Source: a virus (lineage: Duplodnaviria; Caudoviricetes). Taken from it: a DNA stretch of 61,397 nucleotides. The stretch covers positions 1 through 61,397 of the IMG/VR virus record IMGVR_UViG_3300042566_000075; one strand, written 5' to 3'. Each line of letters starts with the position of its first letter. Position 1 is the first letter of the stretch. The notes beneath the pieces were generated by a model, which saw nothing but the letters and a program-made list of their open reading frames with translations, was not told where the DNA came from and searched no databases. Shown piece after piece: positions 1-61,397 of this stretch. The position numbers and the translations under genes are program-made.

Positions 1-127
1 CTAAGAGCATACCTAAAAGCGTAATCATCGAAACCGGCGAAGTGGCCGTCAAGTGGGGGCTAAAAGAAGCCCAGACGCTGGCGTCCCTTGGCTTTGCCGA
101 TGTCCCATCACCTATTAAGCGCGACTA
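1..127. repeat. 127-bp exact terminal duplication (copy at 61271-61397): circular-assembly overlap
   Basis: ctaagagcat...gcgacta is identical at both ends. The helicase ORF reads in frame through the join. 127 is a common assembler k-mer length. Confidence 0.95.
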
Positions 128-1493
128 CACGTGGACCGGTAAGTTCAAGCCGTTCGCCCACCAAGAGGCAACTGCGTCGTTCCTCACCCTGCACAAACGC
201 GCCTTCTGCTTTAACGAGCAAGGCACAGGTAAGACCGCATCTGTCATCTGGGCCGCCGACTACCTGCTAAACCTAGGTAAAATTAAGCGCGTCCTCGTAC
301 TTGGGCCTCTTTCGATCATGAAGTCGGCATGGCAGCGCGACCTCTTCACCTTCGCTATGCACCGGTCTTGCTCCGTCGCCCACGGTGACGCCAAGCAACG
401 CAAAAAGATTATCGCCGCTGGCGCTGAGTTCGTCATCATAAACTTCGACGGGGTAGCTGTCGTTAAGGACGAGATTATAGCTGGTGGTTTCGACCTCATC
501 GTGGTGGACGAGGCGAACGCCTATAAGAACCCACAGACAAACCGCTGGAAAGTACTAGCGCAAATCTTACAAAGCACCGACGCGGCTCTATGGATGCTTA
601 CTGGTACGCCAGCAGCACAAAGCCCTGTCGATGCGTTTGGTTTGGCGAAGCTCGTAAATCCTGACGGTTGCCCTAAATACTTCGGCCAGTTCCGCGACTC
701 GGTTATGATGAAGGTAACCCAGTTCAAGTGGTCACCTCGACCCGGCTCTGACCGTATTGTCCATCGCGTACTCCAGCCAGCCATCCGGTTCGAGAAGAAG
801 GACTGCCTCGACCTACCAGAAGTGACGTACACTGAACGCGAAGCGCCTCTCACCCCCCAGCAGCGTAAGTACTACAATGAGCTTAAGAACGAGATGCTCA
901 TCGAGGCGGCAGGTGAGGAGGTCAGTGCGGTCAACGCAGCGACCAAGATAAACAAACTCCTGCAAATCAGCGGGGGTGCGGTCTACACGGACACTAAGGA
1001 AGTCATCGAGTTCGACGTATCGAACCGCCTGAATGTGGTCACGGAAGTTATTGAAGAAGCTACTAGTAAGGTACTGGTATTCATACCGTTCACGCACACC
1101 ATCGAATTGTTGCAAGCCCACCTCACCAAACACAAGATTAGCTGCGCGGTCATCAACGGCAAAGTGTCAATGAACAAGCGCAGTGAGATTGTCGAGGAGT
1201 TCCAGTCGCGGAAAGACCCACACGTGCTACTCATACAACCACAGGCTGCATCGCACGGGCTTACGCTTACGGCAGCAGACACAATCATCTGGTATGCACC
1301 AGTGACCAGTGTGGAGACCTACCTACAGGCAAATGCCCGTATCAATCGCCCCGGCCAGAAGAACGCTATGACCATTGTGCACATCAAGGGAAGCCCAGTG
1401 GAGGAGCGGCTGTACGGCATGCTCCGTGGCAACATCGAAAACCATGAAAAAATTATCGACCTATACCGAGAAATGGTAAGCGATACTGCTTGA
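1..1493 (+). CDS. SNF2-family (SF2) helicase, 3' part; true start at 61213 across the join (about 516 aa)
   Basis: Walker A-like EQGTGKT, DEAN box, LTGTP motif III, HGLTL..AD motif V, QANARINRPGQ motif VI. In frame with ATG at 61213. Confidence 0.93.
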   Translation, partial: KSIPKSVIIETGEVAVKWGLKEAQTLASLGFADVPSPIKRDYTWTGKFKPFAHQEATASFLTLHKRAFCFNEQGTGKTASVIWAADYLLNLGKIKRVLVLGPLSIMKSAWQRDLFTFAMHRSCSVAHGDAKQRKKIIAAGAEFVIINFDGVAVVKDEIIAGGFDLIVVDEANAYKNPQTNRWKVLAQILQSTDAALWMLTGTPAAQSPVDAFGLAKLVNPDGCPKYFGQFRDSVMMKVTQFKWSPRPGSDRIVHRVLQPAIRFEKKDCLDLPEVTYTEREAPLTPQQRKYYNELKNEMLIEAAGEEVSAVNAATKINKLLQISGGAVYTDTKEVIEFDVSNRLNVVTEVIEEATSKVLVFIPFTHTIELLQAHLTKHKISCAVINGKVSMNKRSEIVEEFQSRKDPHVLLIQPQAASHGLTLTAADTIIWYAPVTSVETYLQANARINRPGQKNAMTIVHIKGSPVEERLYGMLRGNIENHEKIIDLYREMVSDTA

Positions 1494-1517
1494 CAATGTC
1501 AAAGGGTAGTATATGTA
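1490..1517 (+). promoter_or_regulatory. sigma70-like promoter whose -35 is half of the palindrome TTGACA-A-TGTCAA
   Basis: TTGACA at 1490-1495, palindrome 1490-1502, weak -10 (TATGTA at 1512), followed by RBS AAGGAG and ATG 1555. Confidence 0.5.
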
Positions 1518-1554
1518 GGGTTTGGGGTGCGCCAACCCCAACACGAAGGAGCAA

Positions 1555-1962
1555 ATGATGAATAACGAACAGTCAGTAGAAGAAATGGTGACCGCATACC
1601 GGAAAATCCGTGATGCCATCCGTGACAAAGAGGAGGAGTTCAAGGAAGAACTTGCCTCCCTGAAAGAACAATTAGACCTTGTTGCCGGAGGCTTACTCGA
1701 CATCTGCAATACGCTGGATGTAGATAGCTTACGCACCAACGCAGGAACGGTCTCTCGTCGGGTTAACACTCGGTACTGGACGAGCGATTGGGATGCGATG
1801 TATCAGTTCATTAAAGAACACGATGCACCCTTCCTGTTAGAACAACGCATCCATAATGGTAACTTGAAGCAGTTCTTGGCAGACAACCCAGAGGTTCTTC
1901 CTGTTGGCCTACAAGCCGATAACAAGTACGTCGTACAAGTCCGTAAACCTACATCTAAATAA
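1555..1962 (+). CDS. conserved phage replication-module protein with N-terminal coiled coil
   Basis: GAAGGAGCAAA RBS before ATG 1555/1558. Lies between the helicase and SSB-like genes. Confidence 0.75.
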   Translation: MMNNEQSVEEMVTAYRKIRDAIRDKEEEFKEELASLKEQLDLVAGGLLDICNTLDVDSLRTNAGTVSRRVNTRYWTSDWDAMYQFIKEHDAPFLLEQRIHNGNLKQFLADNPEVLPVGLQADNKYVVQVRKPTSK

Positions 1963-1974
1963 GGGGATATACCC

Positions 1975-2901
1975 ATGTCCAATGAAGTTTCTATTTTCAA
2001 ACAGCCCGGTGCAATCTCGACTTCGGCTAACCGTGGTCAACTCAGTGAACTCGCCAAAAGTTTCGCTGCTAGCGTAGGGGGTGGCACTAACCGCCGTATC
2101 CAGACCAACACCAACGGGACGTTTAAGCGCCTTGTAAACGGTGAGCAGATTGGCGATGCGGTACGTGGCGACATTGATGTCATTATCGTCCATGCGCTGC
2201 CCAAGGTTAGCCGTGTGTTCTATGCTGGGGCTTACGACCCTAACGCTAAGCCAACTCTACCAGATTGCTGGTCGAACAACGGCGACGCCCCAGAAGCTGC
2301 TGCGGGTAACAAGCAGTCAGCAAACTGCGTAAGCTGCCCTAAGAACGTGGTCGGCTCAGGCAGTAACGGTAAGGGCCGCGCATGCCGCTATCAGCGTCGT
2401 ATCGCAGTCATCCTACCTAACGACCCCACAGGGGAAGTGTACCAGTTCAACGTCCCAGCCAAGTCGCTCTTTGGTAAGGGTGTGGGCAATGTGCATCCCT
2501 TCGAAAGCTATGTGCGCTACCTGCTAGCTAACCACGAGTCGCCAGATACAGTGGTAACCAACATTAGCTACGACCTCAACGCCGATAGCATGGAGCTTCT
2601 CTTTACTCCTGTGCGCGGTACCAGCGACGAAGAGCGGGAACTCGTTAAACGTGCGCAGAGTGATGCAGCTACAAAGCGTATGTGCGAACTAACCGTAGCC
2701 CAGCAGGATGGTGCAAAGAAGGAGCCATCCGCTCCTGCACCCGCACCTAAAATTGCTAGGTCGGATGAGCCGGACGAAGAAGCTTCCGCTGTTATAGCGG
2801 AGCCTACGAAGCGCCCTGCTGCTAAGAGTGACGCTACCGCAGAACCTAAAGCCAACCTAGCTGCTGTCATTAGCAACTGGGGTAGTGATGAGGACGATTA
2901 A
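1975..2901 (+). CDS. putative single-stranded DNA-binding/annealing protein with Cys cluster and acidic C-terminus
   Basis: CWS...CVSC...RACR cysteines, low-complexity linker, acidic end WGSDEDD, replication context. Function is inferred. Confidence 0.6.
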   Translation: MSNEVSIFKQPGAISTSANRGQLSELAKSFAASVGGGTNRRIQTNTNGTFKRLVNGEQIGDAVRGDIDVIIVHALPKVSRVFYAGAYDPNAKPTLPDCWSNNGDAPEAAAGNKQSANCVSCPKNVVGSGSNGKGRACRYQRRIAVILPNDPTGEVYQFNVPAKSLFGKGVGNVHPFESYVRYLLANHESPDTVVTNISYDLNADSMELLFTPVRGTSDEERELVKRAQSDAATKRMCELTVAQQDGAKKEPSAPAPAPKIARSDEPDEEASAVIAEPTKRPAAKSDATAEPKANLAAVISNWGSDEDD

Positions 2902-3134
2902 TGACCTACGGCTATAGCCTCAAAACCATTGAAGCTAATAGCGAAGCTGACGATGGGCATCTGGGTGTGCAGCTAGGGAGGACGTGCATTAAGCATGGAG
3001 TCTCTGTGAGCAAAGTTGCACGTGACCTTGGTGCCACACGGCAGTCTGTATACAACTGGTTCTGCGGGGTTAGCGCCCCGCAGGGCGAGTTTATCGGGCT
3101 TATCCGTAAATACATCACCAACTTCCCTGTTTAA
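2901..3134 (+). CDS. Cro/XRE-like helix-turn-helix protein
   Basis: VSVSKVARDLGATRQSVYNWF HTH signature. TAATG coupling to the upstream gene. Confidence 0.8.
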   Translation: MTYGYSLKTIEANSEADDGHLGVQLGRTCIKHGVSVSKVARDLGATRQSVYNWFCGVSAPQGEFIGLIRKYITNFPV

Positions 3135-3188
3135 GTTTCATCCCCCACAAGCAGTAAGCAGGTTAACCTGCAGTGACGAGTGTGCCCA

Positions 3189-6035
3189 ATGGAAGAGTTT
3201 GACCTCCTATCGACAGTACAGCCATCTGAAGGGTGGTTTGCGATTTTCGGTATCAAAGGCAAAGACGATGTAAGACAGACGCTGGTTGAGACGCGTGAGG
3301 AAGCAGATAGGGTAGCCACTCTGTACCTCTCCCAAGAGCGTAATGTTTTCTTCGGTGTTGCTAAATATAAGACAGACGCAGGGCGTACCAAGGACAACGT
3401 ACAGGCGCTCCGTGCCTTATGGCTAGACATCGACTGCGGCGAAAGCAAAGCCGCAATCAGCGAAAAAACTGGCCGCCCTGACGGTTATATAGACCAAGAG
3501 ACAGGTCTTGCCGCGCTACGGGACTTCTGTGGACTCACAGGGTTACCCAAACCTACCCTTGTTAATTCAGGGCGCGGTATACACGCATACTGGACGCTTG
3601 ACCGAGACGTAACCCGCGAAGAGTGGGAGCCTGTCGCCCTCCGCCTCCGTGACTTGTGCTACACCCATAACTTCTTTGTGGACCCAGCAGTGTTTGAGGC
3701 GGCGCGCATACTGCGCATACCGGGCACGTTGAACTTCAAAGACGACCCCCCAAAACCGGTCGAAGTAATGCTCGTCGGGAAGCCGGTTAATTTTGACTGG
3801 CTTATACAGACGTTAGGTGTGAAGCACCTAGCAGCGCAGCCCAAGTGGGAGCCTACCGAACTCGGTAAGGCTATGAACAAAAGCGTCCAGTTCAACTTCG
3901 GCAAGATTATGCGCCGCAGTGAAAAGGGTGAAGGGTGCGCACAGCTTCTCCACGCGTACAGGAACCGTGATACCATAGACTATTACGATTGGTTCCACGC
4001 TATCTCGGTCGCTGCCATGTGCGAAGATGCGCCCGAGGCGGTACATATGATGTCCGAAGGGCACCCAGAATACGACCCTGCCACGGTGGAAAACAAGGTA
4101 GCCACCATCAAAGGTGCAACTAGCTGCGCTAAGTTTGAAGGGAAGAACCCAGCTTTATGTCAAGGATGCAAATGGAAGGGGGAAATCCTCGGCCCTAAGT
4201 ATCTTGGGCGTAAGATAAACGAAGCTAAGAGCAACAAAGTCGAAGAGGTCATAGATACACCCACAGGACCTAAGTCAGAAACATTCTATATACCAGAATA
4301 CCCGTTCCCGTTTTTCCGTGGGGAAGGCGGGGGTATATGGCGTAAGCCACCAAAGGGCGACGGCGACGAAGCGGAGCCTATCCTAGTATACCACAACGAC
4401 ATCTACATCGTGAAGCGTATGAAGGACAGGAAGATGGGAGAAGTCCTAGTCTTCCGCCGCCACCTACCGCTCGATGGAGTAGAAGATTTTTCGGTGCCCC
4501 TTAACGAGGTGTCCTCGAAAGACCTACTTCGCAAAGCTATATCAACATACAGCGTAGCTATTCACCCTAAGAAGTTCGACATGTTCATGGACTACGTGAT
4601 GCTGTCGGTGAACGCTACGCAGAACACAGGAAAGTTAGAAATCATGCGTAATCAATTTGGATGGGCAGACAACAACAGCCGCTTTGTCATCGGCGATCAA
4701 GAAGTTACTCGGGAGGGTATGCTCTATAGCCCACCTTCGGCAGTCACAGCGCCACTAGCACGGTATATGGGGCCGGTAGGCTCACTGGATAAATGGAAAG
4801 AAGTGTGGTCGCTGTACGGACGCCCCGGGTTGGAAGGCCATGCCTTCGCCGCGCTTAGCGCCTTTGGTGCTCCACTCTTGAAGTTCCTTAAGCAGTCCGG
4901 TGCTGCCATCAACCTCGTAAGTCCTGAGTCCGGCACGGGTAAGACAACCATCGCTCGTATGGCTATGAGTGTCTATGGGCACCCCACCGAACTTATTGCT
5001 AAGAAGTCAGACACGCTGAACGCAAAGATGCAGTGGTTGGCCATCATGTGCAACCTGCCATATTGTGTGGACGAAATCACCAATATGAGCGCTGATGATT
5101 TCTCTGAGTTGGTTTACGGTATGTCCCAAGGTAAGGGCAAAGAACGTATGACCGCGGGTGGCAACGAGCTACGTATCAACGAGACCACGTGGCAGACTAT
5201 CTCGATATGTACGTCGAACGCATCGTTCTATGAAAAGCTGTCTATCCGCAAGGATAGCCCTGACGGGGAGATGATGCGCCTGATCGAGTACCGTATTAGT
5301 CAGACGGATGCCATTAGCACCGAAGAAGGCAAGCAGATGTTCGACCAGCAGCTGATGGATAACTACGGCCACGCTGGGCCCATCTTCATGGCCTATGTGC
5401 TAGATAATATGGAGGAGGTTCTCGAAGCATGTAAGAACATCCAGTCTCGGCTTGACCTGCAGCTACGTCTAACACAGCGTGAACGCTTCTGGTCCGCTGG
5501 CGTTGCCGCTAACATCACGGCAGGTTTTATCGCCAAGATGCTGGACCTAATCGACTGGAATATGAACGATATATACCAGTGGGCATGCAACATGATTATC
5601 ACGCTGAGACAAGAGATTGAGCCGCCAGCGACGGACACAAGCCAAATCATCGGGGACTTTGTGAACCGCCACATCCAGAACACGCTCGTCGTAGACGACC
5701 AAGTGGACAGCCGTTCTAACATGGAGGTTAAACCGAAGATGGAACCGAAGGGCGAGCTAATCATTCGGTATGAACCTGACACCAAGATGCTGTTCTTTGC
5801 AGCTAAGAAGTTCAAGGAGTACTGCGTCCAGTTCCAGATTAACTACAAGGAAACCCTGCGTAGGCTAAAGAACGACGGTGTATACATAAGGAGCGACACT
5901 AAGCGGATGTCGAAGGGCATGAGGATTAACACCCTCGGCGTACAAGCACTATTCTTCGACACGTCGGTCAACGGCTTCATGGATGTAGAGGGCTTATTGC
6001 CTGTGGAGATCAGGGATGAAACTGGAGGGAGTTAG
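3189..6035 (+). CDS. primase-helicase (RepB/AEP-like primase fused to DUF927-type P-loop ATPase)
   Basis: WLDIDC, SGRGIHAYW and RILRIPGT primase motifs; Cys cluster; Walker A SPESGTGKTT; Walker B YCVDE. Start set at ATG 3189. Confidence 0.85.
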   Translation: MEEFDLLSTVQPSEGWFAIFGIKGKDDVRQTLVETREEADRVATLYLSQERNVFFGVAKYKTDAGRTKDNVQALRALWLDIDCGESKAAISEKTGRPDGYIDQETGLAALRDFCGLTGLPKPTLVNSGRGIHAYWTLDRDVTREEWEPVALRLRDLCYTHNFFVDPAVFEAARILRIPGTLNFKDDPPKPVEVMLVGKPVNFDWLIQTLGVKHLAAQPKWEPTELGKAMNKSVQFNFGKIMRRSEKGEGCAQLLHAYRNRDTIDYYDWFHAISVAAMCEDAPEAVHMMSEGHPEYDPATVENKVATIKGATSCAKFEGKNPALCQGCKWKGEILGPKYLGRKINEAKSNKVEEVIDTPTGPKSETFYIPEYPFPFFRGEGGGIWRKPPKGDGDEAEPILVYHNDIYIVKRMKDRKMGEVLVFRRHLPLDGVEDFSVPLNEVSSKDLLRKAISTYSVAIHPKKFDMFMDYVMLSVNATQNTGKLEIMRNQFGWADNNSRFVIGDQEVTREGMLYSPPSAVTAPLARYMGPVGSLDKWKEVWSLYGRPGLEGHAFAALSAFGAPLLKFLKQSGAAINLVSPESGTGKTTIARMAMSVYGHPTELIAKKSDTLNAKMQWLAIMCNLPYCVDEITNMSADDFSELVYGMSQGKGKERMTAGGNELRINETTWQTISICTSNASFYEKLSIRKDSPDGEMMRLIEYRISQTDAISTEEGKQMFDQQLMDNYGHAGPIFMAYVLDNMEEVLEACKNIQSRLDLQLRLTQRERFWSAGVAANITAGFIAKMLDLIDWNMNDIYQWACNMIITLRQEIEPPATDTSQIIGDFVNRHIQNTLVVDDQVDSRSNMEVKPKMEPKGELIIRYEPDTKMLFFAAKKFKEYCVQFQINYKETLRRLKNDGVYIRSDTKRMSKGMRINTLGVQALFFDTSVNGFMDVEGLLPVEIRDETGGS

Positions 6036-6210
6036 CTACGAGGTTAACTGGAGAAAGTTCAAACGAGGGACATCTATATTCTTCCCCTGCCTAGACCCCA
6101 AACGCGCTAAGGCACAAGTCCTAGTGGTTACCAAGCGCCTGAAGCTCAAGGTGTTGATAAAAGCGGTGATCGAAGACGGTATTAGGGGTTTACGCGTCTG
6201 GAGAATATGA
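6016..6210 (+). CDS. small basic phage protein (SIFFP...GLRVWR type), possibly DNA-binding
   Basis: 64-aa ORF overlapping the primase stop. Resembles the 56260-56460 protein in layout. Confidence 0.6.
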   Translation: MKLEGVSYEVNWRKFKRGTSIFFPCLDPKRAKAQVLVVTKRLKLKVLIKAVIEDGIRGLRVWRI

Positions 6211-6217
6211 GTATATA
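6189..6217 (+). promoter_or_regulatory. putative promoter for the 6225 small RNA
   Basis: TTTACG (6189-6194), 17-nt spacer, TATATA (6212-6217). Would start transcription near G6225, the first base of the hairpin. Confidence 0.35.
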
Positions 6218-6224
6218 CACCCTT

Positions 6225-6294
6225 GGAAGTTTGCTCCTTCCGTTAGGCACACTTTAACCCCCGGTTGCTCACTCAGCCGGGGGTTTTTATTTTT
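6225..6294 (+). ncRNA. candidate anti-Shine-Dalgarno small RNA 1 (hairpin with UUUGCUC loop plus intrinsic terminator)
   Basis: Stem GGAAG 6225-6229 / CTTCC 6237-6241. 6228-6241 is complementary over 10-12 nt to nine phage RBSs. Terminator follows. Confidence 0.6.
6256..6294 (+). terminator. rho-independent terminator at the convergence of replication and late transcription
   Basis: AACCCCCGGTTG-CTCACT-CAGCCGGGGGTT followed by a T-rich tract. Confidence 0.85.
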
Positions 6295-9200
6295 CCGGTG
6301 CGGCTGCTTGAATACCCGGCAGTGCAAACGGCGCTTCCTTCTTAGTGAAGGTTGAACCGCGCATCTGGAGGTCCCGCTCACGCTTGAACGCGTCGTAGGA
6401 GTTCTGAACAGTTTCTTCCGTAACAACCAGTGGCTCGACGGGGTGCTTTTTGTTGTATTCCACGAGCTTACGCCCTGCCGCGTCCATGTCGGTACGGTCT
6501 CGACTACCGTTTGTTTCGAAGTTGTACATCGCTTCGTTGAGGTCCCGTAGAAGCGACGTGCGTTGTTTTTCCGCGGTAGCGAATAGTTTGTTCCGCGCAG
6601 CGCGCTCCTTCTGGATTTGCGCTAGTTTTGTGGAGCCGAAGCCGGAAAGCTGAGCACCCAGTTGCGAAGAGGTTATCTCTGACTTAGCCAGCATCGGTAG
6701 TTCGCCGCGTGTTTCCGCGCCTTCTTCGGACAAACGGTACGTAGTAGCTACACCCTTAAATGCAGCGGGGAGAACTTTCTCCAGACCGCGAACTACGTCA
6801 CCTTTATACATGTCGGTGAGACCTTCACCGATGCCGGTAATTAGCGAGAGTCCCGGCACGTTAGCTTCGAGTGTCCGGAAAATAGTTTCACTAGTGGTAT
6901 CCGCCGGTTTACCTTCACGGAACCAGAGACCATCAAAAGTAGTACGTGATCCGATGTTAATGTCGGATAGCTCGGATATTGGGCCATTTACCAATATGTC
7001 GCTCAAGCGGTGCTGCAAGCCATCTATACCCGGAATGGTAATTTCCCCGAACTTACTAGGCATAAACTCGTACCGGAACCTGTAGTCAGAGTCGTTAGCG
7101 GTATAAGGGTTGCGCAGACGGCGAAGCTGCGCCTCCTCGTCATCATCGTCAGCCTCAAGCATATCTATGATAGTAGCAATAGTGCTATACAGCGGGAAAC
7201 CAGTTATGCCGTGGAACAAACCACCCATAAGCAAGACGCCCGTCAGTTCGTTCATGGCCTTTAGCCGGTCTTCGACAGACAGAAAGCCTGTCTTGCCACC
7301 CGTCAAAATGCGACGGAAGTTGTTATAGAAGAACGTAGTGGTGTTAACGGCGTACTGCTTAAAGAGAAACAACGCACGGCCAACGTCAGTACCCATCAAA
7401 CGAGGGCGGTTGAAGTCGCTGTAGTTACCCAACGTATCGTTTACGACCCCCACTGCCTTATCAACAGCAGCGTCGAAGTCTTTAGATTTGTTGTACTCCA
7501 ACTCGAAAGCCATCATAAAAGCTATTTCGCGGGTGATACGCTCCGAGGTGTTAAACAACACGGACATGCCGTTTATCGTGGACTCAGCAAGCTGTCCCGG
7601 AGTATACTTAGAAGCTCGGTCGGGCGTAGCTCGACTATCGAGAATACCCGCTACCTGAGTTTCAAAGACAGAACGCTCGTCACGAGCCATGGCAAAAGCC
7701 CGCTTTAGTACCGGGTTGGACCGCACAAACTGAGACTCACCGACAGTAGGTCCAGTATAGGATAGCTCCCCGTCGTCTTCCTCGACGATACCTATAGAGT
7801 CCCATATCTTGGAATACTTAGCCAGCATGATCGAAGACTTGGCGTAGCCGTAATCAGTCCATAGGCGCGGCATCACGCGGACAGGTATACCCGTTGTTTG
7901 CGCTACTGCGGTAGCAGCAGAGGTAAGGAACCAAACAAACGCAGCGCGGTTCAGTCTCGTGACAACGCGACCCGGTTCCTCTGGATTTATCTGCTCTAGT
8001 GCACGCTCTCCGATTTCCACGACGAAGGACTCAAGGCGCGCAGCTTCATCTAGCGGGAAGCCATCAAGGGAAGCCTTCGCTTCTTCGATAGTGTTTTTAA
8101 TACGCTGAGTGTACCGTAGACTGGTAAGCTGGTTAGCGTACTGAAAAGCAGTGGTTTTAAAGTTGCGGAACACATCTGCGCTAAAACCCGTCACGTTATC
8201 AGCGTGTAGGAATTGCTTGCGGATGCTCCGCTCAGGCAGTGTCATCAGGTAAACTTGGTATATCTGGTCTTTAATAGCGCTTACATCGACCTTGCCTTGG
8301 GTAGACGCTTTGTTGATGACCGAGAATATCTCCTGCAACATCCCGCTCTCTTCTTGGAAATTTTCCCGCAGAGAAGTGATGTCGTTACCAATCCGGAATA
8401 TACCATCGGTCCGAGGTACCTTTAGCTCGCGGGCGCGTTTGCGCAGAAAATTGTTACGTGCCCGCGCGCTTTCAAAAGCATAGAACTCACGCCCAGCATC
8501 CCCCTTGCCGACACGTAGCCAGTAGTCGCCGTAACGCTTAAAGGGAAAGTACTGCTCAGGAAAAATCGCTGGGTCAACATCAGGAAACTCGTCGTCGGAC
8601 GACTCTAGCTTACTTACGCGTTCTTTCTCCCGCTCAAGGCGCACGGCCTTCAAAAGAGCTTTCTTAGAAGCGGGGTCGATATCCAGCTTTTTGATTTGCT
8701 CGTCGAGCAGTGTGCGTGTGGTGCTGAGCATATCTTTGTAGTAGTCACGTATCTCTACGTATTGCTTATGCCCATTTTCTTGCTTACCTAGCTCTTCCCA
8801 CAGGTCGTACACCTCTTCGATCTGCGTCCGACGTTGGGTCAACTTGCCTTTAAAAGCAGCTTTTTGTTTAGGTGTAGCGGCTTTGTCCGCAATCAAAGCT
8901 TCATATCGCCGTACAACAGGGTCGTTAACAAGGGCGTCCGCCACTGTGTCATGGGCAGTCGGGTCCACACGATTTAGACGCGCAAGATGCATAGTGCTGC
9001 CCAGCACCTTTTGGCCGTTCTTACCCACGAACTTGGCGAAGCGCTGTGATATCTTAGCGAACCCACTGAGGTAAGCATTACGTTCTGCTCGCGCTTCATC
9101 TTCGAGAGTGGCTATACGCCGCAGGGCGGGCACTTCGCCTTCTTTCCATGCAATAATCCCGTCGGAGGGTAGCGCGTACAAGATACGTTTGAGCATAGTA

Positions 9201-12200
9201 TCGCCAATAGCGTTGTAGCGATCCTTCAGGCCGCCGAGGAAATCAGCAGCAGTGTGCCCTTCGATGGTGGTGCCAATACCTTCATCCAATATGCTCTTTG
9301 TCTCCGCACGGACGTCTCCATCGGGAAAGTCTTGGGCGGCGTTTGACAGCTGCACTTTACGCAAGCCCCGACTAATTTTCTTGTCGGATTTCTCAGCCTT
9401 CTTAGCTATTTTCTCAGCTTTAGCTGCCTTACGTTTTTGGAACCGTGTGCTTGCCGGTCCGGCTTTATTACCTTCGCGCACGGCACGGTCATGGGCCATC
9501 GCAAGAATAGTGGTAATCTCCGCGTCAGAAAAAGCTGCCTTGATGCGCATACGACGAGCAAAGTCTTTTACGATAGCAGCTAACTTAGCAAACATACTCG
9601 CTTCGATCCGCCCTGCTTCAGACCGCTGTGCAAGTACTTCCTCGACTGCACGGGCAAGTGGGTCTGTATCTCCGCTATAAGCGTTTGGGTTTTGCGCACG
9701 CCAAGCGTCGGTCTCGGCCCGTAGGTTACGGTTGGTATCATACATACCCCGCATCATCTTATCCAGACGCTGCCGAAACTGCTTCGCAAGACCGATATGA
9801 CCCAGCGTTTCATGGAAAAGAGTAGCTATGGCTTCTTCAGCAGTGTTGAGGTTATCAGCCACGATATAGACGTTACCGTCAGTATCCACTACGCCAGAAG
9901 GACTTAGCGCCTCTCCGCTAGTGATAGCCCCTTGAACTGAAGCAGGTAAGTCAGCCACCGACTGGACAACACTTGGTGCTTGCACGCCTGTGCGTTGCGC
10001 TACAGCTGCTACAATGGGAGTAACTTGGTCTACCGTGATATTACCGGGTTCACCGGGACGGAAGCGTTCGCCACTTATGGCCCGTTCAGCATATCGGGTC
10101 TTAGCCCCTTCGAGGACCGCACGAATTTCTTCGACTGGTTTACGACGGCTTTCAGTGGCAGTGGCAAGGAGGTTGTATGCCTTATCGTCTATCTGTTGCC
10201 CAACCTCTTCGTCCCAACGTGCAGTTTCAATCTCCTCAAGGAGAACGTCATAAGGGTCGGTTTCCGGCGCTACTTCCTCAACGGGTGCAACAGCTACCTC
10301 AGGTGCGATCTCTTCGGCTACTGGTGCGGGCTCAAGTGCGACCTCTTCGGTTACTGGCGCAACTTCTTCGGTTGCTAGCTCACGCGCTGCAATCTCTTGC
10401 CGCAGGGTTGCCTCGGCTTCAGCGTCCGCAGCTTCTTGTGCTGCTAGTTCTTGACGTCGCGTATCGACATAACCTTGTACATCTTCCTGTACAGCTACAT
10501 CGGGCGCAGCCACTATCTCAGGCGCAGCCGCTATCTCAGGCGCAGCCGCTATCTCAGGCGCAGCCGCTATCTCAGGCGCAGCCGCTATCTCAGGCGCAGC
10601 CGCTATCTCAGGCGCAGCCGCTATCTCAGGCGTAGGTGCAGGCGCAATGCCCACTTCACGCGCGCTTGCTTGGGCTATCGTTGGGATGGAGTCAGGGGCG
10701 GGGGCAGTGACTGATTTAATCGCAGCAGCAACAGGAGCTGCAGCTTGCACATCTAGTGGAGGAGCTGCAGGTGCAGCCTCAACAGTAGCCGCAGGAGGCG
10801 GAGGTGGGGCAGCAAACTTCTTGCCAGTAACCGCTTCCAGCGCAACCACGGGGTCACCACCATGCTTACCATTCGCAAGCTGGTTCTTAGCCATATCAAA
10901 CTGCTTTTGGTCAACGTCGTTCACATTGACGAGGGGATTATTGAGTATCGTGTCGTTCAGTAGCTGCCTAGCCGTGTCAACGCGTGTAGTCAGCTTGACT
11001 TTCTTATCCGCAAGGATGTTCTTAGCTTCGTCTAGTGCACCGACTCCCGCGTCCGTGCCAGTTGTAGGAACTGATACGCCAGAAACAGACTGCTCCAGTC
11101 CTCCTCCGACAGTCTCTCCAACGTCTGCAGCACCCGGTGCGGATGATGCGGTTCCGATATCAGCAGCAGCGCCTGCTCCACTTCCTCCGAGGTCATCCAC
11201 TCCGGTATCAGCATCAGCGACATCTATAGCTCCTTCCGCAGCTTCAAGGTTACGACGTGCAACCGCTTCAGCGACTTCTTGCTTCATGTTATATGCGGTG
11301 CGTAGGCGAGCGACCTCTGCTTCAAACGCAGCTTCTTCCGCTGGCATGCCCGCACGAAGCGCGGCAGTCTCAACCCGCTTAGCTACATTTTCTTCCTGAC
11401 GCGTTAACCGTCGGTCACCAAAGCCTTCAGTCGCACCTGCCACTGCACCTAGACCCGCGCCAGCAATACCTTCAAGCGTACCGGAACTAACCACGCCGCG
11501 CATGGTGTCAACGTCAAAGCCTTCGCGTTGAAGAGCGAGGTTCGTGGCAAGTTGTTCTTGTGCTCCCTGAACAAACTCAGGGACACCTTCCTTAGCTGCG
11601 ACACCCAATGCACGGCGACCTACGCCTTTAGCAGCTGCCTCTCCAGCTTCCGCTGCGGCAAGACGCCCAAACACACGCTGGCCTACCACCCTAGATAGAG
11701 CGCCTTCAATACCAGAAACACCTGATACCGCGCCTAAGCCGCCGCTAAGTAGGATTTGACCAAGGTTTTTCCCACTATATGCTTGCGCTGCGTCGGCAAG
11801 TGCTTCGGCCTTAGCTTCTGGTACACCTGCTTTTATATATTCTTCGCGCACTGCGTCATATATAGCGTTCTTAGCGGTACCTAGCCCCATGACGCCGCCG
11901 ACGAGAGCACCTGTACCCCCAACAACAGCGGCAGGAGCACCCGCATAAGTAGCAGCGGCAGTAGCCCCTATGGGTGCCGCCGCCGTACCAAAAGCCTGTG
12001 TAAGTGTATCAATCGGAGCTACAGCAAAGGCATTAATACCTGCGGCCACCTGCTGAAGAACGCCTTTGTTTTCGGCTTCTTTTAAGATTTTAGACTGCTT
12101 TTGTGCATCCTCTTTAGAGGACGCAGACATATATTCGTCAACCATCCCCTGCACATCTTTGATTGCTTTACGGACTTTTGTCCCTGCACCCGCAGCACCA

Positions 12201-12514
12201 GCGATAGCCTCAATACCGGCCCCGGTGCCTTTCATAATCCCCATGGGTATATCAGCTAAAAAGGCAAGTGGTTTACCTACAAAAGGTATTTTCTCTAACG
12301 CTGTCTCTTTTACGGGTGTTGGCTGCGCAGCTTGGGTTTGAACCTTTTTCTTTGGTCGGCCTTTAGCCAGATGGTCTGCAATCTGCTCAAAGGAGTAGCC
12401 AGCAGCCTGCGCACCTTGGACATCGAATTTATGCTCGCCCGCAAGGAAATAGGCTATTTGCGCGTCAGAGTATCCGGCCCTACGCGCAGCATCTATATCA
12501 AAAGTGCGGGGCAT
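6287..12514 (-). CDS. large internal virion/ejection polyvalent protein (2075 aa) with zincin-like HExxxH and PLxRFG-like motifs
   Basis: LFHETLGHIG motif, YFPFKRYGDY motif, duplicated N-terminal FDxxxAxxAGYS motif, last gene of the late operon, RBS CAGGAG. Confidence 0.75.
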   Translation of the reverse strand: MPRTFDIDAARRAGYSDAQIAYFLAGEHKFDVQGAQAAGYSFEQIADHLAKGRPKKKVQTQAAQPTPVKETALEKIPFVGKPLAFLADIPMGIMKGTGAGIEAIAGAAGAGTKVRKAIKDVQGMVDEYMSASSKEDAQKQSKILKEAENKGVLQQVAAGINAFAVAPIDTLTQAFGTAAAPIGATAAATYAGAPAAVVGGTGALVGGVMGLGTAKNAIYDAVREEYIKAGVPEAKAEALADAAQAYSGKNLGQILLSGGLGAVSGVSGIEGALSRVVGQRVFGRLAAAEAGEAAAKGVGRRALGVAAKEGVPEFVQGAQEQLATNLALQREGFDVDTMRGVVSSGTLEGIAGAGLGAVAGATEGFGDRRLTRQEENVAKRVETAALRAGMPAEEAAFEAEVARLRTAYNMKQEVAEAVARRNLEAAEGAIDVADADTGVDDLGGSGAGAAADIGTASSAPGAADVGETVGGGLEQSVSGVSVPTTGTDAGVGALDEAKNILADKKVKLTTRVDTARQLLNDTILNNPLVNVNDVDQKQFDMAKNQLANGKHGGDPVVALEAVTGKKFAAPPPPPAATVEAAPAAPPLDVQAAAPVAAAIKSVTAPAPDSIPTIAQASAREVGIAPAPTPEIAAAPEIAAAPEIAAAPEIAAAPEIAAAPEIAAAPEIVAAPDVAVQEDVQGYVDTRRQELAAQEAADAEAEATLRQEIAARELATEEVAPVTEEVALEPAPVAEEIAPEVAVAPVEEVAPETDPYDVLLEEIETARWDEEVGQQIDDKAYNLLATATESRRKPVEEIRAVLEGAKTRYAERAISGERFRPGEPGNITVDQVTPIVAAVAQRTGVQAPSVVQSVADLPASVQGAITSGEALSPSGVVDTDGNVYIVADNLNTAEEAIATLFHETLGHIGLAKQFRQRLDKMMRGMYDTNRNLRAETDAWRAQNPNAYSGDTDPLARAVEEVLAQRSEAGRIEASMFAKLAAIVKDFARRMRIKAAFSDAEITTILAMAHDRAVREGNKAGPASTRFQKRKAAKAEKIAKKAEKSDKKISRGLRKVQLSNAAQDFPDGDVRAETKSILDEGIGTTIEGHTAADFLGGLKDRYNAIGDTMLKRILYALPSDGIIAWKEGEVPALRRIATLEDEARAERNAYLSGFAKISQRFAKFVGKNGQKVLGSTMHLARLNRVDPTAHDTVADALVNDPVVRRYEALIADKAATPKQKAAFKGKLTQRRTQIEEVYDLWEELGKQENGHKQYVEIRDYYKDMLSTTRTLLDEQIKKLDIDPASKKALLKAVRLEREKERVSKLESSDDEFPDVDPAIFPEQYFPFKRYGDYWLRVGKGDAGREFYAFESARARNNFLRKRARELKVPRTDGIFRIGNDITSLRENFQEESGMLQEIFSVINKASTQGKVDVSAIKDQIYQVYLMTLPERSIRKQFLHADNVTGFSADVFRNFKTTAFQYANQLTSLRYTQRIKNTIEEAKASLDGFPLDEAARLESFVVEIGERALEQINPEEPGRVVTRLNRAAFVWFLTSAATAVAQTTGIPVRVMPRLWTDYGYAKSSIMLAKYSKIWDSIGIVEEDDGELSYTGPTVGESQFVRSNPVLKRAFAMARDERSVFETQVAGILDSRATPDRASKYTPGQLAESTINGMSVLFNTSERITREIAFMMAFELEYNKSKDFDAAVDKAVGVVNDTLGNYSDFNRPRLMGTDVGRALFLFKQYAVNTTTFFYNNFRRILTGGKTGFLSVEDRLKAMNELTGVLLMGGLFHGITGFPLYSTIATIIDMLEADDDDEEAQLRRLRNPYTANDSDYRFRYEFMPSKFGEITIPGIDGLQHRLSDILVNGPISELSDINIGSRTTFDGLWFREGKPADTTSETIFRTLEANVPGLSLITGIGEGLTDMYKGDVVRGLEKVLPAAFKGVATTYRLSEEGAETRGELPMLAKSEITSSQLGAQLSGFGSTKLAQIQKERAARNKLFATAEKQRTSLLRDLNEAMYNFETNGSRDRTDMDAAGRKLVEYNKKHPVEPLVVTEETVQNSYDAFKRERDLQMRGSTFTKKEAPFALPGIQAAAPEK
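10503..10632. repeat. 18-bp tandem repeat x7 (GGCGCAGCCGCTATCTCA) encoding PEIAAA on the minus strand
   Basis: Six identical units plus one with a single mismatch. Confidence 0.95.
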
Positions 12515-12548
12515 TTAGTAAACTCCTGCAAACTTACTCAGACTATTA

Positions 12549-13913
12549 TTAGCCTTCTTCACCGTAGAACGTCTCTATGGGTACCAACGACTGCCCGGTA
12601 AGTAGAGGTGCTGGTGTCTTGCTGGATGCCCTACCCTCTGTAAAGGTTGTATACCCAGCCCCAAAATCACCCTTACCTAACCGATCAATAATACGCTCTG
12701 TGCTGGATGGAGCGTATGCCGCCACTTTTGCGGCCTGCAGTGACACTAGCTGACCTGCCCTCTGCGTAGCATTTGACATCTTAGCGATAAGTAATTGGAC
12801 GGCATCACTCCGCTTCGCAAGCTCTATCTGAACAGCACGGTCTTTCATAGCTTCGGCTAGCGTACCATATTTCATGGTCATTTCCATAGCCAAATTCGCA
12901 GCTTCACGAGCGGACTTGTTGCTTATTCCTTCCTGTTCAGCCAACGACTTAACCGCATCACGCACTTCAGCACGCTGCTCCTTGACCCCAGCCTCAAAAC
13001 CGGGCAGCGCCGCACCGAGACCTGCGGTAGCAGATTGCAGTATAGAGCCCGGTGCATTTGCCATCGCAACCCCTGCCCTAATCATCGCCATATTAATATT
13101 TTCTTTGCGGCGCTTCTTTTGCTCTCCCTCGTCGAGGGACTTTTCAAGCTCCTTAGTCAGTCGGTCGCTGTACTTGGTCTGCTGGTTAGCCATCGCTTTA
13201 ATCGCTGCCAAGTTATCCTTGGGCGCTCCTGACACACCATACATAGATGCCGGGATGCCTTCAAAGGTTGGGAGTTTAATCGGTATCGGGGCTTTAGCAG
13301 CTCCCTGACCAGATACGACAATCTCATTAGTTGCGCTCGCAGGTGGGACATATTCGCTGTCTAGCTGAGCTAGATATGCCTTTTCTGCTTCTTCTGCTGC
13401 TATTTCTTCCGGTGTTTTTTCCTTAACAGGGCCACCCTCAAAAAACGCAACCATGCCGCCACCTGCGTAGCCGTCGTCGAAGCCACCGTTGGTAGGCTCA
13501 TCAAACATAGTGTCAGGTACGGGTAAAGTAGCTAAACCACCTTCGGCCATACCTTGAGGAGGCGGAGCCATACCCATATCTTGAGGAGGCGGAGCCATAC
13601 CCTGCGGTGGAGGGGCCATAGGAGGCGGAGCACCCATACCTTGCGCCGGAGCGGGCGGAGCACCCATAGGCGGAGGGGCTCCCATAGGAGCCATTTGTGG
13701 TTGGCCACCACCTAGAACTTGTTGCGCAACAGACGGTGCCTGCCCAGCTTCCATAACCTGTGCGGAACGCATACGGTCAATAAACATACCGGCAAGTACG
13801 GCAGCAGTAGGGTCAACGACGCCCATTTGCGCAGCTTGCGCAATACGCTGCTTGTTACCAGCATACTCTTTAGCGATGTCTTCTGGTGCTTGAATGCTGA
13901 ACGGCTTAGCCAA
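12549..13913 (-). CDS. internal virion/DNA ejection protein with Pro/Met-rich segment
   Basis: TTG start with AAGGAG RBS. Gly/Ala-rich helical composition, MAEGG/YAGGG motifs, position among ejection genes. Confidence 0.65.
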   Translation of the reverse strand: MAKPFSIQAPEDIAKEYAGNKQRIAQAAQMGVVDPTAAVLAGMFIDRMRSAQVMEAGQAPSVAQQVLGGGQPQMAPMGAPPPMGAPPAPAQGMGAPPPMAPPPQGMAPPPQDMGMAPPPQGMAEGGLATLPVPDTMFDEPTNGGFDDGYAGGGMVAFFEGGPVKEKTPEEIAAEEAEKAYLAQLDSEYVPPASATNEIVVSGQGAAKAPIPIKLPTFEGIPASMYGVSGAPKDNLAAIKAMANQQTKYSDRLTKELEKSLDEGEQKKRRKENINMAMIRAGVAMANAPGSILQSATAGLGAALPGFEAGVKEQRAEVRDAVKSLAEQEGISNKSAREAANLAMEMTMKYGTLAEAMKDRAVQIELAKRSDAVQLLIAKMSNATQRAGQLVSLQAAKVAAYAPSSTERIIDRLGKGDFGAGYTTFTEGRASSKTPAPLLTGQSLVPIETFYGEEG

Positions 13914-13924
13914 CTTATATCTCC

Positions 13925-15346
13925 TTAACCGGATAACGACCTATACGCACCGAGCGCACCTAAGCCGGTACCAAGTACCTGAGAAGCCATAGATGGGTTC
14001 TGGCCATACGTAATGTTGGTCGTGTTAAGACCTACAGGCAGACCGCGTAGCAGATTGCTCATATACCCCAACTGCTCGATAGGATAGTCACGTTGACGCA
14101 GGAAGTCAGCATAATACTGGTCGAGCCGCTGCTGTTCCATAGCCTGTGCTTGTGATGCCGCCGTAGTCTGCGCGCCAAGCCGCTGCAAGTCAGCCTGCTG
14201 CTGGTACTGCCCAAGGTTACCAAGGGTCTGCGCCATCTGCCCAGTCTGCCCGAAGGCAGCCAGTTGGTTCTGTGCACCAAACTGGTTCGACTGTTCCGCG
14301 AGGCGCTGCGCTTCAAGCGCCGCCTGCTGGTTAGCAAGCAAGCCCTGCATACCTGTCTGAGTGCCCAACTGCTGTGTACCAAGAGCCGCCTGTAGATTGC
14401 TTTGGCCCACTTGTAACCGTGATTGTTGGTTAGCGAGGGCTGCACGAAGTGCTTGGTCGGCGTTCATACCCTGTGTCTGCAGCTGTGCTGCAAGGTTCTG
14501 TACGTTGGCTTGGCTAGATGCGTCCAAGTTAGCAAGGGCTGCGCGTAGTCCGGTCTCAGTACCCAACTGTTGCGTGCTAAGTTTAGACTGCAGGTTAGCC
14601 TGTTCCGCAGCCTGCCGAGCTTGTTGCTCAGTGTTAAACTGCTGCATAGCTGCGCCATATGCACTCTGCATGCCTTGCGCTTCGATATCGCCCATCTGTT
14701 GTCCAAGGGCACGTTCACGCTCTGTGGCAGCGAGAAGTTGGCGGGCACCGCCATAAGTACCCTGACGCGCAGCGCCGAGGTCTTGAGCTAACTGCCCCTT
14801 GCGGGCATCAGTAACCGCTTCGCGCTTCTGTACGTCGAGCACGTTGCGCATATATGGCGACATATACCGCTCAGTCATACCCTGTTGGGTTACGCTGTCT
14901 GGGGCAGCCATCTGATATGCAGTGAGTTCTGGTTTAAACTGCGTCTGGGCAGCCTGCATCTGCGGAGCATTATATTTACCCGCTACGACATCCCCAGCGT
15001 CTTGCATCCGGTACTGCTGCAGTTCAGGCAACCCGACTTGTTGCGCAGTAAACTGAGCAGGTGTGTAATTAGCAGCGCGAAGCGAACCCTGACCGGCAAG
15101 TGCAGCAAGCCCCGAAGCGTCTGCAAACTGCTTGGGCGCTGTCATGTCGAGGTAGTTCTGCTGGATTTGTTCCTGAGCAGGCGTAAAGCCAGCGATCCGC
15201 TCGTACTTATACGGGGAATAGCCTTCGTTAGACCACGCCTGCGTACGCTGCATCACATTCTCAAAATACGGTCTTGCGTATTCCGGTATGGTGTTTGTAG
15301 TCGTGTTTACAGTCTGTTGAGTTGGTGTACTAGAACCGCCAGCCAT
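13925..15346 (-). CDS. Gln/Ala-rich DNA pilot/ejection protein
   Basis: Q/A-rich coiled coil with hydrophobic Gly-rich C-terminus. RBS CAGGAG. Confidence 0.65.
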   Translation of the reverse strand: MAGGSSTPTQQTVNTTTNTIPEYARPYFENVMQRTQAWSNEGYSPYKYERIAGFTPAQEQIQQNYLDMTAPKQFADASGLAALAGQGSLRAANYTPAQFTAQQVGLPELQQYRMQDAGDVVAGKYNAPQMQAAQTQFKPELTAYQMAAPDSVTQQGMTERYMSPYMRNVLDVQKREAVTDARKGQLAQDLGAARQGTYGGARQLLAATERERALGQQMGDIEAQGMQSAYGAAMQQFNTEQQARQAAEQANLQSKLSTQQLGTETGLRAALANLDASSQANVQNLAAQLQTQGMNADQALRAALANQQSRLQVGQSNLQAALGTQQLGTQTGMQGLLANQQAALEAQRLAEQSNQFGAQNQLAAFGQTGQMAQTLGNLGQYQQQADLQRLGAQTTAASQAQAMEQQRLDQYYADFLRQRDYPIEQLGYMSNLLRGLPVGLNTTNITYGQNPSMASQVLGTGLGALGAYRSLSG

Positions 15347-15349
15347 AAC

Positions 15350-15781
15350 TTACTCCTGTATATCCAATGGTAGCTCGAATGACTGTAGGGCAGACTTGTA
15401 CCCCTCATCCCGAAACACCCGTTCCCAACCTACACGCCCATGCGCTTCTATCGCGTCACACTTATTGTCCTTAGCCCATTTACGGAGCATGTCCAACATA
15501 GGCTTTTTCCATGTTGGGCTTTCCTTACCGCCGCACATCTCTAAGGAGAGGTAACGCTTACGCGGATAGTCTATGAACCGAGTTATTACGGCGCCCTTTA
15601 TATCATCACCGTCAAAAGCAATCCATAGCGGATAATCATATTCTAGTATGAGACCTAGTACGTCTTCGGTCTCATATTTACCTCGGCTGTGGGCAACGGC
15701 ATCTCGCACATACTGCTCTACCTGTGGCCATATGTTAGGCACAAGCTCTTTGGGCACAGCAGATATCAGGACTTCACTCAT
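15350..15781 (-). CDS. GNAT-fold acetyltransferase-like virion assembly protein
   Basis: WAKDNKCDAIEAHGRVGWERV pattern. Position between tail and ejection genes, as in podoviruses. Confidence 0.6.
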   Translation of the reverse strand: MSEVLISAVPKELVPNIWPQVEQYVRDAVAHSRGKYETEDVLGLILEYDYPLWIAFDGDDIKGAVITRFIDYPRKRYLSLEMCGGKESPTWKKPMLDMLRKWAKDNKCDAIEAHGRVGWERVFRDEGYKSALQSFELPLDIQE

Positions 15782-18198
15782 GCTAGCCCCTTAGCAAGCT
15801 TCGTGTCTTGTCCACGCCCAGCGCGTTTGCGTGCTTTGTGGGCCTTTTCCATCATGGCATAGAGCTTCTGCGTACCGCGCTTCGCACTACCACCGCCAAG
15901 GCGCTTTACAGCTTTGGGTTGGAAGATAACTTCGTCGCGGGCTACGCGTGCTTCTTGTTTGCCACCGATCCGTGCAGGGACAGAGTCGCTTACCCCATCA
16001 CCGCGACCGCGCACTGGCTGGCCGCCTAGCCGTTGAAGGAGTTCAATACCAGCGTTGCTGCTACCGTTACCGAGTTCTGAAACTGTGCGGGCGTCAACTA
16101 CAAAGGCTCCGTTATGCATGTTTACCGGTCCCCCTGCAGCAAGTTCTGGGTTGTTAGGCATACCAAACTCTGCATTGCCGCCACCGCCACCGCCATATTG
16201 CTTAGCGAGCGCATCAAAGAACGCATCTGTGCCGATAAGTGATGCTAGGTTAGCATTTGGGTTAGTCTGCACTGCACCTGCGGAAGGCCCAAAGCCGAAG
16301 TCCATCTCGCCGCCTACGTTTCCGGTATCCATAACGGTACCTGCATTCGGGTTAGGTTGCCGGTTAGCCTGCTGGTTATAGATGTTCATGTACGGACTGT
16401 TTAGGTCAAAGCCTGCAAGGCCATCAAAACCTGTATAACCCCTATTGCTGGCAGGTCCCGCTGTGTTGGCGGGTCCTGCTGTGCTGGTAGTTTTAGGTAG
16501 ACCAAAATCTAATTCCCCACCAGTACCGGTAGTTGTTGAGGCAGGTGTCGTAGTAGAAGGCGTGGTGGTACCAGCGGCAGCGGCAGCGGCAGCGGCGCGG
16601 GCCGCAGCATTAGCTTGTGCGGCAGCACGGATACGCTCAGAAGGCGAACCACCAACATAAGTACGTGAAGCAGTGATTGCTCCGGGTGATGTTTGGTAAC
16701 GTGCAGTAGCTTCTGGTAGCTTTGCAAACAGTTCCGAACCCATGGTATATGGGTCGCGCTTATCAGTGACGAAGTCATCCTTCTGCGTGAACTTCGGCGT
16801 GTACAGGTCTTTAAGCGTCTGTACACCGGGGCTATCGTATGTAGCACCGGGTATATCTGGACGGTCGGTAAGCGTCGCACCTGTACCGGTACCCGGAGTT
16901 ACACCGCCTCCGCCTCCGCCGCCGCCTCCGCCGCCGCCTCCATCCGTAACTGTGGAGGGTTTATATACTTGAGGTTTATCGTCTATAGCAGGTGCAGCAG
17001 GGGGTTTAGCCCGCGCAATCAGGTCATCAAGCGCTGCTATATCATTGCTAAACAACGTCTGAAACTGACCACGGTGTAGCTTTTGGTTACCGAGAGCACT
17101 TTGCAGCCCACTTGTTATCGTCTTTGCAAAATCAGTATCAGCCGCTCCCGCTGCCTTCAGCGCTGCTAGCTTCGCATCAAACGTCTTCGCATAGTCGCTA
17201 CGGTCAAACCCAAGGTCGTCAAGTGGGTTATCGGGGTTATCAATAGGACCACCCTCTGCGTAGCCACGGCGCTCACCGGACGCAGTCAGGTAGCCGATTG
17301 GGTTGACTTCATCGAAGAACTGGATTTCGCCCTCGCCTTCAACCCTAGGGTCAAACTTGCGCGGTATTGTGCGGTACGGACCTTCGTACTTGAACTGATA
17401 ACCCTCTTCGTCGGGATTGAAAGGTTTGTATGTAGGCTGCGAGGCATCCGAAATACCACTTAGTACACCCATACCCGCGATCATCGGAGCGTTCTTAGCA
17501 ATGATACCGGGAGTACCAGCAGGGAGGCCAGCACGTGCAGCAGCACCGAAGTTTTGAGCCAGACCAGCAAGACCCGTTTTAGCTGCTGTAGTACCAGCAG
17601 TGTTGGCCAGCATACTGTCCGCCGCAAGGTCACGCGCAAAGTTAGCAGATGATCCAAAACCCCCAGCGGTCGATCCCGCTGCTGTTGACGCTAGTTTAGT
17701 TCCAGTAGCCGCAGGTGCGAGACCACCAGCAAGCGAAGCGCCGCCATATGCTTGGAGACCGGCCATCAGACCTTTCGAGAGGCTACCTGTTTTAGCGACA
17801 GAGCCAGCAGCAACAAGGCCAGCAGCAGCAAGGGGGCCGACACCGGGTATAAAGTTAAGTCCGATACCAAGGAGTGTAGGTAACAGCTTCTTGAGGAAGC
17901 CAGCTTCAGGAAGGCCAGTCTCTGGGTTAATAGTAAGTGAGCCACCATGCGCCATAGCTAGGCCTTGGAGGCTGTTAACCTCGCCGGGTGTCATATGGAC
18001 AAGCATGGAGTCATCGCCACGACCGTAGCTCTGAAGCTCCTTTGCCATAGGATTAGCAGTCACAGAGAGACCACCCTGCGCAGGGAGGCCACCAGACATA
18101 CCCGGAACTTGCTGACCAAGCACGGGAGGATTACCCATAGTAGGCCTCATGCCACCTACCGGTGTATATGTTGGCGGAGCCGTTTGTACGTCCATCAT
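15778..18198 (-). CDS. internal virion protein (806 aa)
   Basis: GRGDDSMLVHMTPGEV...TINPETGLPEA and GDGVSDSVPA motifs separated by low-complexity G/A/T linkers. Confidence 0.65.
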   Translation of the reverse strand: MMDVQTAPPTYTPVGGMRPTMGNPPVLGQQVPGMSGGLPAQGGLSVTANPMAKELQSYGRGDDSMLVHMTPGEVNSLQGLAMAHGGSLTINPETGLPEAGFLKKLLPTLLGIGLNFIPGVGPLAAAGLVAAGSVAKTGSLSKGLMAGLQAYGGASLAGGLAPAATGTKLASTAAGSTAGGFGSSANFARDLAADSMLANTAGTTAAKTGLAGLAQNFGAAARAGLPAGTPGIIAKNAPMIAGMGVLSGISDASQPTYKPFNPDEEGYQFKYEGPYRTIPRKFDPRVEGEGEIQFFDEVNPIGYLTASGERRGYAEGGPIDNPDNPLDDLGFDRSDYAKTFDAKLAALKAAGAADTDFAKTITSGLQSALGNQKLHRGQFQTLFSNDIAALDDLIARAKPPAAPAIDDKPQVYKPSTVTDGGGGGGGGGGGGGVTPGTGTGATLTDRPDIPGATYDSPGVQTLKDLYTPKFTQKDDFVTDKRDPYTMGSELFAKLPEATARYQTSPGAITASRTYVGGSPSERIRAAAQANAAARAAAAAAAAGTTTPSTTTPASTTTGTGGELDFGLPKTTSTAGPANTAGPASNRGYTGFDGLAGFDLNSPYMNIYNQQANRQPNPNAGTVMDTGNVGGEMDFGFGPSAGAVQTNPNANLASLIGTDAFFDALAKQYGGGGGGNAEFGMPNNPELAAGGPVNMHNGAFVVDARTVSELGNGSSNAGIELLQRLGGQPVRGRGDGVSDSVPARIGGKQEARVARDEVIFQPKAVKRLGGGSAKRGTQKLYAMMEKAHKARKRAGRGQDTKLAKGLA

Positions 18199-18236
18199 GC
18201 TAATTCCTACCTTATCCCGTCGCTTATAGCATCAAC

Positions 18237-18542
18237 TCAAACAGAAGTCACGGTCTGCCATGCAGACCCATTATAAACACATAACTTACCTAATGTCGTA
18301 TCAAATACCACCCACCCAGCGCTAGGGGTAAGCGCATTTTTTTCAGTGGTAGTTACGTTCTTTGTAGCAAATATCCCACCTACAAACTCATCGGCTGTGT
18401 ATTTTTGCGCGTTGTTCGGTGTGCGTGAGTCCAACTGCGAGAAATAAGTTTCGATTACGCGGATAACCTGCCGTATATATTGCGCATCATATTCCGCTGG
18501 GGGGTTGGGCAGCGGGGCAGCGCGGAACCTGTCGAGTGCCAT
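18237..18542 (-). CDS. small tail-associated protein
   Basis: Coupled to the nozzle gene. VFDTTLGKLCVYNGSAW fibre-type motif. Confidence 0.6.
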   Translation of the reverse strand: MALDRFRAAPLPNPPAEYDAQYIRQVIRVIETYFSQLDSRTPNNAQKYTADEFVGGIFATKNVTTTEKNALTPSAGWVVFDTTLGKLCVYNGSAWQTVTSV

Positions 18543-20449
18543 TAGCGACGTCCATCAGGGCGAGCATCCAAGCGCGGTGCGCCTAACTGCCACTGTACCC
18601 CAAGTTGATCGGAACTAATTTTTAGCGCCATCTGACGCGCACGTGCGCGAACAAAGACCTGATCTGTATACTGGTTTACCGACGATGTTATTACGCGCTG
18701 GGCATCCGCAGGGTCGATAGAAACCGGAGCACCGGGGAAATTACGTGGACGTACAGTAAGTGTTACTTCAGCAGCCGTAGCGGTAGAAGTCGCAAAGCTA
18801 ATGTCTGGTAGTATACGCCGAGTAAGCATGAACTGATCGCCGTCATCGAGGTCAAAGTCAGACGACTGGATGTAGCTAACCATTGCGATGTCGTCGTCAT
18901 TAATGCCGTTCTCATGGTCATAGAGAGACCCAACCGAAGTACCGCCCGGAGTATTTGCACCTTGTGGGTAGTAGCGTACAGCGGTGTCGAGCCATGCCGT
19001 ACGGTCAATCGTGCCGTAATACCAGATACGCTCCAGATGGTTATAAACCACATAGGCATTATTGTAGTCCGAGTCTGCGGTGGGGTAGAACCACCAGACT
19101 TCGTTCCACTGCTCATTGGTGCCGCATACTACTTGGTCGGACTGGTTGAGGTTGAAGTTATTAAACACGTGGTTACGCAAGGTGCAGGGTAGCGTCTCGA
19201 CGCGACCGGTATAGGCATAGAACTTATCCTGCCCCATCCAGTAGGTAATGTTAGCCGCTGTAGTCACCGCCCGTGACGACATGATGGAGATATTATCCGC
19301 GTACTCCTGCAGACCAAACACGTCGGTCGTACCTAGAAACTGCAGGGTGTACAGGTGGCTGTCTGTCCAGACTAAGATTTCCTGCCGTGTAGGTAGAGCG
19401 CGCACGATGCGTGAACCACGAGAGACACGTAGGAAGCCAGCGGTATTAGTAACTGTAGGGGTCCAGTCACCCGGCGTATCTTGGTCAGCCCAGCGGATCA
19501 ACAACGGGTCAAAATCATCTGGGTCGGTAGACCCGAACGGCACAGCACCAAAGGCAATGATGTGCTTATCCTGCTGGGATACCAGCAACTGCATAATCTT
19601 AACGGGAACCGACGCTGCCGTAAATCCTTTAGCAGTCGCATAAGCTGACAGGCTAATAGCCCGAGTACCCAATGCATTCTGTGGGTCAGTTGTTACGCCG
19701 CGCTCCCACCAGTAACCTTCACCGTTACGGATATTCATCACGAGGTCGTTGTCGAAGTTGTCAAACCACCAGTCGCGCTGCGGCAATACTATCGGTTGGT
19801 CAGCACCTAGACCCCAAGCGTTACGACCCCATGTGCCCACACCCCAACCATAACCGTATACGGTAATTGCGTTACCGGGGTTAATCTCCATCTGCACGAC
19901 AATAGCAGTGCCGCCCCCACCAGTAACAGTAGATGTCGCAGCGGTAGCTACTTCGATAGTGAACGAGAAACCGCTGATAACTGAGGTGATGCGATGGTTG
20001 GCATTAAGTTCCGAAGCGGGGATACCGCCTACGGCCCCCGAAACACCTGAAATCTGCACGTAAGCACCAGCTACAGCATTGGTTGCAGTAACCGTAGTAA
20101 TCGTAACCGTGCGTGAACCATTGGTCGTATATACGCAGTTGTCCGAGTTTGTGGTACTAACTGTCGTACGGATGGGCGTGATATCGTAGAAATAACCCCC
20201 AACCTCAATGTAGACCTTCTCATCGGTACCTACAGCAAGGAAGTCATCTGTGAACGTAGTGACCCAGTTCCACATCTGACGGCAAGTACCAATAAACGTA
20301 CGGGGGGTAGCCTTAACCCACCCGCCTAGCTTCTCAGGGTAACCTGAGCGGAACCTGATCTTGTCGCACTCATACCAGCCGCCCTCGTTGGAGTAGTCGG
20401 TCTGATCGCGGTTTACACCGGGTTTGAACTGGAGCTTGATAAAGGCCAT
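18542..20449 (-). CDS. tail nozzle / tubular protein B (P22 gp10 / T7 gp12-like)
   Basis: 635-aa beta-rich protein, IRWADQ motif, position after fibres and before ejection proteins. Confidence 0.7.
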   Translation of the reverse strand: MAFIKLQFKPGVNRDQTDYSNEGGWYECDKIRFRSGYPEKLGGWVKATPRTFIGTCRQMWNWVTTFTDDFLAVGTDEKVYIEVGGYFYDITPIRTTVSTTNSDNCVYTTNGSRTVTITTVTATNAVAGAYVQISGVSGAVGGIPASELNANHRITSVISGFSFTIEVATAATSTVTGGGGTAIVVQMEINPGNAITVYGYGWGVGTWGRNAWGLGADQPIVLPQRDWWFDNFDNDLVMNIRNGEGYWWERGVTTDPQNALGTRAISLSAYATAKGFTAASVPVKIMQLLVSQQDKHIIAFGAVPFGSTDPDDFDPLLIRWADQDTPGDWTPTVTNTAGFLRVSRGSRIVRALPTRQEILVWTDSHLYTLQFLGTTDVFGLQEYADNISIMSSRAVTTAANITYWMGQDKFYAYTGRVETLPCTLRNHVFNNFNLNQSDQVVCGTNEQWNEVWWFYPTADSDYNNAYVVYNHLERIWYYGTIDRTAWLDTAVRYYPQGANTPGGTSVGSLYDHENGINDDDIAMVSYIQSSDFDLDDGDQFMLTRRILPDISFATSTATAAEVTLTVRPRNFPGAPVSIDPADAQRVITSSVNQYTDQVFVRARARQMALKISSDQLGVQWQLGAPRLDARPDGRR

Positions 20450-20459
20450 GAGCGCTCCG

Positions 20460-21134
20460 CTATACGAGATATGTTATAGTTAATGAACCGCCGGGAGGGA
20501 CGTTTATTGTGTATGTAGTTCCGGGGATTACGGTTATATTGGTATACGTTGTGGTAGCGGGGGCGACCGCTGTACGGTAGGGTACGCTGCCTGTAAGTGT
20601 ACCCCCAGCAAAACTTAAACTGAAAGCACTTGCGCTACTGCCGTTATTCCCAAGTACCCGGTAAGTAGCAACAACGTACCAACCGAAATCACCCCCAGAC
20701 GTAAGCTGAGAATACAAAATATTCCCCGACGAAGGGTGACTACCACGTTGCACTTTTATAGCCGTGTTACCTACAATCCAGAATGCTGGCCCGTAAGTTA
20801 TGCTACTATACCTATCGGCGGAGTCCACAAAATACTGCGGGCTTGGAAGCGATATATAGTTAGTTCCTACGTTACCCGAGATAATAGACTCAATATTATT
20901 TGCTGCTGCATCGAGCGTGCCCCACTGCGCATAAGGTGCCGTAGGTTGTGGAACTCCCGCAAAAGAAGCGTAAGCGTATCCCGTTTCACCGAACGTCTCG
21001 GAGTCAGCTGTAGCAGCGCCTCCATACCCAGATGCAACCTCTATACGCGAAGTAGGCGAGACCCACGACGTGGTAGAAGTGAACGTCTCACTAACGGATT
21101 TACGCGCTCCGGCACCTTTTGTAGCCGCAAACAC
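20460..21134 (-). CDS. putative receptor-binding/adhesin protein
   Basis: S/T/G/Y-rich. ITVIPGTTYTINV motif shared with 24832-25677. Confidence 0.55.
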   Translation of the reverse strand: MFAATKGAGARKSVSETFTSTTSWVSPTSRIEVASGYGGAATADSETFGETGYAYASFAGVPQPTAPYAQWGTLDAAANNIESIISGNVGTNYISLPSPQYFVDSADRYSSITYGPAFWIVGNTAIKVQRGSHPSSGNILYSQLTSGGDFGWYVVATYRVLGNNGSSASAFSLSFAGGTLTGSVPYRTAVAPATTTYTNITVIPGTTYTINVPPGGSLTITYLV

Positions 21135-21910
21135 TAGAAGTTCTGCCCGAAGATAGCTCCGTAGGTGTTGGTGCCGTCTTGAATAAAAGTGAAAATGTCA
21201 ATCTTATTGTTAGTACTTGTAGGTGTCGGAGTTAGGTTTGAACTCCACTTAAGCGTCGATCCGCCCGCCCATGTCAGAGTGTGAGTGCCGCCATACTGCA
21301 CCATGATGACAAACGACTTACCCGCAACTGAGGCAGGTAATGTGATGGTGGTATTAGCATTAGTCGTGAAGCGCTGCACGGTGCCATTAGCTAGTGAAAC
21401 AGTGAACGAAGAACCCGCCGCAGGCGCAAACAGCGTCTCGACGTAGTTAGTCACCGTAGGGTTAGTCAGCGCTTGATCGACGATGGGCGAAGCAACAGTA
21501 AGGGACGTCAGGTGAGTAGTCGTGGCTACTACGTTTGTGCCGTCGTTGTAGACCCACAGTGTCTTACCCGCTGGAACTGCGATACCTGTGCCGGTAGCAT
21601 TCTTAATTGTAATTGCATCAGCACAGTCGTTCTGTACGATGTAGACCTTTTCGATAGCAGGCACGATGAGGTTGCGAGCGCCACCAGTGGTCCCTGTGCA
21701 GCGTAGGCGCACGTTGCGCGCCGTCTGCGAAGCATTTGTATTAGTTAGCGCCAGCGTTACGTTACCACTGGAGAAGGTCACATCAGCAGAGCCAACGATA
21801 GCTTCCTCGATAGCCACACCAAGGTTGTCGTTCGTGACGTTACCCCACGTGGTATTGTTCTCACCTGTGGCCATTAGCTGAATTTTAAGATTGCTATAGG
21901 TACTTGGCAT
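21134..21910 (-). CDS. tail fibre protein
   Basis: Thr-rich beta protein. C-terminal W..KW...P...DIFTF domain paralogous to 25682-26254. Confidence 0.7.
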   Translation of the reverse strand: MPSTYSNLKIQLMATGENNTTWGNVTNDNLGVAIEEAIVGSADVTFSSGNVTLALTNTNASQTARNVRLRCTGTTGGARNLIVPAIEKVYIVQNDCADAITIKNATGTGIAVPAGKTLWVYNDGTNVVATTTHLTSLTVASPIVDQALTNPTVTNYVETLFAPAAGSSFTVSLANGTVQRFTTNANTTITLPASVAGKSFVIMVQYGGTHTLTWAGGSTLKWSSNLTPTPTSTNNKIDIFTFIQDGTNTYGAIFGQNF

Positions 21911-21919
21911 GTTCAGTCC

Positions 21920-22558
21920 TTACGTGGGGATTTGCACCCAATTCGGTGTTTGGTTATCATTGATAATGCTCCACACTAAAGTGCTTTTAACTCGTGCTGC
22001 GGCTTGTACACCAACAACGTCTACATTACAAATACCCCCTGCAATAGGGGTTCCTACCTGACCGGTAGCGGTAACGCCCGACACAAATACGCGTTTAAAC
22101 ACCCCAGTGGAAACCGAGTTGAGTAGAGCGGAAGCTTGTAGGCCAGTTACGCTGGTAAGTACGCTACTCGAAACAATCACCGAACCTACCGCACCTGACG
22201 CAACCACACCAGAAACCGGCACAGGCTTATTTACCGCTACATTAGCGGTACCTATAACACCTTCAGCAGATACTGAGGTAAGTGCAGTGGAAGCTAGCGC
22301 CCTTATGGACACAGAACCAACAAGACCTTCTGCCGATACAGAAGATGCCACGGCGCTGTTATCGGCTACAACTGATACGGTACCGATAAGACCAGTACCA
22401 ACGTCGTCGTTAGGGTCTACTGATATACCGCCGTCAGCAGCTACGCCTACACCATCGTCGATTACATTAAGCTCAAATCCGACTAACGTAACGACTACCG
22501 ACTGCTTACCTGCAGCATCGGAAAAAGCCGTAGTGGCGAAAGGAGAGAAACCGAACAT
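21920..22558 (-). CDS. Val/Gly/Ser-rich tail structural protein
   Basis: MFGFSPFA start, about 20-aa V/S/G periodic repeats. Confidence 0.6.
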   Translation of the reverse strand: MFGFSPFATTAFSDAAGKQSVVVTLVGFELNVIDDGVGVAADGGISVDPNDDVGTGLIGTVSVVADNSAVASSVSAEGLVGSVSIRALASTALTSVSAEGVIGTANVAVNKPVPVSGVVASGAVGSVIVSSSVLTSVTGLQASALLNSVSTGVFKRVFVSGVTATGQVGTPIAGGICNVDVVGVQAAARVKSTLVWSIINDNQTPNWVQIPT

Positions 22559-22602
22559 TATTTAGCCTCCCTCCTTCCTATAGTTAAGGGTTTAGGTTAG
22601 TC

Positions 22603-22782
22603 TTAGTTGCCTAGGTATTGCGAAGCAGCGGCAGCGACAGTAGCGATGGTGGCGAGGATACCAGCCAACTTAACTTTCCAACCCATCTTTGGCTTTTCGC
22701 CGTCCATAGGAAGTATCTTACCTGCGGCTTTCTTGAGGATCGCCTTTTCAACTTCTTTCTTCAGTGTGCTCTTAAAATCCAT
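22603..22782 (-). CDS. small membrane protein of the lysis cassette (59 aa)
   Basis: AAGGAG RBS before ATG 22782. C-terminal hydrophobic helix. Directly after the endolysin. Confidence 0.6.
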   Translation of the reverse strand: MDFKSTLKKEVEKAILKKAAGKILPMDGEKPKMGWKVKLAGILATIATVAAAASQYLGN

Positions 22783-22793
22783 CGTCGTTCTCC

Positions 22794-23408
22794 TTAGAGC
22801 CAAGTAGCGTACTTCTTAGTCTTCAGTTTGCGGTCGTCGAGGCCATGTGTACCACCATTAATACGCTTTGTCAGCGCAAGAATTGCAGCGTCATTGATGC
22901 CTTGGTCGCAGATGGACCACAGCTTGTTTGCGTCAAAGAACCACAGGGCGCTTTCAAAGCCGAGTTCGGTAGCCACAAGGTCTGGATTGTCTAGCACCTC
23001 TTGTTCGCGGCCAATGTACCGACCGAATGCGCGGTAGTTGTTCTTGCCCGTGAGTTGGAGGGGGCCTCGTCCTTTGTACAGCCACCCTTCGCCTGACGCT
23101 TCGTCGCCGTTGCCCATGCGGTTGGCATAGACACGGTTAGCAATCTTTGCCGGCTTGCGCTCGTAAGCGCGCGCCAGTGCGTCGGTCGGGAAGTACTTGC
23201 GGAAGATGCTGCGTAGACCTTTCGCGCCGTAGTTCAGGTTCTCGCTGAACGCTTTGAAGTTGCCCGACTCATGCGCCGTTTGAGCAAAAAAATGTGCAGC
23301 CCGATCAGGTGATAGTTTATAAAAAGCCGCAGCCGCCTTAAATGTACCCGGACCAAATGCGCCATCTGCGGTCACTCCGATTTTCTTTTGAAGATTTACA
23401 AGGCTCAT
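22794..23408 (-). CDS. endolysin, glycoside hydrolase family 19
   Basis: FFAQTAHESG, YKGRGPLQLTGKNNY and INGGTHGLDDR motifs. N-terminal ADGAFGPGT peptidoglycan-binding-like motif. Confidence 0.92.
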   Translation of the reverse strand: MSLVNLQKKIGVTADGAFGPGTFKAAAAFYKLSPDRAAHFFAQTAHESGNFKAFSENLNYGAKGLRSIFRKYFPTDALARAYERKPAKIANRVYANRMGNGDEASGEGWLYKGRGPLQLTGKNNYRAFGRYIGREQEVLDNPDLVATELGFESALWFFDANKLWSICDQGINDAAILALTKRINGGTHGLDDRKLKTKKYATWL

Positions 23409-23896
23409 TGTCCGGCACTCCGCCAATCAGGAAAGTCGTTTTCGTCAACCACGCCGTCGCCGTTGGCATCATAGCGCAGATCGTTGCGGTACTTCTCCCA
23501 AGGCTCCATGTCGTCATCATCGTCATCTTCAGGCTCGTCGATGAAGACCGTGCCTTGAGGGTCGCTATATGGCTTGGGTGCTTCTGGTTCTGGCGCAGGC
23601 GTGTCCAGTTCAAGCGGCGCTTCTGGCTCAGGCTCTTTGTCCCGCGCATTGGCGTTGAGGCTCAGGCCACCAAGTAACCCTACAAACGCACCGATGATGG
23701 TCTGGAAGGCGGGGTTGACCATCTCAAGGATGGCGGTGCTTTCTATAACGTCATTAGGCATAAACAGGCCAACGGCTAGTGTCAGCACAACGACAAGGAT
23801 AACTGCCGCCAGCGTGACGATTGCCACACGCACGACAAACTCAACGGTGTCGTTAACGCCTTCACCCTTGCTCTCAAAACTATTTAGGAAGCTCAT
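23405..23896 (-). CDS. two-TM membrane protein with acidic tail ending in an EF-hand-like loop
   Basis: Two hydrophobic segments, poly-Asp, DANGDGVVDEND. GAAGGAG RBS before ATG 23896. Confidence 0.65.
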   Translation of the reverse strand: MSFLNSFESKGEGVNDTVEFVVRVAIVTLAAVILVVVLTLAVGLFMPNDVIESTAILEMVNPAFQTIIGAFVGLLGGLSLNANARDKEPEPEAPLELDTPAPEPEAPKPYSDPQGTVFIDEPEDDDDDDMEPWEKYRNDLRYDANGDGVVDENDFPDWRSAGQ

Positions 23897-24173
23897 CTTC
23901 TTCTCCTTCAATCTTCTCTGGGGGCTTCGACGTCATTGAGCCGTTGCCCTGACCCGCCATCAATCCTGCCAACGCCCCGACGATGAACGTCGCTATCGGG
24001 TTAATCAGCTTAAAAAACTCAGCGTCATTCGGGGACTGCCCCTCCATCGGCTGCGACACAAACACCAGCGAGTATAACACTGTAGCCACAATAAACGTCA
24101 GTGTTAGCGACAGGACAATGCCGACGATGAACCGCAGCATTTCCTCTGGCGACCATTCACTTCTCGGCTTCAT
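23880..24173 (-). CDS. two-TM holin-like protein
   Basis: Two hydrophobic helices, about 97 aa, upstream of the endolysin. Confidence 0.55.
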   Translation of the reverse strand: MKPRSEWSPEEMLRFIVGIVLSLTLTFIVATVLYSLVFVSQPMEGQSPNDAEFFKLINPIATFIVGALAGLMAGQGNGSMTSKPPEKIEGEEDELPK

Positions 24174-24357
24174 GCTCTTTCTCTTCACCCGTATCAATTA
24201 GCCATTCGGTGCAATAGCCCATAGCGATGCACTTGGGCTTCTTGCAGATTTCCTCCTGCCAGTTTTCTGGGTCTTGGCAGTCATAGCGATAGCGGTCTTC
24301 GCAGCCCATGAGGGCCAGCAAAGCTAGAAACAGTGCATATGGTTTGACGTTAACCAC
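24157..24357 (-). CDS. Cys-rich lipoprotein (o-spanin-like)
   Basis: GTG start, signal peptide with lipobox LMGC, four further Cys. Confidence 0.6.
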   Translation of the reverse strand: MVNVKPYALFLALLALMGCEDRYRYDCQDPENWQEEICKKPKCIAMGYCTEWLIDTGEEKEHEAEK

Positions 24358-24367
24358 GTTAGTTTCC

Positions 24368-24832
24368 TTATACGCGGCTAGGGACGACAGGCCAAACAAT
24401 GTTGAATGGGTCACTTTGAGTTGTGATGTCGCGCAGTTCTTGGCGGTATATGGCCCAAGTTGCGGCGTCTGCCGAAGCGTCAGGAAGCTGTGTCCAATCA
24501 CAGGTCGATAAACGGCGGTTGCGATCTCCACGAATAAACGCCCACTGCGCTTGTGTACGGGCAGCAAGTTCGCTTTCAGTGAGTTCTACAATCTCATAGG
24601 TCTGGCGGTAGATACCGTCCTCACCCTTCCGAGGAGCAACTTCAACCACCTTCTGCGTTGGCTCACATTCAGGCTGCGATGCAAAGTCGTAACAGCCAAA
24701 ACCAAAACTCTCAACAGCCTCAGTCGTAAGCGGGTTAGGAAAAGATACTGTTGGAAACAGCATCCGAAAATTGTCTGCGAGAACTGGATAGCCATAAGCC
24801 ACGCCGTTTTCGTCAATCTGAATTACGTTCAT
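24368..24832 (-). CDS. tail fibre assembly chaperone
   Basis: RNRRLSTCDWTQLPD...YRQELRDIT..Q..P...WP signature. Confidence 0.85.
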   Translation of the reverse strand: MNVIQIDENGVAYGYPVLADNFRMLFPTVSFPNPLTTEAVESFGFGCYDFASQPECEPTQKVVEVAPRKGEDGIYRQTYEIVELTESELAARTQAQWAFIRGDRNRRLSTCDWTQLPDASADAATWAIYRQELRDITTQSDPFNIVWPVVPSRV

Positions 24833-25677
24833 TATAAGTTTCCTGTGTTAGTTGACGGGAAAGCGCGTCCTGCGCCCCAAATAATGCGGACTGCGCCACC
24901 AGCGCCGTTGCCGCCGACGCTGGGGGAAAAATCGCCAGTCTCGTAGTTATAGTAGTAGCCCCAGCCACCTCCGCCTCCGCCATAATTTCCACCGCTTTGG
25001 CCAGAGTAATAACCACCAGCAGTCCCCGCATTCCCACCGGAACCACCACCGCCCCCTGCGCTAAGGGTATCCCCACCCGCCCCTGATGCGCCTTGACCGA
25101 GTATACCAACACCGCCGCCGCCACCGCCGCCTGCCTGAAGGTAATCGGGGTATGCATATATATTGGAGCCAACCGCACCGCCGCCGCCGCCGCCGCCAGC
25201 CCCGGAACTCCCTACATTACTAGTCCCCCCCGCTCCTCCAGCGCCAGTATAGCCTCCCGCTCCCCCACCGCCGCGACTATCACTTGTAGCGCTATTACCG
25301 CCGTTGCCGCCGCCATCTCCAACATATGTACCTCCCACTCCCCCCGGAGTCCCATTACCGCCGCTTACCGTCCCTGTGTTAATGAAAGAACTAGTGCCGC
25401 CGAGGGAGCCCGTTGACTCATAGCCGTAAGCACCCCCAGCACCAACTTGCACTGTGTAGGATGTGCCGGGAGTTACCGTAATATTATTTTTCCAACCAAG
25501 GCCGCCGCCTGCTCCGCCCGATCCACCTGTTCCGCCGCCCACGCAAACAACACAAACGCTTGTTACTCCCGCAGGAGCTACCCACGAGAAAGTCCCAGCT
25601 GTGGTGTAAGCCTGTTGTCCCGGAGGTGGCCCACTTGCGCCGCCAACCATCAGCAATGCGCGAGATACGCTATCCAT
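24832..25677 (-). CDS. glycine-rich adhesin/receptor-binding protein
   Basis: Many poly-Gly segments, VCVVCVGGG and GAVRIIWG motifs. Start at ATG 25677. Confidence 0.75.
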   Translation of the reverse strand: MDSVSRALLMVGGASGPPPGQQAYTTAGTFSWVAPAGVTSVCVVCVGGGTGGSGGAGGGLGWKNNITVTPGTSYTVQVGAGGAYGYESTGSLGGTSSFINTGTVSGGNGTPGGVGGTYVGDGGGNGGNSATSDSRGGGGAGGYTGAGGAGGTSNVGSSGAGGGGGGGAVGSNIYAYPDYLQAGGGGGGGVGILGQGASGAGGDTLSAGGGGGSGGNAGTAGGYYSGQSGGNYGGGGGGWGYYYNYETGDFSPSVGGNGAGGAVRIIWGAGRAFPSTNTGNL

Positions 25678-25681
25678 CGCC

Positions 25682-26254
25682 TTACGCCGTGTAGTTCGTC
25701 TGAGATGCACCGAGCCAGACAGTGCCGCCGTTGTCAGTGACAAAAGTGAACAACTGAATGCGGTTAGTAGTGAGCGAGGGGGCAGTTCCCCCGGGCCAAC
25801 GCACGGCTGCAGGCCATGTTACAGTGCCGCTAGTCTGCGTTAGTTCGAGCGTGAAAGCAAAAGCACGGCTGGCTGGTACGTTGCTAAACGTGAACGTGCT
25901 GTTCGCGCTGATGGTCTTAGTAAAGAAGTTACCCAAGGAACAGTTAATATCAAGCGCTGCGACTGCGACTATGTTCTGCGATATGTTGCCGGATACGTCA
26001 AATTTAGTAGCGGGTGAACCTGTGCCTACCCCGACGTTAGTCCCGCTGTCGTACACCACAGACGCAGAGACCGCAGATGTACCATTACCCTTAACTAGAT
26101 AACCTGAAGTAAGCGTAGTCGCACCTGTGCCGCCGCTGGTAACAGGTGTTACATTACCGCCAACCCATACCGTGCCGTCCCATATCCATGATCCGCCATT
26201 GGCACTGTATACTTGGCCTATCGTGGGACTAGTAGGGAAATCAAGTGCTGCCAT
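25682..26254 (-). CDS. short tail fibre/adaptor protein
   Basis: LDFPTSPTIGQVY N-terminus, GGTGA and NVGVGTGSP fibre motifs, WPAAVRWPGG C-domain. Confidence 0.7.
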   Translation of the reverse strand: MAALDFPTSPTIGQVYSANGGSWIWDGTVWVGGNVTPVTSGGTGATTLTSGYLVKGNGTSAVSASVVYDSGTNVGVGTGSPATKFDVSGNISQNIVAVAALDINCSLGNFFTKTISANSTFTFSNVPASRAFAFTLELTQTSGTVTWPAAVRWPGGTAPSLTTNRIQLFTFVTDNGGTVWLGASQTNYTA

Positions 26255-26255
26255 C

Positions 26256-26735
26256 TTACTCTCCGATAAGTGGCAACGCAGGCCACTGGATGCTGAAAGG
26301 ATCAGCCTGCTTTGTTATATCACGCAAAGTTTTACGGTAAACGAGTTGTTCTAGACTGATAGCCGCACCTACTTCTGAGGCTTTCGTAACCCACCAATCC
26401 GTGCTGGATAACAGTTTGTTACGTTCCGCACGAACAACGGCCCACTGAGTTTCAGCCTTTTCAGCAGCATCTTCTGGGTCGAGTTCTGACACGATGTAGT
26501 TCTGCGTCCACACGCCATTGATTAACAGTGCAGGGGCATGCTCGCGGGTCTGCGTCGCAGGGTCGTAATATGGAGGCGTAACCAGCTTAAGCTGATGCAC
26601 GCCAAACTGTTCAAGCTGCTCAGGCGTCAGATTAGCTACGCGGCAGTAATTGTCTTCATCCCAACGAGTTGGCTCAACATCATGGATGTGCCGGACGAAC
26701 GTGTCGCCATCAGCCTGAACATAAAACAGGTTCAT
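26256..26735 (-). CDS. tail fibre assembly chaperone (second copy)
   Basis: RNKLLSSTDW...YRKTLRDITKQ..P...WP signature. Confidence 0.8.
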   Translation of the reverse strand: MNLFYVQADGDTFVRHIHDVEPTRWDEDNYCRVANLTPEQLEQFGVHQLKLVTPPYYDPATQTREHAPALLINGVWTQNYIVSELDPEDAAEKAETQWAVVRAERNKLLSSTDWWVTKASEVGAAISLEQLVYRKTLRDITKQADPFSIQWPALPLIGE

Positions 26736-27037
26736 CCCTCTGCTTCCTTTGCTTTGCGTTTTGCTGTTACGCGCTCAACAGCCGCAGCGTATGCGTCGGT
26801 GTCGTCAATCTGTGCCTTCAAAGCGTTTACAACGCCCATGACGTTACCCATTTGCTTGCGGGTGGCTTCAAGGCGTTCAGCTACGTTAGCGGCAAACTCG
26901 TTGTCTGTAGCGTTTGCCAACAAATGCTCAAAGTTCTTGCGGTCAAAGTCATAATGAAAATACTCAACCTCACGGGCATACATAGCCTCCGCAAGTACGT
27001 CGTATTTATATTCGGTTGGAAGTTGTTCGTACTGCAT
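26732..27037 (-). CDS. hypothetical helical protein in the fibre module
   Basis: 101-aa ORF coupled to the downstream gene by ATGA overlap. Confidence 0.65.
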   Translation of the reverse strand: MQYEQLPTEYKYDVLAEAMYAREVEYFHYDFDRKNFEHLLANATDNEFAANVAERLEATRKQMGNVMGVVNALKAQIDDTDAYAAAVERVTAKRKAKEAEG

Positions 27038-27048
27038 AGTGTTCTTTT

Positions 27049-29208
27049 CTATGGGTTGATTGTGAAGGCTACTTCTTGGCCACCGCCTGTAGGTAGTGTT
27101 GCTGGGTTGGCGTATTTAGTACCAAAGCCTGAGCCACTCCAAGGGTAAGCAGTGATATAAGGTGAAGACTCGTGCGCCACGGCAATCGCATCATTCGCTG
27201 GACTGAACGCTACGCCGCGGCCAGTACTCGCAGGTAATGTTGCTGGGTTTGCGTACTTAGTTCCGAAGCCCGCGCCACTCCAAGGGTATACCGTGACGAA
27301 TGGTGTTGTAAAGTGCGCTACGGCAATCGCATCGCCTATTGGGTTAAACGCTACACCGTTACATTGACTCGCAGGCAGCGTGGCTGGGTCAGCAAACTTT
27401 GTTCCGAAGCCCGCGCCACTCCAAGGGTATGCTGTGACGAATGGCGAATTGGAGTGCGCCACGGCAATCGCATTATTCGATGGACTGAACGCCACGCTAA
27501 GGGCAAGACCTGTAGGTAGTGTTGCTGGGTCAGCAAACTTTGTTCCGAAGCCCGCGCCACTCCAAGCATAAACAAAGATGAAGGGAGAACTAGATGTCAC
27601 CGTGGCAATCGCATTTCCAGCAGGGCTAAAAGCGACGCCACCGGAGCTATTAGGCAGCGTGGCTGGGTCAGCAAACTTAGTTCCGAAGCCAGAACTAGAC
27701 CAAGGATAGACAGAGATGAAGGGCGAAGAGTCATGGTTTACAGCAATCGCATCATTCGATGGACTGAATGCTACTCCATAGCAAGTACCAGTAGGCAGCG
27801 TAGCAGGATTTGCAAATTTAGTACCGAAGCCAGAACCGCTCCATGGGTATGCTGTGATGAAGGGTGTTGTCTGGTGCGCTACAGCAATAGCATTGCCAGA
27901 AGGGCTGAAGGCTACCGCATTCGGATTGTTTGCGGGTAACGTTGCTGGATTGGAGTATTTAGCACCAAAACCAACACCCCTCCAATCGTAGACATCCACG
28001 TATGGACTTCCATTTGCCGCCACAGCGATAGATTGAGATCCTGTATTGTTTGTTTGATACAGGTAGTTTGCCATCCACTTTGTCGCAGTCACTTTAATAC
28101 ACATTAGGGTGTTGTTCGGCGGGACACGGATGGTTCCGGTAGTCCCATTACCAAATACCAATGTATCACTAGTGATTGCTACGTTTACAAAAATTCCAAC
28201 ATTCTCAACCGTAAACAGAACAACAGTACCAATTGGGAACGCAACGCTGGCGTTTGCAGGTATAGTGTATGTTCGCGTAGCCGCGTCACTCGAAGGGTGA
28301 AATATCTGCTTACCAGCATCACTCAGAACAAGCGTGTAGTTTGCTGACTGGATGTTCTGCGGGTAGCTGATCGTCCCCGTTGGGCCGGTTGGCCCTGTCG
28401 CCCCTGTCGGCCCTGTGGCTCCGGTTGCCCCTGTCGCCCCTGTTGGGCCCATAGCGAACGTCACCCATTGTGCTGTAGTGCCGTCGTTATAGTATATGTA
28501 GGGTATACCCGTCTCGCTGTTCCACCAAACATCGCCCGCCGCTGGTGATACTGGTGCGGTTGCGCTGATGACAGCCCTTGGCGGCGCTACGCTAGATACC
28601 CAGCTTGTGCCGTTGCTAGTAAGGATATTACCAGAAGTACTCGGCGCAACAACTTGAAGTGCGTCAGTGCCGTTGCCCAAGAGGACATTATTTGCAGTCA
28701 GGGTCGCGGCACCAGTACCGCCATTGGCGACAGGCAGTGTGCCTGTTACGTTTGTTGTAAGGTTAACCGTCGAGAGGTAGCCGCTCGGATTAGCTGCCGG
28801 ATACGCACCTAGAGACGTCAGAGCATTAGCAGCGGTCGTGGCGTTTGTACCGCCATTGGCGATGGGGAGTACTGCAGAGCCTGCGGCGAGGGTCGAGCCG
28901 TCTTGATACACCGCCCTTTCTGCAGGATATGTAAGAAACACATCCTTGGCACCCGCGGCAAAGTCCACGAGCGCACCAGCATTACTGGACTCCAATACGG
29001 TATCACGAGAAAGCGTAGGACCAGCACCGAGGTACGTACCAATACCGACTTCCCACTGGTTATCCAGATTGATCGTGTAGTATGTCGTATTACCGTTGCC
29101 GATTACACTGAAAGACTGGTAGCCAATTACAGCGCCAGCAAGGGTTATGGTCCCTGTACCAGTGGTAGTGGTAGTCTCTCGGACGCGATCAGCAACGACT
29201 AAAGGCAT
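27049..29208 (-). CDS. tail fibre with collagen-like segment and C-terminal 7-repeat beta-propeller
   Basis: DRVRETTTTTGTG N-terminus, GGTGA and GPTGAT repeats, seven about 45-aa K[FY]x[DN]PATLP..VAF repeats. Confidence 0.85.
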   Translation of the reverse strand: MPLVVADRVRETTTTTGTGTITLAGAVIGYQSFSVIGNGNTTYYTINLDNQWEVGIGTYLGAGPTLSRDTVLESSNAGALVDFAAGAKDVFLTYPAERAVYQDGSTLAAGSAVLPIANGGTNATTAANALTSLGAYPAANPSGYLSTVNLTTNVTGTLPVANGGTGAATLTANNVLLGNGTDALQVVAPSTSGNILTSNGTSWVSSVAPPRAVISATAPVSPAAGDVWWNSETGIPYIYYNDGTTAQWVTFAMGPTGATGATGATGPTGATGPTGPTGTISYPQNIQSANYTLVLSDAGKQIFHPSSDAATRTYTIPANASVAFPIGTVVLFTVENVGIFVNVAITSDTLVFGNGTTGTIRVPPNNTLMCIKVTATKWMANYLYQTNNTGSQSIAVAANGSPYVDVYDWRGVGFGAKYSNPATLPANNPNAVAFSPSGNAIAVAHQTTPFITAYPWSGSGFGTKFANPATLPTGTCYGVAFSPSNDAIAVNHDSSPFISVYPWSSSGFGTKFADPATLPNSSGGVAFSPAGNAIATVTSSSPFIFVYAWSGAGFGTKFADPATLPTGLALSVAFSPSNNAIAVAHSNSPFVTAYPWSGAGFGTKFADPATLPASQCNGVAFNPIGDAIAVAHFTTPFVTVYPWSGAGFGTKYANPATLPASTGRGVAFSPANDAIAVAHESSPYITAYPWSGSGFGTKYANPATLPTGGGQEVAFTINP
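27052..28030. repeat. seven diverged about 135-bp coding repeats (propeller blades)
   Basis: Recurrent GCTGGGTCAGCAAACTT / CCGAAGCCCGCGCCACTCCAAG blocks. Confidence 0.85.
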
Positions 29209-29217
29209 TGGTTTTCC

Positions 29218-29688
29218 TTATACGATACGGATAATAGCGGTGGTATTAGAAGCCGTTGGGAAGATGATGGTGAAGTCACCGTCCGTCGAGCTCTTATCCG
29301 AGCCGAAGTCCAAAGCAGCTACTGCAGCGTTAGTCAGCGTAGTGTTTGCGTTTGAGTTAGCCGAAGGCGTCGTGTTGTAGATAAGCGCGCCGCGAGCCGT
29401 GATCGTTGCATTGGAGAAGGTCAGGTCGGAAAAGTCCGTGAAGCCTGTCCCTGTAGACGCGCTGTTGTTGGATGTAACCACACCAAGATTGACGAGCGTG
29501 CCGCCACCAGCAGTGTAGTTAGTACCCACAACTTCATTCGACGCAGTATATGCGGTGGTGTTGGCGTCAATCGAAGCGGACGAAGTGTATAGCGCCAGCT
29601 TGAAAGTATCACCGCTTACGCGGAAATCGTGTACGGCCAGCATAAGCTCGGCCTTAAACGACGTGGACATTGCTTGAGTAATTGGCAT
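29218..29688 (-). CDS. virion structural protein
   Basis: FKLALY...YTAGG..L...ARGALIYN...LDFG pattern, late context. Confidence 0.7.
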   Translation of the reverse strand: MPITQAMSTSFKAELMLAVHDFRVSGDTFKLALYTSSASIDANTTAYTASNEVVGTNYTAGGGTLVNLGVVTSNNSASTGTGFTDFSDLTFSNATITARGALIYNTTPSANSNANTTLTNAAVAALDFGSDKSSTDGDFTIIFPTASNTTAIIRIV

Positions 29689-29700
29689 CTTAAGGCCTCC

Positions 29701-29985
29701 TTATGTATCGAGTATAGCGGTTAGCTCTGGATGCCCCGCCTGCTTAAATTTGTTCACCAGAGTTACGTTATGAGACCGCACGGCCTCGTGCATATAGTGC
29801 ACCAAGACAGCACGGATGCTATCTTTAAAAGCTTCGGCTTGGTCGCGGATAGCTGGGTGTGATGCACTACCCACATAGATAATTTTGTCTAACGCCCGTT
29901 CGGCAACTTCCTCCGGCGTGGACCCACGACCTTGGGTCGCCATAACCATGACGTTACCAATAGTGCCTGAAACGGGATCAAACAT
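29701..29985 (-). CDS. hypothetical protein
   Basis: 94-aa ORF with TAGGAG RBS in the late operon. Confidence 0.7.
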   Translation of the reverse strand: MFDPVSGTIGNVMVMATQGRGSTPEEVAERALDKIIYVGSASHPAIRDQAEAFKDSIRAVLVHYMHEAVRSHNVTLVNKFKQAGHPELTAILDT

Positions 29986-29994
29986 CTATATCTC

Positions 29995-30675
29995 CTACCT
30001 AACCGGATACCGAACTTGCGGCGTCCGGTACATATCCTGCCTGTTTTTACCTTCACCAAGCTGTTTGAGCATACCTAACGCTTCGTCGTACCGCTTCTGG
30101 TACTCAGCGTTAATATCCTGCTCGCCCTTCATAAAGATATACGCCTCAATTAGCGCACCGTAAAGCAAAGCGCTATCGAAATTATCACCTAACCAAGAAG
30201 TGCCAGCCGTTACGATTGACTCTGGGTAGTAGAAGTAATGTAGCTCGACTACGTAATCTTCATCTGGTGTTGGCCCAAGAATGTACGAGTTCTCATCAAA
30301 GTAGGCGTAGTGTGTAGGTATACCTGTAACAGTTGGGTTCGGAAACGACTGCCGGATATAGCTTACATCCTTGTTGAGCATATACTCATAACGTCCATCA
30401 GCGTCGATGACAGCTATAGAGAAGTTGGCCAGCCAGTCTGAAGGCACCGACAGGTATTTGTTACCTGCCGTCATGTTACCCGTCACGTTCTTACGCAGAT
30501 CAAGCAACTGCACCGTGTTAAAGATGCGCTGCTCGGCCTGTTCAATAAACGTGTTGATCTGTTCGGTAGACGTGAACGTCACCGGAGTGGAGCCGTCAGA
30601 GCCGGTCCATGAGGTGTTGGGGAAGTCGTTTTCGACGTACCCCTTGATTGTCTCGAACAGTTCAGCGTAATTCAT
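29995..30675 (-). CDS. head-tail adaptor / tail tubular protein A-like
   Basis: FIEQAEQRI, G.PTHYA, LGPTPD and LLYGAL motifs. Confidence 0.7.
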   Translation of the reverse strand: MNYAELFETIKGYVENDFPNTSWTGSDGSTPVTFTSTEQINTFIEQAEQRIFNTVQLLDLRKNVTGNMTAGNKYLSVPSDWLANFSIAVIDADGRYEYMLNKDVSYIRQSFPNPTVTGIPTHYAYFDENSYILGPTPDEDYVVELHYFYYPESIVTAGTSWLGDNFDSALLYGALIEAYIFMKGEQDINAEYQKRYDEALGMLKQLGEGKNRQDMYRTPQVRYPVR

Positions 30676-30815
30676 TATGCCAACTTCTTGCTGCTATGCG
30701 TGCCCTTAGTCGCCGCACCCGTACCGCGAGTTTTCACAGTCTGAGTGTTGGGGATGTTGTTCGGGTAGCCTGAGTTGTTCTTCACAATCGGCACCGTTTT
30801 TGGCTTGTAGTCCAT
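30675..30815 (-). CDS. 46-aa basic protein (not in ORF track), MDYKPKTVP...RGTGAATKGTHSSKKLA
   Basis: Fills the gap between neighbours exactly, with TAATG coupling. Confidence 0.7.
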   Translation of the reverse strand: MDYKPKTVPIVKNNSGYPNNIPNTQTVKTRGTGAATKGTHSSKKLA

Positions 30816-30816
30816 A

Positions 30817-31011
30817 TTATTTACCCCGCGAAGATTTCTTCTGGTTGGCGACCTTGGCTAAGTTACGGCCCATAGCACCCATTTGTGCGTTGGTCTTGCC
30901 GCCCTTGGCCATCTTAGTCAGGGGTTTGCCCTTGTGCATTGCGCGCTCGTGCTTGTGCACGGCCTTCGCTGCAGTGGCTTTATCCTGCTTCATATCTTTC
31001 TTATCCATCAC
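30817..31011 (-). CDS. small Lys-rich protein with MAKGG motif
   Basis: 64 aa, GGAG RBS. Confidence 0.7.
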   Translation of the reverse strand: MMDKKDMKQDKATAAKAVHKHERAMHKGKPLTKMAKGGKTNAQMGAMGRNLAKVANQKKSSRGK

Positions 31012-31403
31012 TAATTCTCCGTCTCAATTGTTACGGTCCCTACTTGACCAGTGCCTAATAGCGTATTTGGAAGACCAAATAAACCCAAAGGATCATTTAG
31101 TCCTACAGGGTTCCAACCCCACTGGATTATGCGACTACCGTCACTTGGGTTATTGTTCGGGTTAAGGCCCGATTGGTAGTAGCTGTTGTCTGGGCGTGGG
31201 TCTCGCAACGCCTGTGGGTCATCCACTGGATACATACCCAACTGAAGCTGGGGCTGATCTGGTTCCCAGCAAGTGGGGCACACAAGGATGTTGACATTCT
31301 TGGTCTTAATGACAAGCCGTTTGAGTTCCTTCAGCTTGTACCGAAAGTTACAGCGGTCGCACTGGGCGATTGCCCATTTACCAGATGCAAACCGATTAGG
31401 CAC
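31011..31403 (-). CDS. Cys4 zinc-finger-like late protein
   Basis: CDRC...CPTC, then DDPQALRDPRPD. Confidence 0.7.
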   Translation of the reverse strand: MPNRFASGKWAIAQCDRCNFRYKLKELKRLVIKTKNVNILVCPTCWEPDQPQLQLGMYPVDDPQALRDPRPDNSYYQSGLNPNNNPSDGSRIIQWGWNPVGLNDPLGLFGLPNTLLGTGQVGTVTIETEN

Positions 31404-31406
31404 AAA

Positions 31407-32117
31407 TCACCGGAAATACTGACGAGGTGCGATGCGCAATGGCGCTTTCTCGCGGTCCTCATCAGCAGCCTGTTGCCAGAGTTCTTCGTACTGCATCTTC
31501 AACCCAGCAGAGCGCTCAAGCGCACCGGGCACCTTCAAGGATAGGTGATACGCGAGACCAGCCACCAAACAAGGGAGGAACCTAAACGGTATATCTTGCG
31601 TAGTAACACCATCACCAGCATCCTGTAAGCGGCGCAAGCGCCAGTAAACAAAGGTATAATAGTTGCTCTGGTCTGGGGCTGGCCACACATTAATCTGCGG
31701 TTCTTTCACACCAGTAACCGGATAGTCTGCACCTGACTGGCGGTTGATCCACACTTGGATAGGCCGACCCTGCGCGTTCTTATTTGGAATTGTTGAGTAT
31801 GTGTCGATACTAATCCGGTTGATGGTGATGTCGGTCTGCTGCTCCCCAGTCTGGGTGCGCACGACATGCTCAAGTAGGTCTATGGTATCTACAGGTAGGT
31901 CATAGACAATCTGCCCCTGAACCATAGGGATCGAACCTTGCTCGATGGTCCACAGGTTAATACCACGGTTAGCCCACTCAATGGTAAGCAGGTTCAAACT
32001 ACGACGTGCGGTGCGCAGATCATAACCCGTGCGAAGCTCAGCCCCGCAACGCTCAAAAGCCTCTTCGACTAAATCGTTGAGGTTAAGGTTAAATGTGCTG
32101 GTGCCCGAGGTAGTCAT
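31407..32117 (-). CDS. head-tail adaptor-like protein (second)
   Basis: EEAFERCG, WANRG.NLW, GRP and VWPAPD motifs. Confidence 0.7.
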   Translation of the reverse strand: MTTSGTSTFNLNLNDLVEEAFERCGAELRTGYDLRTARRSLNLLTIEWANRGINLWTIEQGSIPMVQGQIVYDLPVDTIDLLEHVVRTQTGEQQTDITINRISIDTYSTIPNKNAQGRPIQVWINRQSGADYPVTGVKEPQINVWPAPDQSNYYTFVYWRLRRLQDAGDGVTTQDIPFRFLPCLVAGLAYHLSLKVPGALERSAGLKMQYEELWQQAADEDREKAPLRIAPRQYFR

Positions 32118-32509
32118 CTGTATTTCGCTGCCTTCTTCGCTATGGCCTTCGGCTGCTTAACAAACTGTTTGCCTGCCTTAATACCTGCGCGCTTCGCCTT
32201 GCTTGTAGCAGAGTATTCCTGCGAACTCAAAGCCTCACGTGCTTTCTTAGGTAAGTAGCGCTCACCCGTAGCTTTCTTGCCCTGCGTAGACGGCTTGCCC
32301 GACTTGGTTCCCCAGTCTTCCTTGGTCCATTTGGTCAAGGATTTCTGTGCTTCTGTCTTTGGGCCGCTATAGCCACCGCCAGACTTCTTGTACCGCTGCG
32401 TAGCAAGCTGAGCTTTTCTCGCGGACCATTGCCCCGGATTGCCGCCTTTGTCGCCAGCTTTTACACTAGCGACAATGCGTTTCCACTTGGGTTCGTCCGA
32501 CCGGGCCAT
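32114..32509 (-). CDS. basic phage protein (DUF5872-like)
   Basis: GQWSARKAQL...YKKSGGGY...WTKEDW...ERYLP. Confidence 0.65.
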   Translation of the reverse strand: MARSDEPKWKRIVASVKAGDKGGNPGQWSARKAQLATQRYKKSGGGYSGPKTEAQKSLTKWTKEDWGTKSGKPSTQGKKATGERYLPKKAREALSSQEYSATSKAKRAGIKAGKQFVKQPKAIAKKAAKYR

Positions 32510-32799
32510 TACTTCTTCTTGAAGCCCTTAAGCATCTGCGCAAACCGTGCACGTTGACCTAGCTTACCGGGGGCCTTGGCGGCTTTTGCAAGTTTCCCTG
32601 CTGGGATTTTCTTTCCCTTAGGAGTGCCAAGCTGCGCACGGAGTGCGCCCGGTTTCTTGATCGCTTTGGAGATGTCAAGCTTCGCCTTACCGCCCTTAGC
32701 ATACACAGCCACCTCGTCGGGGTTATCCTTACGACGGATTGTCTTTTTACCCGGCATTTTGGAAGGGTTTATATCCCCCATACCCCGACAAGCGCGCAT
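32509..32799 (-). CDS. small basic protein with YAKGG and AIKKPGALR motifs
   Basis: 96 aa, coupled to both neighbours. Confidence 0.7.
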   Translation of the reverse strand: MRACRGMGDINPSKMPGKKTIRRKDNPDEVAVYAKGGKAKLDISKAIKKPGALRAQLGTPKGKKIPAGKLAKAAKAPGKLGQRARFAQMLKGFKKK

Positions 32800-33728
32800 T
32801 AGCAGGTTTTCCCGCCACGAGCCAGCATCTTGCCCTTGGTCTTACCCTTTACAGCGCAACCATCAGCACGCTTAGAGGCAGAGGAGACTGAGCCACCTGA
32901 AGCGTAGCACTTACCGCCACCGGCCTTCTTCATCATTGCACGGCCCTTAGTGTCAGCAGACTTCTTGACGAGAGCCTTACCGAACTTAGTTGCCTTACCG
33001 CCTTTTGCCATACCCGTGGTGTTACCCCGCGCAGCTTTAGCCGCAGTGTTTGCTGCCTTCCGTGCTGCAAGGTTCTCTCGGGTAATTGGTCCTAGTTTCG
33101 GAGCAGCAGCCGCCGCAGCAGTTCCCGTTATGTTGCCCCGCGCCGCTTTAGCCGCAGTGTTTGCTGCCTTCCGTGCTGCAAGGTTTTCGCGGGTAATTGG
33201 CCCTGAGCTTGAAACAGCGGGTTTTGCCGCAGTAGTTGTTGGCCTTGCGGTCGTAGTAGCGGATGCGCCAGCGGGCATACCACCCATAGCCATTTTCTTT
33301 ACGTTGCCGCCTTTTGCGTGCCCCATATTCAGCCGCCCAATATTTGTCGGTGTCCGTGCTGGAGCAGAAGCAGTGGAGCTTGCCTGTGCCGCTTTTGCGG
33401 CGGCTCCCTGCTGCAACTTATCGCTATTCGCTATGGCGTTAGCTTTGTTGGCAGAGGGACCTATTATAGCTGGAGTCCGCGGCTTAAGAGTTTTGTTTAG
33501 ACTACTTGCAACTCTCGACGGGAGGGACGTACCACCAAAGGCCATCTTCTTTACCTTACCGCCTTTTGCGTAGCCGCTCGAACGGTTTGCACGACCGATA
33601 GCTGCGGCCTGTTCTGGTGTAGGCTTGAGGTTTTTTATAGACTTACGGAACTTAGCATCCGCTGCCCGCTCGGCAGCAGTTGGTTGTGGGGGTTTTGGAG
33701 GTGTTGAACCACCGGAACGATATTTCAT
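32799..33728 (-). CDS. Lys/Ala-rich basic protein with nine xxxGG motifs and an internal duplication
   Basis: YRSGG, YAKGG, MAFGG, HAKGG, MAMGG, MAKGG, KAGGG, YASGG, LARGG. GPITRENLAARKAANTAAKAARGN occurs twice. Confidence 0.7.
   Translation of the reverse strand: MKYRSGGSTPPKPPQPTAAERAADAKFRKSIKNLKPTPEQAAAIGRANRSSGYAKGGKVKKMAFGGTSLPSRVASSLNKTLKPRTPAIIGPSANKANAIANSDKLQQGAAAKAAQASSTASAPARTPTNIGRLNMGHAKGGNVKKMAMGGMPAGASATTTARPTTTAAKPAVSSSGPITRENLAARKAANTAAKAARGNITGTAAAAAAPKLGPITRENLAARKAANTAAKAARGNTTGMAKGGKATKFGKALVKKSADTKGRAMMKKAGGGKCYASGGSVSSASKRADGCAVKGKTKGKMLARGGKTC
33021..33203. repeat. 72-bp imperfect direct repeat (33021-33092, 33132-33203)
   Basis: GCTTTAGCCGCAGTGTTTGCTGCCTTCCGTGCTGCAAGGTT core is identical in both copies. 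Confidence 0.9.
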
Positions 33729-33973
33729 AGCTTTGTCCTTCCTATCTCTTCTACTTTAGCTTCAAGGCGTTCAAATGCCTTATCAAACCGGTCACCCAGC
33801 CTATCGACCATTATGTTTACTTCTGACCGAGTGACATGGTCGCGTGCCACTTCTTCACGGGTTTTGTTGAGTAGGATGCCGAGACGATCCAATTCGTCGA
33901 TCTTGCCTTTAAACAAGAAGCCCATGATTGCCACCGTTGCGCTTAGTGCGATGTTCCATATCATCATCTCCAT
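33725..33973 (-). CDS. single-TM coiled-coil protein
   Basis: Hydrophobic N-terminal helix then heptad pattern. Start set at ATG 33973. Confidence 0.65.
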   Translation of the reverse strand: MEMMIWNIALSATVAIMGFLFKGKIDELDRLGILLNKTREEVARDHVTRSEVNIMVDRLGDRFDKAFERLEAKVEEIGRTKL

Positions 33974-33974
33974 G

Positions 33975-34229
33975 TCAACACTTCCAAGCCCGGAGTGACT
34001 TGTTGATGCGGCTGTTAGGATCATTCGCAGTCTTCTTACTTGTGAGTTTCTTCTTCATCCCGGACATCCGAGCGCAGAATGACTTCTTACGCGGACCACC
34101 TTCGGGCTGCGGTGCCTTGAGACCGGGCTTACCCGGATTGGCTTTATTGTAAGACGCACGACCCTTGGCGTTCAGCCCGCCAGACTTCGCTTTGCCTTCT
34201 TTGCGTGTCCAAGCCGGAGTCTTAGCCAT
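33975..34229 (-). CDS. small basic phage protein (DUF6321-like)
   Basis: GGLNAKGRASY...RKKSFCARM...SLRAWKC. Confidence 0.65.
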   Translation of the reverse strand: MAKTPAWTRKEGKAKSGGLNAKGRASYNKANPGKPGLKAPQPEGGPRKKSFCARMSGMKKKLTSKKTANDPNSRINKSLRAWKC

Positions 34230-34555
34230 CAGACAAAACGTCCTTTCGTCTTACCCTTGGTAGCGCAGCCGTCGGCACGCTTGGAAGCAGTTGAGCCACC
34301 CTTGGCCATTTTCTTGACCTTGCCGCCCTTACGCATCGTAGGCTCGTTTTCTTCGCCTACCATGGGACGGGTGCCTTTTTTCTCTTTCTCTTTCTCTTTC
34401 TCTTCGTCTTTGTCGCGGGCGCTTTTAGCGAGGTACGACATAGGAAGAAGCATACCCATACCCGAGTCGGCCAGCTTGGCCATACCTTTACCGAACATGC
34501 CCTTACCGGTTAGCGCCCCTGCGAGCGGCGAAATGTCACCTAACTTGATACCCAT
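34229..34555 (-). CDS. small basic protein with MRKGG/MAKGG and RADGCA.KGKTKG motifs
   Basis: C-terminus nearly identical to that of 32799-33728. Confidence 0.7.
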   Translation of the reverse strand: MGIKLGDISPLAGALTGKGMFGKGMAKLADSGMGMLLPMSYLAKSARDKDEEKEKEKEKKGTRPMVGEENEPTMRKGGKVKKMAKGGSTASKRADGCATKGKTKGRFV

Positions 34556-35292
34556 TATGCTGCATCCTTCTGTGCGGGGACAACCATCGGATAGAGGATG
34601 TCTTGTCCGTAGTTACCGGTATATTCCTGTACGCCCATGTGACCTAACGAGATTGATGGGTCGATCCAGACGTCGAAACCGAGTTCACGTGCACGGTCGC
34701 AGAAGAGGAAGTCTTCCCCCATGTAACCTTCCGACGTAACTTCGAAATCAAACATCGCAGTGAGCATACGATCCGTGCGTGTGTCATAATATTTCCACTC
34801 CGGATGGGCGGCTTCCATCTGTTCAAAGACTTCACGACGCACCAACATAAAGGCAGTCGCCACGCGCTTCGCACGTACGAGACCCATGCCATTCATGGTG
34901 AGTTCGCCATTTTCGTCATGGTCAAGCGTAGCGATGTAGGTTTTGGTTTCGCTGCGGGTGCGCGGGACACCAGCGACGATGCCCTTTTTGGGGTCTGTGC
35001 CCCACGCCATAAGGCGGAAAATATCGTCGGCCTCGAAGTTAATGTCCGAGTCGATGAACATTAGGTAGTCGCAGTTCGACTCCAGCAAGTCCTGCGCCAG
35101 CAGGTTGCGCGCACGAGAAACAACAGAGCAACCACAAATGCTGCCGATCTGAATATCAATCCCATGCTGCGCAGCCTGTTGCGCAAAGCGAGCAAGAGAA
35201 ACAGCTAGCTTCAAGGATACCTTGAAGTCGTACGCTGGAAGAGCAATGAAGATGCTCTTACCAGCTAAGTCGTAGCTTTTTTCCTGCTGCAT
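34555..35292 (-). CDS. GT-A fold glycosyltransferase-like protein (late copy)
   Basis: RARN, YLMFIDSD (DxD), FMLVRREVFE, GEDFLFC and H.G motifs. Confidence 0.75.
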   Translation of the reverse strand: MQQEKSYDLAGKSIFIALPAYDFKVSLKLAVSLARFAQQAAQHGIDIQIGSICGCSVVSRARNLLAQDLLESNCDYLMFIDSDINFEADDIFRLMAWGTDPKKGIVAGVPRTRSETKTYIATLDHDENGELTMNGMGLVRAKRVATAFMLVRREVFEQMEAAHPEWKYYDTRTDRMLTAMFDFEVTSEGYMGEDFLFCDRARELGFDVWIDPSISLGHMGVQEYTGNYGQDILYPMVVPAQKDAA

Positions 35293-35295
35293 ATA

Positions 35296-35769
35296 TCACC
35301 CGTAGAAAATGGTGCAGTGGATATTCGCACCGAGGAACACCCGGATACCGTTTTCCGCCAAAATACCTTCGCCGGGAATAACTACGCTATAGGCTGTTTG
35401 GTCCGAAGCGTCTGCTTGCGTTAATACCTCACCCCACACCGTGACGTTACCGCTGGTCGCGCCGCTGTTAGTCACAGTTACAGTGAACGTGTTGGTACCA
35501 GTTACAGTGACTTGATACGGGTTATCCGTTAAATCCCAATCGAGGTAGACCCATTGACCGGTACGTAGCCCATGGTTGGCTACGGTAATCGTCGCCGTTG
35601 TAGTGGACCGAGCATAAGTACCCGACATAGACACATCGTTCACAAACGTAGAATAACCGGTTGCGTTGGTGAACGGAAAAATAACCGCACCTTTTAAACG
35701 CGTACGGTACCCGACCATAAGGCCGTCATCGGCGGCATGAGTGGATTTGACATCAAATTGCATACCCAT
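35296..35769 (-). CDS. virion protein with small beta-barrel insert
   Basis: IPGEGIL motif and ANHGLRTGQ.V insert. Confidence 0.65.
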   Translation of the reverse strand: MGMQFDVKSTHAADDGLMVGYRTRLKGAVIFPFTNATGYSTFVNDVSMSGTYARSTTTATITVANHGLRTGQWVYLDWDLTDNPYQVTVTGTNTFTVTVTNSGATSGNVTVWGEVLTQADASDQTAYSVVIPGEGILAENGIRVFLGANIHCTIFYG

Positions 35770-35800
35770 CAGTATTCTCCTTCTTAGAGGTTGTTACCGA

Positions 35801-36181
35801 TTACGATGCAGTAGTTACGGCAATCCAAGTGGTGCTGCCGTCCGAAACGTACAAGCGAGTCGAAGTCGAGCTACCGTCGCTACGCAGGTAAATCGAACCC
35901 TTAGCAGCCGCAATAGTTGGAGCGCCTGAACCGATGTACATACCCATACCAGCAGCGACGTTGGTTGCAATGAATGCAGAAGCACCACCAGCGACAAGCC
36001 CAGTAGCGCTGTCAGCCGTGATGTTGCCGGTTGCCGTTATTGTGGTTGCTGCCAAAGAAGTTACCGAAGTAGCAGCGCCAAAAGTGCCGGTAACAGTAAC
36101 CGCGCCAGTCGTGCCATTGATCGAAATTGTTTGGAAGCCGTTCTCAGAACGAACTGGACCGTTAAATGTGGTATTAGCCAT
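35801..36181 (-). CDS. head fibre/decoration-like protein
   Basis: MANTTFNGPVRS start, GSGAP...GSIYLR motif. First gene after the capsid gene. Confidence 0.65.
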   Translation of the reverse strand: MANTTFNGPVRSENGFQTISINGTTGAVTVTGTFGAATSVTSLAATTITATGNITADSATGLVAGGASAFIATNVAAGMGMYIGSGAPTIAAAKGSIYLRSDGSSTSTRLYVSDGSTTWIAVTTAS

Positions 36182-36188
36182 GATTTAT

Positions 36189-36263
36189 CTCCTGTGTAGT
36201 AGCACTCGTACGTACCGTCTCTACTAAGTCCGCTGGGCCGGTCGGTACGAATAATATCCCTAG
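36189..36263 (-). ncRNA. candidate structured cis-regulatory leader RNA with two possible pseudoknots
   Basis: 7-bp stem CGUACCG/CGGUACG enclosing a CCG/CGG hairpin. UAGUAG can pair with CUACUA next to the RBS. Confidence 0.5.
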
Positions 36264-36284
36264 TAACGCAGATATAGCATATAT

Positions 36285-36318
36285 AAAAAAGAAGGGAAGA
36301 GATTTCTCTCCTCCCTTC
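36285..36318 (-). terminator. rho-independent terminator after the major capsid gene
   Basis: Minus strand GAAGGGAGGAGA-GAAA-TCTCTTCCCTTC-TTTTTT. Confidence 0.9.
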
Positions 36319-36354
36319 CCCCCGTTCCCTTGAGCTACGCTCTCGGGGAAACTA

Positions 36355-37266
36355 TTAGGCTGCGCCTTCGCTGCCGTACATACCCAGAGGGTCTGACCAG
36401 CCGAACGAATAACGCTCACGAGCCTTGTAACGTACGTTACCAGTATCGAAGTCACCGTCCATGCCCGTGCTCATTGGAGTACGAACAAAGTGCTTCAGAC
36501 CGTTTGGCACGTCTGTGGTCAAGAACCATGCATCCGTGTCGGTCAAGAAGTGGTTTACAGCGTATCCTTCTGGGATCGAGCCGTTCGACTTGATTGCGTT
36601 GATGTCGTTGTCCGCAGTCGAAACGCGAAGTTCGGTTTCGAGCAAGCGAGTAGCAACAAACATCAGGCTTGGCGGTACGACGAGCTTACGCGGTTTAGCC
36701 GCGATGAGCAGGCCACGTTCATCCGTCCACGCTGCGATCTGAATTACAGCCGCTTCAAGCGACGTTTCGTTCAAATCAGCAGGAGTGCTTGGGATGTTCG
36801 AGTTCGTGCCACCAGAAACCAATGGGTGCGAAGCCGAGAACAATGGTTGGCCGTCACCACCGGTGTAGTCGGTGTCGAAGCCGTTGTTCAAGACTGCGGC
36901 AGCCTTAGTTTGCTTGGTGTAGGACATGGCGCGAGCCAAGGCCTTTGTGTAACGCGACGACAAGGAGTCATACAAGTTATCTTCAATCGCTTCTTCCGTG
37001 AGCGAGAACCCGAGGGCAATCGTTTCGTGGTTGTAGCGAGCAGTGAAGACTTCCTGTGCGTTGTCATACGCGATGGCCGAACCTTCGTTCTTGACTGGAG
37101 CAGCCGAGAAACCAGAAAGCTTTGTTTCTTCTTCGAACGAACGCTCAGAAGTTTCCGTTTCGTAGATTTCTTTGTGCTCTTCGCCGTAACGTGCATACTC
37201 GAGGCCGAACAAAGCGTTCAGTCCGGGCAACAGTTCTTTAAGAAGTTGTGCGCGTGAAATTGCCAT
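36355..37266 (-). CDS. major capsid protein (HK97 fold, Mu gpT-like)
   Basis: 303 aa, LVVPPSL and RERYSFGWSD motifs, strong RBS, downstream terminator, follows scaffold genes. Confidence 0.88.
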   Translation of the reverse strand: MAISRAQLLKELLPGLNALFGLEYARYGEEHKEIYETETSERSFEEETKLSGFSAAPVKNEGSAIAYDNAQEVFTARYNHETIALGFSLTEEAIEDNLYDSLSSRYTKALARAMSYTKQTKAAAVLNNGFDTDYTGGDGQPLFSASHPLVSGGTNSNIPSTPADLNETSLEAAVIQIAAWTDERGLLIAAKPRKLVVPPSLMFVATRLLETELRVSTADNDINAIKSNGSIPEGYAVNHFLTDTDAWFLTTDVPNGLKHFVRTPMSTGMDGDFDTGNVRYKARERYSFGWSDPLGMYGSEGAA

Positions 37267-37278
37267 TGTTCAGTCTCC

Positions 37279-37896
37279 TTATGCCAGACCGGTTGGGTTG
37301 AGGTAGCTGTGGGTGCCTTGGTTCCACTTGACGATAACTTCGGTGTAAGAACCGGGGTTACCTGCAATAGCGGTCTCAGGAACAACGTCCACAACGCGGA
37401 TAGGCCACGTCGAAGTAGTACCTTCAGTCGAGTCTACACCGACCTTAGAGTTACCATTCGAAGTTGAACCTACGTTGTTCGCACCGTTAGCGAGCTTGAG
37501 GTTCGAACCAACAGCAGCCTGAGTGACATAGCTGACAGTGTTCGAGTTGGTACCAGCGCATACAGCAACCTTGAACAACGCATCAGGGTCTTCCTGAATG
37601 TACGCTGTGACGTCGCTGATGTTTGTGGTGCCGGGGTAGTACTGACGGAATGTCAGACCAAAGGTTGGGTCCGTGTAGGTGCAACCGAGGAAAACACCAA
37701 CAGGGGTGGCCGAGTCTGTACCAGTGTCCTTGCCAACAGTACCGCCTGCGAGCAACTTAACGACGTCACCATAGAAGATGGCAGTCGAAGAGTTGGTTGC
37801 GATTGGAAGTTGACGAGTTGCACCAGCAAAAACCTGTCCGCCGATCAAATTGATCGGGATTAGCCCGTAAGGGCTGGTAACAGAAGGGTATGCCAT
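37279..37896 (-). CDS. capsid decoration/cement protein
   Basis: IFYGDVV and GVFLGC.YTDP motifs. Immediately upstream of the capsid gene. Confidence 0.65.
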   Translation of the reverse strand: MAYPSVTSPYGLIPINLIGGQVFAGATRQLPIATNSSTAIFYGDVVKLLAGGTVGKDTGTDSATPVGVFLGCTYTDPTFGLTFRQYYPGTTNISDVTAYIQEDPDALFKVAVCAGTNSNTVSYVTQAAVGSNLKLANGANNVGSTSNGNSKVGVDSTEGTTSTWPIRVVDVVPETAIAGNPGSYTEVIVKWNQGTHSYLNPTGLA

Positions 37897-37912
37897 TTTA
37901 TAGCTCCTTTAG

Positions 37913-38389
37913 CTATTTGCCTTTGCCAAATGACGTCGTAGACCGTTTTTCCCTGAAGAGGGGCATACGAGCGTCGTTCTCACGCATGAAGTTATTGTCC
38001 ACGGAGTCCATCTGAGCCTGATTTTTACTAGCGAAGTATTCCTTACGCTGCTGCATCAGTTCTTCCGGTGCCTTGCACAACAACAGTCCTGCGACTTCGA
38101 TGTTGTCTTTGAAACGGCTGTCAGGGTCTACCAACATACGGAACTGAGGTTGTTCACTAATGCTAACTGGCTCCCAGCCTTCCCGTAGTTTGGACGAGAT
38201 GTTGCGGGGGTCGTTCTGACCCATTGAAGCTACACGTACCCAACGGTACGCATAACCCGGCTGTTTATCCGGTTCTGGCAGGGTCGAAGCCGGTTGCCAT
38301 ACTTTCGGACGTTCAGCCTCTGCACGAGTTTCACGAGGAGCGCGGGTTGCGTCTGCCTTGCCTTCAATTGCGTCAAGTAAATTAGCCAT
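37913..38389 (-). CDS. conserved head-module protein
   Basis: YRWVR...KLREGWEPV...GLLLCK.P pattern. Confidence 0.7.
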   Translation of the reverse strand: MANLLDAIEGKADATRAPRETRAEAERPKVWQPASTLPEPDKQPGYAYRWVRVASMGQNDPRNISSKLREGWEPVSISEQPQFRMLVDPDSRFKDNIEVAGLLLCKAPEELMQQRKEYFASKNQAQMDSVDNNFMRENDARMPLFREKRSTTSFGKGK

Positions 38390-38390
38390 C

Positions 38391-39335
38391 TTATTTCTCC
38401 ATCTTCATTACTTCGCGGGCATACTGCTCAGGCGTTACGCCTAGACGTTTTGCAACCGCAATTTGGGTACGATTTAACACAATCTTTTTGGGGGACCGTG
38501 TACGTGAAGCTGGAGCAACGACAGATGACGCTTTTTGTTCGCGTGCAGTGGGTCTGGTGCCACCATTATCCATTTCATCCCCGAAGTAATCGGAGAAGCG
38601 ACGGCGCATAGTTTTGTCTACAACGCCCCAATATTCGTCGGTGCCTGCAAATTGCGGGCCACGTTCATTTATGAGCCTCTGGTGAAGCCCAAGAGCAGTT
38701 GCAGTCATTTCCGGGTCCGTACCATACCACGTATTGCGCTCTTGCCACGCCATAGTTTTCTGGTCAGGTTGCGGAATTTGCACCTGCTGTTGCGGTATTT
38801 CTACCTCATTATATTCCTCCTGTAAAGAAGGACGATAATTATTTATTTGCTGTACTCGATAGTTAACTTGAGCAAGCTTCTCTTGAGCGTCTGCTAGACG
38901 ATCTGCATCACCTGACTCGTAAGCTTCTTTAAACTCACGTTTGGCTGCTGCAGCCTCAAATTCCGCAGTTTGTTTATAGCTACCAAGTAAGGACTGTTCG
39001 CCTTGTGCTAGCGTATTCTTTAGCCTGCGGTTCTCTTCAAGAATACGTTGCGCAACAGAAAGAGCTTCTGTCTTCTCGCGCATCTCGCGTTCTTTTTCAC
39101 GGCGTTCGTCGTGCCAGACTTTCTTCATCTGCTTCAGACGTGTCTTTACCTTGTCGGAGTAATCTTCAAGCTCATCAGCTTCTAATTCTTCAACAAGTTC
39201 CTTCGGCATTGGCTCGCGGCCACGGTCTGCTTCAGGGGTATCATCTTCGATTTCAATTTCCGGCTTATCAGCCTCAGAAACGGGGGTTTCGTCTTCGATC
39301 TCGAACGAAAAATCGTCGTTATCATCCATACTCAT
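38391..39335 (-). CDS. capsid scaffolding protein
   Basis: Acidic N-terminus, long coiled coil, C-terminal AKRLGVTPEQYA helix. Start at ATG 39335 with AAGGAG RBS. Confidence 0.75.
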   Translation of the reverse strand: MSMDDNDDFSFEIEDETPVSEADKPEIEIEDDTPEADRGREPMPKELVEELEADELEDYSDKVKTRLKQMKKVWHDERREKEREMREKTEALSVAQRILEENRRLKNTLAQGEQSLLGSYKQTAEFEAAAAKREFKEAYESGDADRLADAQEKLAQVNYRVQQINNYRPSLQEEYNEVEIPQQQVQIPQPDQKTMAWQERNTWYGTDPEMTATALGLHQRLINERGPQFAGTDEYWGVVDKTMRRRFSDYFGDEMDNGGTRPTAREQKASSVVAPASRTRSPKKIVLNRTQIAVAKRLGVTPEQYAREVMKMEK

Positions 39336-39363
39336 GTCATTCTCCTTGTACGGGTTACGTCCG

Positions 39364-39804
39364 TTAAGCGCGGGAAATGCCCCGGGGGTCTTCAACAACA
39401 CCTTCTACACTGTCGTCGTTGATGATGCGGAACTCACGACCGTGGATTTTCACACGGCTGCCTGCCATTGGGCGGGTCAGAATGAAGTCACCTTCTTGGC
39501 ACCATGGGCCAGACGGGAAGCGTTTCTCGTCCTTGTAGCAATCTGGACCCATCTTCAGCACCATAAGCACTGGAGTAGTGAGTTCTTCGTATTGCTTGGT
39601 AGCGTCGGCCTTAAAGATACCACCAGCGGTCTTCTCTTCGACTTCAGGGAGCGCGCACAGAATGCGGTATCCTGATGGGTCTGGAAGCTGCTTTGCACGG
39701 TCTTCTACCGGAACTTCGGGTTCTTTGTCCGCTGCCACAATGGGTTTGCCATTAAGGCCCACTAACGAGGGGGTGGTGACCCCAACAATATCAGTCATCG
39801 TCAT
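39364..39804 (-). CDS. groES: co-chaperonin GroES-like protein
   Basis: P.GYRIL, KTAGGI mobile loop, GD.IL, RIINDDSVEGVV. Confidence 0.85.
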   Translation of the reverse strand: MTMTDIVGVTTPSLVGLNGKPIVAADKEPEVPVEDRAKQLPDPSGYRILCALPEVEEKTAGGIFKADATKQYEELTTPVLMVLKMGPDCYKDEKRFPSGPWCQEGDFILTRPMAGSRVKIHGREFRIINDDSVEGVVEDPRGISRA

Positions 39805-39985
39805 GTTCCATTCTTTGTGCGGTTTCAGCGATGAAACCGTTTGACATCATAAGTCCGCGAATAATTCCGCAGGCGTATTTATATTCCCCATGGTCCTTTG
39901 CAGTTCCACGGGCGAGATCACCGCTAATCACGTCAATCTCATCTTGTACCTTTTTTGACAGGTACATCAGTACTTCATTCGTCAT
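39791..39985 (-). CDS. small conserved protein between portal and GroES
   Basis: 64 aa, YKYACGIIRGL, coupled overlaps. Confidence 0.7.
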   Translation of the reverse strand: MTNEVLMYLSKKVQDEIDVISGDLARGTAKDHGEYKYACGIIRGLMMSNGFIAETAQRMEHDDD

Positions 39986-42471
39986 TCATTCTCCTTAGGC
40001 ATTGCTTGGTTGGGAACGGGTTGTTCGCTTCGTAGGGCTTCACGGGACATCTCAATGCCCATGCGGAACCCTTCTGCTTCCTGCTTAGCTTCCATTTCAC
40101 TCTTGGAAGCGGCAAGTTTTGCGCCGACTTGTAGGCCAGCAATCTCTTCTTGCGACTCGATACGCTTTTGTTCGAGTTCAAGTCTGTCGTTCTTTTCAGC
40201 GGCGTCAATCTGCATCTTCTGCCGTTTAAGCTCGAGTTCGCCCTTCTTAATCTCCAGCTCTTGCATCTGCATCTGCACGATGGGGTCTTGTGCCATCTGC
40301 TGCGCCTGCTGCTGCTGGGCTTCGGCTTGGTTCTTCTGGAGCAACTGTTGTGCTGCGGCTGCAGCCAGACGGGAAACAGCCAGTTCAGTTGTTTCGTCCA
40401 TCTCAGCGTTAGGCTCTGGGAGTGGTACGCCCGCCTGCTCTTCGATTTGTTTACGATACGCGAACGCAAGGTGTTCTTGTATATGTGCGGATGCTGCAGC
40501 CATCATCGACTGTGCGTTAGGGTTCTGGCCCATAAGCTGCGCAATCTTGGGGTCTTGCATAGCAGCCATATGGACTGCGATATGGGCTTCGTGATCTTGG
40601 TAGATAAACGCCTTGACAGGCTTACCGTTAAGAACATCCATATTTTCAGACACAGGGTCACGCGGCTTCATGTCGTCGCCATCTTGAAGCGGGACGAGCT
40701 TCTGCGCGTTCTTGATACCTAGCACCTCAAGCATTTGACGGTGTAGATAGGGCAAGTCGTAGATTTGCGGCGCGCCCTGTGCCAACTGAATAACAGCCTG
40801 ATATTGTACGATCTTCTGCGCCATGGTAGCGGCGTTGGGGTCAGATACAGGGATAACATCGACGTTATCATAGTCAGACTTCTTAGCCCTGCGACCGCCT
40901 TCTTCTGGCTCAAATGAGTACTCGTCGGGTGTGTAGTCGCGGATGATGCCCTTAAGAAGCTGAAACTCCCGCTTCATTGCATAGTGGACGCGTGCCTGCA
41001 CGGCACTCATCATCTTCAACGTACGCTCGAGAATAGCCAGTGTGGTGCCCACAGGAGCCTGTGCAGACATGTCAGACACCTTCATGTCCGCCATACCCGC
41101 GAAGCGACGACCTTCGTCTACGATGGTCCCTAGGAGGCTGTAGAGCACTTGGCTTGGCTCTTTGTATGGCAGTGGCATGATATTATCACGCATCGTACCT
41201 GACGCTACGTCTACATCGCGCCATTCGGCAGGGCTTATCGGGGTGTCGTCACCCTTGACGCGCAAGCCCTTAGTTTTAAATCCGCCCGGTAGATTAGATA
41301 GAGTACCAGCATCAACAAGCTGACGAATAAGGCTGGTACCAGACTTAGCAAAAGCACCGATAAGGTGAATAAGGCCAAAAGCGTAGAAGCCAAAGCCCGG
41401 AACATACGAATAATGTACGAAGTGGTTGCGCTTAAGCTTCTTTTTGTCATCTGGGTTCCAGTTTCGGCGGATAGATAGGACCGTTTCGGTCTCTTTGTCT
41501 ATGGTCACGACGTATGGGAGCGCGATTTCAAGGTCATTTTCTTCCTTGTCGCGGTAGTCATCGTCCTCAATGACCAAATCCACGTGCATTTCGAGCAATT
41601 TGTACCGGTCATCGGTCTCTGCACGGAAGCCAAGCTGTTCTGAAATCTTCTGCTCGACCTCATCCATCGAATTGACGGGGTCTGGCAGGTCTACATCACG
41701 GTAAAACCCATTAGCTTGGAGCTTTCTTAGCTCGTTCGGGGTTTTCCGCATCACATGGGTGACGCGTTCAGCGACTTCCAAGCTGGACGCGCCATAAGGT
41801 ACGACTACATCTTCTGCTGCGACGTACATAGCGACTTGACGACCGAGTGATGGGTCGAAATACACCTTCTTGAACGCATTACCTGCGAGGCCCAACCCCC
41901 ACAGCATCCGCTCATGTTCAGGGCGATACTCGACCATCACATCGGTCAACTGATAATTCATATCTTCTTGGACGCGAGCAGCGGCGTCCTTCTTCTCTGG
42001 GGTCTCTTTACCGATTAACTGCGTGCGCACCGGCCCTTGGGCTGGGAATGTCTCGCTCATAGTCTCGGCTTGGAACTTAACTACCGCCTCAGACAGCAGT
42101 GGGTGATGTACACCACAGGCTCCGGGCCAAGGTTCCGTGCGGTCCTCGACCTTCATACCCAGCAGCTCAAGACCGTCTACATAAGTCTGTATCCAGTCCT
42201 TGCGGCTGCTAATATCTTCGTCAAACTCACCCAGCAGGTCGCCAGCAAGCTCTGTAAGCACGCCTTCGTCCAAGTCTTCGGCTAGGTTATCGTTAAAGTC
42301 GCCCTCGTCCTCACTCGGGTCAATCTCGATCTCCACGCCATCAATGTCGATCTCGACACTCTCAGGGTCTTCGATCTCAATCTCGATGTCAGAACCCTCG
42401 TCCATCTCCATCTCGGATTGGTCGAAGTCTAGGCCCATAGGGGCTTGGTTGAGCGACTTGTCGATATCCAT
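39982..42471 (-). CDS. portal protein with P22-like C-terminal barrel
   Basis: 829 aa after the terminase. FKKVYFD and GFGFYAFG motifs, long Gln-rich coiled-coil tail. Confidence 0.88.
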   Translation of the reverse strand: MDIDKSLNQAPMGLDFDQSEMEMDEGSDIEIEIEDPESVEIDIDGVEIEIDPSEDEGDFNDNLAEDLDEGVLTELAGDLLGEFDEDISSRKDWIQTYVDGLELLGMKVEDRTEPWPGACGVHHPLLSEAVVKFQAETMSETFPAQGPVRTQLIGKETPEKKDAAARVQEDMNYQLTDVMVEYRPEHERMLWGLGLAGNAFKKVYFDPSLGRQVAMYVAAEDVVVPYGASSLEVAERVTHVMRKTPNELRKLQANGFYRDVDLPDPVNSMDEVEQKISEQLGFRAETDDRYKLLEMHVDLVIEDDDYRDKEENDLEIALPYVVTIDKETETVLSIRRNWNPDDKKKLKRNHFVHYSYVPGFGFYAFGLIHLIGAFAKSGTSLIRQLVDAGTLSNLPGGFKTKGLRVKGDDTPISPAEWRDVDVASGTMRDNIMPLPYKEPSQVLYSLLGTIVDEGRRFAGMADMKVSDMSAQAPVGTTLAILERTLKMMSAVQARVHYAMKREFQLLKGIIRDYTPDEYSFEPEEGGRRAKKSDYDNVDVIPVSDPNAATMAQKIVQYQAVIQLAQGAPQIYDLPYLHRQMLEVLGIKNAQKLVPLQDGDDMKPRDPVSENMDVLNGKPVKAFIYQDHEAHIAVHMAAMQDPKIAQLMGQNPNAQSMMAAASAHIQEHLAFAYRKQIEEQAGVPLPEPNAEMDETTELAVSRLAAAAAQQLLQKNQAEAQQQQAQQMAQDPIVQMQMQELEIKKGELELKRQKMQIDAAEKNDRLELEQKRIESQEEIAGLQVGAKLAASKSEMEAKQEAEGFRMGIEMSREALRSEQPVPNQAMPKENE

Positions 42472-42738
42472 TTATTTAACCTTTTTAACCAAAGTCTTAG
42501 CCACTGCGAGTGCCGGAGAAGCAGATGCCGCCACTTCACCTACGCGAACTGCGGTTTCCGCTACGTCTCCGAGGATGTCGAATACGCTCTTTTTCTTTTT
42601 AGTCTGCGTCTCGTTCGCACCTGCTACGGCATCGGCGTATTCTACGCCTGCTGCACGTGCTTCGTTGAAGGCTGTGCGCTGGTCATCAGACCATTTTGAC
42701 CATTGTGTCTTACCGATTGGGAATAAAGCCTTGACCAT
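42472..42738 (-). CDS. hypothetical protein between terminase and portal
   Basis: 88 aa, exactly fills the gap. Confidence 0.65.
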   Translation of the reverse strand: MVKALFPIGKTQWSKWSDDQRTAFNEARAAGVEYADAVAGANETQTKKKKSVFDILGDVAETAVRVGEVAASASPALAVAKTLVKKVK

Positions 42739-44255
42739 TAGTAATATCCTTGATTGCGGTTCGACTTGAAATACTGGATTTCGTCCGGTTCGTCTAGCGT
42801 AGTAGTGATATAACCTCCACGCCTGAACCTATGTAGTGCCATAGACACCGTATCGACATAGTCATCGTTGGAACCTGCGGGAAATTCTGCAACTTCATCA
42901 ATGACTTCCTCGGCCCAGCGCGTCGCTGGTGCCCATACTCTACCAGACGCAAAGATATCAGCGATCCCGTTGAGTCGGCTTATCTTGTCATTACCCCGTG
43001 TCGGGGTGAACTCCTGCACCGGTATGCCCATGGCCCGCATCTCGTAGATGAGCGGCGCGCCTGACGCCTTTTTCTCGATGATAACCCCGTCTGGCTGCCA
43101 CTCTTTATACTCATCTATGGCCACACGCTTAAGCTCGGGGAACTCCATGCGGTCTCTGAAGGCATTCAGGAGGATAATGTTAGCCTGCGTCTCACCATTG
43201 TCGTCAGGGTGGTAGAACACACCCCACGTAGTACACGCCGAATAGTCGGCACGTTGTGTCTTCTCGAAGGCCGTATCCCAGCTTTGTAAGATAAAGTCAC
43301 AGCTTGGCGGGTCATCCCCTTCCCACTCCATCCACCACTCACGCTTGACGATAGCGGCCGACTCGGAGATGGGGTTCTGCTGATACTGCGCCATCCACTT
43401 GGAGTTAGGGACGTCGCGCTTAACTTTCTCAAGCTCGCTTAATTCCCAGAACTCAGGCCACAGTGGCTTCTCAGACGGAAGAATTGCTGGAAATTCAATG
43501 ACTTCCCACTCACCGATGGACTCGTTGGCAACGGCGTCTTTAATTATCTGCCCTGTCAGGTCACGCTTCGACCACCGCGTCATCACCACGACGATGGCCC
43601 CACCGGGCTGGAGACGCTGACGCGGCCCTGAGGTGTACCACTCGTAGGTCTTGTCGTAGATATCTGGGTTAACTTCTGCGATAGCAGCTTCCTGCTCGGA
43701 GTGCGGATCGTCGATGATGAGCACGTCAGCACCTTTACCAGTCACAGCACCGCCAATACCAATAGCGAAATAGTCTCCACCTTTGCTCGTATTCCAGCGT
43801 CCAGCTGCCTTAGAGTCCGAGGCCAGAACAAGGTCGGGGAAAATGTTGTGGTAAACCTCTGTATCTACAAGGTTTCTTACCTTACGACCGAAGCCTACGG
43901 CTAGCTCTGCTGTGTGCGAGCACTGAATGATCTTCTTATGGGGGAACTTGCCGAGGAACCATGCAGGTAACAAGTAAGAGGCGAACTCCGACTTTGTGTG
44001 TCGCGGTGGCATATTAATAATGAGCCGTTTGCACTCACCACGAGCAACCCGTTCAAACGCGTCTGCCATTTTTGCATGGTGTCGTCCCCCTATGAATGAC
44101 GGCCACACTTCCTTGACGAAGCCAAGGAACTTATCCTGTGCAACCTTCTTGGACTTCAGCTCGTGTAGCTTCTCCAACTCCGCAAGCAGTTTCTCCTGCT
44201 CCGGCAAGCTCAGCTTCGGCAGGATTTTGGGTATATCTTTGAGCGATATCGTCAC
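42738..44255 (-). CDS. terL: terminase large subunit
   Basis: MPPRHTKS Walker A, LIIDDP Walker B, VMTRW, SWDTA and DDYVD nuclease motifs. Probable GTG start at 44255 (GTGA overlap). Confidence 0.95.
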   Translation of the reverse strand: MTISLKDIPKILPKLSLPEQEKLLAELEKLHELKSKKVAQDKFLGFVKEVWPSFIGGRHHAKMADAFERVARGECKRLIINMPPRHTKSEFASYLLPAWFLGKFPHKKIIQCSHTAELAVGFGRKVRNLVDTEVYHNIFPDLVLASDSKAAGRWNTSKGGDYFAIGIGGAVTGKGADVLIIDDPHSEQEAAIAEVNPDIYDKTYEWYTSGPRQRLQPGGAIVVVMTRWSKRDLTGQIIKDAVANESIGEWEVIEFPAILPSEKPLWPEFWELSELEKVKRDVPNSKWMAQYQQNPISESAAIVKREWWMEWEGDDPPSCDFILQSWDTAFEKTQRADYSACTTWGVFYHPDDNGETQANIILLNAFRDRMEFPELKRVAIDEYKEWQPDGVIIEKKASGAPLIYEMRAMGIPVQEFTPTRGNDKISRLNGIADIFASGRVWAPATRWAEEVIDEVAEFPAGSNDDYVDTVSMALHRFRRGGYITTTLDEPDEIQYFKSNRNQGYY

Positions 44256-44512
44256 GTGATATCCACCACTTCCCCGCGCAGCCACTGACCCAGCATCAGC
44301 TGCATCTGACGCACATTCTCTTCGCCTATGGTAGTCTCGCCCTTGTCCGTGATTATCTTAGTGTCGTCGGTCGTCCAGCCTGCGTACATATCGCGCTTGG
44401 TGAAGGTCAGAACAGTCTCATCCCCTTCCATCAGCAGCGCAGTACCCGGAAGCTCTGCATCTTTAGGCGTGCCGGGACAAAACCCACGAAGTGCAGCGAT
44501 ACTAATCCTCAT
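44252..44512 (-). CDS. hypothetical protein between terminase genes
   Basis: 86-aa ORF overlapping both neighbours. Confidence 0.55.
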   Translation of the reverse strand: MRISIAALRGFCPGTPKDAELPGTALLMEGDETVLTFTKRDMYAGWTTDDTKIITDKGETTIGEENVRQMQLMLGQWLRGEVVDIT

Positions 44513-45155
44513 CTTTTTTACCCATGTCAGCTAGCTGAGCTTCTTCCATCTCGTCTAGCTCGCCAAACCCTGTATCCAGTATCTCTTCGATCTCGTTGTG
44601 GTCGAAGTGCGCTAGTTCTTCCTCGATAGTCTGCCCGAGGGGTGTGATGTCGATGATGTCTGCGTTCAGTAACCGCTTGACGCGCTCCTTAATCGCATTC
44701 TCCAGCTCTGTCGGGTCTTTGTAGTTGATCGTAATCTCGGACTTGGAAGTGAACAGGCCAATATCGCTGTGCTTACCTAGTAGCTCAAGCGCCTTCAGTT
44801 CTACCTTAGGATCACCGTAGTTCGCTAGCTCCATGAGCTTGAACGTAATTGCAGCCCGCACTTGGTTTGCATCTAGTGCCAACTGTTGGCCATAGGCACG
44901 CAGGAACTGGGCCGCACCAAATGCAGTTGTGACCTGATTGAGGTTCTTGGTTTCCCGCTTCTGCACCATGTCGGCAAGCTTCTTAGCTTCCTTAGCGGTG
45001 TTCTCATCCAACTCTAGCGGCGCACCCATGTTAACAAGGAGTTCTGCAGTGTTCCCCGCTAACGCAATCTCTTCAAGAAGCGACGTGGGTTTCTCTTCGA
45101 CGGTGTCGTAAGGCACCGGATATGCGTTGGAAGGTTCTACTTTGATAACGGGCAT
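44502..45155 (-). CDS. putative terminase small subunit (217 aa)
   Basis: LKALELLGK...GLF helix motif, first late gene. Start set at ATG 45155 (MPVIKV). Confidence 0.65.
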   Translation of the reverse strand: MPVIKVEPSNAYPVPYDTVEEKPTSLLEEIALAGNTAELLVNMGAPLELDENTAKEAKKLADMVQKRETKNLNQVTTAFGAAQFLRAYGQQLALDANQVRAAITFKLMELANYGDPKVELKALELLGKHSDIGLFTSKSEITINYKDPTELENAIKERVKRLLNADIIDITPLGQTIEEELAHFDHNEIEEILDTGFGELDEMEEAQLADMGKKDED

Positions 45156-45224
45156 GTGTGCAGCATCCGGTTTGAGGGAAGCAGTGAAGCCGTGCGTGTA
45201 ACAGGCTAGGTACAACAATGTAAA

Positions 45225-45522
45225 GGGGAAAAGGGGGGTGACGCAAACTGAGGGAAGCACCACCCCACCCAAGGGCATCGCATGGCAAAATGCGATGACG
45301 AATACTACCGCACGGGTTTTGCATGTCAAGGTACCATAGACGGGGGGTGTTTCTATGTGCGGGCAAGACGGATACTGGCTAGAAAAAATAGGGGGTGGGG
45401 GGTCTTGATTTGACATTGTATAGGGGGGTGTTTCTGGGATGTGCTGATATAATGTGCAAAATAGTATGTATAGGGGGGCGGCACCTTGTCTGTGGGGCGA
45501 GGGGGGTCGGGGGGCGGTGGGG
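45225..45522 (+). other. poly-G tract region between divergent late and early blocks; possible packaging/terminus signal
   Basis: About 11 runs of G4-G6. GGGGGGTGTTTCT occurs at 45342 and 45423. Confidence 0.5.
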
Positions 45523-45528
45523 TAAACA

Positions 45529-45576
45529 GAACAAAGAACGAACAACCCTGCACCCCCACCGGAACAAAACGTGAAA
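45529..45576. promoter_or_regulatory. two alphaproteobacterial LexA-type boxes (GAAC-N7-GAAC)
   Basis: GAACAAAGAACGAAC at 45529-45543 (perfect) and GAACAAAACGTGAAA at 45562-45576 (one mismatch), non-coding. Confidence 0.5.
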
Positions 45577-45697
45577 CCTCACTTTGTTAGGTAGTTTCGT
45601 GCGATTTTTCTTGTGTTATCCCTCAAATTGTGGGACAAACAAATCATCGAGAGAGCAACAACGCTACTCGATACCACACACAATAGGAGCAAACATT

Positions 45698-46180
45698 ATG
45701 ACTAACACAGTATCAGTAACAGCAGCACGCAATGCCTACATGAAGGCTACCGAGTCTACATATGGTAAGCTGCGCGAATATGCCGAGAGCCTTACCGAGC
45801 AGCTAGGCGAAGGTTGGTGGCTTATCCCAATGAAAGGCCCGCTGTCTGGTAATGAAGCCAAGGTGCGGGAAGCTATCCGAGCAGAGAAGGCTCTAGTGCT
45901 TGAGCTAGCCAAGGAGAAGAAGGCCAAGAACCCTAAGTATAATGAGTATAAGCCTTGGTCTGACGTGCTTAAGTATGTGAAGCCTGAAGTCAAGAAGGGT
46001 GCTGGTGCTAATGCGCCACGGGATATCCACGACCGCTTTGTCACCGAGCTTACCAAGCTCTATAAGGCAGGCAAGGCAGATGAGAACCCGACCGAGGCAA
46101 CACTCGACGCTACGTTCTTTATCGGCAAGGGCCTCGAAATACTCGGCATCGACCTGACACAATTCAACCTAATGGACTAA
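45698..46180 (+). CDS. first early gene, hypothetical (160 aa)
   Basis: AGGAGCAAAC RBS before ATG 45698. Followed by two hairpins. Confidence 0.8.
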   Translation: MTNTVSVTAARNAYMKATESTYGKLREYAESLTEQLGEGWWLIPMKGPLSGNEAKVREAIRAEKALVLELAKEKKAKNPKYNEYKPWSDVLKYVKPEVKKGAGANAPRDIHDRFVTELTKLYKAGKADENPTEATLDATFFIGKGLEILGIDLTQFNLMD

Positions 46181-46187
46181 TCGGGAA

Positions 46188-46268
46188 GGGGAGGCGCAAG
46201 CCTCCCCGACCTAACTAAGTTACAACCCCTCACCGAACCCTCATGCGCAAGCATGGGGGTTTTTGTTT
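46188..46268 (+). terminator. GCAA-loop hairpin (46188-46207) plus intrinsic terminator (46236-46268)
   Basis: GGGGAGGC-GCAA-GCCTCCCC, then AACCCTCATGC-GCAA-GCATGGGGGTT-TTTGTTT. Confidence 0.85.
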
Positions 46269-46363
46269 GCACCTCGCACAGCAGGGTGAACGCGTCTAAC
46301 TTAGTTAGGTGTCGCCATGATAGTAGTCCTGCGGATGAGGCGACCAAGTGGGTAGGTGAAAAC

Positions 46364-46787
46364 CTTACAATACATAAACCTTACGTTACTAGCCCTAACT
46401 AAGTTAGACCCCCATGATAGTAAGCATGAGGATGAGGCGACCGAGGTATTGTAAGGAAAGTTGGGTAACGTAAGAAAAGTAAGCCCTATTGTAAGAAAAT
46501 GACCCACGCATTTCTGCGCTTTGTAAGGGTCGTAAGGGTTGTAAGGTTTTTTTCAGGGTTCGCTCCGGAAAGACGCCCTCTCGCAGATGCACCGCGTAAC
46601 CCGTAAGAAAAATCGCCCCAGCCCTTATTATTATTATTTTTACCTTACTTTCTTACATTACAACCAATTTCCTTACTGAAACCCGCAGGCTTCTGCCATT
46701 TTCTATTGTAAGTTTTTCTCTCTCACTTTTCTTACATTACCCCAATTTTCCTTACAAAGCGCAGTTTTCCGTCACCCATTTCCTTAC
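46364..46787. other. probable replication origin: inverted GTAAG/CTTAC iterons around an AT-rich core
   Basis: 18 GTAAG/CTTAC in about 425 bp. Orientation flips across TTATTATTATTATTTTT at 46625-46641. Confidence 0.7.
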
Positions 46788-46792
46788 ACTGC

Positions 46793-46870
46793 CTAACCTT
46801 GTTAGACGTGCCCGACCTCGTGCCCACATGACTTGACATAAGAGGGACTTTGTGTTACATTAAAAAGAAA
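46793..46870 (+). promoter_or_regulatory. early promoter module A
   Basis: Palindrome, CCCGACCTCGTGCCCACAT, TTGACA 46833-46838, 17 nt, TG-n-TACATT 46856-46861. Confidence 0.8.
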
Positions 46871-46930
46871 AACAAAAGGCCAGACAGGTTCGACCCAACG
46901 GACCTAACAAAGTTAGAGAAGGAGCAAAAT

Positions 46931-47122
46931 ATGCACTGCAATTGTGGCGATGAAATAAATCCGAGACGCGTAGCCCTTGGCTACCGAACATGTCCTGTGT
47001 GTGGGGACCGAGAGGCACGGCAGGTAAAGTTTACCACTGTGCCTCTCAACAAGTCCAACTACGTTGTGGTCTCCGACTACCGCGAACTGGCATGGCTCAA
47101 CCCTAAGAACGTCAACATCTAA
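46931..47122 (+). CDS. DksA/TraR-like C4 zinc-finger protein (63 aa)
   Basis: CNCGDEINPRRVALGYRTCPVC. GAAGGAGCAAA RBS. Confidence 0.6.
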   Translation: MHCNCGDEINPRRVALGYRTCPVCGDREARQVKFTTVPLNKSNYVVVSDYRELAWLNPKNVNI

Positions 47123-47133
47123 CAAAGTGAGGA

Positions 47134-47379
47134 ATGAAAATGGTTAGTGACTTAAGCATTAAGATGAAAGCGGCTGTCCTGCTACGCAGATATGACCAGC
47201 TACGCAGAGAGCTACGAGAGACAGAGTATGAGTTAGGCCCAGCCGTGGCCGAATACGGCATACAGACTGGACGCCGAGGCCTATCGAAAGACCACTTCCG
47301 TAGCGAACTTGAACGTGAGGAACTTATCCGACTGGAGATAGCAGCCGAGCGTGACGCATGGGAGAAAGCAAATGGATGA
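47134..47379 (+). CDS. hypothetical early protein
   Basis: 81-aa ORF with GAGG RBS. Confidence 0.65.
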   Translation: MKMVSDLSIKMKAAVLLRRYDQLRRELRETEYELGPAVAEYGIQTGRRGLSKDHFRSELEREELIRLEIAAERDAWEKANG

Positions 47380-47521
47380 GCTGAACGATTGGGACAAGGT
47401 AGCACTGGCCTTCGACATACTGGAGAACGCCGAGGTGATGCAGGAGTTTGACACAACACTATGGATACAGGTGGACCGCGACTTGTGGGAAGCCTTTTGC
47501 GAAGAAGGATATAACGGATGA
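47372..47521 (+). CDS. 49-aa acidic protein (not in ORF track), MDELNDWDKVALAFDILENAEVMQEFDTTLWIQVDRDLWEAFCEEGYNG
   Basis: GGAG RBS, overlaps both neighbours, 14 of 49 residues are D/E. Confidence 0.65.
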   Translation: MDELNDWDKVALAFDILENAEVMQEFDTTLWIQVDRDLWEAFCEEGYNG

Positions 47522-47676
47522 CCGAACAACCAACCAAAGACCGCAACTACTACCGCATGCTCACCAACAACGAGCTTATCGCCACCGCCAAGGAACGCTT
47601 ACACCTAACAGAGTTAGAGCAGGTGCTAACCGAGCGGTTACTAAAAGCCGAGCGCGAGAGGAAGAACAATGACTAA
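47518..47676 (+). CDS. 52-aa hypothetical protein (not in ORF track)
   Basis: ATGA overlap, AAGGA RBS. Confidence 0.6.
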   Translation: MTEQPTKDRNYYRMLTNNELIATAKERLHLTELEQVLTERLLKAERERKNND

Positions 47677-47767
47677 CACACTACTACATATAGCAGCCGA
47701 GATATTCTTCGTAAGCGCAGGTATCTTCGCAGTGTGGGCCATCCACACAACCATCAAGGGGAAATGA
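47669..47767 (+). CDS. 32-aa single-TM peptide (not in ORF track)
   Basis: MTNTLLHIAAEIFFVSAGIFAVWAIHTTIKGK. GAGG RBS, fills the gap. Confidence 0.55.
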   Translation: MTNTLLHIAAEIFFVSAGIFAVWAIHTTIKGK

Positions 47768-47768
47768 C

Positions 47769-48185
47769 ATGGGTTATCGGTCAGAAGTAGATGTAGTTAT
47801 CTACGCACCAGTGGACAGCGGCACATCATACCCGTTGCTCAAGCTGTGGTTCGACGAGAACTACCCCGTCAAGGAAGCCAAGGACGAATGGGAAGCGAGG
47901 ATTACCTACGACCCAGAGAGCCGAGGCATCTCCGTCTACTACAATGACGTGAAGTGGTATGACACCTACGAACATCCGCAAGCGGTGGAGAGAGTGTTCG
48001 ATGCCATCGACCGACTGCTAGACGAGCAAGCAGTGTTGGGCGACCCCACGGCGTTCAACATAGCATGGGAGTTTGTGCGCCTTGGCGAGGAAGACCAAGA
48101 CACCGAGATAAGGATGAGCGCCAACGCAGATGCGGTAATCGCAGTGAACCGCTCAACAGAGATATCGTTTCAATCACAAGCCTAA
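47769..48185 (+). CDS. acidic early protein (MGYRSEV...KWY...FVRLGE type)
   Basis: 138-aa ORF in the early operon. Confidence 0.75.
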   Translation: MGYRSEVDVVIYAPVDSGTSYPLLKLWFDENYPVKEAKDEWEARITYDPESRGISVYYNDVKWYDTYEHPQAVERVFDAIDRLLDEQAVLGDPTAFNIAWEFVRLGEEDQDTEIRMSANADAVIAVNRSTEISFQSQA

Positions 48186-48207
48186 CAAAGTTAGAAGGAG
48201 CAAACAC

Positions 48208-49152
48208 ATGGGCTGGAATAATCACTACCGCAACTGGGACATACCCAGACTTGCATCATACAACGACGCAGTGAAGCGCGAGGCGACAGTCAAACCTATT
48301 CGCGGCGATGCTAACGGAACTAAGCCGCTGGGTGCGCGCAACAAGAAATACTACAACATACGCAAGGAGGGTAATGACATCGTGGTGCGGATGCATGCCA
48401 CGGACATCGTGCGTTACCATCCAGATAATACGCTAACCATACAGAATGGTGGCTGGGTATCGCCCTCGACGCACGACATGTTCAACATGTTACTTGGGCT
48501 ACATATGCGCACCTTCCACTACAGGGCTTGGGTTACTTGCTACATGCGCAGGGCCATAGGGTCAAACGCGCCTGAGATTGTGCATGGCGAGTGGCGGCTA
48601 CCTAACAACGTGCCAGTGAGGATTGTCCCGCACGAAGGCCACTGGCTACTCGACGACATGGAAGAGAACGTGACGCATGCGGTCAACCGCAAGGCAGCTA
48701 ACAAAGTTAGGAAGGAATACGCAGGGTTTCGGACATACCTCTCCGCAATGACCAAGCTGCGCACCGAGTATGTATCGCAGCCGCGCTGGAATGGGCCTGA
48801 TGTGACCCTACCCGTGGTGAAGGTAAGCCGCAGTGAGCTTGAGGCGCACAACCTCATAGACTACACCGCTGTGGTGGAAGCTAACCGCAAGTGCGCGTCA
48901 CAAGGAGACAACCTCAAGGGACTGATACGTAGCGACAAGCCGGAGGATAACTACCGAGCCTTGCTTACTATCATGAGAAGTGCCCACGAGGGACGGTATT
49001 GGATTAGCTCCGAGGGTATATCCATCGCACCAGAGCGCATAACCAAAACGTTCGAAGAACTAGTCATGTTCATGCACCGCTATGAGGTGCTGGAGCGCAA
49101 GCCAGCGAAGCGGGGTGTGCCGACACGGGACCGCTATATAAATTGGTTCTAA
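48208..49152 (+). CDS. hypothetical early protein (314 aa)
   Basis: GAAGGAGCAAAC RBS. Confidence 0.8.
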   Translation: MGWNNHYRNWDIPRLASYNDAVKREATVKPIRGDANGTKPLGARNKKYYNIRKEGNDIVVRMHATDIVRYHPDNTLTIQNGGWVSPSTHDMFNMLLGLHMRTFHYRAWVTCYMRRAIGSNAPEIVHGEWRLPNNVPVRIVPHEGHWLLDDMEENVTHAVNRKAANKVRKEYAGFRTYLSAMTKLRTEYVSQPRWNGPDVTLPVVKVSRSELEAHNLIDYTAVVEANRKCASQGDNLKGLIRSDKPEDNYRALLTIMRSAHEGRYWISSEGISIAPERITKTFEELVMFMHRYEVLERKPAKRGVPTRDRYINWF

Positions 49153-49228
49153 CAAAGTTAGAGGTCCCCGACCTCGTGCCCACATCACTTGACTTGGGTA
49201 TATTATTGTGCTACAATAAAAAGAAAAA
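49149..49228 (+). promoter_or_regulatory. early promoter module B
   Basis: Palindrome, CCCGACCTCGTGCCCACAT, TTGACT 49189-49194, 17 nt, TG-n-TACAAT 49212-49217. Confidence 0.85.
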
Positions 49229-49291
49229 GCTGGGAAATCAGCCACCTAGAGTAAACAAACCTAACAAAGTTACACACGAAGGAGCAATATA

Positions 49292-50359
49292 ATGTCTATT
49301 GATTTTGGTTCAAACATCTCGCTTGCCGAAGCCGCAGAGCTTATCGCAGCTATCCCCGACAATCGGTTCCTACTTGAGGGTGAGCCTGGGATTGGCAAGT
49401 CCAGTATCATGAAGTCGCTCAAGGCCAAGCTAGGTGACCGCTACGTCTATGCCTACTTTGACTGCGCTCAGAAAGACCTTGGCGACATCGCCATGCCGAG
49501 CGTGAACCGCGAGCTACGGGTAACAGAGTATTTCCCCAATGCTGCGCTCCAGTTGCAGCATGGCAAGCCAGCAGTCATCATGCTTGACGAGTTTGCTAAG
49601 GCTCCGCCGCCTGTGCAGAATATGCTTCACCCGCTACTCGAAGAACACAACCCACGGCTAGGCGACATTGAGCTACATCCAGACTCAATCGTGTTCCTTA
49701 CGTCTAACTTGTCAAGCGATGGTGTTGGCGATGTTATCAAGGGCCATACTCTTAACAGAGTATCCAGAGTGCGCGTAGCCAAACCAGACAGCGACCAGTG
49801 GCTTGAGTGGGCTATCAACAACGACATCGAGCCTGTTGTCATGGCTTGGGTAAAGCAGTTCCCTCATGCGCTGGCTTCATACACTGACGGCACGCAGAAC
49901 GAGAACGCATATATCTACAACCCCAAGGCTATGCAAAAGTCGTATGTCAGCCCACGCTCTTTGTCTCGTGCTTCTAACATAGTTAGGCGTCGTGAGCAGG
50001 TATCATCCAACGCTCTTACCGCTGCGCTATCAGGCACAATCGGTGAGGCAGCAGCGCGGGATATGCAAGCCTACATCACATACCAAGACCAGCTACCGAC
50101 ATGGGAACACATCACATCCAAGCCCAATGATGCGGCTATCCCTGCGTCAGCAGGTGCATGTGCGGTGCTTATCTTCGGTGCAATCATGAAGGTGACCAAA
50201 GAGACAATGGCTCCGTTCATGACCTACCTGTCTCGCTTCGAACCAGAGTGGCAAGCATGCTTCGCTATTAACATTGCGAAGAACCCACAGCGTCAGTCGG
50301 TTGCGTTTTCATCCGCTGCGTTCGCTAACTGGGTGCGGGACAATGAGGACTTACTCTAA
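49292..50359 (+). CDS. MoxR/dynein-related AAA+ ATPase
   Basis: GEPGIGKS Walker A, IMLDEF Walker B, TSN sensor I, LNR and SPRS motifs. Confidence 0.88.
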   Translation: MSIDFGSNISLAEAAELIAAIPDNRFLLEGEPGIGKSSIMKSLKAKLGDRYVYAYFDCAQKDLGDIAMPSVNRELRVTEYFPNAALQLQHGKPAVIMLDEFAKAPPPVQNMLHPLLEEHNPRLGDIELHPDSIVFLTSNLSSDGVGDVIKGHTLNRVSRVRVAKPDSDQWLEWAINNDIEPVVMAWVKQFPHALASYTDGTQNENAYIYNPKAMQKSYVSPRSLSRASNIVRRREQVSSNALTAALSGTIGEAAARDMQAYITYQDQLPTWEHITSKPNDAAIPASAGACAVLIFGAIMKVTKETMAPFMTYLSRFEPEWQACFAINIAKNPQRQSVAFSSAAFANWVRDNEDLL

Positions 50360-50381
50360 TACCAACACAAGGAGCAAACTA

Positions 50382-51578
50382 ATGGATATGCAGAAAGCAG
50401 AGCGTAAGCTCAAGAAAGTCAAGATTAACCTCATGCGCAACCCCATGTTCGCATTGTGGTCTGGCATCATGATGGTCGGTAAGACTAGCGTAGCAGAGGA
50501 CGTGCCAACGGCATGCACCAATGGCCGCGACGAGATATACGGCTTGGAGTTCATAACAAAGTTAGACGAGAAGCAGCTAGGGTTCGTCGTGCTACACGAG
50601 AACATGCACAAGGGCTTACGCCACATGACAACATGGCAGAAGCTCCGAGCAGAGAACCCACGCCTAGCTAACATCGCAATGGACCATGTAATCAACCTTA
50701 TGATTATGGAGATGGACCCGAACGAGCAAGTCATCGCCATGCCTCGCCTTGATGATGGCACACCGATGGCGTGTTACGATACCAAATACAAAGGCATGAA
50801 CACCAAGCAAGTCTTCGACCTACTGAAGCAGGACAATCCAGATGGCGAAGGTGGCGAAGGCTTCGACGAGCATGACTGGGATGGGGCCAAGGAGATGACC
50901 GCCGAGGACCGCAAGGAACTAGAGCGCGAGGTGGACCAAGCCCTACGCCAAGGCCAGATAGCAGCTATGAAAGCTACGGGTAAAGGTGGGCTAAGTGTCA
51001 ACCGAGAGCTAGGCGACATGCTCCAGCCACAGATAGACTGGCGCGAAGCACTGCGTGAGTTTGTGTCCGCTACCTGCAATGCCAAGGATGCGTCATCATG
51101 GCGCAGGGTCAACAGGCGCATGCTGGGCCAAGATGTGTATCTTCCTACGCTAGTAGGGGAGAAGGTCGGACATATCGCTATCGGCATAGACACAAGTGGC
51201 TCTATCGGTGCGGACGAACTCAATGTGTTCCTGTCCGAGGTCAAGGCTATCGTCGAGGAGGTGCATCCCGACAAGCTAGACCTCATCTATTGGGATGGCA
51301 ACGTAGCGGGGCATGAGGTCTACGACATGGCAACTATGTCTAACCTTGTTAGCTCTACTAAGCCAGTAGGTGGAGGCGGCACTGACCCAACCTGTATGAT
51401 GCGCTACCTCAAGGAACAGAACATCAAGCCAGAGTGCATCATCCAGCTGACTGACGGGTATGTCTGTGACTGGGGTGACGAGTGGGATGCGCCCATCATG
51501 TGGGTAATCTCAGAGTCGCGCTACACATCGGGACGTATCGTAGCGCCAGTGGGTAAGACTGTGCATATCAAGGGGTAA
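50382..51578 (+). CDS. putative metallopeptidase plus VWA-like domain protein (DUF2201-type)
   Basis: TACTNG, HENMH (HExxH), IDTSGSI MIDAS, GGGGT and LTDG motifs. Start at ATG 50382. Confidence 0.85.
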   Translation: MDMQKAERKLKKVKINLMRNPMFALWSGIMMVGKTSVAEDVPTACTNGRDEIYGLEFITKLDEKQLGFVVLHENMHKGLRHMTTWQKLRAENPRLANIAMDHVINLMIMEMDPNEQVIAMPRLDDGTPMACYDTKYKGMNTKQVFDLLKQDNPDGEGGEGFDEHDWDGAKEMTAEDRKELEREVDQALRQGQIAAMKATGKGGLSVNRELGDMLQPQIDWREALREFVSATCNAKDASSWRRVNRRMLGQDVYLPTLVGEKVGHIAIGIDTSGSIGADELNVFLSEVKAIVEEVHPDKLDLIYWDGNVAGHEVYDMATMSNLVSSTKPVGGGGTDPTCMMRYLKEQNIKPECIIQLTDGYVCDWGDEWDAPIMWVISESRYTSGRIVAPVGKTVHIKG

Positions 51579-51588
51579 GGAGCAAACA

Positions 51589-51834
51589 ATGACTAAAGCA
51601 ATCATACGTTACGGCTACGACAACTATATCGTGGAGGCAGAGGATGCGCTGCGCATACATGAAATCCTAGCCAAGGCTGAACACTACCATAGGAACTACC
51701 GCTCAACAGCAGATGGCGGCACTACCTACCATGTCTGGGAGCAGGACATGAGCAGTGAGATGCGTGACATAACGCTTATGCCCGATGGCCTTTACCGCAT
51801 GGCAAAGCTGGCGGGTAAACCAGAAGATAAATAA
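51589..51834 (+). CDS. hypothetical early protein
   Basis: 81 aa, AAGGAGCAAAC RBS. Confidence 0.75.
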   Translation: MTKAIIRYGYDNYIVEAEDALRIHEILAKAEHYHRNYRSTADGGTTYHVWEQDMSSEMRDITLMPDGLYRMAKLAGKPEDK

Positions 51835-51896
51835 AATACCGGATAGCAAACCGGACGACCTAACTAGGTTACATATAACACAATAGGAGCAAACTA

Positions 51897-52739
51897 ATGA
51901 GCATTACATCTTCGTCGGTTCTTGTCGAACTGAACATCTCCGTCTGGACAGCCAACAAGCTGGACAAGGACACCACCACCAAGCTGACCGCTGACAGCAA
52001 CGCGACTAGCGACGCAGCCCAAGTGCGTAAGAACCTCATGGCTGGCACAACCTTACGCAAGGACATAGCGGACTTCGCTGCGCTGTGCCGCACATGGCAC
52101 AACAGCCAGACCCTACCTTGGGCAGACCGAGGTTCTAGGCTACTACCCACAAGCCTCTTCATGGCATACAAGACCGAGGTTAACGCACGACGCGCTACGT
52201 TCACGCAGTTGGTAGATAAGTTTCGCCTCGAATACCCGAAGCTGATGACCACTGCGGCACAGCACATGGGCGACCTACATGACCCTGCAGATTATCCGAG
52301 CGTGGATGAGGTGATGGACAAGTTTGGCTTCCGCCTTGTGTTCTCTCCTGTGCCAGAGGCGGGTGACTTCCGTGTGGACATACCCAACCAAGAACTCGAC
52401 GCCATACGCAAGGAATATGATGCTAACTTTGTTAGCCGTGTTGACGAAGCCATGCGCACCCCGTGGGAGCAACTGCACAAGATGCTGACCACTATGTCTA
52501 ACAAGCTAGGGCTAGAGGAGAAGACCCGCTGGCACGACACCTTCCTCACGAACGCACAGGAGATGTGCGGGATGCTTACTCACCTCAACCTCACTGGCGA
52601 CCCCAAGCTAGAGGATGCGCGGCGCAAGCTGGAGTCGGCGTTGATTGGCTTGGATATTGATGACCTCAAGGAAAGCGAAGACATCCGCACCAACGTCAAG
52701 GGCAAGCTCGATACAATCCTTTCGGGATTTGATTGGTAA
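51897..52739 (+). CDS. DUF3150-like protein
   Basis: LNISVW..TLPW...G.RLLP...LNLTGDP.L pattern. Linked to the AAA/VWA pair. Confidence 0.65.
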   Translation: MSITSSSVLVELNISVWTANKLDKDTTTKLTADSNATSDAAQVRKNLMAGTTLRKDIADFAALCRTWHNSQTLPWADRGSRLLPTSLFMAYKTEVNARRATFTQLVDKFRLEYPKLMTTAAQHMGDLHDPADYPSVDEVMDKFGFRLVFSPVPEAGDFRVDIPNQELDAIRKEYDANFVSRVDEAMRTPWEQLHKMLTTMSNKLGLEEKTRWHDTFLTNAQEMCGMLTHLNLTGDPKLEDARRKLESALIGLDIDDLKESEDIRTNVKGKLDTILSGFDW

Positions 52740-52762
52740 GGCACAGGTAAGGAGTAACAACA

Positions 52763-53632
52763 ATGACTAAGCAACTATACCCATGCGAGGGTTTCCCGAA
52801 CGTATATATCAACCGCAACCCCGCCTTCGTAGACCGTACTACGCGGTTTGTGGTCCACGACAGGATGCTACCTCTAATAGAGGAGCTGTGTAAGCACCGC
52901 CCACAATGGACGTTTAAATCCCTTAACGCATCAATAAACACAGATGTAGTGGCGGCACATCACTTTGATGTTTATGAGAACGGCCAGTCGCTAGGCGAAA
53001 TCTCCGTTGAGTCAGGCTATCGCGCTGATACAGGGTCGATAACCTATTACCGGTTCGACAACCCAAGGTTGTCCGGTAAGCGCCAGCGCGGTATTTGGAA
53101 TAAAACCAGTAAGCTCGACCTAGCAGTGAAGAACATACTTAAAGCCTTTCACGCTAAGACGTTAGCCGAGACCATTGTAGAGGTCGAGCGACAGATAGAG
53201 GTTAAGCTGAACGAGAATACTAGGACTGCTAATGCAGATTTTGACAGCGGCTTCAGACGCATGGGCGCGTTCCTCACGGGATATGTAATGAGAAACTGGG
53301 ATGCGGTAGCACCTGCGCTAAAGGCAGCGGGCGCACCAGTGCCAGACGACCTGCCTGAGCGTCTTGCCGTTAGGAACGAAGCAGAGGGTGTAGAACTGGC
53401 CTACCGCAACCAAGGAGGGTTTACTATAATCACGCGAGGCAGCGACTACATCATGGTGCGCGGCTTCGGGGACGAGCGAGAGACAGAGGTCAAGTCCAGC
53501 GAACAGCTGACAGACAACATCCGCCGTAACCTTGGCTTCCTCAAACTGACCGAGGGCAGTGCGATTATACCCAACGTAGGTGTGCGACTTAACGAGAGCA
53601 CCTTCTTTGTTATTGATAAGGAACTTGTATGA
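52763..53632 (+). CDS. hypothetical early protein (289 aa)
   Basis: AAGGAGTAAC RBS. Confidence 0.8.
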   Translation: MTKQLYPCEGFPNVYINRNPAFVDRTTRFVVHDRMLPLIEELCKHRPQWTFKSLNASINTDVVAAHHFDVYENGQSLGEISVESGYRADTGSITYYRFDNPRLSGKRQRGIWNKTSKLDLAVKNILKAFHAKTLAETIVEVERQIEVKLNENTRTANADFDSGFRRMGAFLTGYVMRNWDAVAPALKAAGAPVPDDLPERLAVRNEAEGVELAYRNQGGFTIITRGSDYIMVRGFGDERETEVKSSEQLTDNIRRNLGFLKLTEGSAIIPNVGVRLNESTFFVIDKELV

Positions 53633-53805
53633 CCGAGGAACTAAAACGCAAACGCGGACAGCGTGGGCTGGGCAAGCGTCCGGCCTTGGGAGGTCACGTT
53701 ACCATACGCCTATCGAGCGAAGCTATGGACTTCTATAGGAGCTTCCCTAGCTTCACAGCTAAGATGCGTGAAGTCTTAACAGACTACGCTGATACACACA
53801 GATAA
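53629..53805 (+). CDS. 58-aa BrnA-antitoxin-like ribbon-helix-helix protein (not in ORF track)
   Basis: RGQRGLGKRPALGGHVTIRLSSEAMDFYRSFPSFTAKMREVL fits the GRP..VTIRL..V..F...RIN..L layout. ATGA overlap, AAGGA RBS. Confidence 0.7.
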   Translation: MTEELKRKRGQRGLGKRPALGGHVTIRLSSEAMDFYRSFPSFTAKMREVLTDYADTHR

Positions 53806-53863
53806 CATATAGTTGCTCCTAACTATGTTAGACTAGGCCGCCTTTCGGGGCGGTCTTTTTTTT
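53803..53863 (+). ncRNA. candidate anti-Shine-Dalgarno small RNA 2 (3'-UTR hairpin with GCUCCU loop plus terminator)
   Basis: TAACAT(AT)AGTT-GCTCCT-AACTATGTTA hairpin at 53803-53830, then terminator. Confidence 0.5.
53836..53863 (+). terminator. rho-independent terminator ending the early operon
   Basis: GGCCGCCT-TTCG-GGGCGGTC followed by T8. Confidence 0.92.
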
Positions 53864-53875
53864 CTTCATTAGCGT

Positions 53876-53903
53876 TTGACAATGTAAATTGAGGGTGTAT
53901 GGT
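53876..53903 (+). promoter_or_regulatory. sigma70-like middle promoter
   Basis: TTGACA 53876-53881, 16 nt, TATGGT 53898-53903. Confidence 0.6.
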
Positions 53904-53929
53904 GAGGAGCCAAACAAGGAGTAAACAAG

Positions 53930-54130
53930 ATGAATAATACAAGAGAACTTCGCGCATTCCTAGTCGAACAGATGCAGGGTGTAGCTTCGGGTAAGGTCAA
54001 CAGTGAGAAGGCCAAGTCCATTTCCAACCTGTCACAGCAAATCTACAACACCATTAACATCGAAGTGAAGATGGCGTTGTCGAAGGCAAAGCTGAATGGG
54101 CAAAGCCTAGATGCTGTCGAGTTCAATTGA
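53930..54130 (+). CDS. hypothetical protein (66 aa)
   Basis: AAGGAGTAAAC RBS. Confidence 0.75.
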   Translation: MNNTRELRAFLVEQMQGVASGKVNSEKAKSISNLSQQIYNTINIEVKMALSKAKLNGQSLDAVEFN

Positions 54131-54812
54131 CCTAACAGCACTTCCTGATGACCTCGTCCGTCAACTGGAACGCACCGTCACAGACTACGAGCGTAAGCAG
54201 AATAAGCTACGCTCATGGCAAGAGGTGCTTGACCACGGGACGGACGAGGAAATCATGGAGAAAGCGCAGGAGGAGTGCGACAAGGGCGCACCCATTACCT
54301 TTGCACGGAACTACCCTAGGATTGGCTGGCCGTTAATGACAGACCTAGCCCGTGAGATTGTCCCGTACAATATGCGAGACCATCCGCGCAGACCCGTCAT
54401 CATGAAGGGTGCAATAGAAATCTGCTACAGGAGGTTTTCGCTATCAGAGGGCCGCAACGCACCAAACGGCTGGGTAATCCGTGTCTTTGAACGGGCAATG
54501 CGTATGAGCAAGAAGACGCTCATCGAGTGGCAGGAAATATCAGACTTCGCTAGTGAGCTAGCAACTAAGATTGCTAACCGGCATTACGGAGTAACCTACC
54601 ACTTTTGGGACTATACCAGACCCCGAAGGTATGAAGCCCGTCGAGATGAACAATTAGTTTTGATGAGCGGACGCTGGGTTAGCCTACCGCACGAACAATA
54701 TAGAAACGTGCAGATGTTCCAAAAGGTAATCCGCAAGACAGAGAAGCTGGAAGACCGACTGGCACTACTACGCGCAGCAAGGAAAGAACGAGCCGATGGC
54801 AGCAACACCTGA
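54111..54812 (+). CDS. hypothetical protein (233 aa)
   Basis: Long ORF overlapping both neighbours. Confidence 0.7.
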   Translation: MLSSSIDLTALPDDLVRQLERTVTDYERKQNKLRSWQEVLDHGTDEEIMEKAQEECDKGAPITFARNYPRIGWPLMTDLAREIVPYNMRDHPRRPVIMKGAIEICYRRFSLSEGRNAPNGWVIRVFERAMRMSKKTLIEWQEISDFASELATKIANRHYGVTYHFWDYTRPRRYEARRDEQLVLMSGRWVSLPHEQYRNVQMFQKVIRKTEKLEDRLALLRAARKERADGSNT

Positions 54813-55101
54813 GAAGAAAGTGAAGGATAAGGTTAAGTCCATCCTCACTGCACACGAGACATATTTTTTTCTACCCGCAACCCACGGCTTTGGCCGTAGC
54901 GGTGTCCCCGACATTGTAGCCTGTGTGAACGGTTGGTTCCTTGCGATTGAGTGCAAGGCAAACGGTGGTAAGACTACTGCCCTACAGGTGCGCGAGATTG
55001 AAGCGATACGCAGGTCTAACGGCGTAGCCGTAGTAGTAGACGAGACGAACTACGACATGCTCCCTGACCTCATCAAAAAACTGAAAGGGGAAACACGGTG
55101 A
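54796..55101 (+). CDS. VRR-NUC domain nuclease (Holliday junction resolvase-like)
   Basis: TPEKKVK, GVPDIV, AIECKA and TALQ motifs. Confidence 0.88.
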   Translation: MAATPEKKVKDKVKSILTAHETYFFLPATHGFGRSGVPDIVACVNGWFLAIECKANGGKTTALQVREIEAIRRSNGVAVVVDETNYDMLPDLIKKLKGETR

Positions 55102-55394
55102 ACCAAGGTGTAGAGCTTTTACTCCAGCGGATGGATAGCCACCCTGAAGAGTTTAACACACACAACCCAGACAAGCGCGTCCGCGAGAAGTGGCACTGGG
55201 TGACGGGGCCGATTAAGACGCGGATGGACTTTATGAATAGGAACCCAGACGACGACCCAGTGATGCACTTCGAGTCCCTTGGGTTCCTGACAGACCGCGA
55301 AATCCTCATGCTTCATGATAAGTATATGAGCATCCAAGGAGACAGCTTCAGTCGCAGGGTTATGGCTACGCTACTAACAGATGGCGAAGCCTAA
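55098..55394 (+). CDS. hypothetical protein
   Basis: GTGA overlap, 98 aa. Confidence 0.7.
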   Translation: MNQGVELLLQRMDSHPEEFNTHNPDKRVREKWHWVTGPIKTRMDFMNRNPDDDPVMHFESLGFLTDREILMLHDKYMSIQGDSFSRRVMATLLTDGEA

Positions 55395-55436
55395 CAGAGT
55401 TAGGTGTGGATACTATCATAGGAAGGAGCAGAGGCG

Positions 55437-55712
55437 ATGAACGAGGAATATATTGAAGTCCTTAAGGCTATCAAAGGTGTAGGGGCAACGCTGGCCCGCC
55501 GTATACCGAAGGAGCTAGAGCGGCAGGGGCTGACCATCTACAAGAAGAAAGTTTTTGTGAACGGTCGCCGTCCCAACAGCAGCCAGCCTATGACCCCAGA
55601 GCTACGCGCTGCTATACTTGAATATTTTGAAGGTGACCCTGAGGTTACGCAGCAGGAGATAGCCAACATGTTTAACGTGAACATTGGGCGCGTGAACGAG
55701 GTGCTCTCGTGA
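55437..55712 (+). CDS. HTH protein
   Basis: TQQEIANMFNVNIGRVNEVL. GGAAGGAGCA RBS. Confidence 0.75.
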   Translation: MNEEYIEVLKAIKGVGATLARRIPKELERQGLTIYKKKVFVNGRRPNSSQPMTPELRAAILEYFEGDPEVTQQEIANMFNVNIGRVNEVLS

Positions 55713-56035
55713 CAAGATACAAAGGCATAACCCAAGGCGACCAAGATATCATCAAGACTATCGGCTACATAACGGACGATAGATACATCGCGTCTTATCA
55801 TGGTGTGGATGTGCGGCGCGTCACCGCCCTACGCAAGCAGGTAGACGAACACAAAGCCAAGGAGGCGAAGGCAATACACGTTAGCCAGAAGAACGCACCT
55901 TCAGGTTTGCACAGCGACTCCGAGCGCAAGTGGAATGCCGATGCCAAGGAAGGCTCGACTAAACTACGCGACGCACTGTTTGCGTTCTTTGAGAAGCGGA
56001 TGCTGGAGAAAGCAGGATTGGAGAAGGGGCAATGA
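55709..56035 (+). CDS. hypothetical protein, possible HTH
   Basis: DRYIASYHGVDVRRVTALRK. GTGA overlap. Confidence 0.65.
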   Translation: MTRYKGITQGDQDIIKTIGYITDDRYIASYHGVDVRRVTALRKQVDEHKAKEAKAIHVSQKNAPSGLHSDSERKWNADAKEGSTKLRDALFAFFEKRMLEKAGLEKGQ

Positions 56036-56190
56036 ATAACCTAAAGTCTGTAGTGCATTTGCATTTACCGAAAGTGTTTTCGTTTCGGATAATGACGAAG
56101 CTCTTTGACAACGGCGATGCGGCAATCGTGTTCTCACTACAGGTGTGGCGGGGCGGTGTGTCGTTAACGATGATGCTGCAAGCGAAATAG
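56032..56190 (+). CDS. 52-aa hypothetical protein (not in ORF track)
   Basis: ATGA overlap with the upstream gene, fills the gap. Confidence 0.5.
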   Translation: MNNLKSVVHLHLPKVFSFRIMTKLFDNGDAAIVFSLQVWRGGVSLTMMLQAK

Positions 56191-56198
56191 GAAAGAAA

Positions 56199-56276
56199 AT
56201 GACCCTGCGCCAATTCCTGTTCGATAATTTCGGCTGGGATATTTATGATTGGAGTGAAGATGACATTCGGTTCTAA
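56199..56276 (+). CDS. 25-aa aromatic/acidic micropeptide MTLRQFLFDNFGWDIYDWSEDDIRF
   Basis: AGGA RBS, fills the gap before 56260. Confidence 0.45.
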   Translation: MTLRQFLFDNFGWDIYDWSEDDIRF

Positions 56277-56460
56277 CGTGCGCAAGTCGAAGTACGGCCT
56301 CAACGCGATGGCGGTGGGCGAGGTTAAGATATTCGATACACCAGCGAAGCGGGACAGAGACCTAATCCGCCGCGCTGCGCATAACCAAAACATACGGTCA
56401 GAGCGCTACTACATAACCCGCGCTGTGGGCGACACCATTCATGTAACAAGGGTACGCTAA
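56260..56460 (+). CDS. small basic protein (SKY..M.VGE type)
   Basis: GGAG RBS before ATG 56260. TAATG coupling to the polymerase. Confidence 0.65.
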   Translation: MTFGSNVRKSKYGLNAMAVGEVKIFDTPAKRDRDLIRRAAHNQNIRSERYYITRAVGDTIHVTRVR

Positions 56461-58277
56461 TGACGATACTGACAATCGACTTCGAGACCTATTACGACCG
56501 GACCTACTCGCTCTCCAAGGTAACAACGGAGGAGTATATCCGTGATGAGTTGTTTGAGGTTATCGGCGTATCAGTAAAGACAGACGATGGACCAGCGCAA
56601 TGGTTCTCCGGCCCGAAGGAAGCTACAAAGAAGTGGCTTTCGCAATTTGCGTGGGACGAGGCGACCGCCGTAGCGCACAACGCTGTGTTCGACATGGCTA
56701 TTCTTAACTGGATATTCAACATCCGACCCAAGCGCATAGTGGATACGCTGTCTATGGCCCGTGCCAAACATGGCACATCTGTGGGTGGCAGCCTAAAAGC
56801 TTTAGCCGAGCATTATAAGCTAGGGGTGAAGGGCAACGAGGTCATAAACGCCCTTGGTAAAGGCCGACTGGACTTCACGTCAGACGAGCTATCCCGTTAT
56901 GCAGAGTATTGTGTGAACGACACGGAGCTTACCTATAAGCTTTTCGAGTGCCTTGCGGTGGACTTCCCTGTGACTGAACTGCGGCTCATAGACTTGACGC
57001 TACGCATGTTCACTGAACCCACGTTAGGGGTAGCTTACTACCCACTGGTCGAGCATCTTAGTAGGGTGCGTGAAGCCAAAGTACAGCTGATGGAGCAGAT
57101 AAACGCTGACCGCGAACAGTTGATGAGCAATCCAAAGTTTGCAGAAATATTGACCGAACTAGGTGTAGCGCCACCGATGAAGATTAGCCCCGCTACAGGT
57201 AAAGAAACCTATGCCTTTGCTAAGAGTGACGAGGAGTTCAAGGCTCTACTTGAGCATGAAGACCCACGAGTTCAGGCGCTTGTTGCTGCGCGGCTAGGTG
57301 TAAAGTCTACGCTGGAAGAGACAAGGACCGAACGGTTCATGGGCATCTCGACACGGGGGCCGCTACCCATCCCCCTGCGCTACTATGCAGCACACACTGG
57401 ACGCTGGGGTGGGGACGATAAGGTGAACATGCAGAACCTGCCCCGCAGCTCGCCCCTCAAAGACTGCATCTACGCACCTCCAAACCACCTGCTTGTTGAT
57501 AGCGACTCCTCGCAGATTGAAGCGCGTACACTTGCGTGGTTGGCAGGGCAGAACGACCTTGTTGACGCCTTCGAAAAAGGCGAGGACGTTTATAAGATTA
57601 TGGCCTCCTCCATATATGGCGTTGACCGCGAGGCTGTGACCAAGGACCAGCGGTTCGTAGGTAAGACAACCATTCTTGGTGCAGGGTACGGCATGGGGCC
57701 TAAAAAGTTCCGCATCCAGCTTAAGGCAATGGGTGTGGACCTACCGCAAAGTGAATGCGACCGCATCATCAGAGTTTATCGGGAGACTTACCCTAAAATC
57801 CCAGAGTTATGGCGTGAGGCTGGCGAGGCGCTCGACGCCATTGCTAACAACCAGACAGCCCCACTTGGGCTTGACGGAGTTGTGCAGGTTGAAGGGTACA
57901 AAGGCATCCGGCTACCCAACGGACTACACCTCAAGTACCCGAACCTTCGGTGGGTGTTTACCGATGGTAAGCAAGAGATGGTTTACGACCAGAAGAGGGG
58001 CAAAGCGCTAATACCTAACCGCATATACGGTGGGAAGCTCATCGAGAACGTGTGTCAGGCTCTCGCCCGTATCGTGATTGGCGAACAGATGTTGATGATT
58101 GCGCGTAAGTATCGTGTGGTCATGACGGTGCACGACGCTGTGGGCTGTATTGTCCCGACAGCAGAAGCAGAACGCGCTCAGGAGTTCGTAGAAATCTGCA
58201 TGCGCATACGCCCTAAGTGGGCACTGGGATTACCCTTGAATTGCGAGAGTAAGATAGGAGAAACGTATGGAGATTAA
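56460..58277 (+). CDS. polA: DNA polymerase family A with 3'-5' exonuclease
   Basis: IDFETY, AHNAVFD and YCVND exonuclease motifs; HTGR; DSSQIEAR (A); KTTILGAGYG (B); TVHD (C). Confidence 0.95.
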   Translation: MTILTIDFETYYDRTYSLSKVTTEEYIRDELFEVIGVSVKTDDGPAQWFSGPKEATKKWLSQFAWDEATAVAHNAVFDMAILNWIFNIRPKRIVDTLSMARAKHGTSVGGSLKALAEHYKLGVKGNEVINALGKGRLDFTSDELSRYAEYCVNDTELTYKLFECLAVDFPVTELRLIDLTLRMFTEPTLGVAYYPLVEHLSRVREAKVQLMEQINADREQLMSNPKFAEILTELGVAPPMKISPATGKETYAFAKSDEEFKALLEHEDPRVQALVAARLGVKSTLEETRTERFMGISTRGPLPIPLRYYAAHTGRWGGDDKVNMQNLPRSSPLKDCIYAPPNHLLVDSDSSQIEARTLAWLAGQNDLVDAFEKGEDVYKIMASSIYGVDREAVTKDQRFVGKTTILGAGYGMGPKKFRIQLKAMGVDLPQSECDRIIRVYRETYPKIPELWREAGEALDAIANNQTAPLGLDGVVQVEGYKGIRLPNGLHLKYPNLRWVFTDGKQEMVYDQKRGKALIPNRIYGGKLIENVCQALARIVIGEQMLMIARKYRVVMTVHDAVGCIVPTAEAERAQEFVEICMRIRPKWALGLPLNCESKIGETYGD

Positions 58278-58551
58278 AGGTATAAAAGGATACCGCGACA
58301 TGCACATGACGCCCAGCGCTGTGCCATCCGCTGAAGACTACCAAGAATGGTTAGACAGGCCGACAAACCGTAGGCGACCAAAGTTTGGCATTACACACCA
58401 AAAGGAAATGACTGGGGTTAAGTTACGCAGGGCGGCAATCATGCGTAAGCAAGGTGAAAGCTGGCAAGACTGTGCCAACGCTGTTGGGTTGTCTTCCGGT
58501 AGCAGCGTCAGGGCGTACTTCGAGTTTATGCCTCAACATTTACAACCGTAG
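58267..58551 (+). CDS. hypothetical protein, possible HTH
   Basis: GESWQDCANAVGLSSGSSVR. TAGGAG RBS. Confidence 0.65.
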   Translation: MEIKGIKGYRDMHMTPSAVPSAEDYQEWLDRPTNRRRPKFGITHQKEMTGVKLRRAAIMRKQGESWQDCANAVGLSSGSSVRAYFEFMPQHLQP

Positions 58552-58569
58552 GAAAGAAGGAGAATAGAA

Positions 58570-58758
58570 ATGGACCAGTTAGTAGCATTGATAACAATAG
58601 CAGCAATATTTGTACTGGTTTATGCCAGTTATCAGCTTGGTAAGGGGAGCGCGAACGGCGAGATACTCACCATCAAACGTGAGAACGAGCGGCTGAACAA
58701 GGAATTACACAGGCTGACTGACCGCGACGAGCGTGGTCGGTTTAAAAGGAGTAAGTAG
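58570..58758 (+). CDS. single-TM coiled-coil protein ending RDERGRF
   Basis: AAGGAG RBS, hydrophobic N-terminus. Confidence 0.7.
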   Translation: MDQLVALITIAAIFVLVYASYQLGKGSANGEILTIKRENERLNKELHRLTDRDERGRFKRSK

Positions 58759-58931
58759 TGCCAATAGTAAAACGGTCTAGACGAACATGGACGCCAGATA
58801 TGGATGCCGAATTGCTAAAGTATTACGAGCATGGCCTGAGGGCGGCGTACATAGCCGAACGAATGGGGCTTACGATTGCCTCCGTAGAGGGCCGCTACCA
58901 CAAACTAAAGAGAGCGAAAGCAAATGACTGA
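58758..58931 (+). CDS. 57-aa GcrA-like/Myb-like HTH protein (not in ORF track)
   Basis: WTPDMDAELLKYYEHGLRAAYIAERMGLTIASVEGRYHKL aligns by eye with the GcrA N-domain WT.....L..LW..GLSA.QIA..LG..TRNAVIGK.HRL. GTG start with AAGGAG RBS. Confidence 0.7.
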   Translation: MPIVKRSRRTWTPDMDAELLKYYEHGLRAAYIAERMGLTIASVEGRYHKLKRAKAND

Positions 58932-59685
58932 AGAGAAACGACCAAGCATTATGATTGCCACCCCGATGTACGGTGGCATGTGCACAGGACACTATGTGCA
59001 GGGCCTGCTTATGACCATGGCTAAGATGCGTGAGATTGGTGTTAATATAGCGTGGTGTCAGATTATGAACGAGAGCCTTATCACACGGGCACGTAACGAA
59101 CTGGCACGAGTATTCCTTGAGAGTGACCATGACTACCTGATGTTCATCGACGCTGACATTGGCTTTGACCAAGAGGCCATCGCGCACTTGCTGCTGGCCG
59201 ACAAGGATATCGTATGCGGTATCTACCCTAAGAAAGAAGTGAACTGGGATAGCGTGGAACGCGCTGCCAGCCTTGAAATCACCTCTAACCTTAAGGACTA
59301 TGCCGGAGCCTTTGTGTTCAACATGGTCGGGGGTGAAGACGTGCACAGCGACGAGACAGGCTGCATTGAAGTCCGCCATGGTGGCACAGGCTTCATGCTA
59401 ATCAAGCGGGGTGTGTTCGAGCATCTTATGCCCCACGTGCCGACTTATCGTACATCGTCGTTCCAAGACCCAGTGACCGGCGAGTATGACAAACCTTTGA
59501 CCCATGAGTTCTTCGCTACGTCAATCGACGAGAGCGGGGCACTGCTGTCGGAGGATTACCATTTTTGTGAACTGTGGCGCACCCACGGTGGCAAAATACA
59601 CGCCCATCCGTTCATCCAGTTGTACCATGTAGGCACATATGTGTTTGGTGGTGACATCCTAAAGAGCGGTGGCAATCTTAAATAA
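58924..59685 (+). CDS. GT-A fold glycosyltransferase-like protein (replication-module copy)
   Basis: IATPMYGG, ESLITRARN, YLMFIDAD, GTGFMLIKR.VFE and SEDY.FC motifs. Confidence 0.78.
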   Translation: MTEEKRPSIMIATPMYGGMCTGHYVQGLLMTMAKMREIGVNIAWCQIMNESLITRARNELARVFLESDHDYLMFIDADIGFDQEAIAHLLLADKDIVCGIYPKKEVNWDSVERAASLEITSNLKDYAGAFVFNMVGGEDVHSDETGCIEVRHGGTGFMLIKRGVFEHLMPHVPTYRTSSFQDPVTGEYDKPLTHEFFATSIDESGALLSEDYHFCELWRTHGGKIHAHPFIQLYHVGTYVFGGDILKSGGNLK

Positions 59686-59697
59686 GGAGCAAATGAA

Positions 59698-60231
59698 ATG
59701 AGTACGAGAAAGAAAGTCATAGGAGACAACGTTATAAAGTTGTTGAAAAAGGGTTACTCGCCCAAGGAAGTCACCGAGCGTATAGCGGTAAGCTACAACT
59801 ACGTATGGAAACTGAAGAAGGGTTTGGAGAAAGCGGCGCAGGAAGCATTCTCGTCTGAGGAAGTAGGTCTCTCCGAGGAGGCGCTTATTGAAGTGGCACT
59901 CGCAGCCTCGCAAGGTAAGGGTAAGCCTATGCCCACACCGAAACCCGAACCGGAAGTCAGTGGAGTGGGTAAGGTGCTAGACGCAAGGGCGGAACAGTAC
60001 GGTTCGTTCATGCAGTCTGCGGATACGGTTGTCAGAATTAAGAGCATCATGCACAATGCGGTAGCTCGTAACGAAGTGCACCTGTACCCCGACCAGCTAC
60101 AGGCGTTGGATATGATTGCGACTAAGATAAGCCGTATCGTACATGGCAACCCAAACCACCTAGATAGCTGGATTGATATAGCTGGCTATGCTATGTTAGT
60201 AGCTGACCGTATCCAAGGGAAAATCAGATAG
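59698..60231 (+). CDS. N-terminal HTH plus DUF6378-like domain protein
   Basis: KGYSPKEVTERIAVSYNYVWK, then R..QYG...KISRI..G...HLDSWIDIAGYA. Confidence 0.7.
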   Translation: MSTRKKVIGDNVIKLLKKGYSPKEVTERIAVSYNYVWKLKKGLEKAAQEAFSSEEVGLSEEALIEVALAASQGKGKPMPTPKPEPEVSGVGKVLDARAEQYGSFMQSADTVVRIKSIMHNAVARNEVHLYPDQLQALDMIATKISRIVHGNPNHLDSWIDIAGYAMLVADRIQGKIR

Positions 60232-60232
60232 C

Positions 60233-60904
60233 ATGACAGCGTGGTCCTATAGCAGCATCAAGACCTTCGACCAGTGTCCGAAGAAGTACTTCCACCTCAA
60301 AGTGGTTAAGGACGTTAAGGATGAGCCGGGGGAAGCTGCTGACTATGGGACCGCCGTCCATGAAGCGGCAGAGCATTACGTCAAACACGGAATACCAATT
60401 CCGAACAAGTTTGCGTACATGAAGCCCATCGTAGAGTCGCTTGCGGAAATCAAAGGTGATAAGCACACAGAGTTAAAGCTCGGTGTCAGGAAGACGGATA
60501 CTGGCTACGAACCCTGCGGCTTCTTCGATAAGGATGTTTGGTGGAGGGGTATCGTTGACCTTGTTATCATCAACGGCGACAAGGCCCACATGGTTGACTA
60601 CAAAACCGGAAAGAACACCAAGTACGCAGACCCCAAGCAGCTTGACCTGATGGCTGGCGCGTTGTTCGTGCACTACCCAGAGCTTAAGACGGTTAAGTCT
60701 GCTCTAGCATATGTAGTAAGCAGTGAGTTTATACCAAAGGTTCACGTTGCTGAGCAGCGTGATGAATATCTAGCGACTTTCCGCGACGAGTTGGATAGAC
60801 TAGAACACGCCGAACTAAGTGGGGTCTGGAACCCCAAAAGTGGCCCTTTATGTGGCTGGTGCCCTGTGGTAGAATGCGAGCACCACCGCCCGAGGAGACG
60901 ATGA
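60233..60904 (+). CDS. PD-(D/E)XK exonuclease, Cas4/RecB-like
   Basis: WSYSS..F.QCP, GTAVHE, GIVDL, VDYKTG, QL.LMA and C..C....C motifs. Confidence 0.88.
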   Translation: MTAWSYSSIKTFDQCPKKYFHLKVVKDVKDEPGEAADYGTAVHEAAEHYVKHGIPIPNKFAYMKPIVESLAEIKGDKHTELKLGVRKTDTGYEPCGFFDKDVWWRGIVDLVIINGDKAHMVDYKTGKNTKYADPKQLDLMAGALFVHYPELKTVKSALAYVVSSEFIPKVHVAEQRDEYLATFRDELDRLEHAELSGVWNPKSGPLCGWCPVVECEHHRPRRR

Positions 60905-61188
60905 TGGCACGAGATTACAAACGCGAGTACGAGACGTACCAAGGCACTGAGCAGCAGAAGAAGAACCGTGCTTCTCGCAATGCAGCCCGTGCCAAGATGA
61001 TGAAGGCTGGCAAAGTCAGCAAGGGTGACGGGAAAGACGTTGCCCACGTAAAAGCATTTGACAAAGGCGGCAACAACAAGACAGGGCTGCGCGTTGAGAA
61101 CAAGTCGGCCAACCGCTCGTTCAAGCGGGACAGCAAGAAGAACCTAGTGTCTGAAACCAGTGCACGGGAACGCAAACGTAAGAAGTGA
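60901..61188 (+). CDS. small HNH-like protein, possibly degenerate
   Basis: RDYKREY...GDGKDVAH...GG.N...LRV....NRS. Confidence 0.65.
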   Translation: MMARDYKREYETYQGTEQQKKNRASRNAARAKMMKAGKVSKGDGKDVAHVKAFDKGGNNKTGLRVENKSANRSFKRDSKKNLVSETSARERKRKK

Positions 61189-61212
61189 CTTTATTAAGGT
61201 GGAAATACACCC

Positions 61213-61397
61213 ATGCAAATCGTTGATAATCGTGCATTGGTCCTGACGACCAGTGACCCAAGCCTAATAACTAAGAGCATACCTAAAAGCGTAATCATCG
61301 AAACCGGCGAAGTGGCCGTCAAGTGGGGGCTAAAAGAAGCCCAGACGCTGGCGTCCCTTGGCTTTGCCGATGTCCCATCACCTATTAAGCGCGACTA
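61213..61397 (+). CDS. SNF2 helicase, 5' part (continues through the terminal overlap into 1-1493)
   Basis: ATG 61213 with GGTGG RBS. MQIVDNRALVLTTSDPSLITKSIPKSVIIETGEVAVKW is in frame with the 42..1493 ORF. Confidence 0.9.
   Translation, partial: MQIVDNRALVLTTSDPSLITKSIPKSVIIETGEVAVKWGLKEAQTLASLGFADVPSPIKRD
61271..61397. repeat. second copy of the 127-bp terminal duplication
   Basis: Identical to 1-127. Confidence 0.95.

Follow-up and report, generated by a model that had tools for sequence, protein, structure and literature searches.

A candidate anti-Shine-Dalgarno hairpin in the 3' untranslated region of an early operon from an uncultured lake phage lineage

Introduction

Control of gene expression through ribosome sites is known in bacteriophages, where it is exerted by proteins in T4 and on single targets in P1 and P7. 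In T4, the repressor RegA and the GGAG-cutting nuclease RegB, both of them proteins, shut down early mRNAs class-wide via their ribosome sites. In P1 and P7, the c4 antisense RNA is cut from the transcript of its own targets, and its loops pair with a ribosome site, shutting off the downstream genes; c4 lies upstream of its target, in the immunity operon of a temperate phage. Enterobacterial small RNAs (sRNAs) of the CpxQ/SroC type are derived from the 3' untranslated region (UTR) of an mRNA, use the terminator of that mRNA and have mapped ends.

Pairing with Shine-Dalgarno (SD) sequences has also been described for bacterial RNAs. The 3' UTR of the icaR mRNA of Staphylococcus aureus carries a C-rich motif complementary to the SD region, and the pairing blocks translation initiation (PMC3868564). 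The Cuckoo, or CcsR, RNAs of Alphaproteobacteria consist of two to four adjacent hairpins with variable stems, each with CCUCCUCCC (PMC4615179). UTR-derived non-coding RNA candidates have been mapped in Pseudomonas phages, with no anti-SD claim in the passages that describe them (PMC10914365). A class-wide anti-SD RNA mechanism in phages was not described in the literature searched, among the matches listed.

Here we analysed a predicted hairpin, hairpin 2 (53807-53828), in a phage record referred to below as the window, that is, the whole stretch of 61,397 nucleotides. Hairpin 2 differs from c4 in being a 3' UTR element and has no likeness to it in sequence or structure; like the sRNAs of the CpxQ/SroC type, its RNA shares the terminator of the operon and would arise from the operon 3' end. 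The outcome proposed for it is that of RegA and RegB, which are proteins, whereas the candidate here is an RNA. What it has in common with icaR is an anti-SD motif in a 3' UTR, a bacterial one in that case (PMC3868564); however, the candidate phage targets, which are predicted only, are at least seven other ribosome sites of a polycistronic operon, and the ribosome site of the gene just upstream of the hairpin is unmatched. The Cuckoo RNAs resemble the phage elements in combining variable-stem hairpins with a constant C/U-rich, anti-SD-like loop motif, but the phage has one hairpin with CUCC (UUUGCUC in a second element, hairpin 1), and we rejected identity with a Cuckoo RNA because the sequence contains a single CUCC as opposed to two to four CCUCCUCCC hairpins (PMC4615179). 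Finally, the ends of the CpxQ/SroC-type sRNAs and of the Pseudomonas phage candidates (PMC10914365) are mapped, whereas the RNA of hairpin 2 is predicted from sequence.

Results

The window corresponds to a complete virus record of IMG/VR, with direct terminal repeats, and its DNA is contained in lake-water metagenomes (at least 24 runs, all of them DNA among the matches listed). Its genes form two blocks. The + strand block runs from about 45584 across the record end to 6210 and holds small unknown genes together with genes for an AAA ATPase, a DUF2201 protein, a resolvase, DNA polymerase A and a DUF927 primase-helicase-like protein; the minus-strand block (6287 to 45545) holds terminase, portal, head and tail genes. 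Judged by gene content, the former would comprise the early and middle genes and the latter the late genes. The last late gene (6287-12514, minus strand) encodes 2,075 amino acids with a run of APEIAA repeats and an HExxH-like motif, FHETLGH, and its product is probably a large protein with a virion or ejection role. Among named phages, the nearest DNA polymerases, those of Rhizobium phage RHph_TM3_14A and Pseudomonas phage KPP25, share just 36% identity with that of the window, and the window DNA from 53000 to 55000 found no match in the named phage collections.

The last gene of the first + strand operon is an open reading frame for 58 amino acids (53629-53805, + strand), a BrnA-like ribbon-helix-helix (RHH) candidate. 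It matched no Pfam or PHROG family at default cut-offs, and PF14384 (BrnA_antitoxin) gave a sub-threshold match in three of its four aligned relatives (best E 0.005), so that the RHH label given in the initial annotation stands at sub-threshold level only. The next operon has a sigma-70-like promoter, TTGACA-16-TATGGT (53876-53903, + strand; 10/12 positions in a promoter scan), followed by the ribosome site AAGGAGTAAAC and the ATG of its first gene (53918-53932, + strand), and the promoter motif TTGACA(A/C)TGTA reappears at the homologous place in relatives. At 53929, the start codon of this operon, metagenome contig variants and relatives switch to different downstream genes, and the cassette of terminator, promoter and ribosome site upstream of that point is common to the mosaics.

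As first described, the TAA stop codon of the RHH-like gene (53803-53805) is followed by CATATAGTTGCTCCTAACTATGTTAG, which places hairpin 2 in the 3' UTR, between this stop codon and an intrinsic terminator. RNAfold predicted an AU-rich hairpin (53807-53828, + strand) in which 53807-53815 pair with 53820-53828, giving nine pairs, two of them G-U, and a CUCC loop (53816-53819), rather than the 10-bp stem with a GCUCCU loop that had been proposed. The terminator (53835-53863, + strand; fold and terminator scan) consists of a nine-pair stem with six G-C pairs (53835-53856), a UUCG loop (53844-53847) and a T8 run (53856-53863), and exactly six bases separate it from hairpin 2, in line with the earlier statement that it follows within 6 nt. 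The 8-mer TTGCTCCT, taken in the initial annotation for an exposed seed directed against ribosome sites, is indeed located at 53813-53820 and is the complement of the AGGAGCAA ribosome sites. In the RNAfold prediction, the probability of being unpaired was close to 1 throughout CUCC, whereas the G before it had 0.30, the U after it 0.27 and the UU below 0.1. The CUCC half of the 8-mer is therefore predicted to be exposed and the rest of it mostly paired, and, as only CUCC is reliably unpaired, the 8-nt seed would be half buried.

By itself, hairpin 2 is weak and ordinary. Folded alone, it reached -5.1 to -5.7 kcal/mol, and 29 of 1,000 mononucleotide shuffles folded equally well; hairpins with at least nine contiguous pairs gave 60 register/loop entries in the window (about 40 distinct), as against 32-58 in ten shuffles. 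An 86-nt stretch that includes the terminator had z = -2.35, with 5 of 200 shuffles folding equally well. Hairpin 2 was absent, as a DNA inverted repeat, from the output of a repeat search, and the fact that two of its nine pairs are G-U, unlike in a DNA inverted repeat, suggests an RNA rather than a DNA feature. No promoter of its own was found by eye, and the promoter scan listed none just upstream. Rfam release 15 gave no match at the gathering score in the whole window; the best sub-threshold matches between 53600 and 54000 were the sRNA-shaped SorY (20.2 bits; threshold 111) and SorX (18.4 bits; threshold 46.6).

The 8-mer occurs 12 times in the window, compared with 2.2 expected, and its complement is the commonest ribosome site there. 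Ten of the 12 copies read AGGAGCAA on the + strand, nine of these ten precede + strand start codons, and seven of the nine belong to the operon ended by hairpin 2. These seven, found by motif search at 45685, 46920, 48196, 49280, 50370, 51578 and 51885 (span 45685-51892, + strand), are the proposed targets. The two remaining copies, the only ones in + sense, are those of hairpins 1 and 2. Leaders at 48208, 50382 and 51897 have AGGAGCAAAC, and a late leader at 37266 has AGGAGACTG. GGAGCAA was present in 9 of the 27 SD-led + strand open reading frames of the window, compared with 0 of 23 on the late strand; across the window and eight relatives that carry the UUUGCUC loop of hairpin 1 (G001-G008), each genome had it in 9-13 of 21-43 such frames of the + strand, the late strand having 0-1. 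The early and middle genes (45685-51892, 59685 and 1547) have in common a ribosome site in extended form, (A/T)AGGAGCAAA(C), and the late genes have AGGAG with varied continuations; the extended site may be regarded as a sequence tag that separates the temporal classes.

We predicted the net cofolding gain of the RNA from 53795 to 53862 with start regions of both strands. It averaged -6.8 kcal/mol over 41 + strand starts and -4.0 kcal/mol over 38 late starts, and ten + strand starts reached a predicted -9.9 to -17.1 kcal/mol after the cost of opening hairpin 2; for the seven AGGAGCAA target sites, the predicted net pairing was -10 to -17 kcal/mol. The ribosome site of the RHH-like gene itself, AAGGAA, has no match to the hairpin 2 motif.

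In the relatives G001 and G002, hairpin 2 is unchanged while the RHH-like protein is down to 79% and 67% identity. Contig variants from two lake runs have about 30 differences in 53633-53760, but only three in 53761-53866, namely 53837 G>A, the loss of one T at 53856 and 53865 T>C. The terminator is kept in relatives, and the change at 53837 turns a G-U into an A-U pair. The exact 16-mer of hairpin 2 was found in 18 IMG/VR stretches; two known relatives alone have the same context, and the others fall in unrelated coding sequence.

A protein search with the RHH alignment (16 loci) and a search with the DNA pattern TAAC-N3-GTTA plus terminator, in which CTCC was not demanded (eight viral and four metagenome loci), together yielded seven sequence types of the hairpin 2 3' end. 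(G/A)CTCC stood directly 5' of TAAC in all seven types, and the preceding 8-16 nt differed. CUCC was apical in the predicted fold of five types; three registers occurred among these folds, and in one of the registers the loop had 8 nt. The two others (L303 and L277) have no such hairpin, and CUCC there follows an A/U-rich run; it is predicted to be partly unpaired in L303 (probability 0.15-0.65), and three of its four bases are paired in the minimum-energy fold of L277 (probability of being unpaired 0.21-0.91). Of the loop region, whose conservation the initial annotation had made a condition of its reading, the (G/A)CUCC core is kept in 7/7 types and the 8-mer TTGCTCCT in 2/7, the bases before CUCCU being UUG, UUA, UAA or UCG according to type. 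Stem covariation in relatives, proposed at the outset as a check, was not significant: in the register of the window, the helix was 77.8% paired over eight rows and had a single double change; this paired share was matched by 37 of 500 shuffles. RNAalifold (eight rows) returned a consensus of a small palindrome hairpin plus the terminator, without covariation, and did not prefer the large hairpin.

Seed and targets of hairpin 2 showed no co-change, the ribosome sites staying GGAGCAA-dominant in G005 and G014-G017 whatever the variant (GGAGCAA shares in G014-G017: 7/28, 9/22, 3/11 and 5/13). Because the seed varies beyond CUCCU while the ribosome sites stay GGAGCAA-dominant, loop and targets do not change together; and because the bases before CUCC vary while the ribosome sites stay dominated by GGAGCAA, the conserved part is a generic anti-SD core and not a private seed of 8-11 nt.

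The motif was present in all nine fetched genomes that have a terminator at the homologous place, including G008, in which the layout is different. There, upstream of the homologous promoter (L171, about 10190-10290 of the oriented record), a different gene is followed by the CCTAACATGTTAGG palindrome, GCTCC and a terminator; the loop of this terminator holds ACTCC. No such motif was found in the 110 nt upstream of the homologous promoter of G006, which no terminator precedes, and L281-283, L285 and L287 have neither the CTCC-palindrome block nor a terminator at the homologous place. Overall, the comparison gives moderate support to a selected, accessible anti-SD core at the operon end and no support to the specific 8-nt seed.

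Hairpin 1 (6225-6241, + strand) pairs GGAAG with CUUCC around the loop UUUGCUC and is followed by a terminator at 6257-6284. We found its exact 17-mer, GGAAGTTTGCTCCTTCC, in at least 119 IMG/VR stretches; among the 80 loci listed, 65 have it 8-16 nt downstream of the stop codon of a conserved 64-amino-acid gene and ahead of a variable, covarying terminator. The product of this gene (..GIRGLRVWR; gene, hairpin and terminator within 6016-6292 of the window) has at least 563 IMG/VR relatives in a protein search, no Pfam family and no match in the named phage collections. The exact 17-mer was present in 28 of 79 usable loci (from the best 80 of at least 563), and most of the remaining loci had compensated stems (GAGAG/CTCTC, GACAG/CTGTC, GAAAG/CTTTC or GCAAG/CTTGC), with a few loop variants as well, UUAGCUC and UUGACUC being among the variant loops of hairpin 1; the apex GCUCC was constant, apart from ACUCC in three loci. 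Over 46 distinct rows, 90.9% of the helix was paired and four of the five pairs had double changes, values that none of 500 shuffles reached. The comparison thus identifies hairpin 1 as a real structured RNA family, although absent from Rfam, and as a stronger element than hairpin 2; the result shows that selection acts in the clade on an anti-SD hairpin located at the end of an operon. Its loop contains UUUG, which we take to fit the YUNR U-turn motif.

A covariance model of the hairpin 1 family (filters off, E up to 10) gave 15 matches, of which 6221-6246 scored 32.1 bits (E 8e-6); there was no match at 53800-53835 with E up to 10. On this ground we rejected hairpin 2 as a member of the family, and it also follows an RHH-like and not the 64-amino-acid gene. 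The initial annotation had matched the two hairpins by loop and layout. The order of hairpin and terminator is the same, but the loop UUUGCUC places the 8-mer differently; what the two have in common is GCUCC on the 3' side of the apex and an intrinsic terminator thereafter. Hairpin 2 is confined to one lineage, whereas hairpin 1 is clade-wide.

The sense-strand 8-mer occurs twice each in the window, G001, G002 and G003, and the hairpins make up both copies in the first three and one of the two in G003. In G004-G008 there are one to three copies, with a terminator only after the one in the 17-mer hairpin, and none of the other sense-strand 8-mers in G003-G008 is a hairpin-plus-terminator site. 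We also compared loops with ribosome sites in 18 records. Genomes with variant hairpin 1 loops (G009-G013) have one to three matching ribosome sites (GGAGCTAA and GGAGTCAA), which are not dominant, and in G016 and G017, where the loop is CUGCUC, the ribosome sites are still GGAGCAA; these data are weak evidence for a co-change of the hairpin 1 loop with its ribosome sites.

A possible promoter, TTTACG (in the codons for G-L-R), 17 nt and TATAnn, is located at 6187-6224, within and just past the end of the 64-amino-acid gene, and ends about 7 nt before hairpin 1; its TAT(A) is present in 27-35 of 49 distinct loci, and the last T of the -10 box is not conserved. With a possible promoter just upstream, hairpin 1 may be a small RNA of its own. 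On the minus side, the + strand terminator (6257-6284) lacks a U run, and late transcripts may therefore extend, in antisense orientation, into the region of hairpin 1.

Discussion

We tentatively propose, with somewhat less than even confidence, that hairpin 2 is a lineage-specific, accessible anti-SD element in the 3' UTR of the early operon, which would pair with AGGAG(CAA) ribosome sites. Hairpin 2 and its terminator would form the 3' end of the RNA of the first + strand, presumably early, operon, and the selected feature would be an accessible CUCC(U), preceded by G in the phage of the window, on top of an easily opened AU-rich stem. As part of the mRNA, or as a terminator-protected fragment of about 60 nt, the 3' UTR could pair with the AGGAG(CAA) sites of early and middle mRNAs and lower the translation of these mRNAs of the phage itself. 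Three routes are conceivable: a processed fragment acting in trans, the mRNA itself, or transcripts reading through to the next ribosome site, 100 nt further on. The first of these is close to the initial annotation, which had envisaged a processed sRNA exerting negative feedback on its own operon, and such a role would go beyond the sequence. Accumulation of the RNA, its pairing with ribosome sites and translational repression are steps that we infer. In such a scheme, hairpin 2 would duplicate, in one lineage, the job that the hairpin at 6225 does across the clade. Three points count against an anti-SD function: four nucleotides make a small loop for a kissing contact; the seven types share descent, so the conserved CTCC may just mark the edge of a conserved block; and the 3' arm belongs to a palindrome family that would have a function of its own.

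An ordinary 3'-end structure, in which the extra hairpin guards the early mRNA from 3' exonucleases or aids termination and CUCC has no pairing role, appears unlikely to us. It accords with the weak, statistically ordinary stem of hairpin 2 and with the presence of a hairpin before each of the three terminators at + strand operon ends in the window (46237, 53835 and 6257), and the invariance of the hairpin-terminator block in close relatives is paralleled, but for a few changes, in the terminator region at 46211-46262. However, such a structure leaves unexplained why (G/A)CUCC is found in all seven types amid a changing 5' side, why two types have CUCC but no hairpin, and why GCTCC recurs in G008 in another layout.

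The 3' arm of hairpin 2 overlaps a CTAAC palindrome, as had been noted: CTAACTATGTTAG, at 53819-53831 inside the early block, is one of 13 exact 5-3-5 copies of CTAAC-N3-GTTAG. Allowing at most one mismatch, we counted 20 matches in the window, compared with 1.9 expected, and 19 of them lie within 45578-55403. They are located before ribosome sites, promoters and terminators as well as inside open reading frames, G001 and G002 retain them at the same positions, and other lineages have palindromes with N2, N3 or N4 spacing or with other half-sites (CCTAC-N4-GTAGG and GTTAC-N3-GTAAC). These observations raise the alternative of a DNA-level element, in which the palindrome is a regulator site upstream of the next promoter and the anti-RBS match is a relic of an inverted module of palindrome, ribosome site and ATG. 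The alternative arises because the minus strand of 53806-53831, CTAACATAGTTAGGAGCAACTATATG, reads like the forward modules of this kind at 46904, 48182, 49261 and 51860; the strong enrichment of the palindrome family and its confinement to the early region speak for it, as does the palindrome that L285, L287 and G006 have at the same gene end, just before TTGACA, with neither CTCC nor a terminator. Yet elsewhere only the palindrome arms are conserved and the flanks vary, whereas at 53819-53831 the flank is conserved too. Moreover, among all such palindromes of five genomes, a complementary upstream arm is exclusive to that of hairpin 2: its pairing comprises nine contiguous pairs in the window and G002 and five in G005, G014 and G015, and the other palindromes have 0-5, mostly 1-3. 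The minus-strand ATG and reading frame are not conserved, and CTCC accompanies the terminator, a feature of the RNA level. We consider a DNA-level element unlikely. That a translated micro-ORF on the minus strand (MLSVCISVVC) instead has its ribosome site and start here, a reading that the initial annotation had named as its own refuter, is very improbable: AGGAG does stand 7 nt before an ATG on that strand, but the ATG is confined to the type of the window, with none suitably spaced in G005, L275, L276 and L277, the frame has 10 codons in the window and G002 and 32 in G001, the minus strand has no evident promoter, and all neighbouring genes are on the + strand.

If hairpin 2 is read as an anti-SD element together with hairpin 1, a broader and more speculative scheme can be outlined, which we hold to be somewhat unlikely. 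In a clade of freshwater phages, a private, extended form of the ribosome site, AAGGAGCAAAC, would tag the early and middle genes, and anti-SD hairpins, hairpin 1 clade-wide and hairpin 2 in one lineage, would end the + strand operons, accumulate, pair with the tag and switch translation from early and middle to late genes, as an RNA-only counterpart of RegA and RegB. Were this true, a large group of uncultured lake phages would time its expression via small RNAs directed against its own class of ribosome sites, and a simple sequence rule would sort the genes of unknown phages into temporal classes. Hairpin 2 alone would be a smaller gain, as the reappearance of the motif, within one lineage, at another operon end and in three different local layouts.

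Two observations concern the start of the early block. After the first early gene, at 46181-46262, a GC-rich hairpin, GGGGAGGC-GCAA-GCCUCCCC, is followed by a palindrome (46211) and a terminator (46237); in this hairpin an SD-like arm is paired to an anti-SD-like arm, and the layout resembles that of hairpin 2. The adjoining region at 46263-46930, about 670 bases, is gene-free; a module consisting of a palindrome plus ..CATGATAGTA..GAGGATGAGGCGACC is repeated there, at 46296 and 46395, alongside many repeats rich in CTTAC/GTAAG, and the stretch could serve as an origin or as a small-RNA region.
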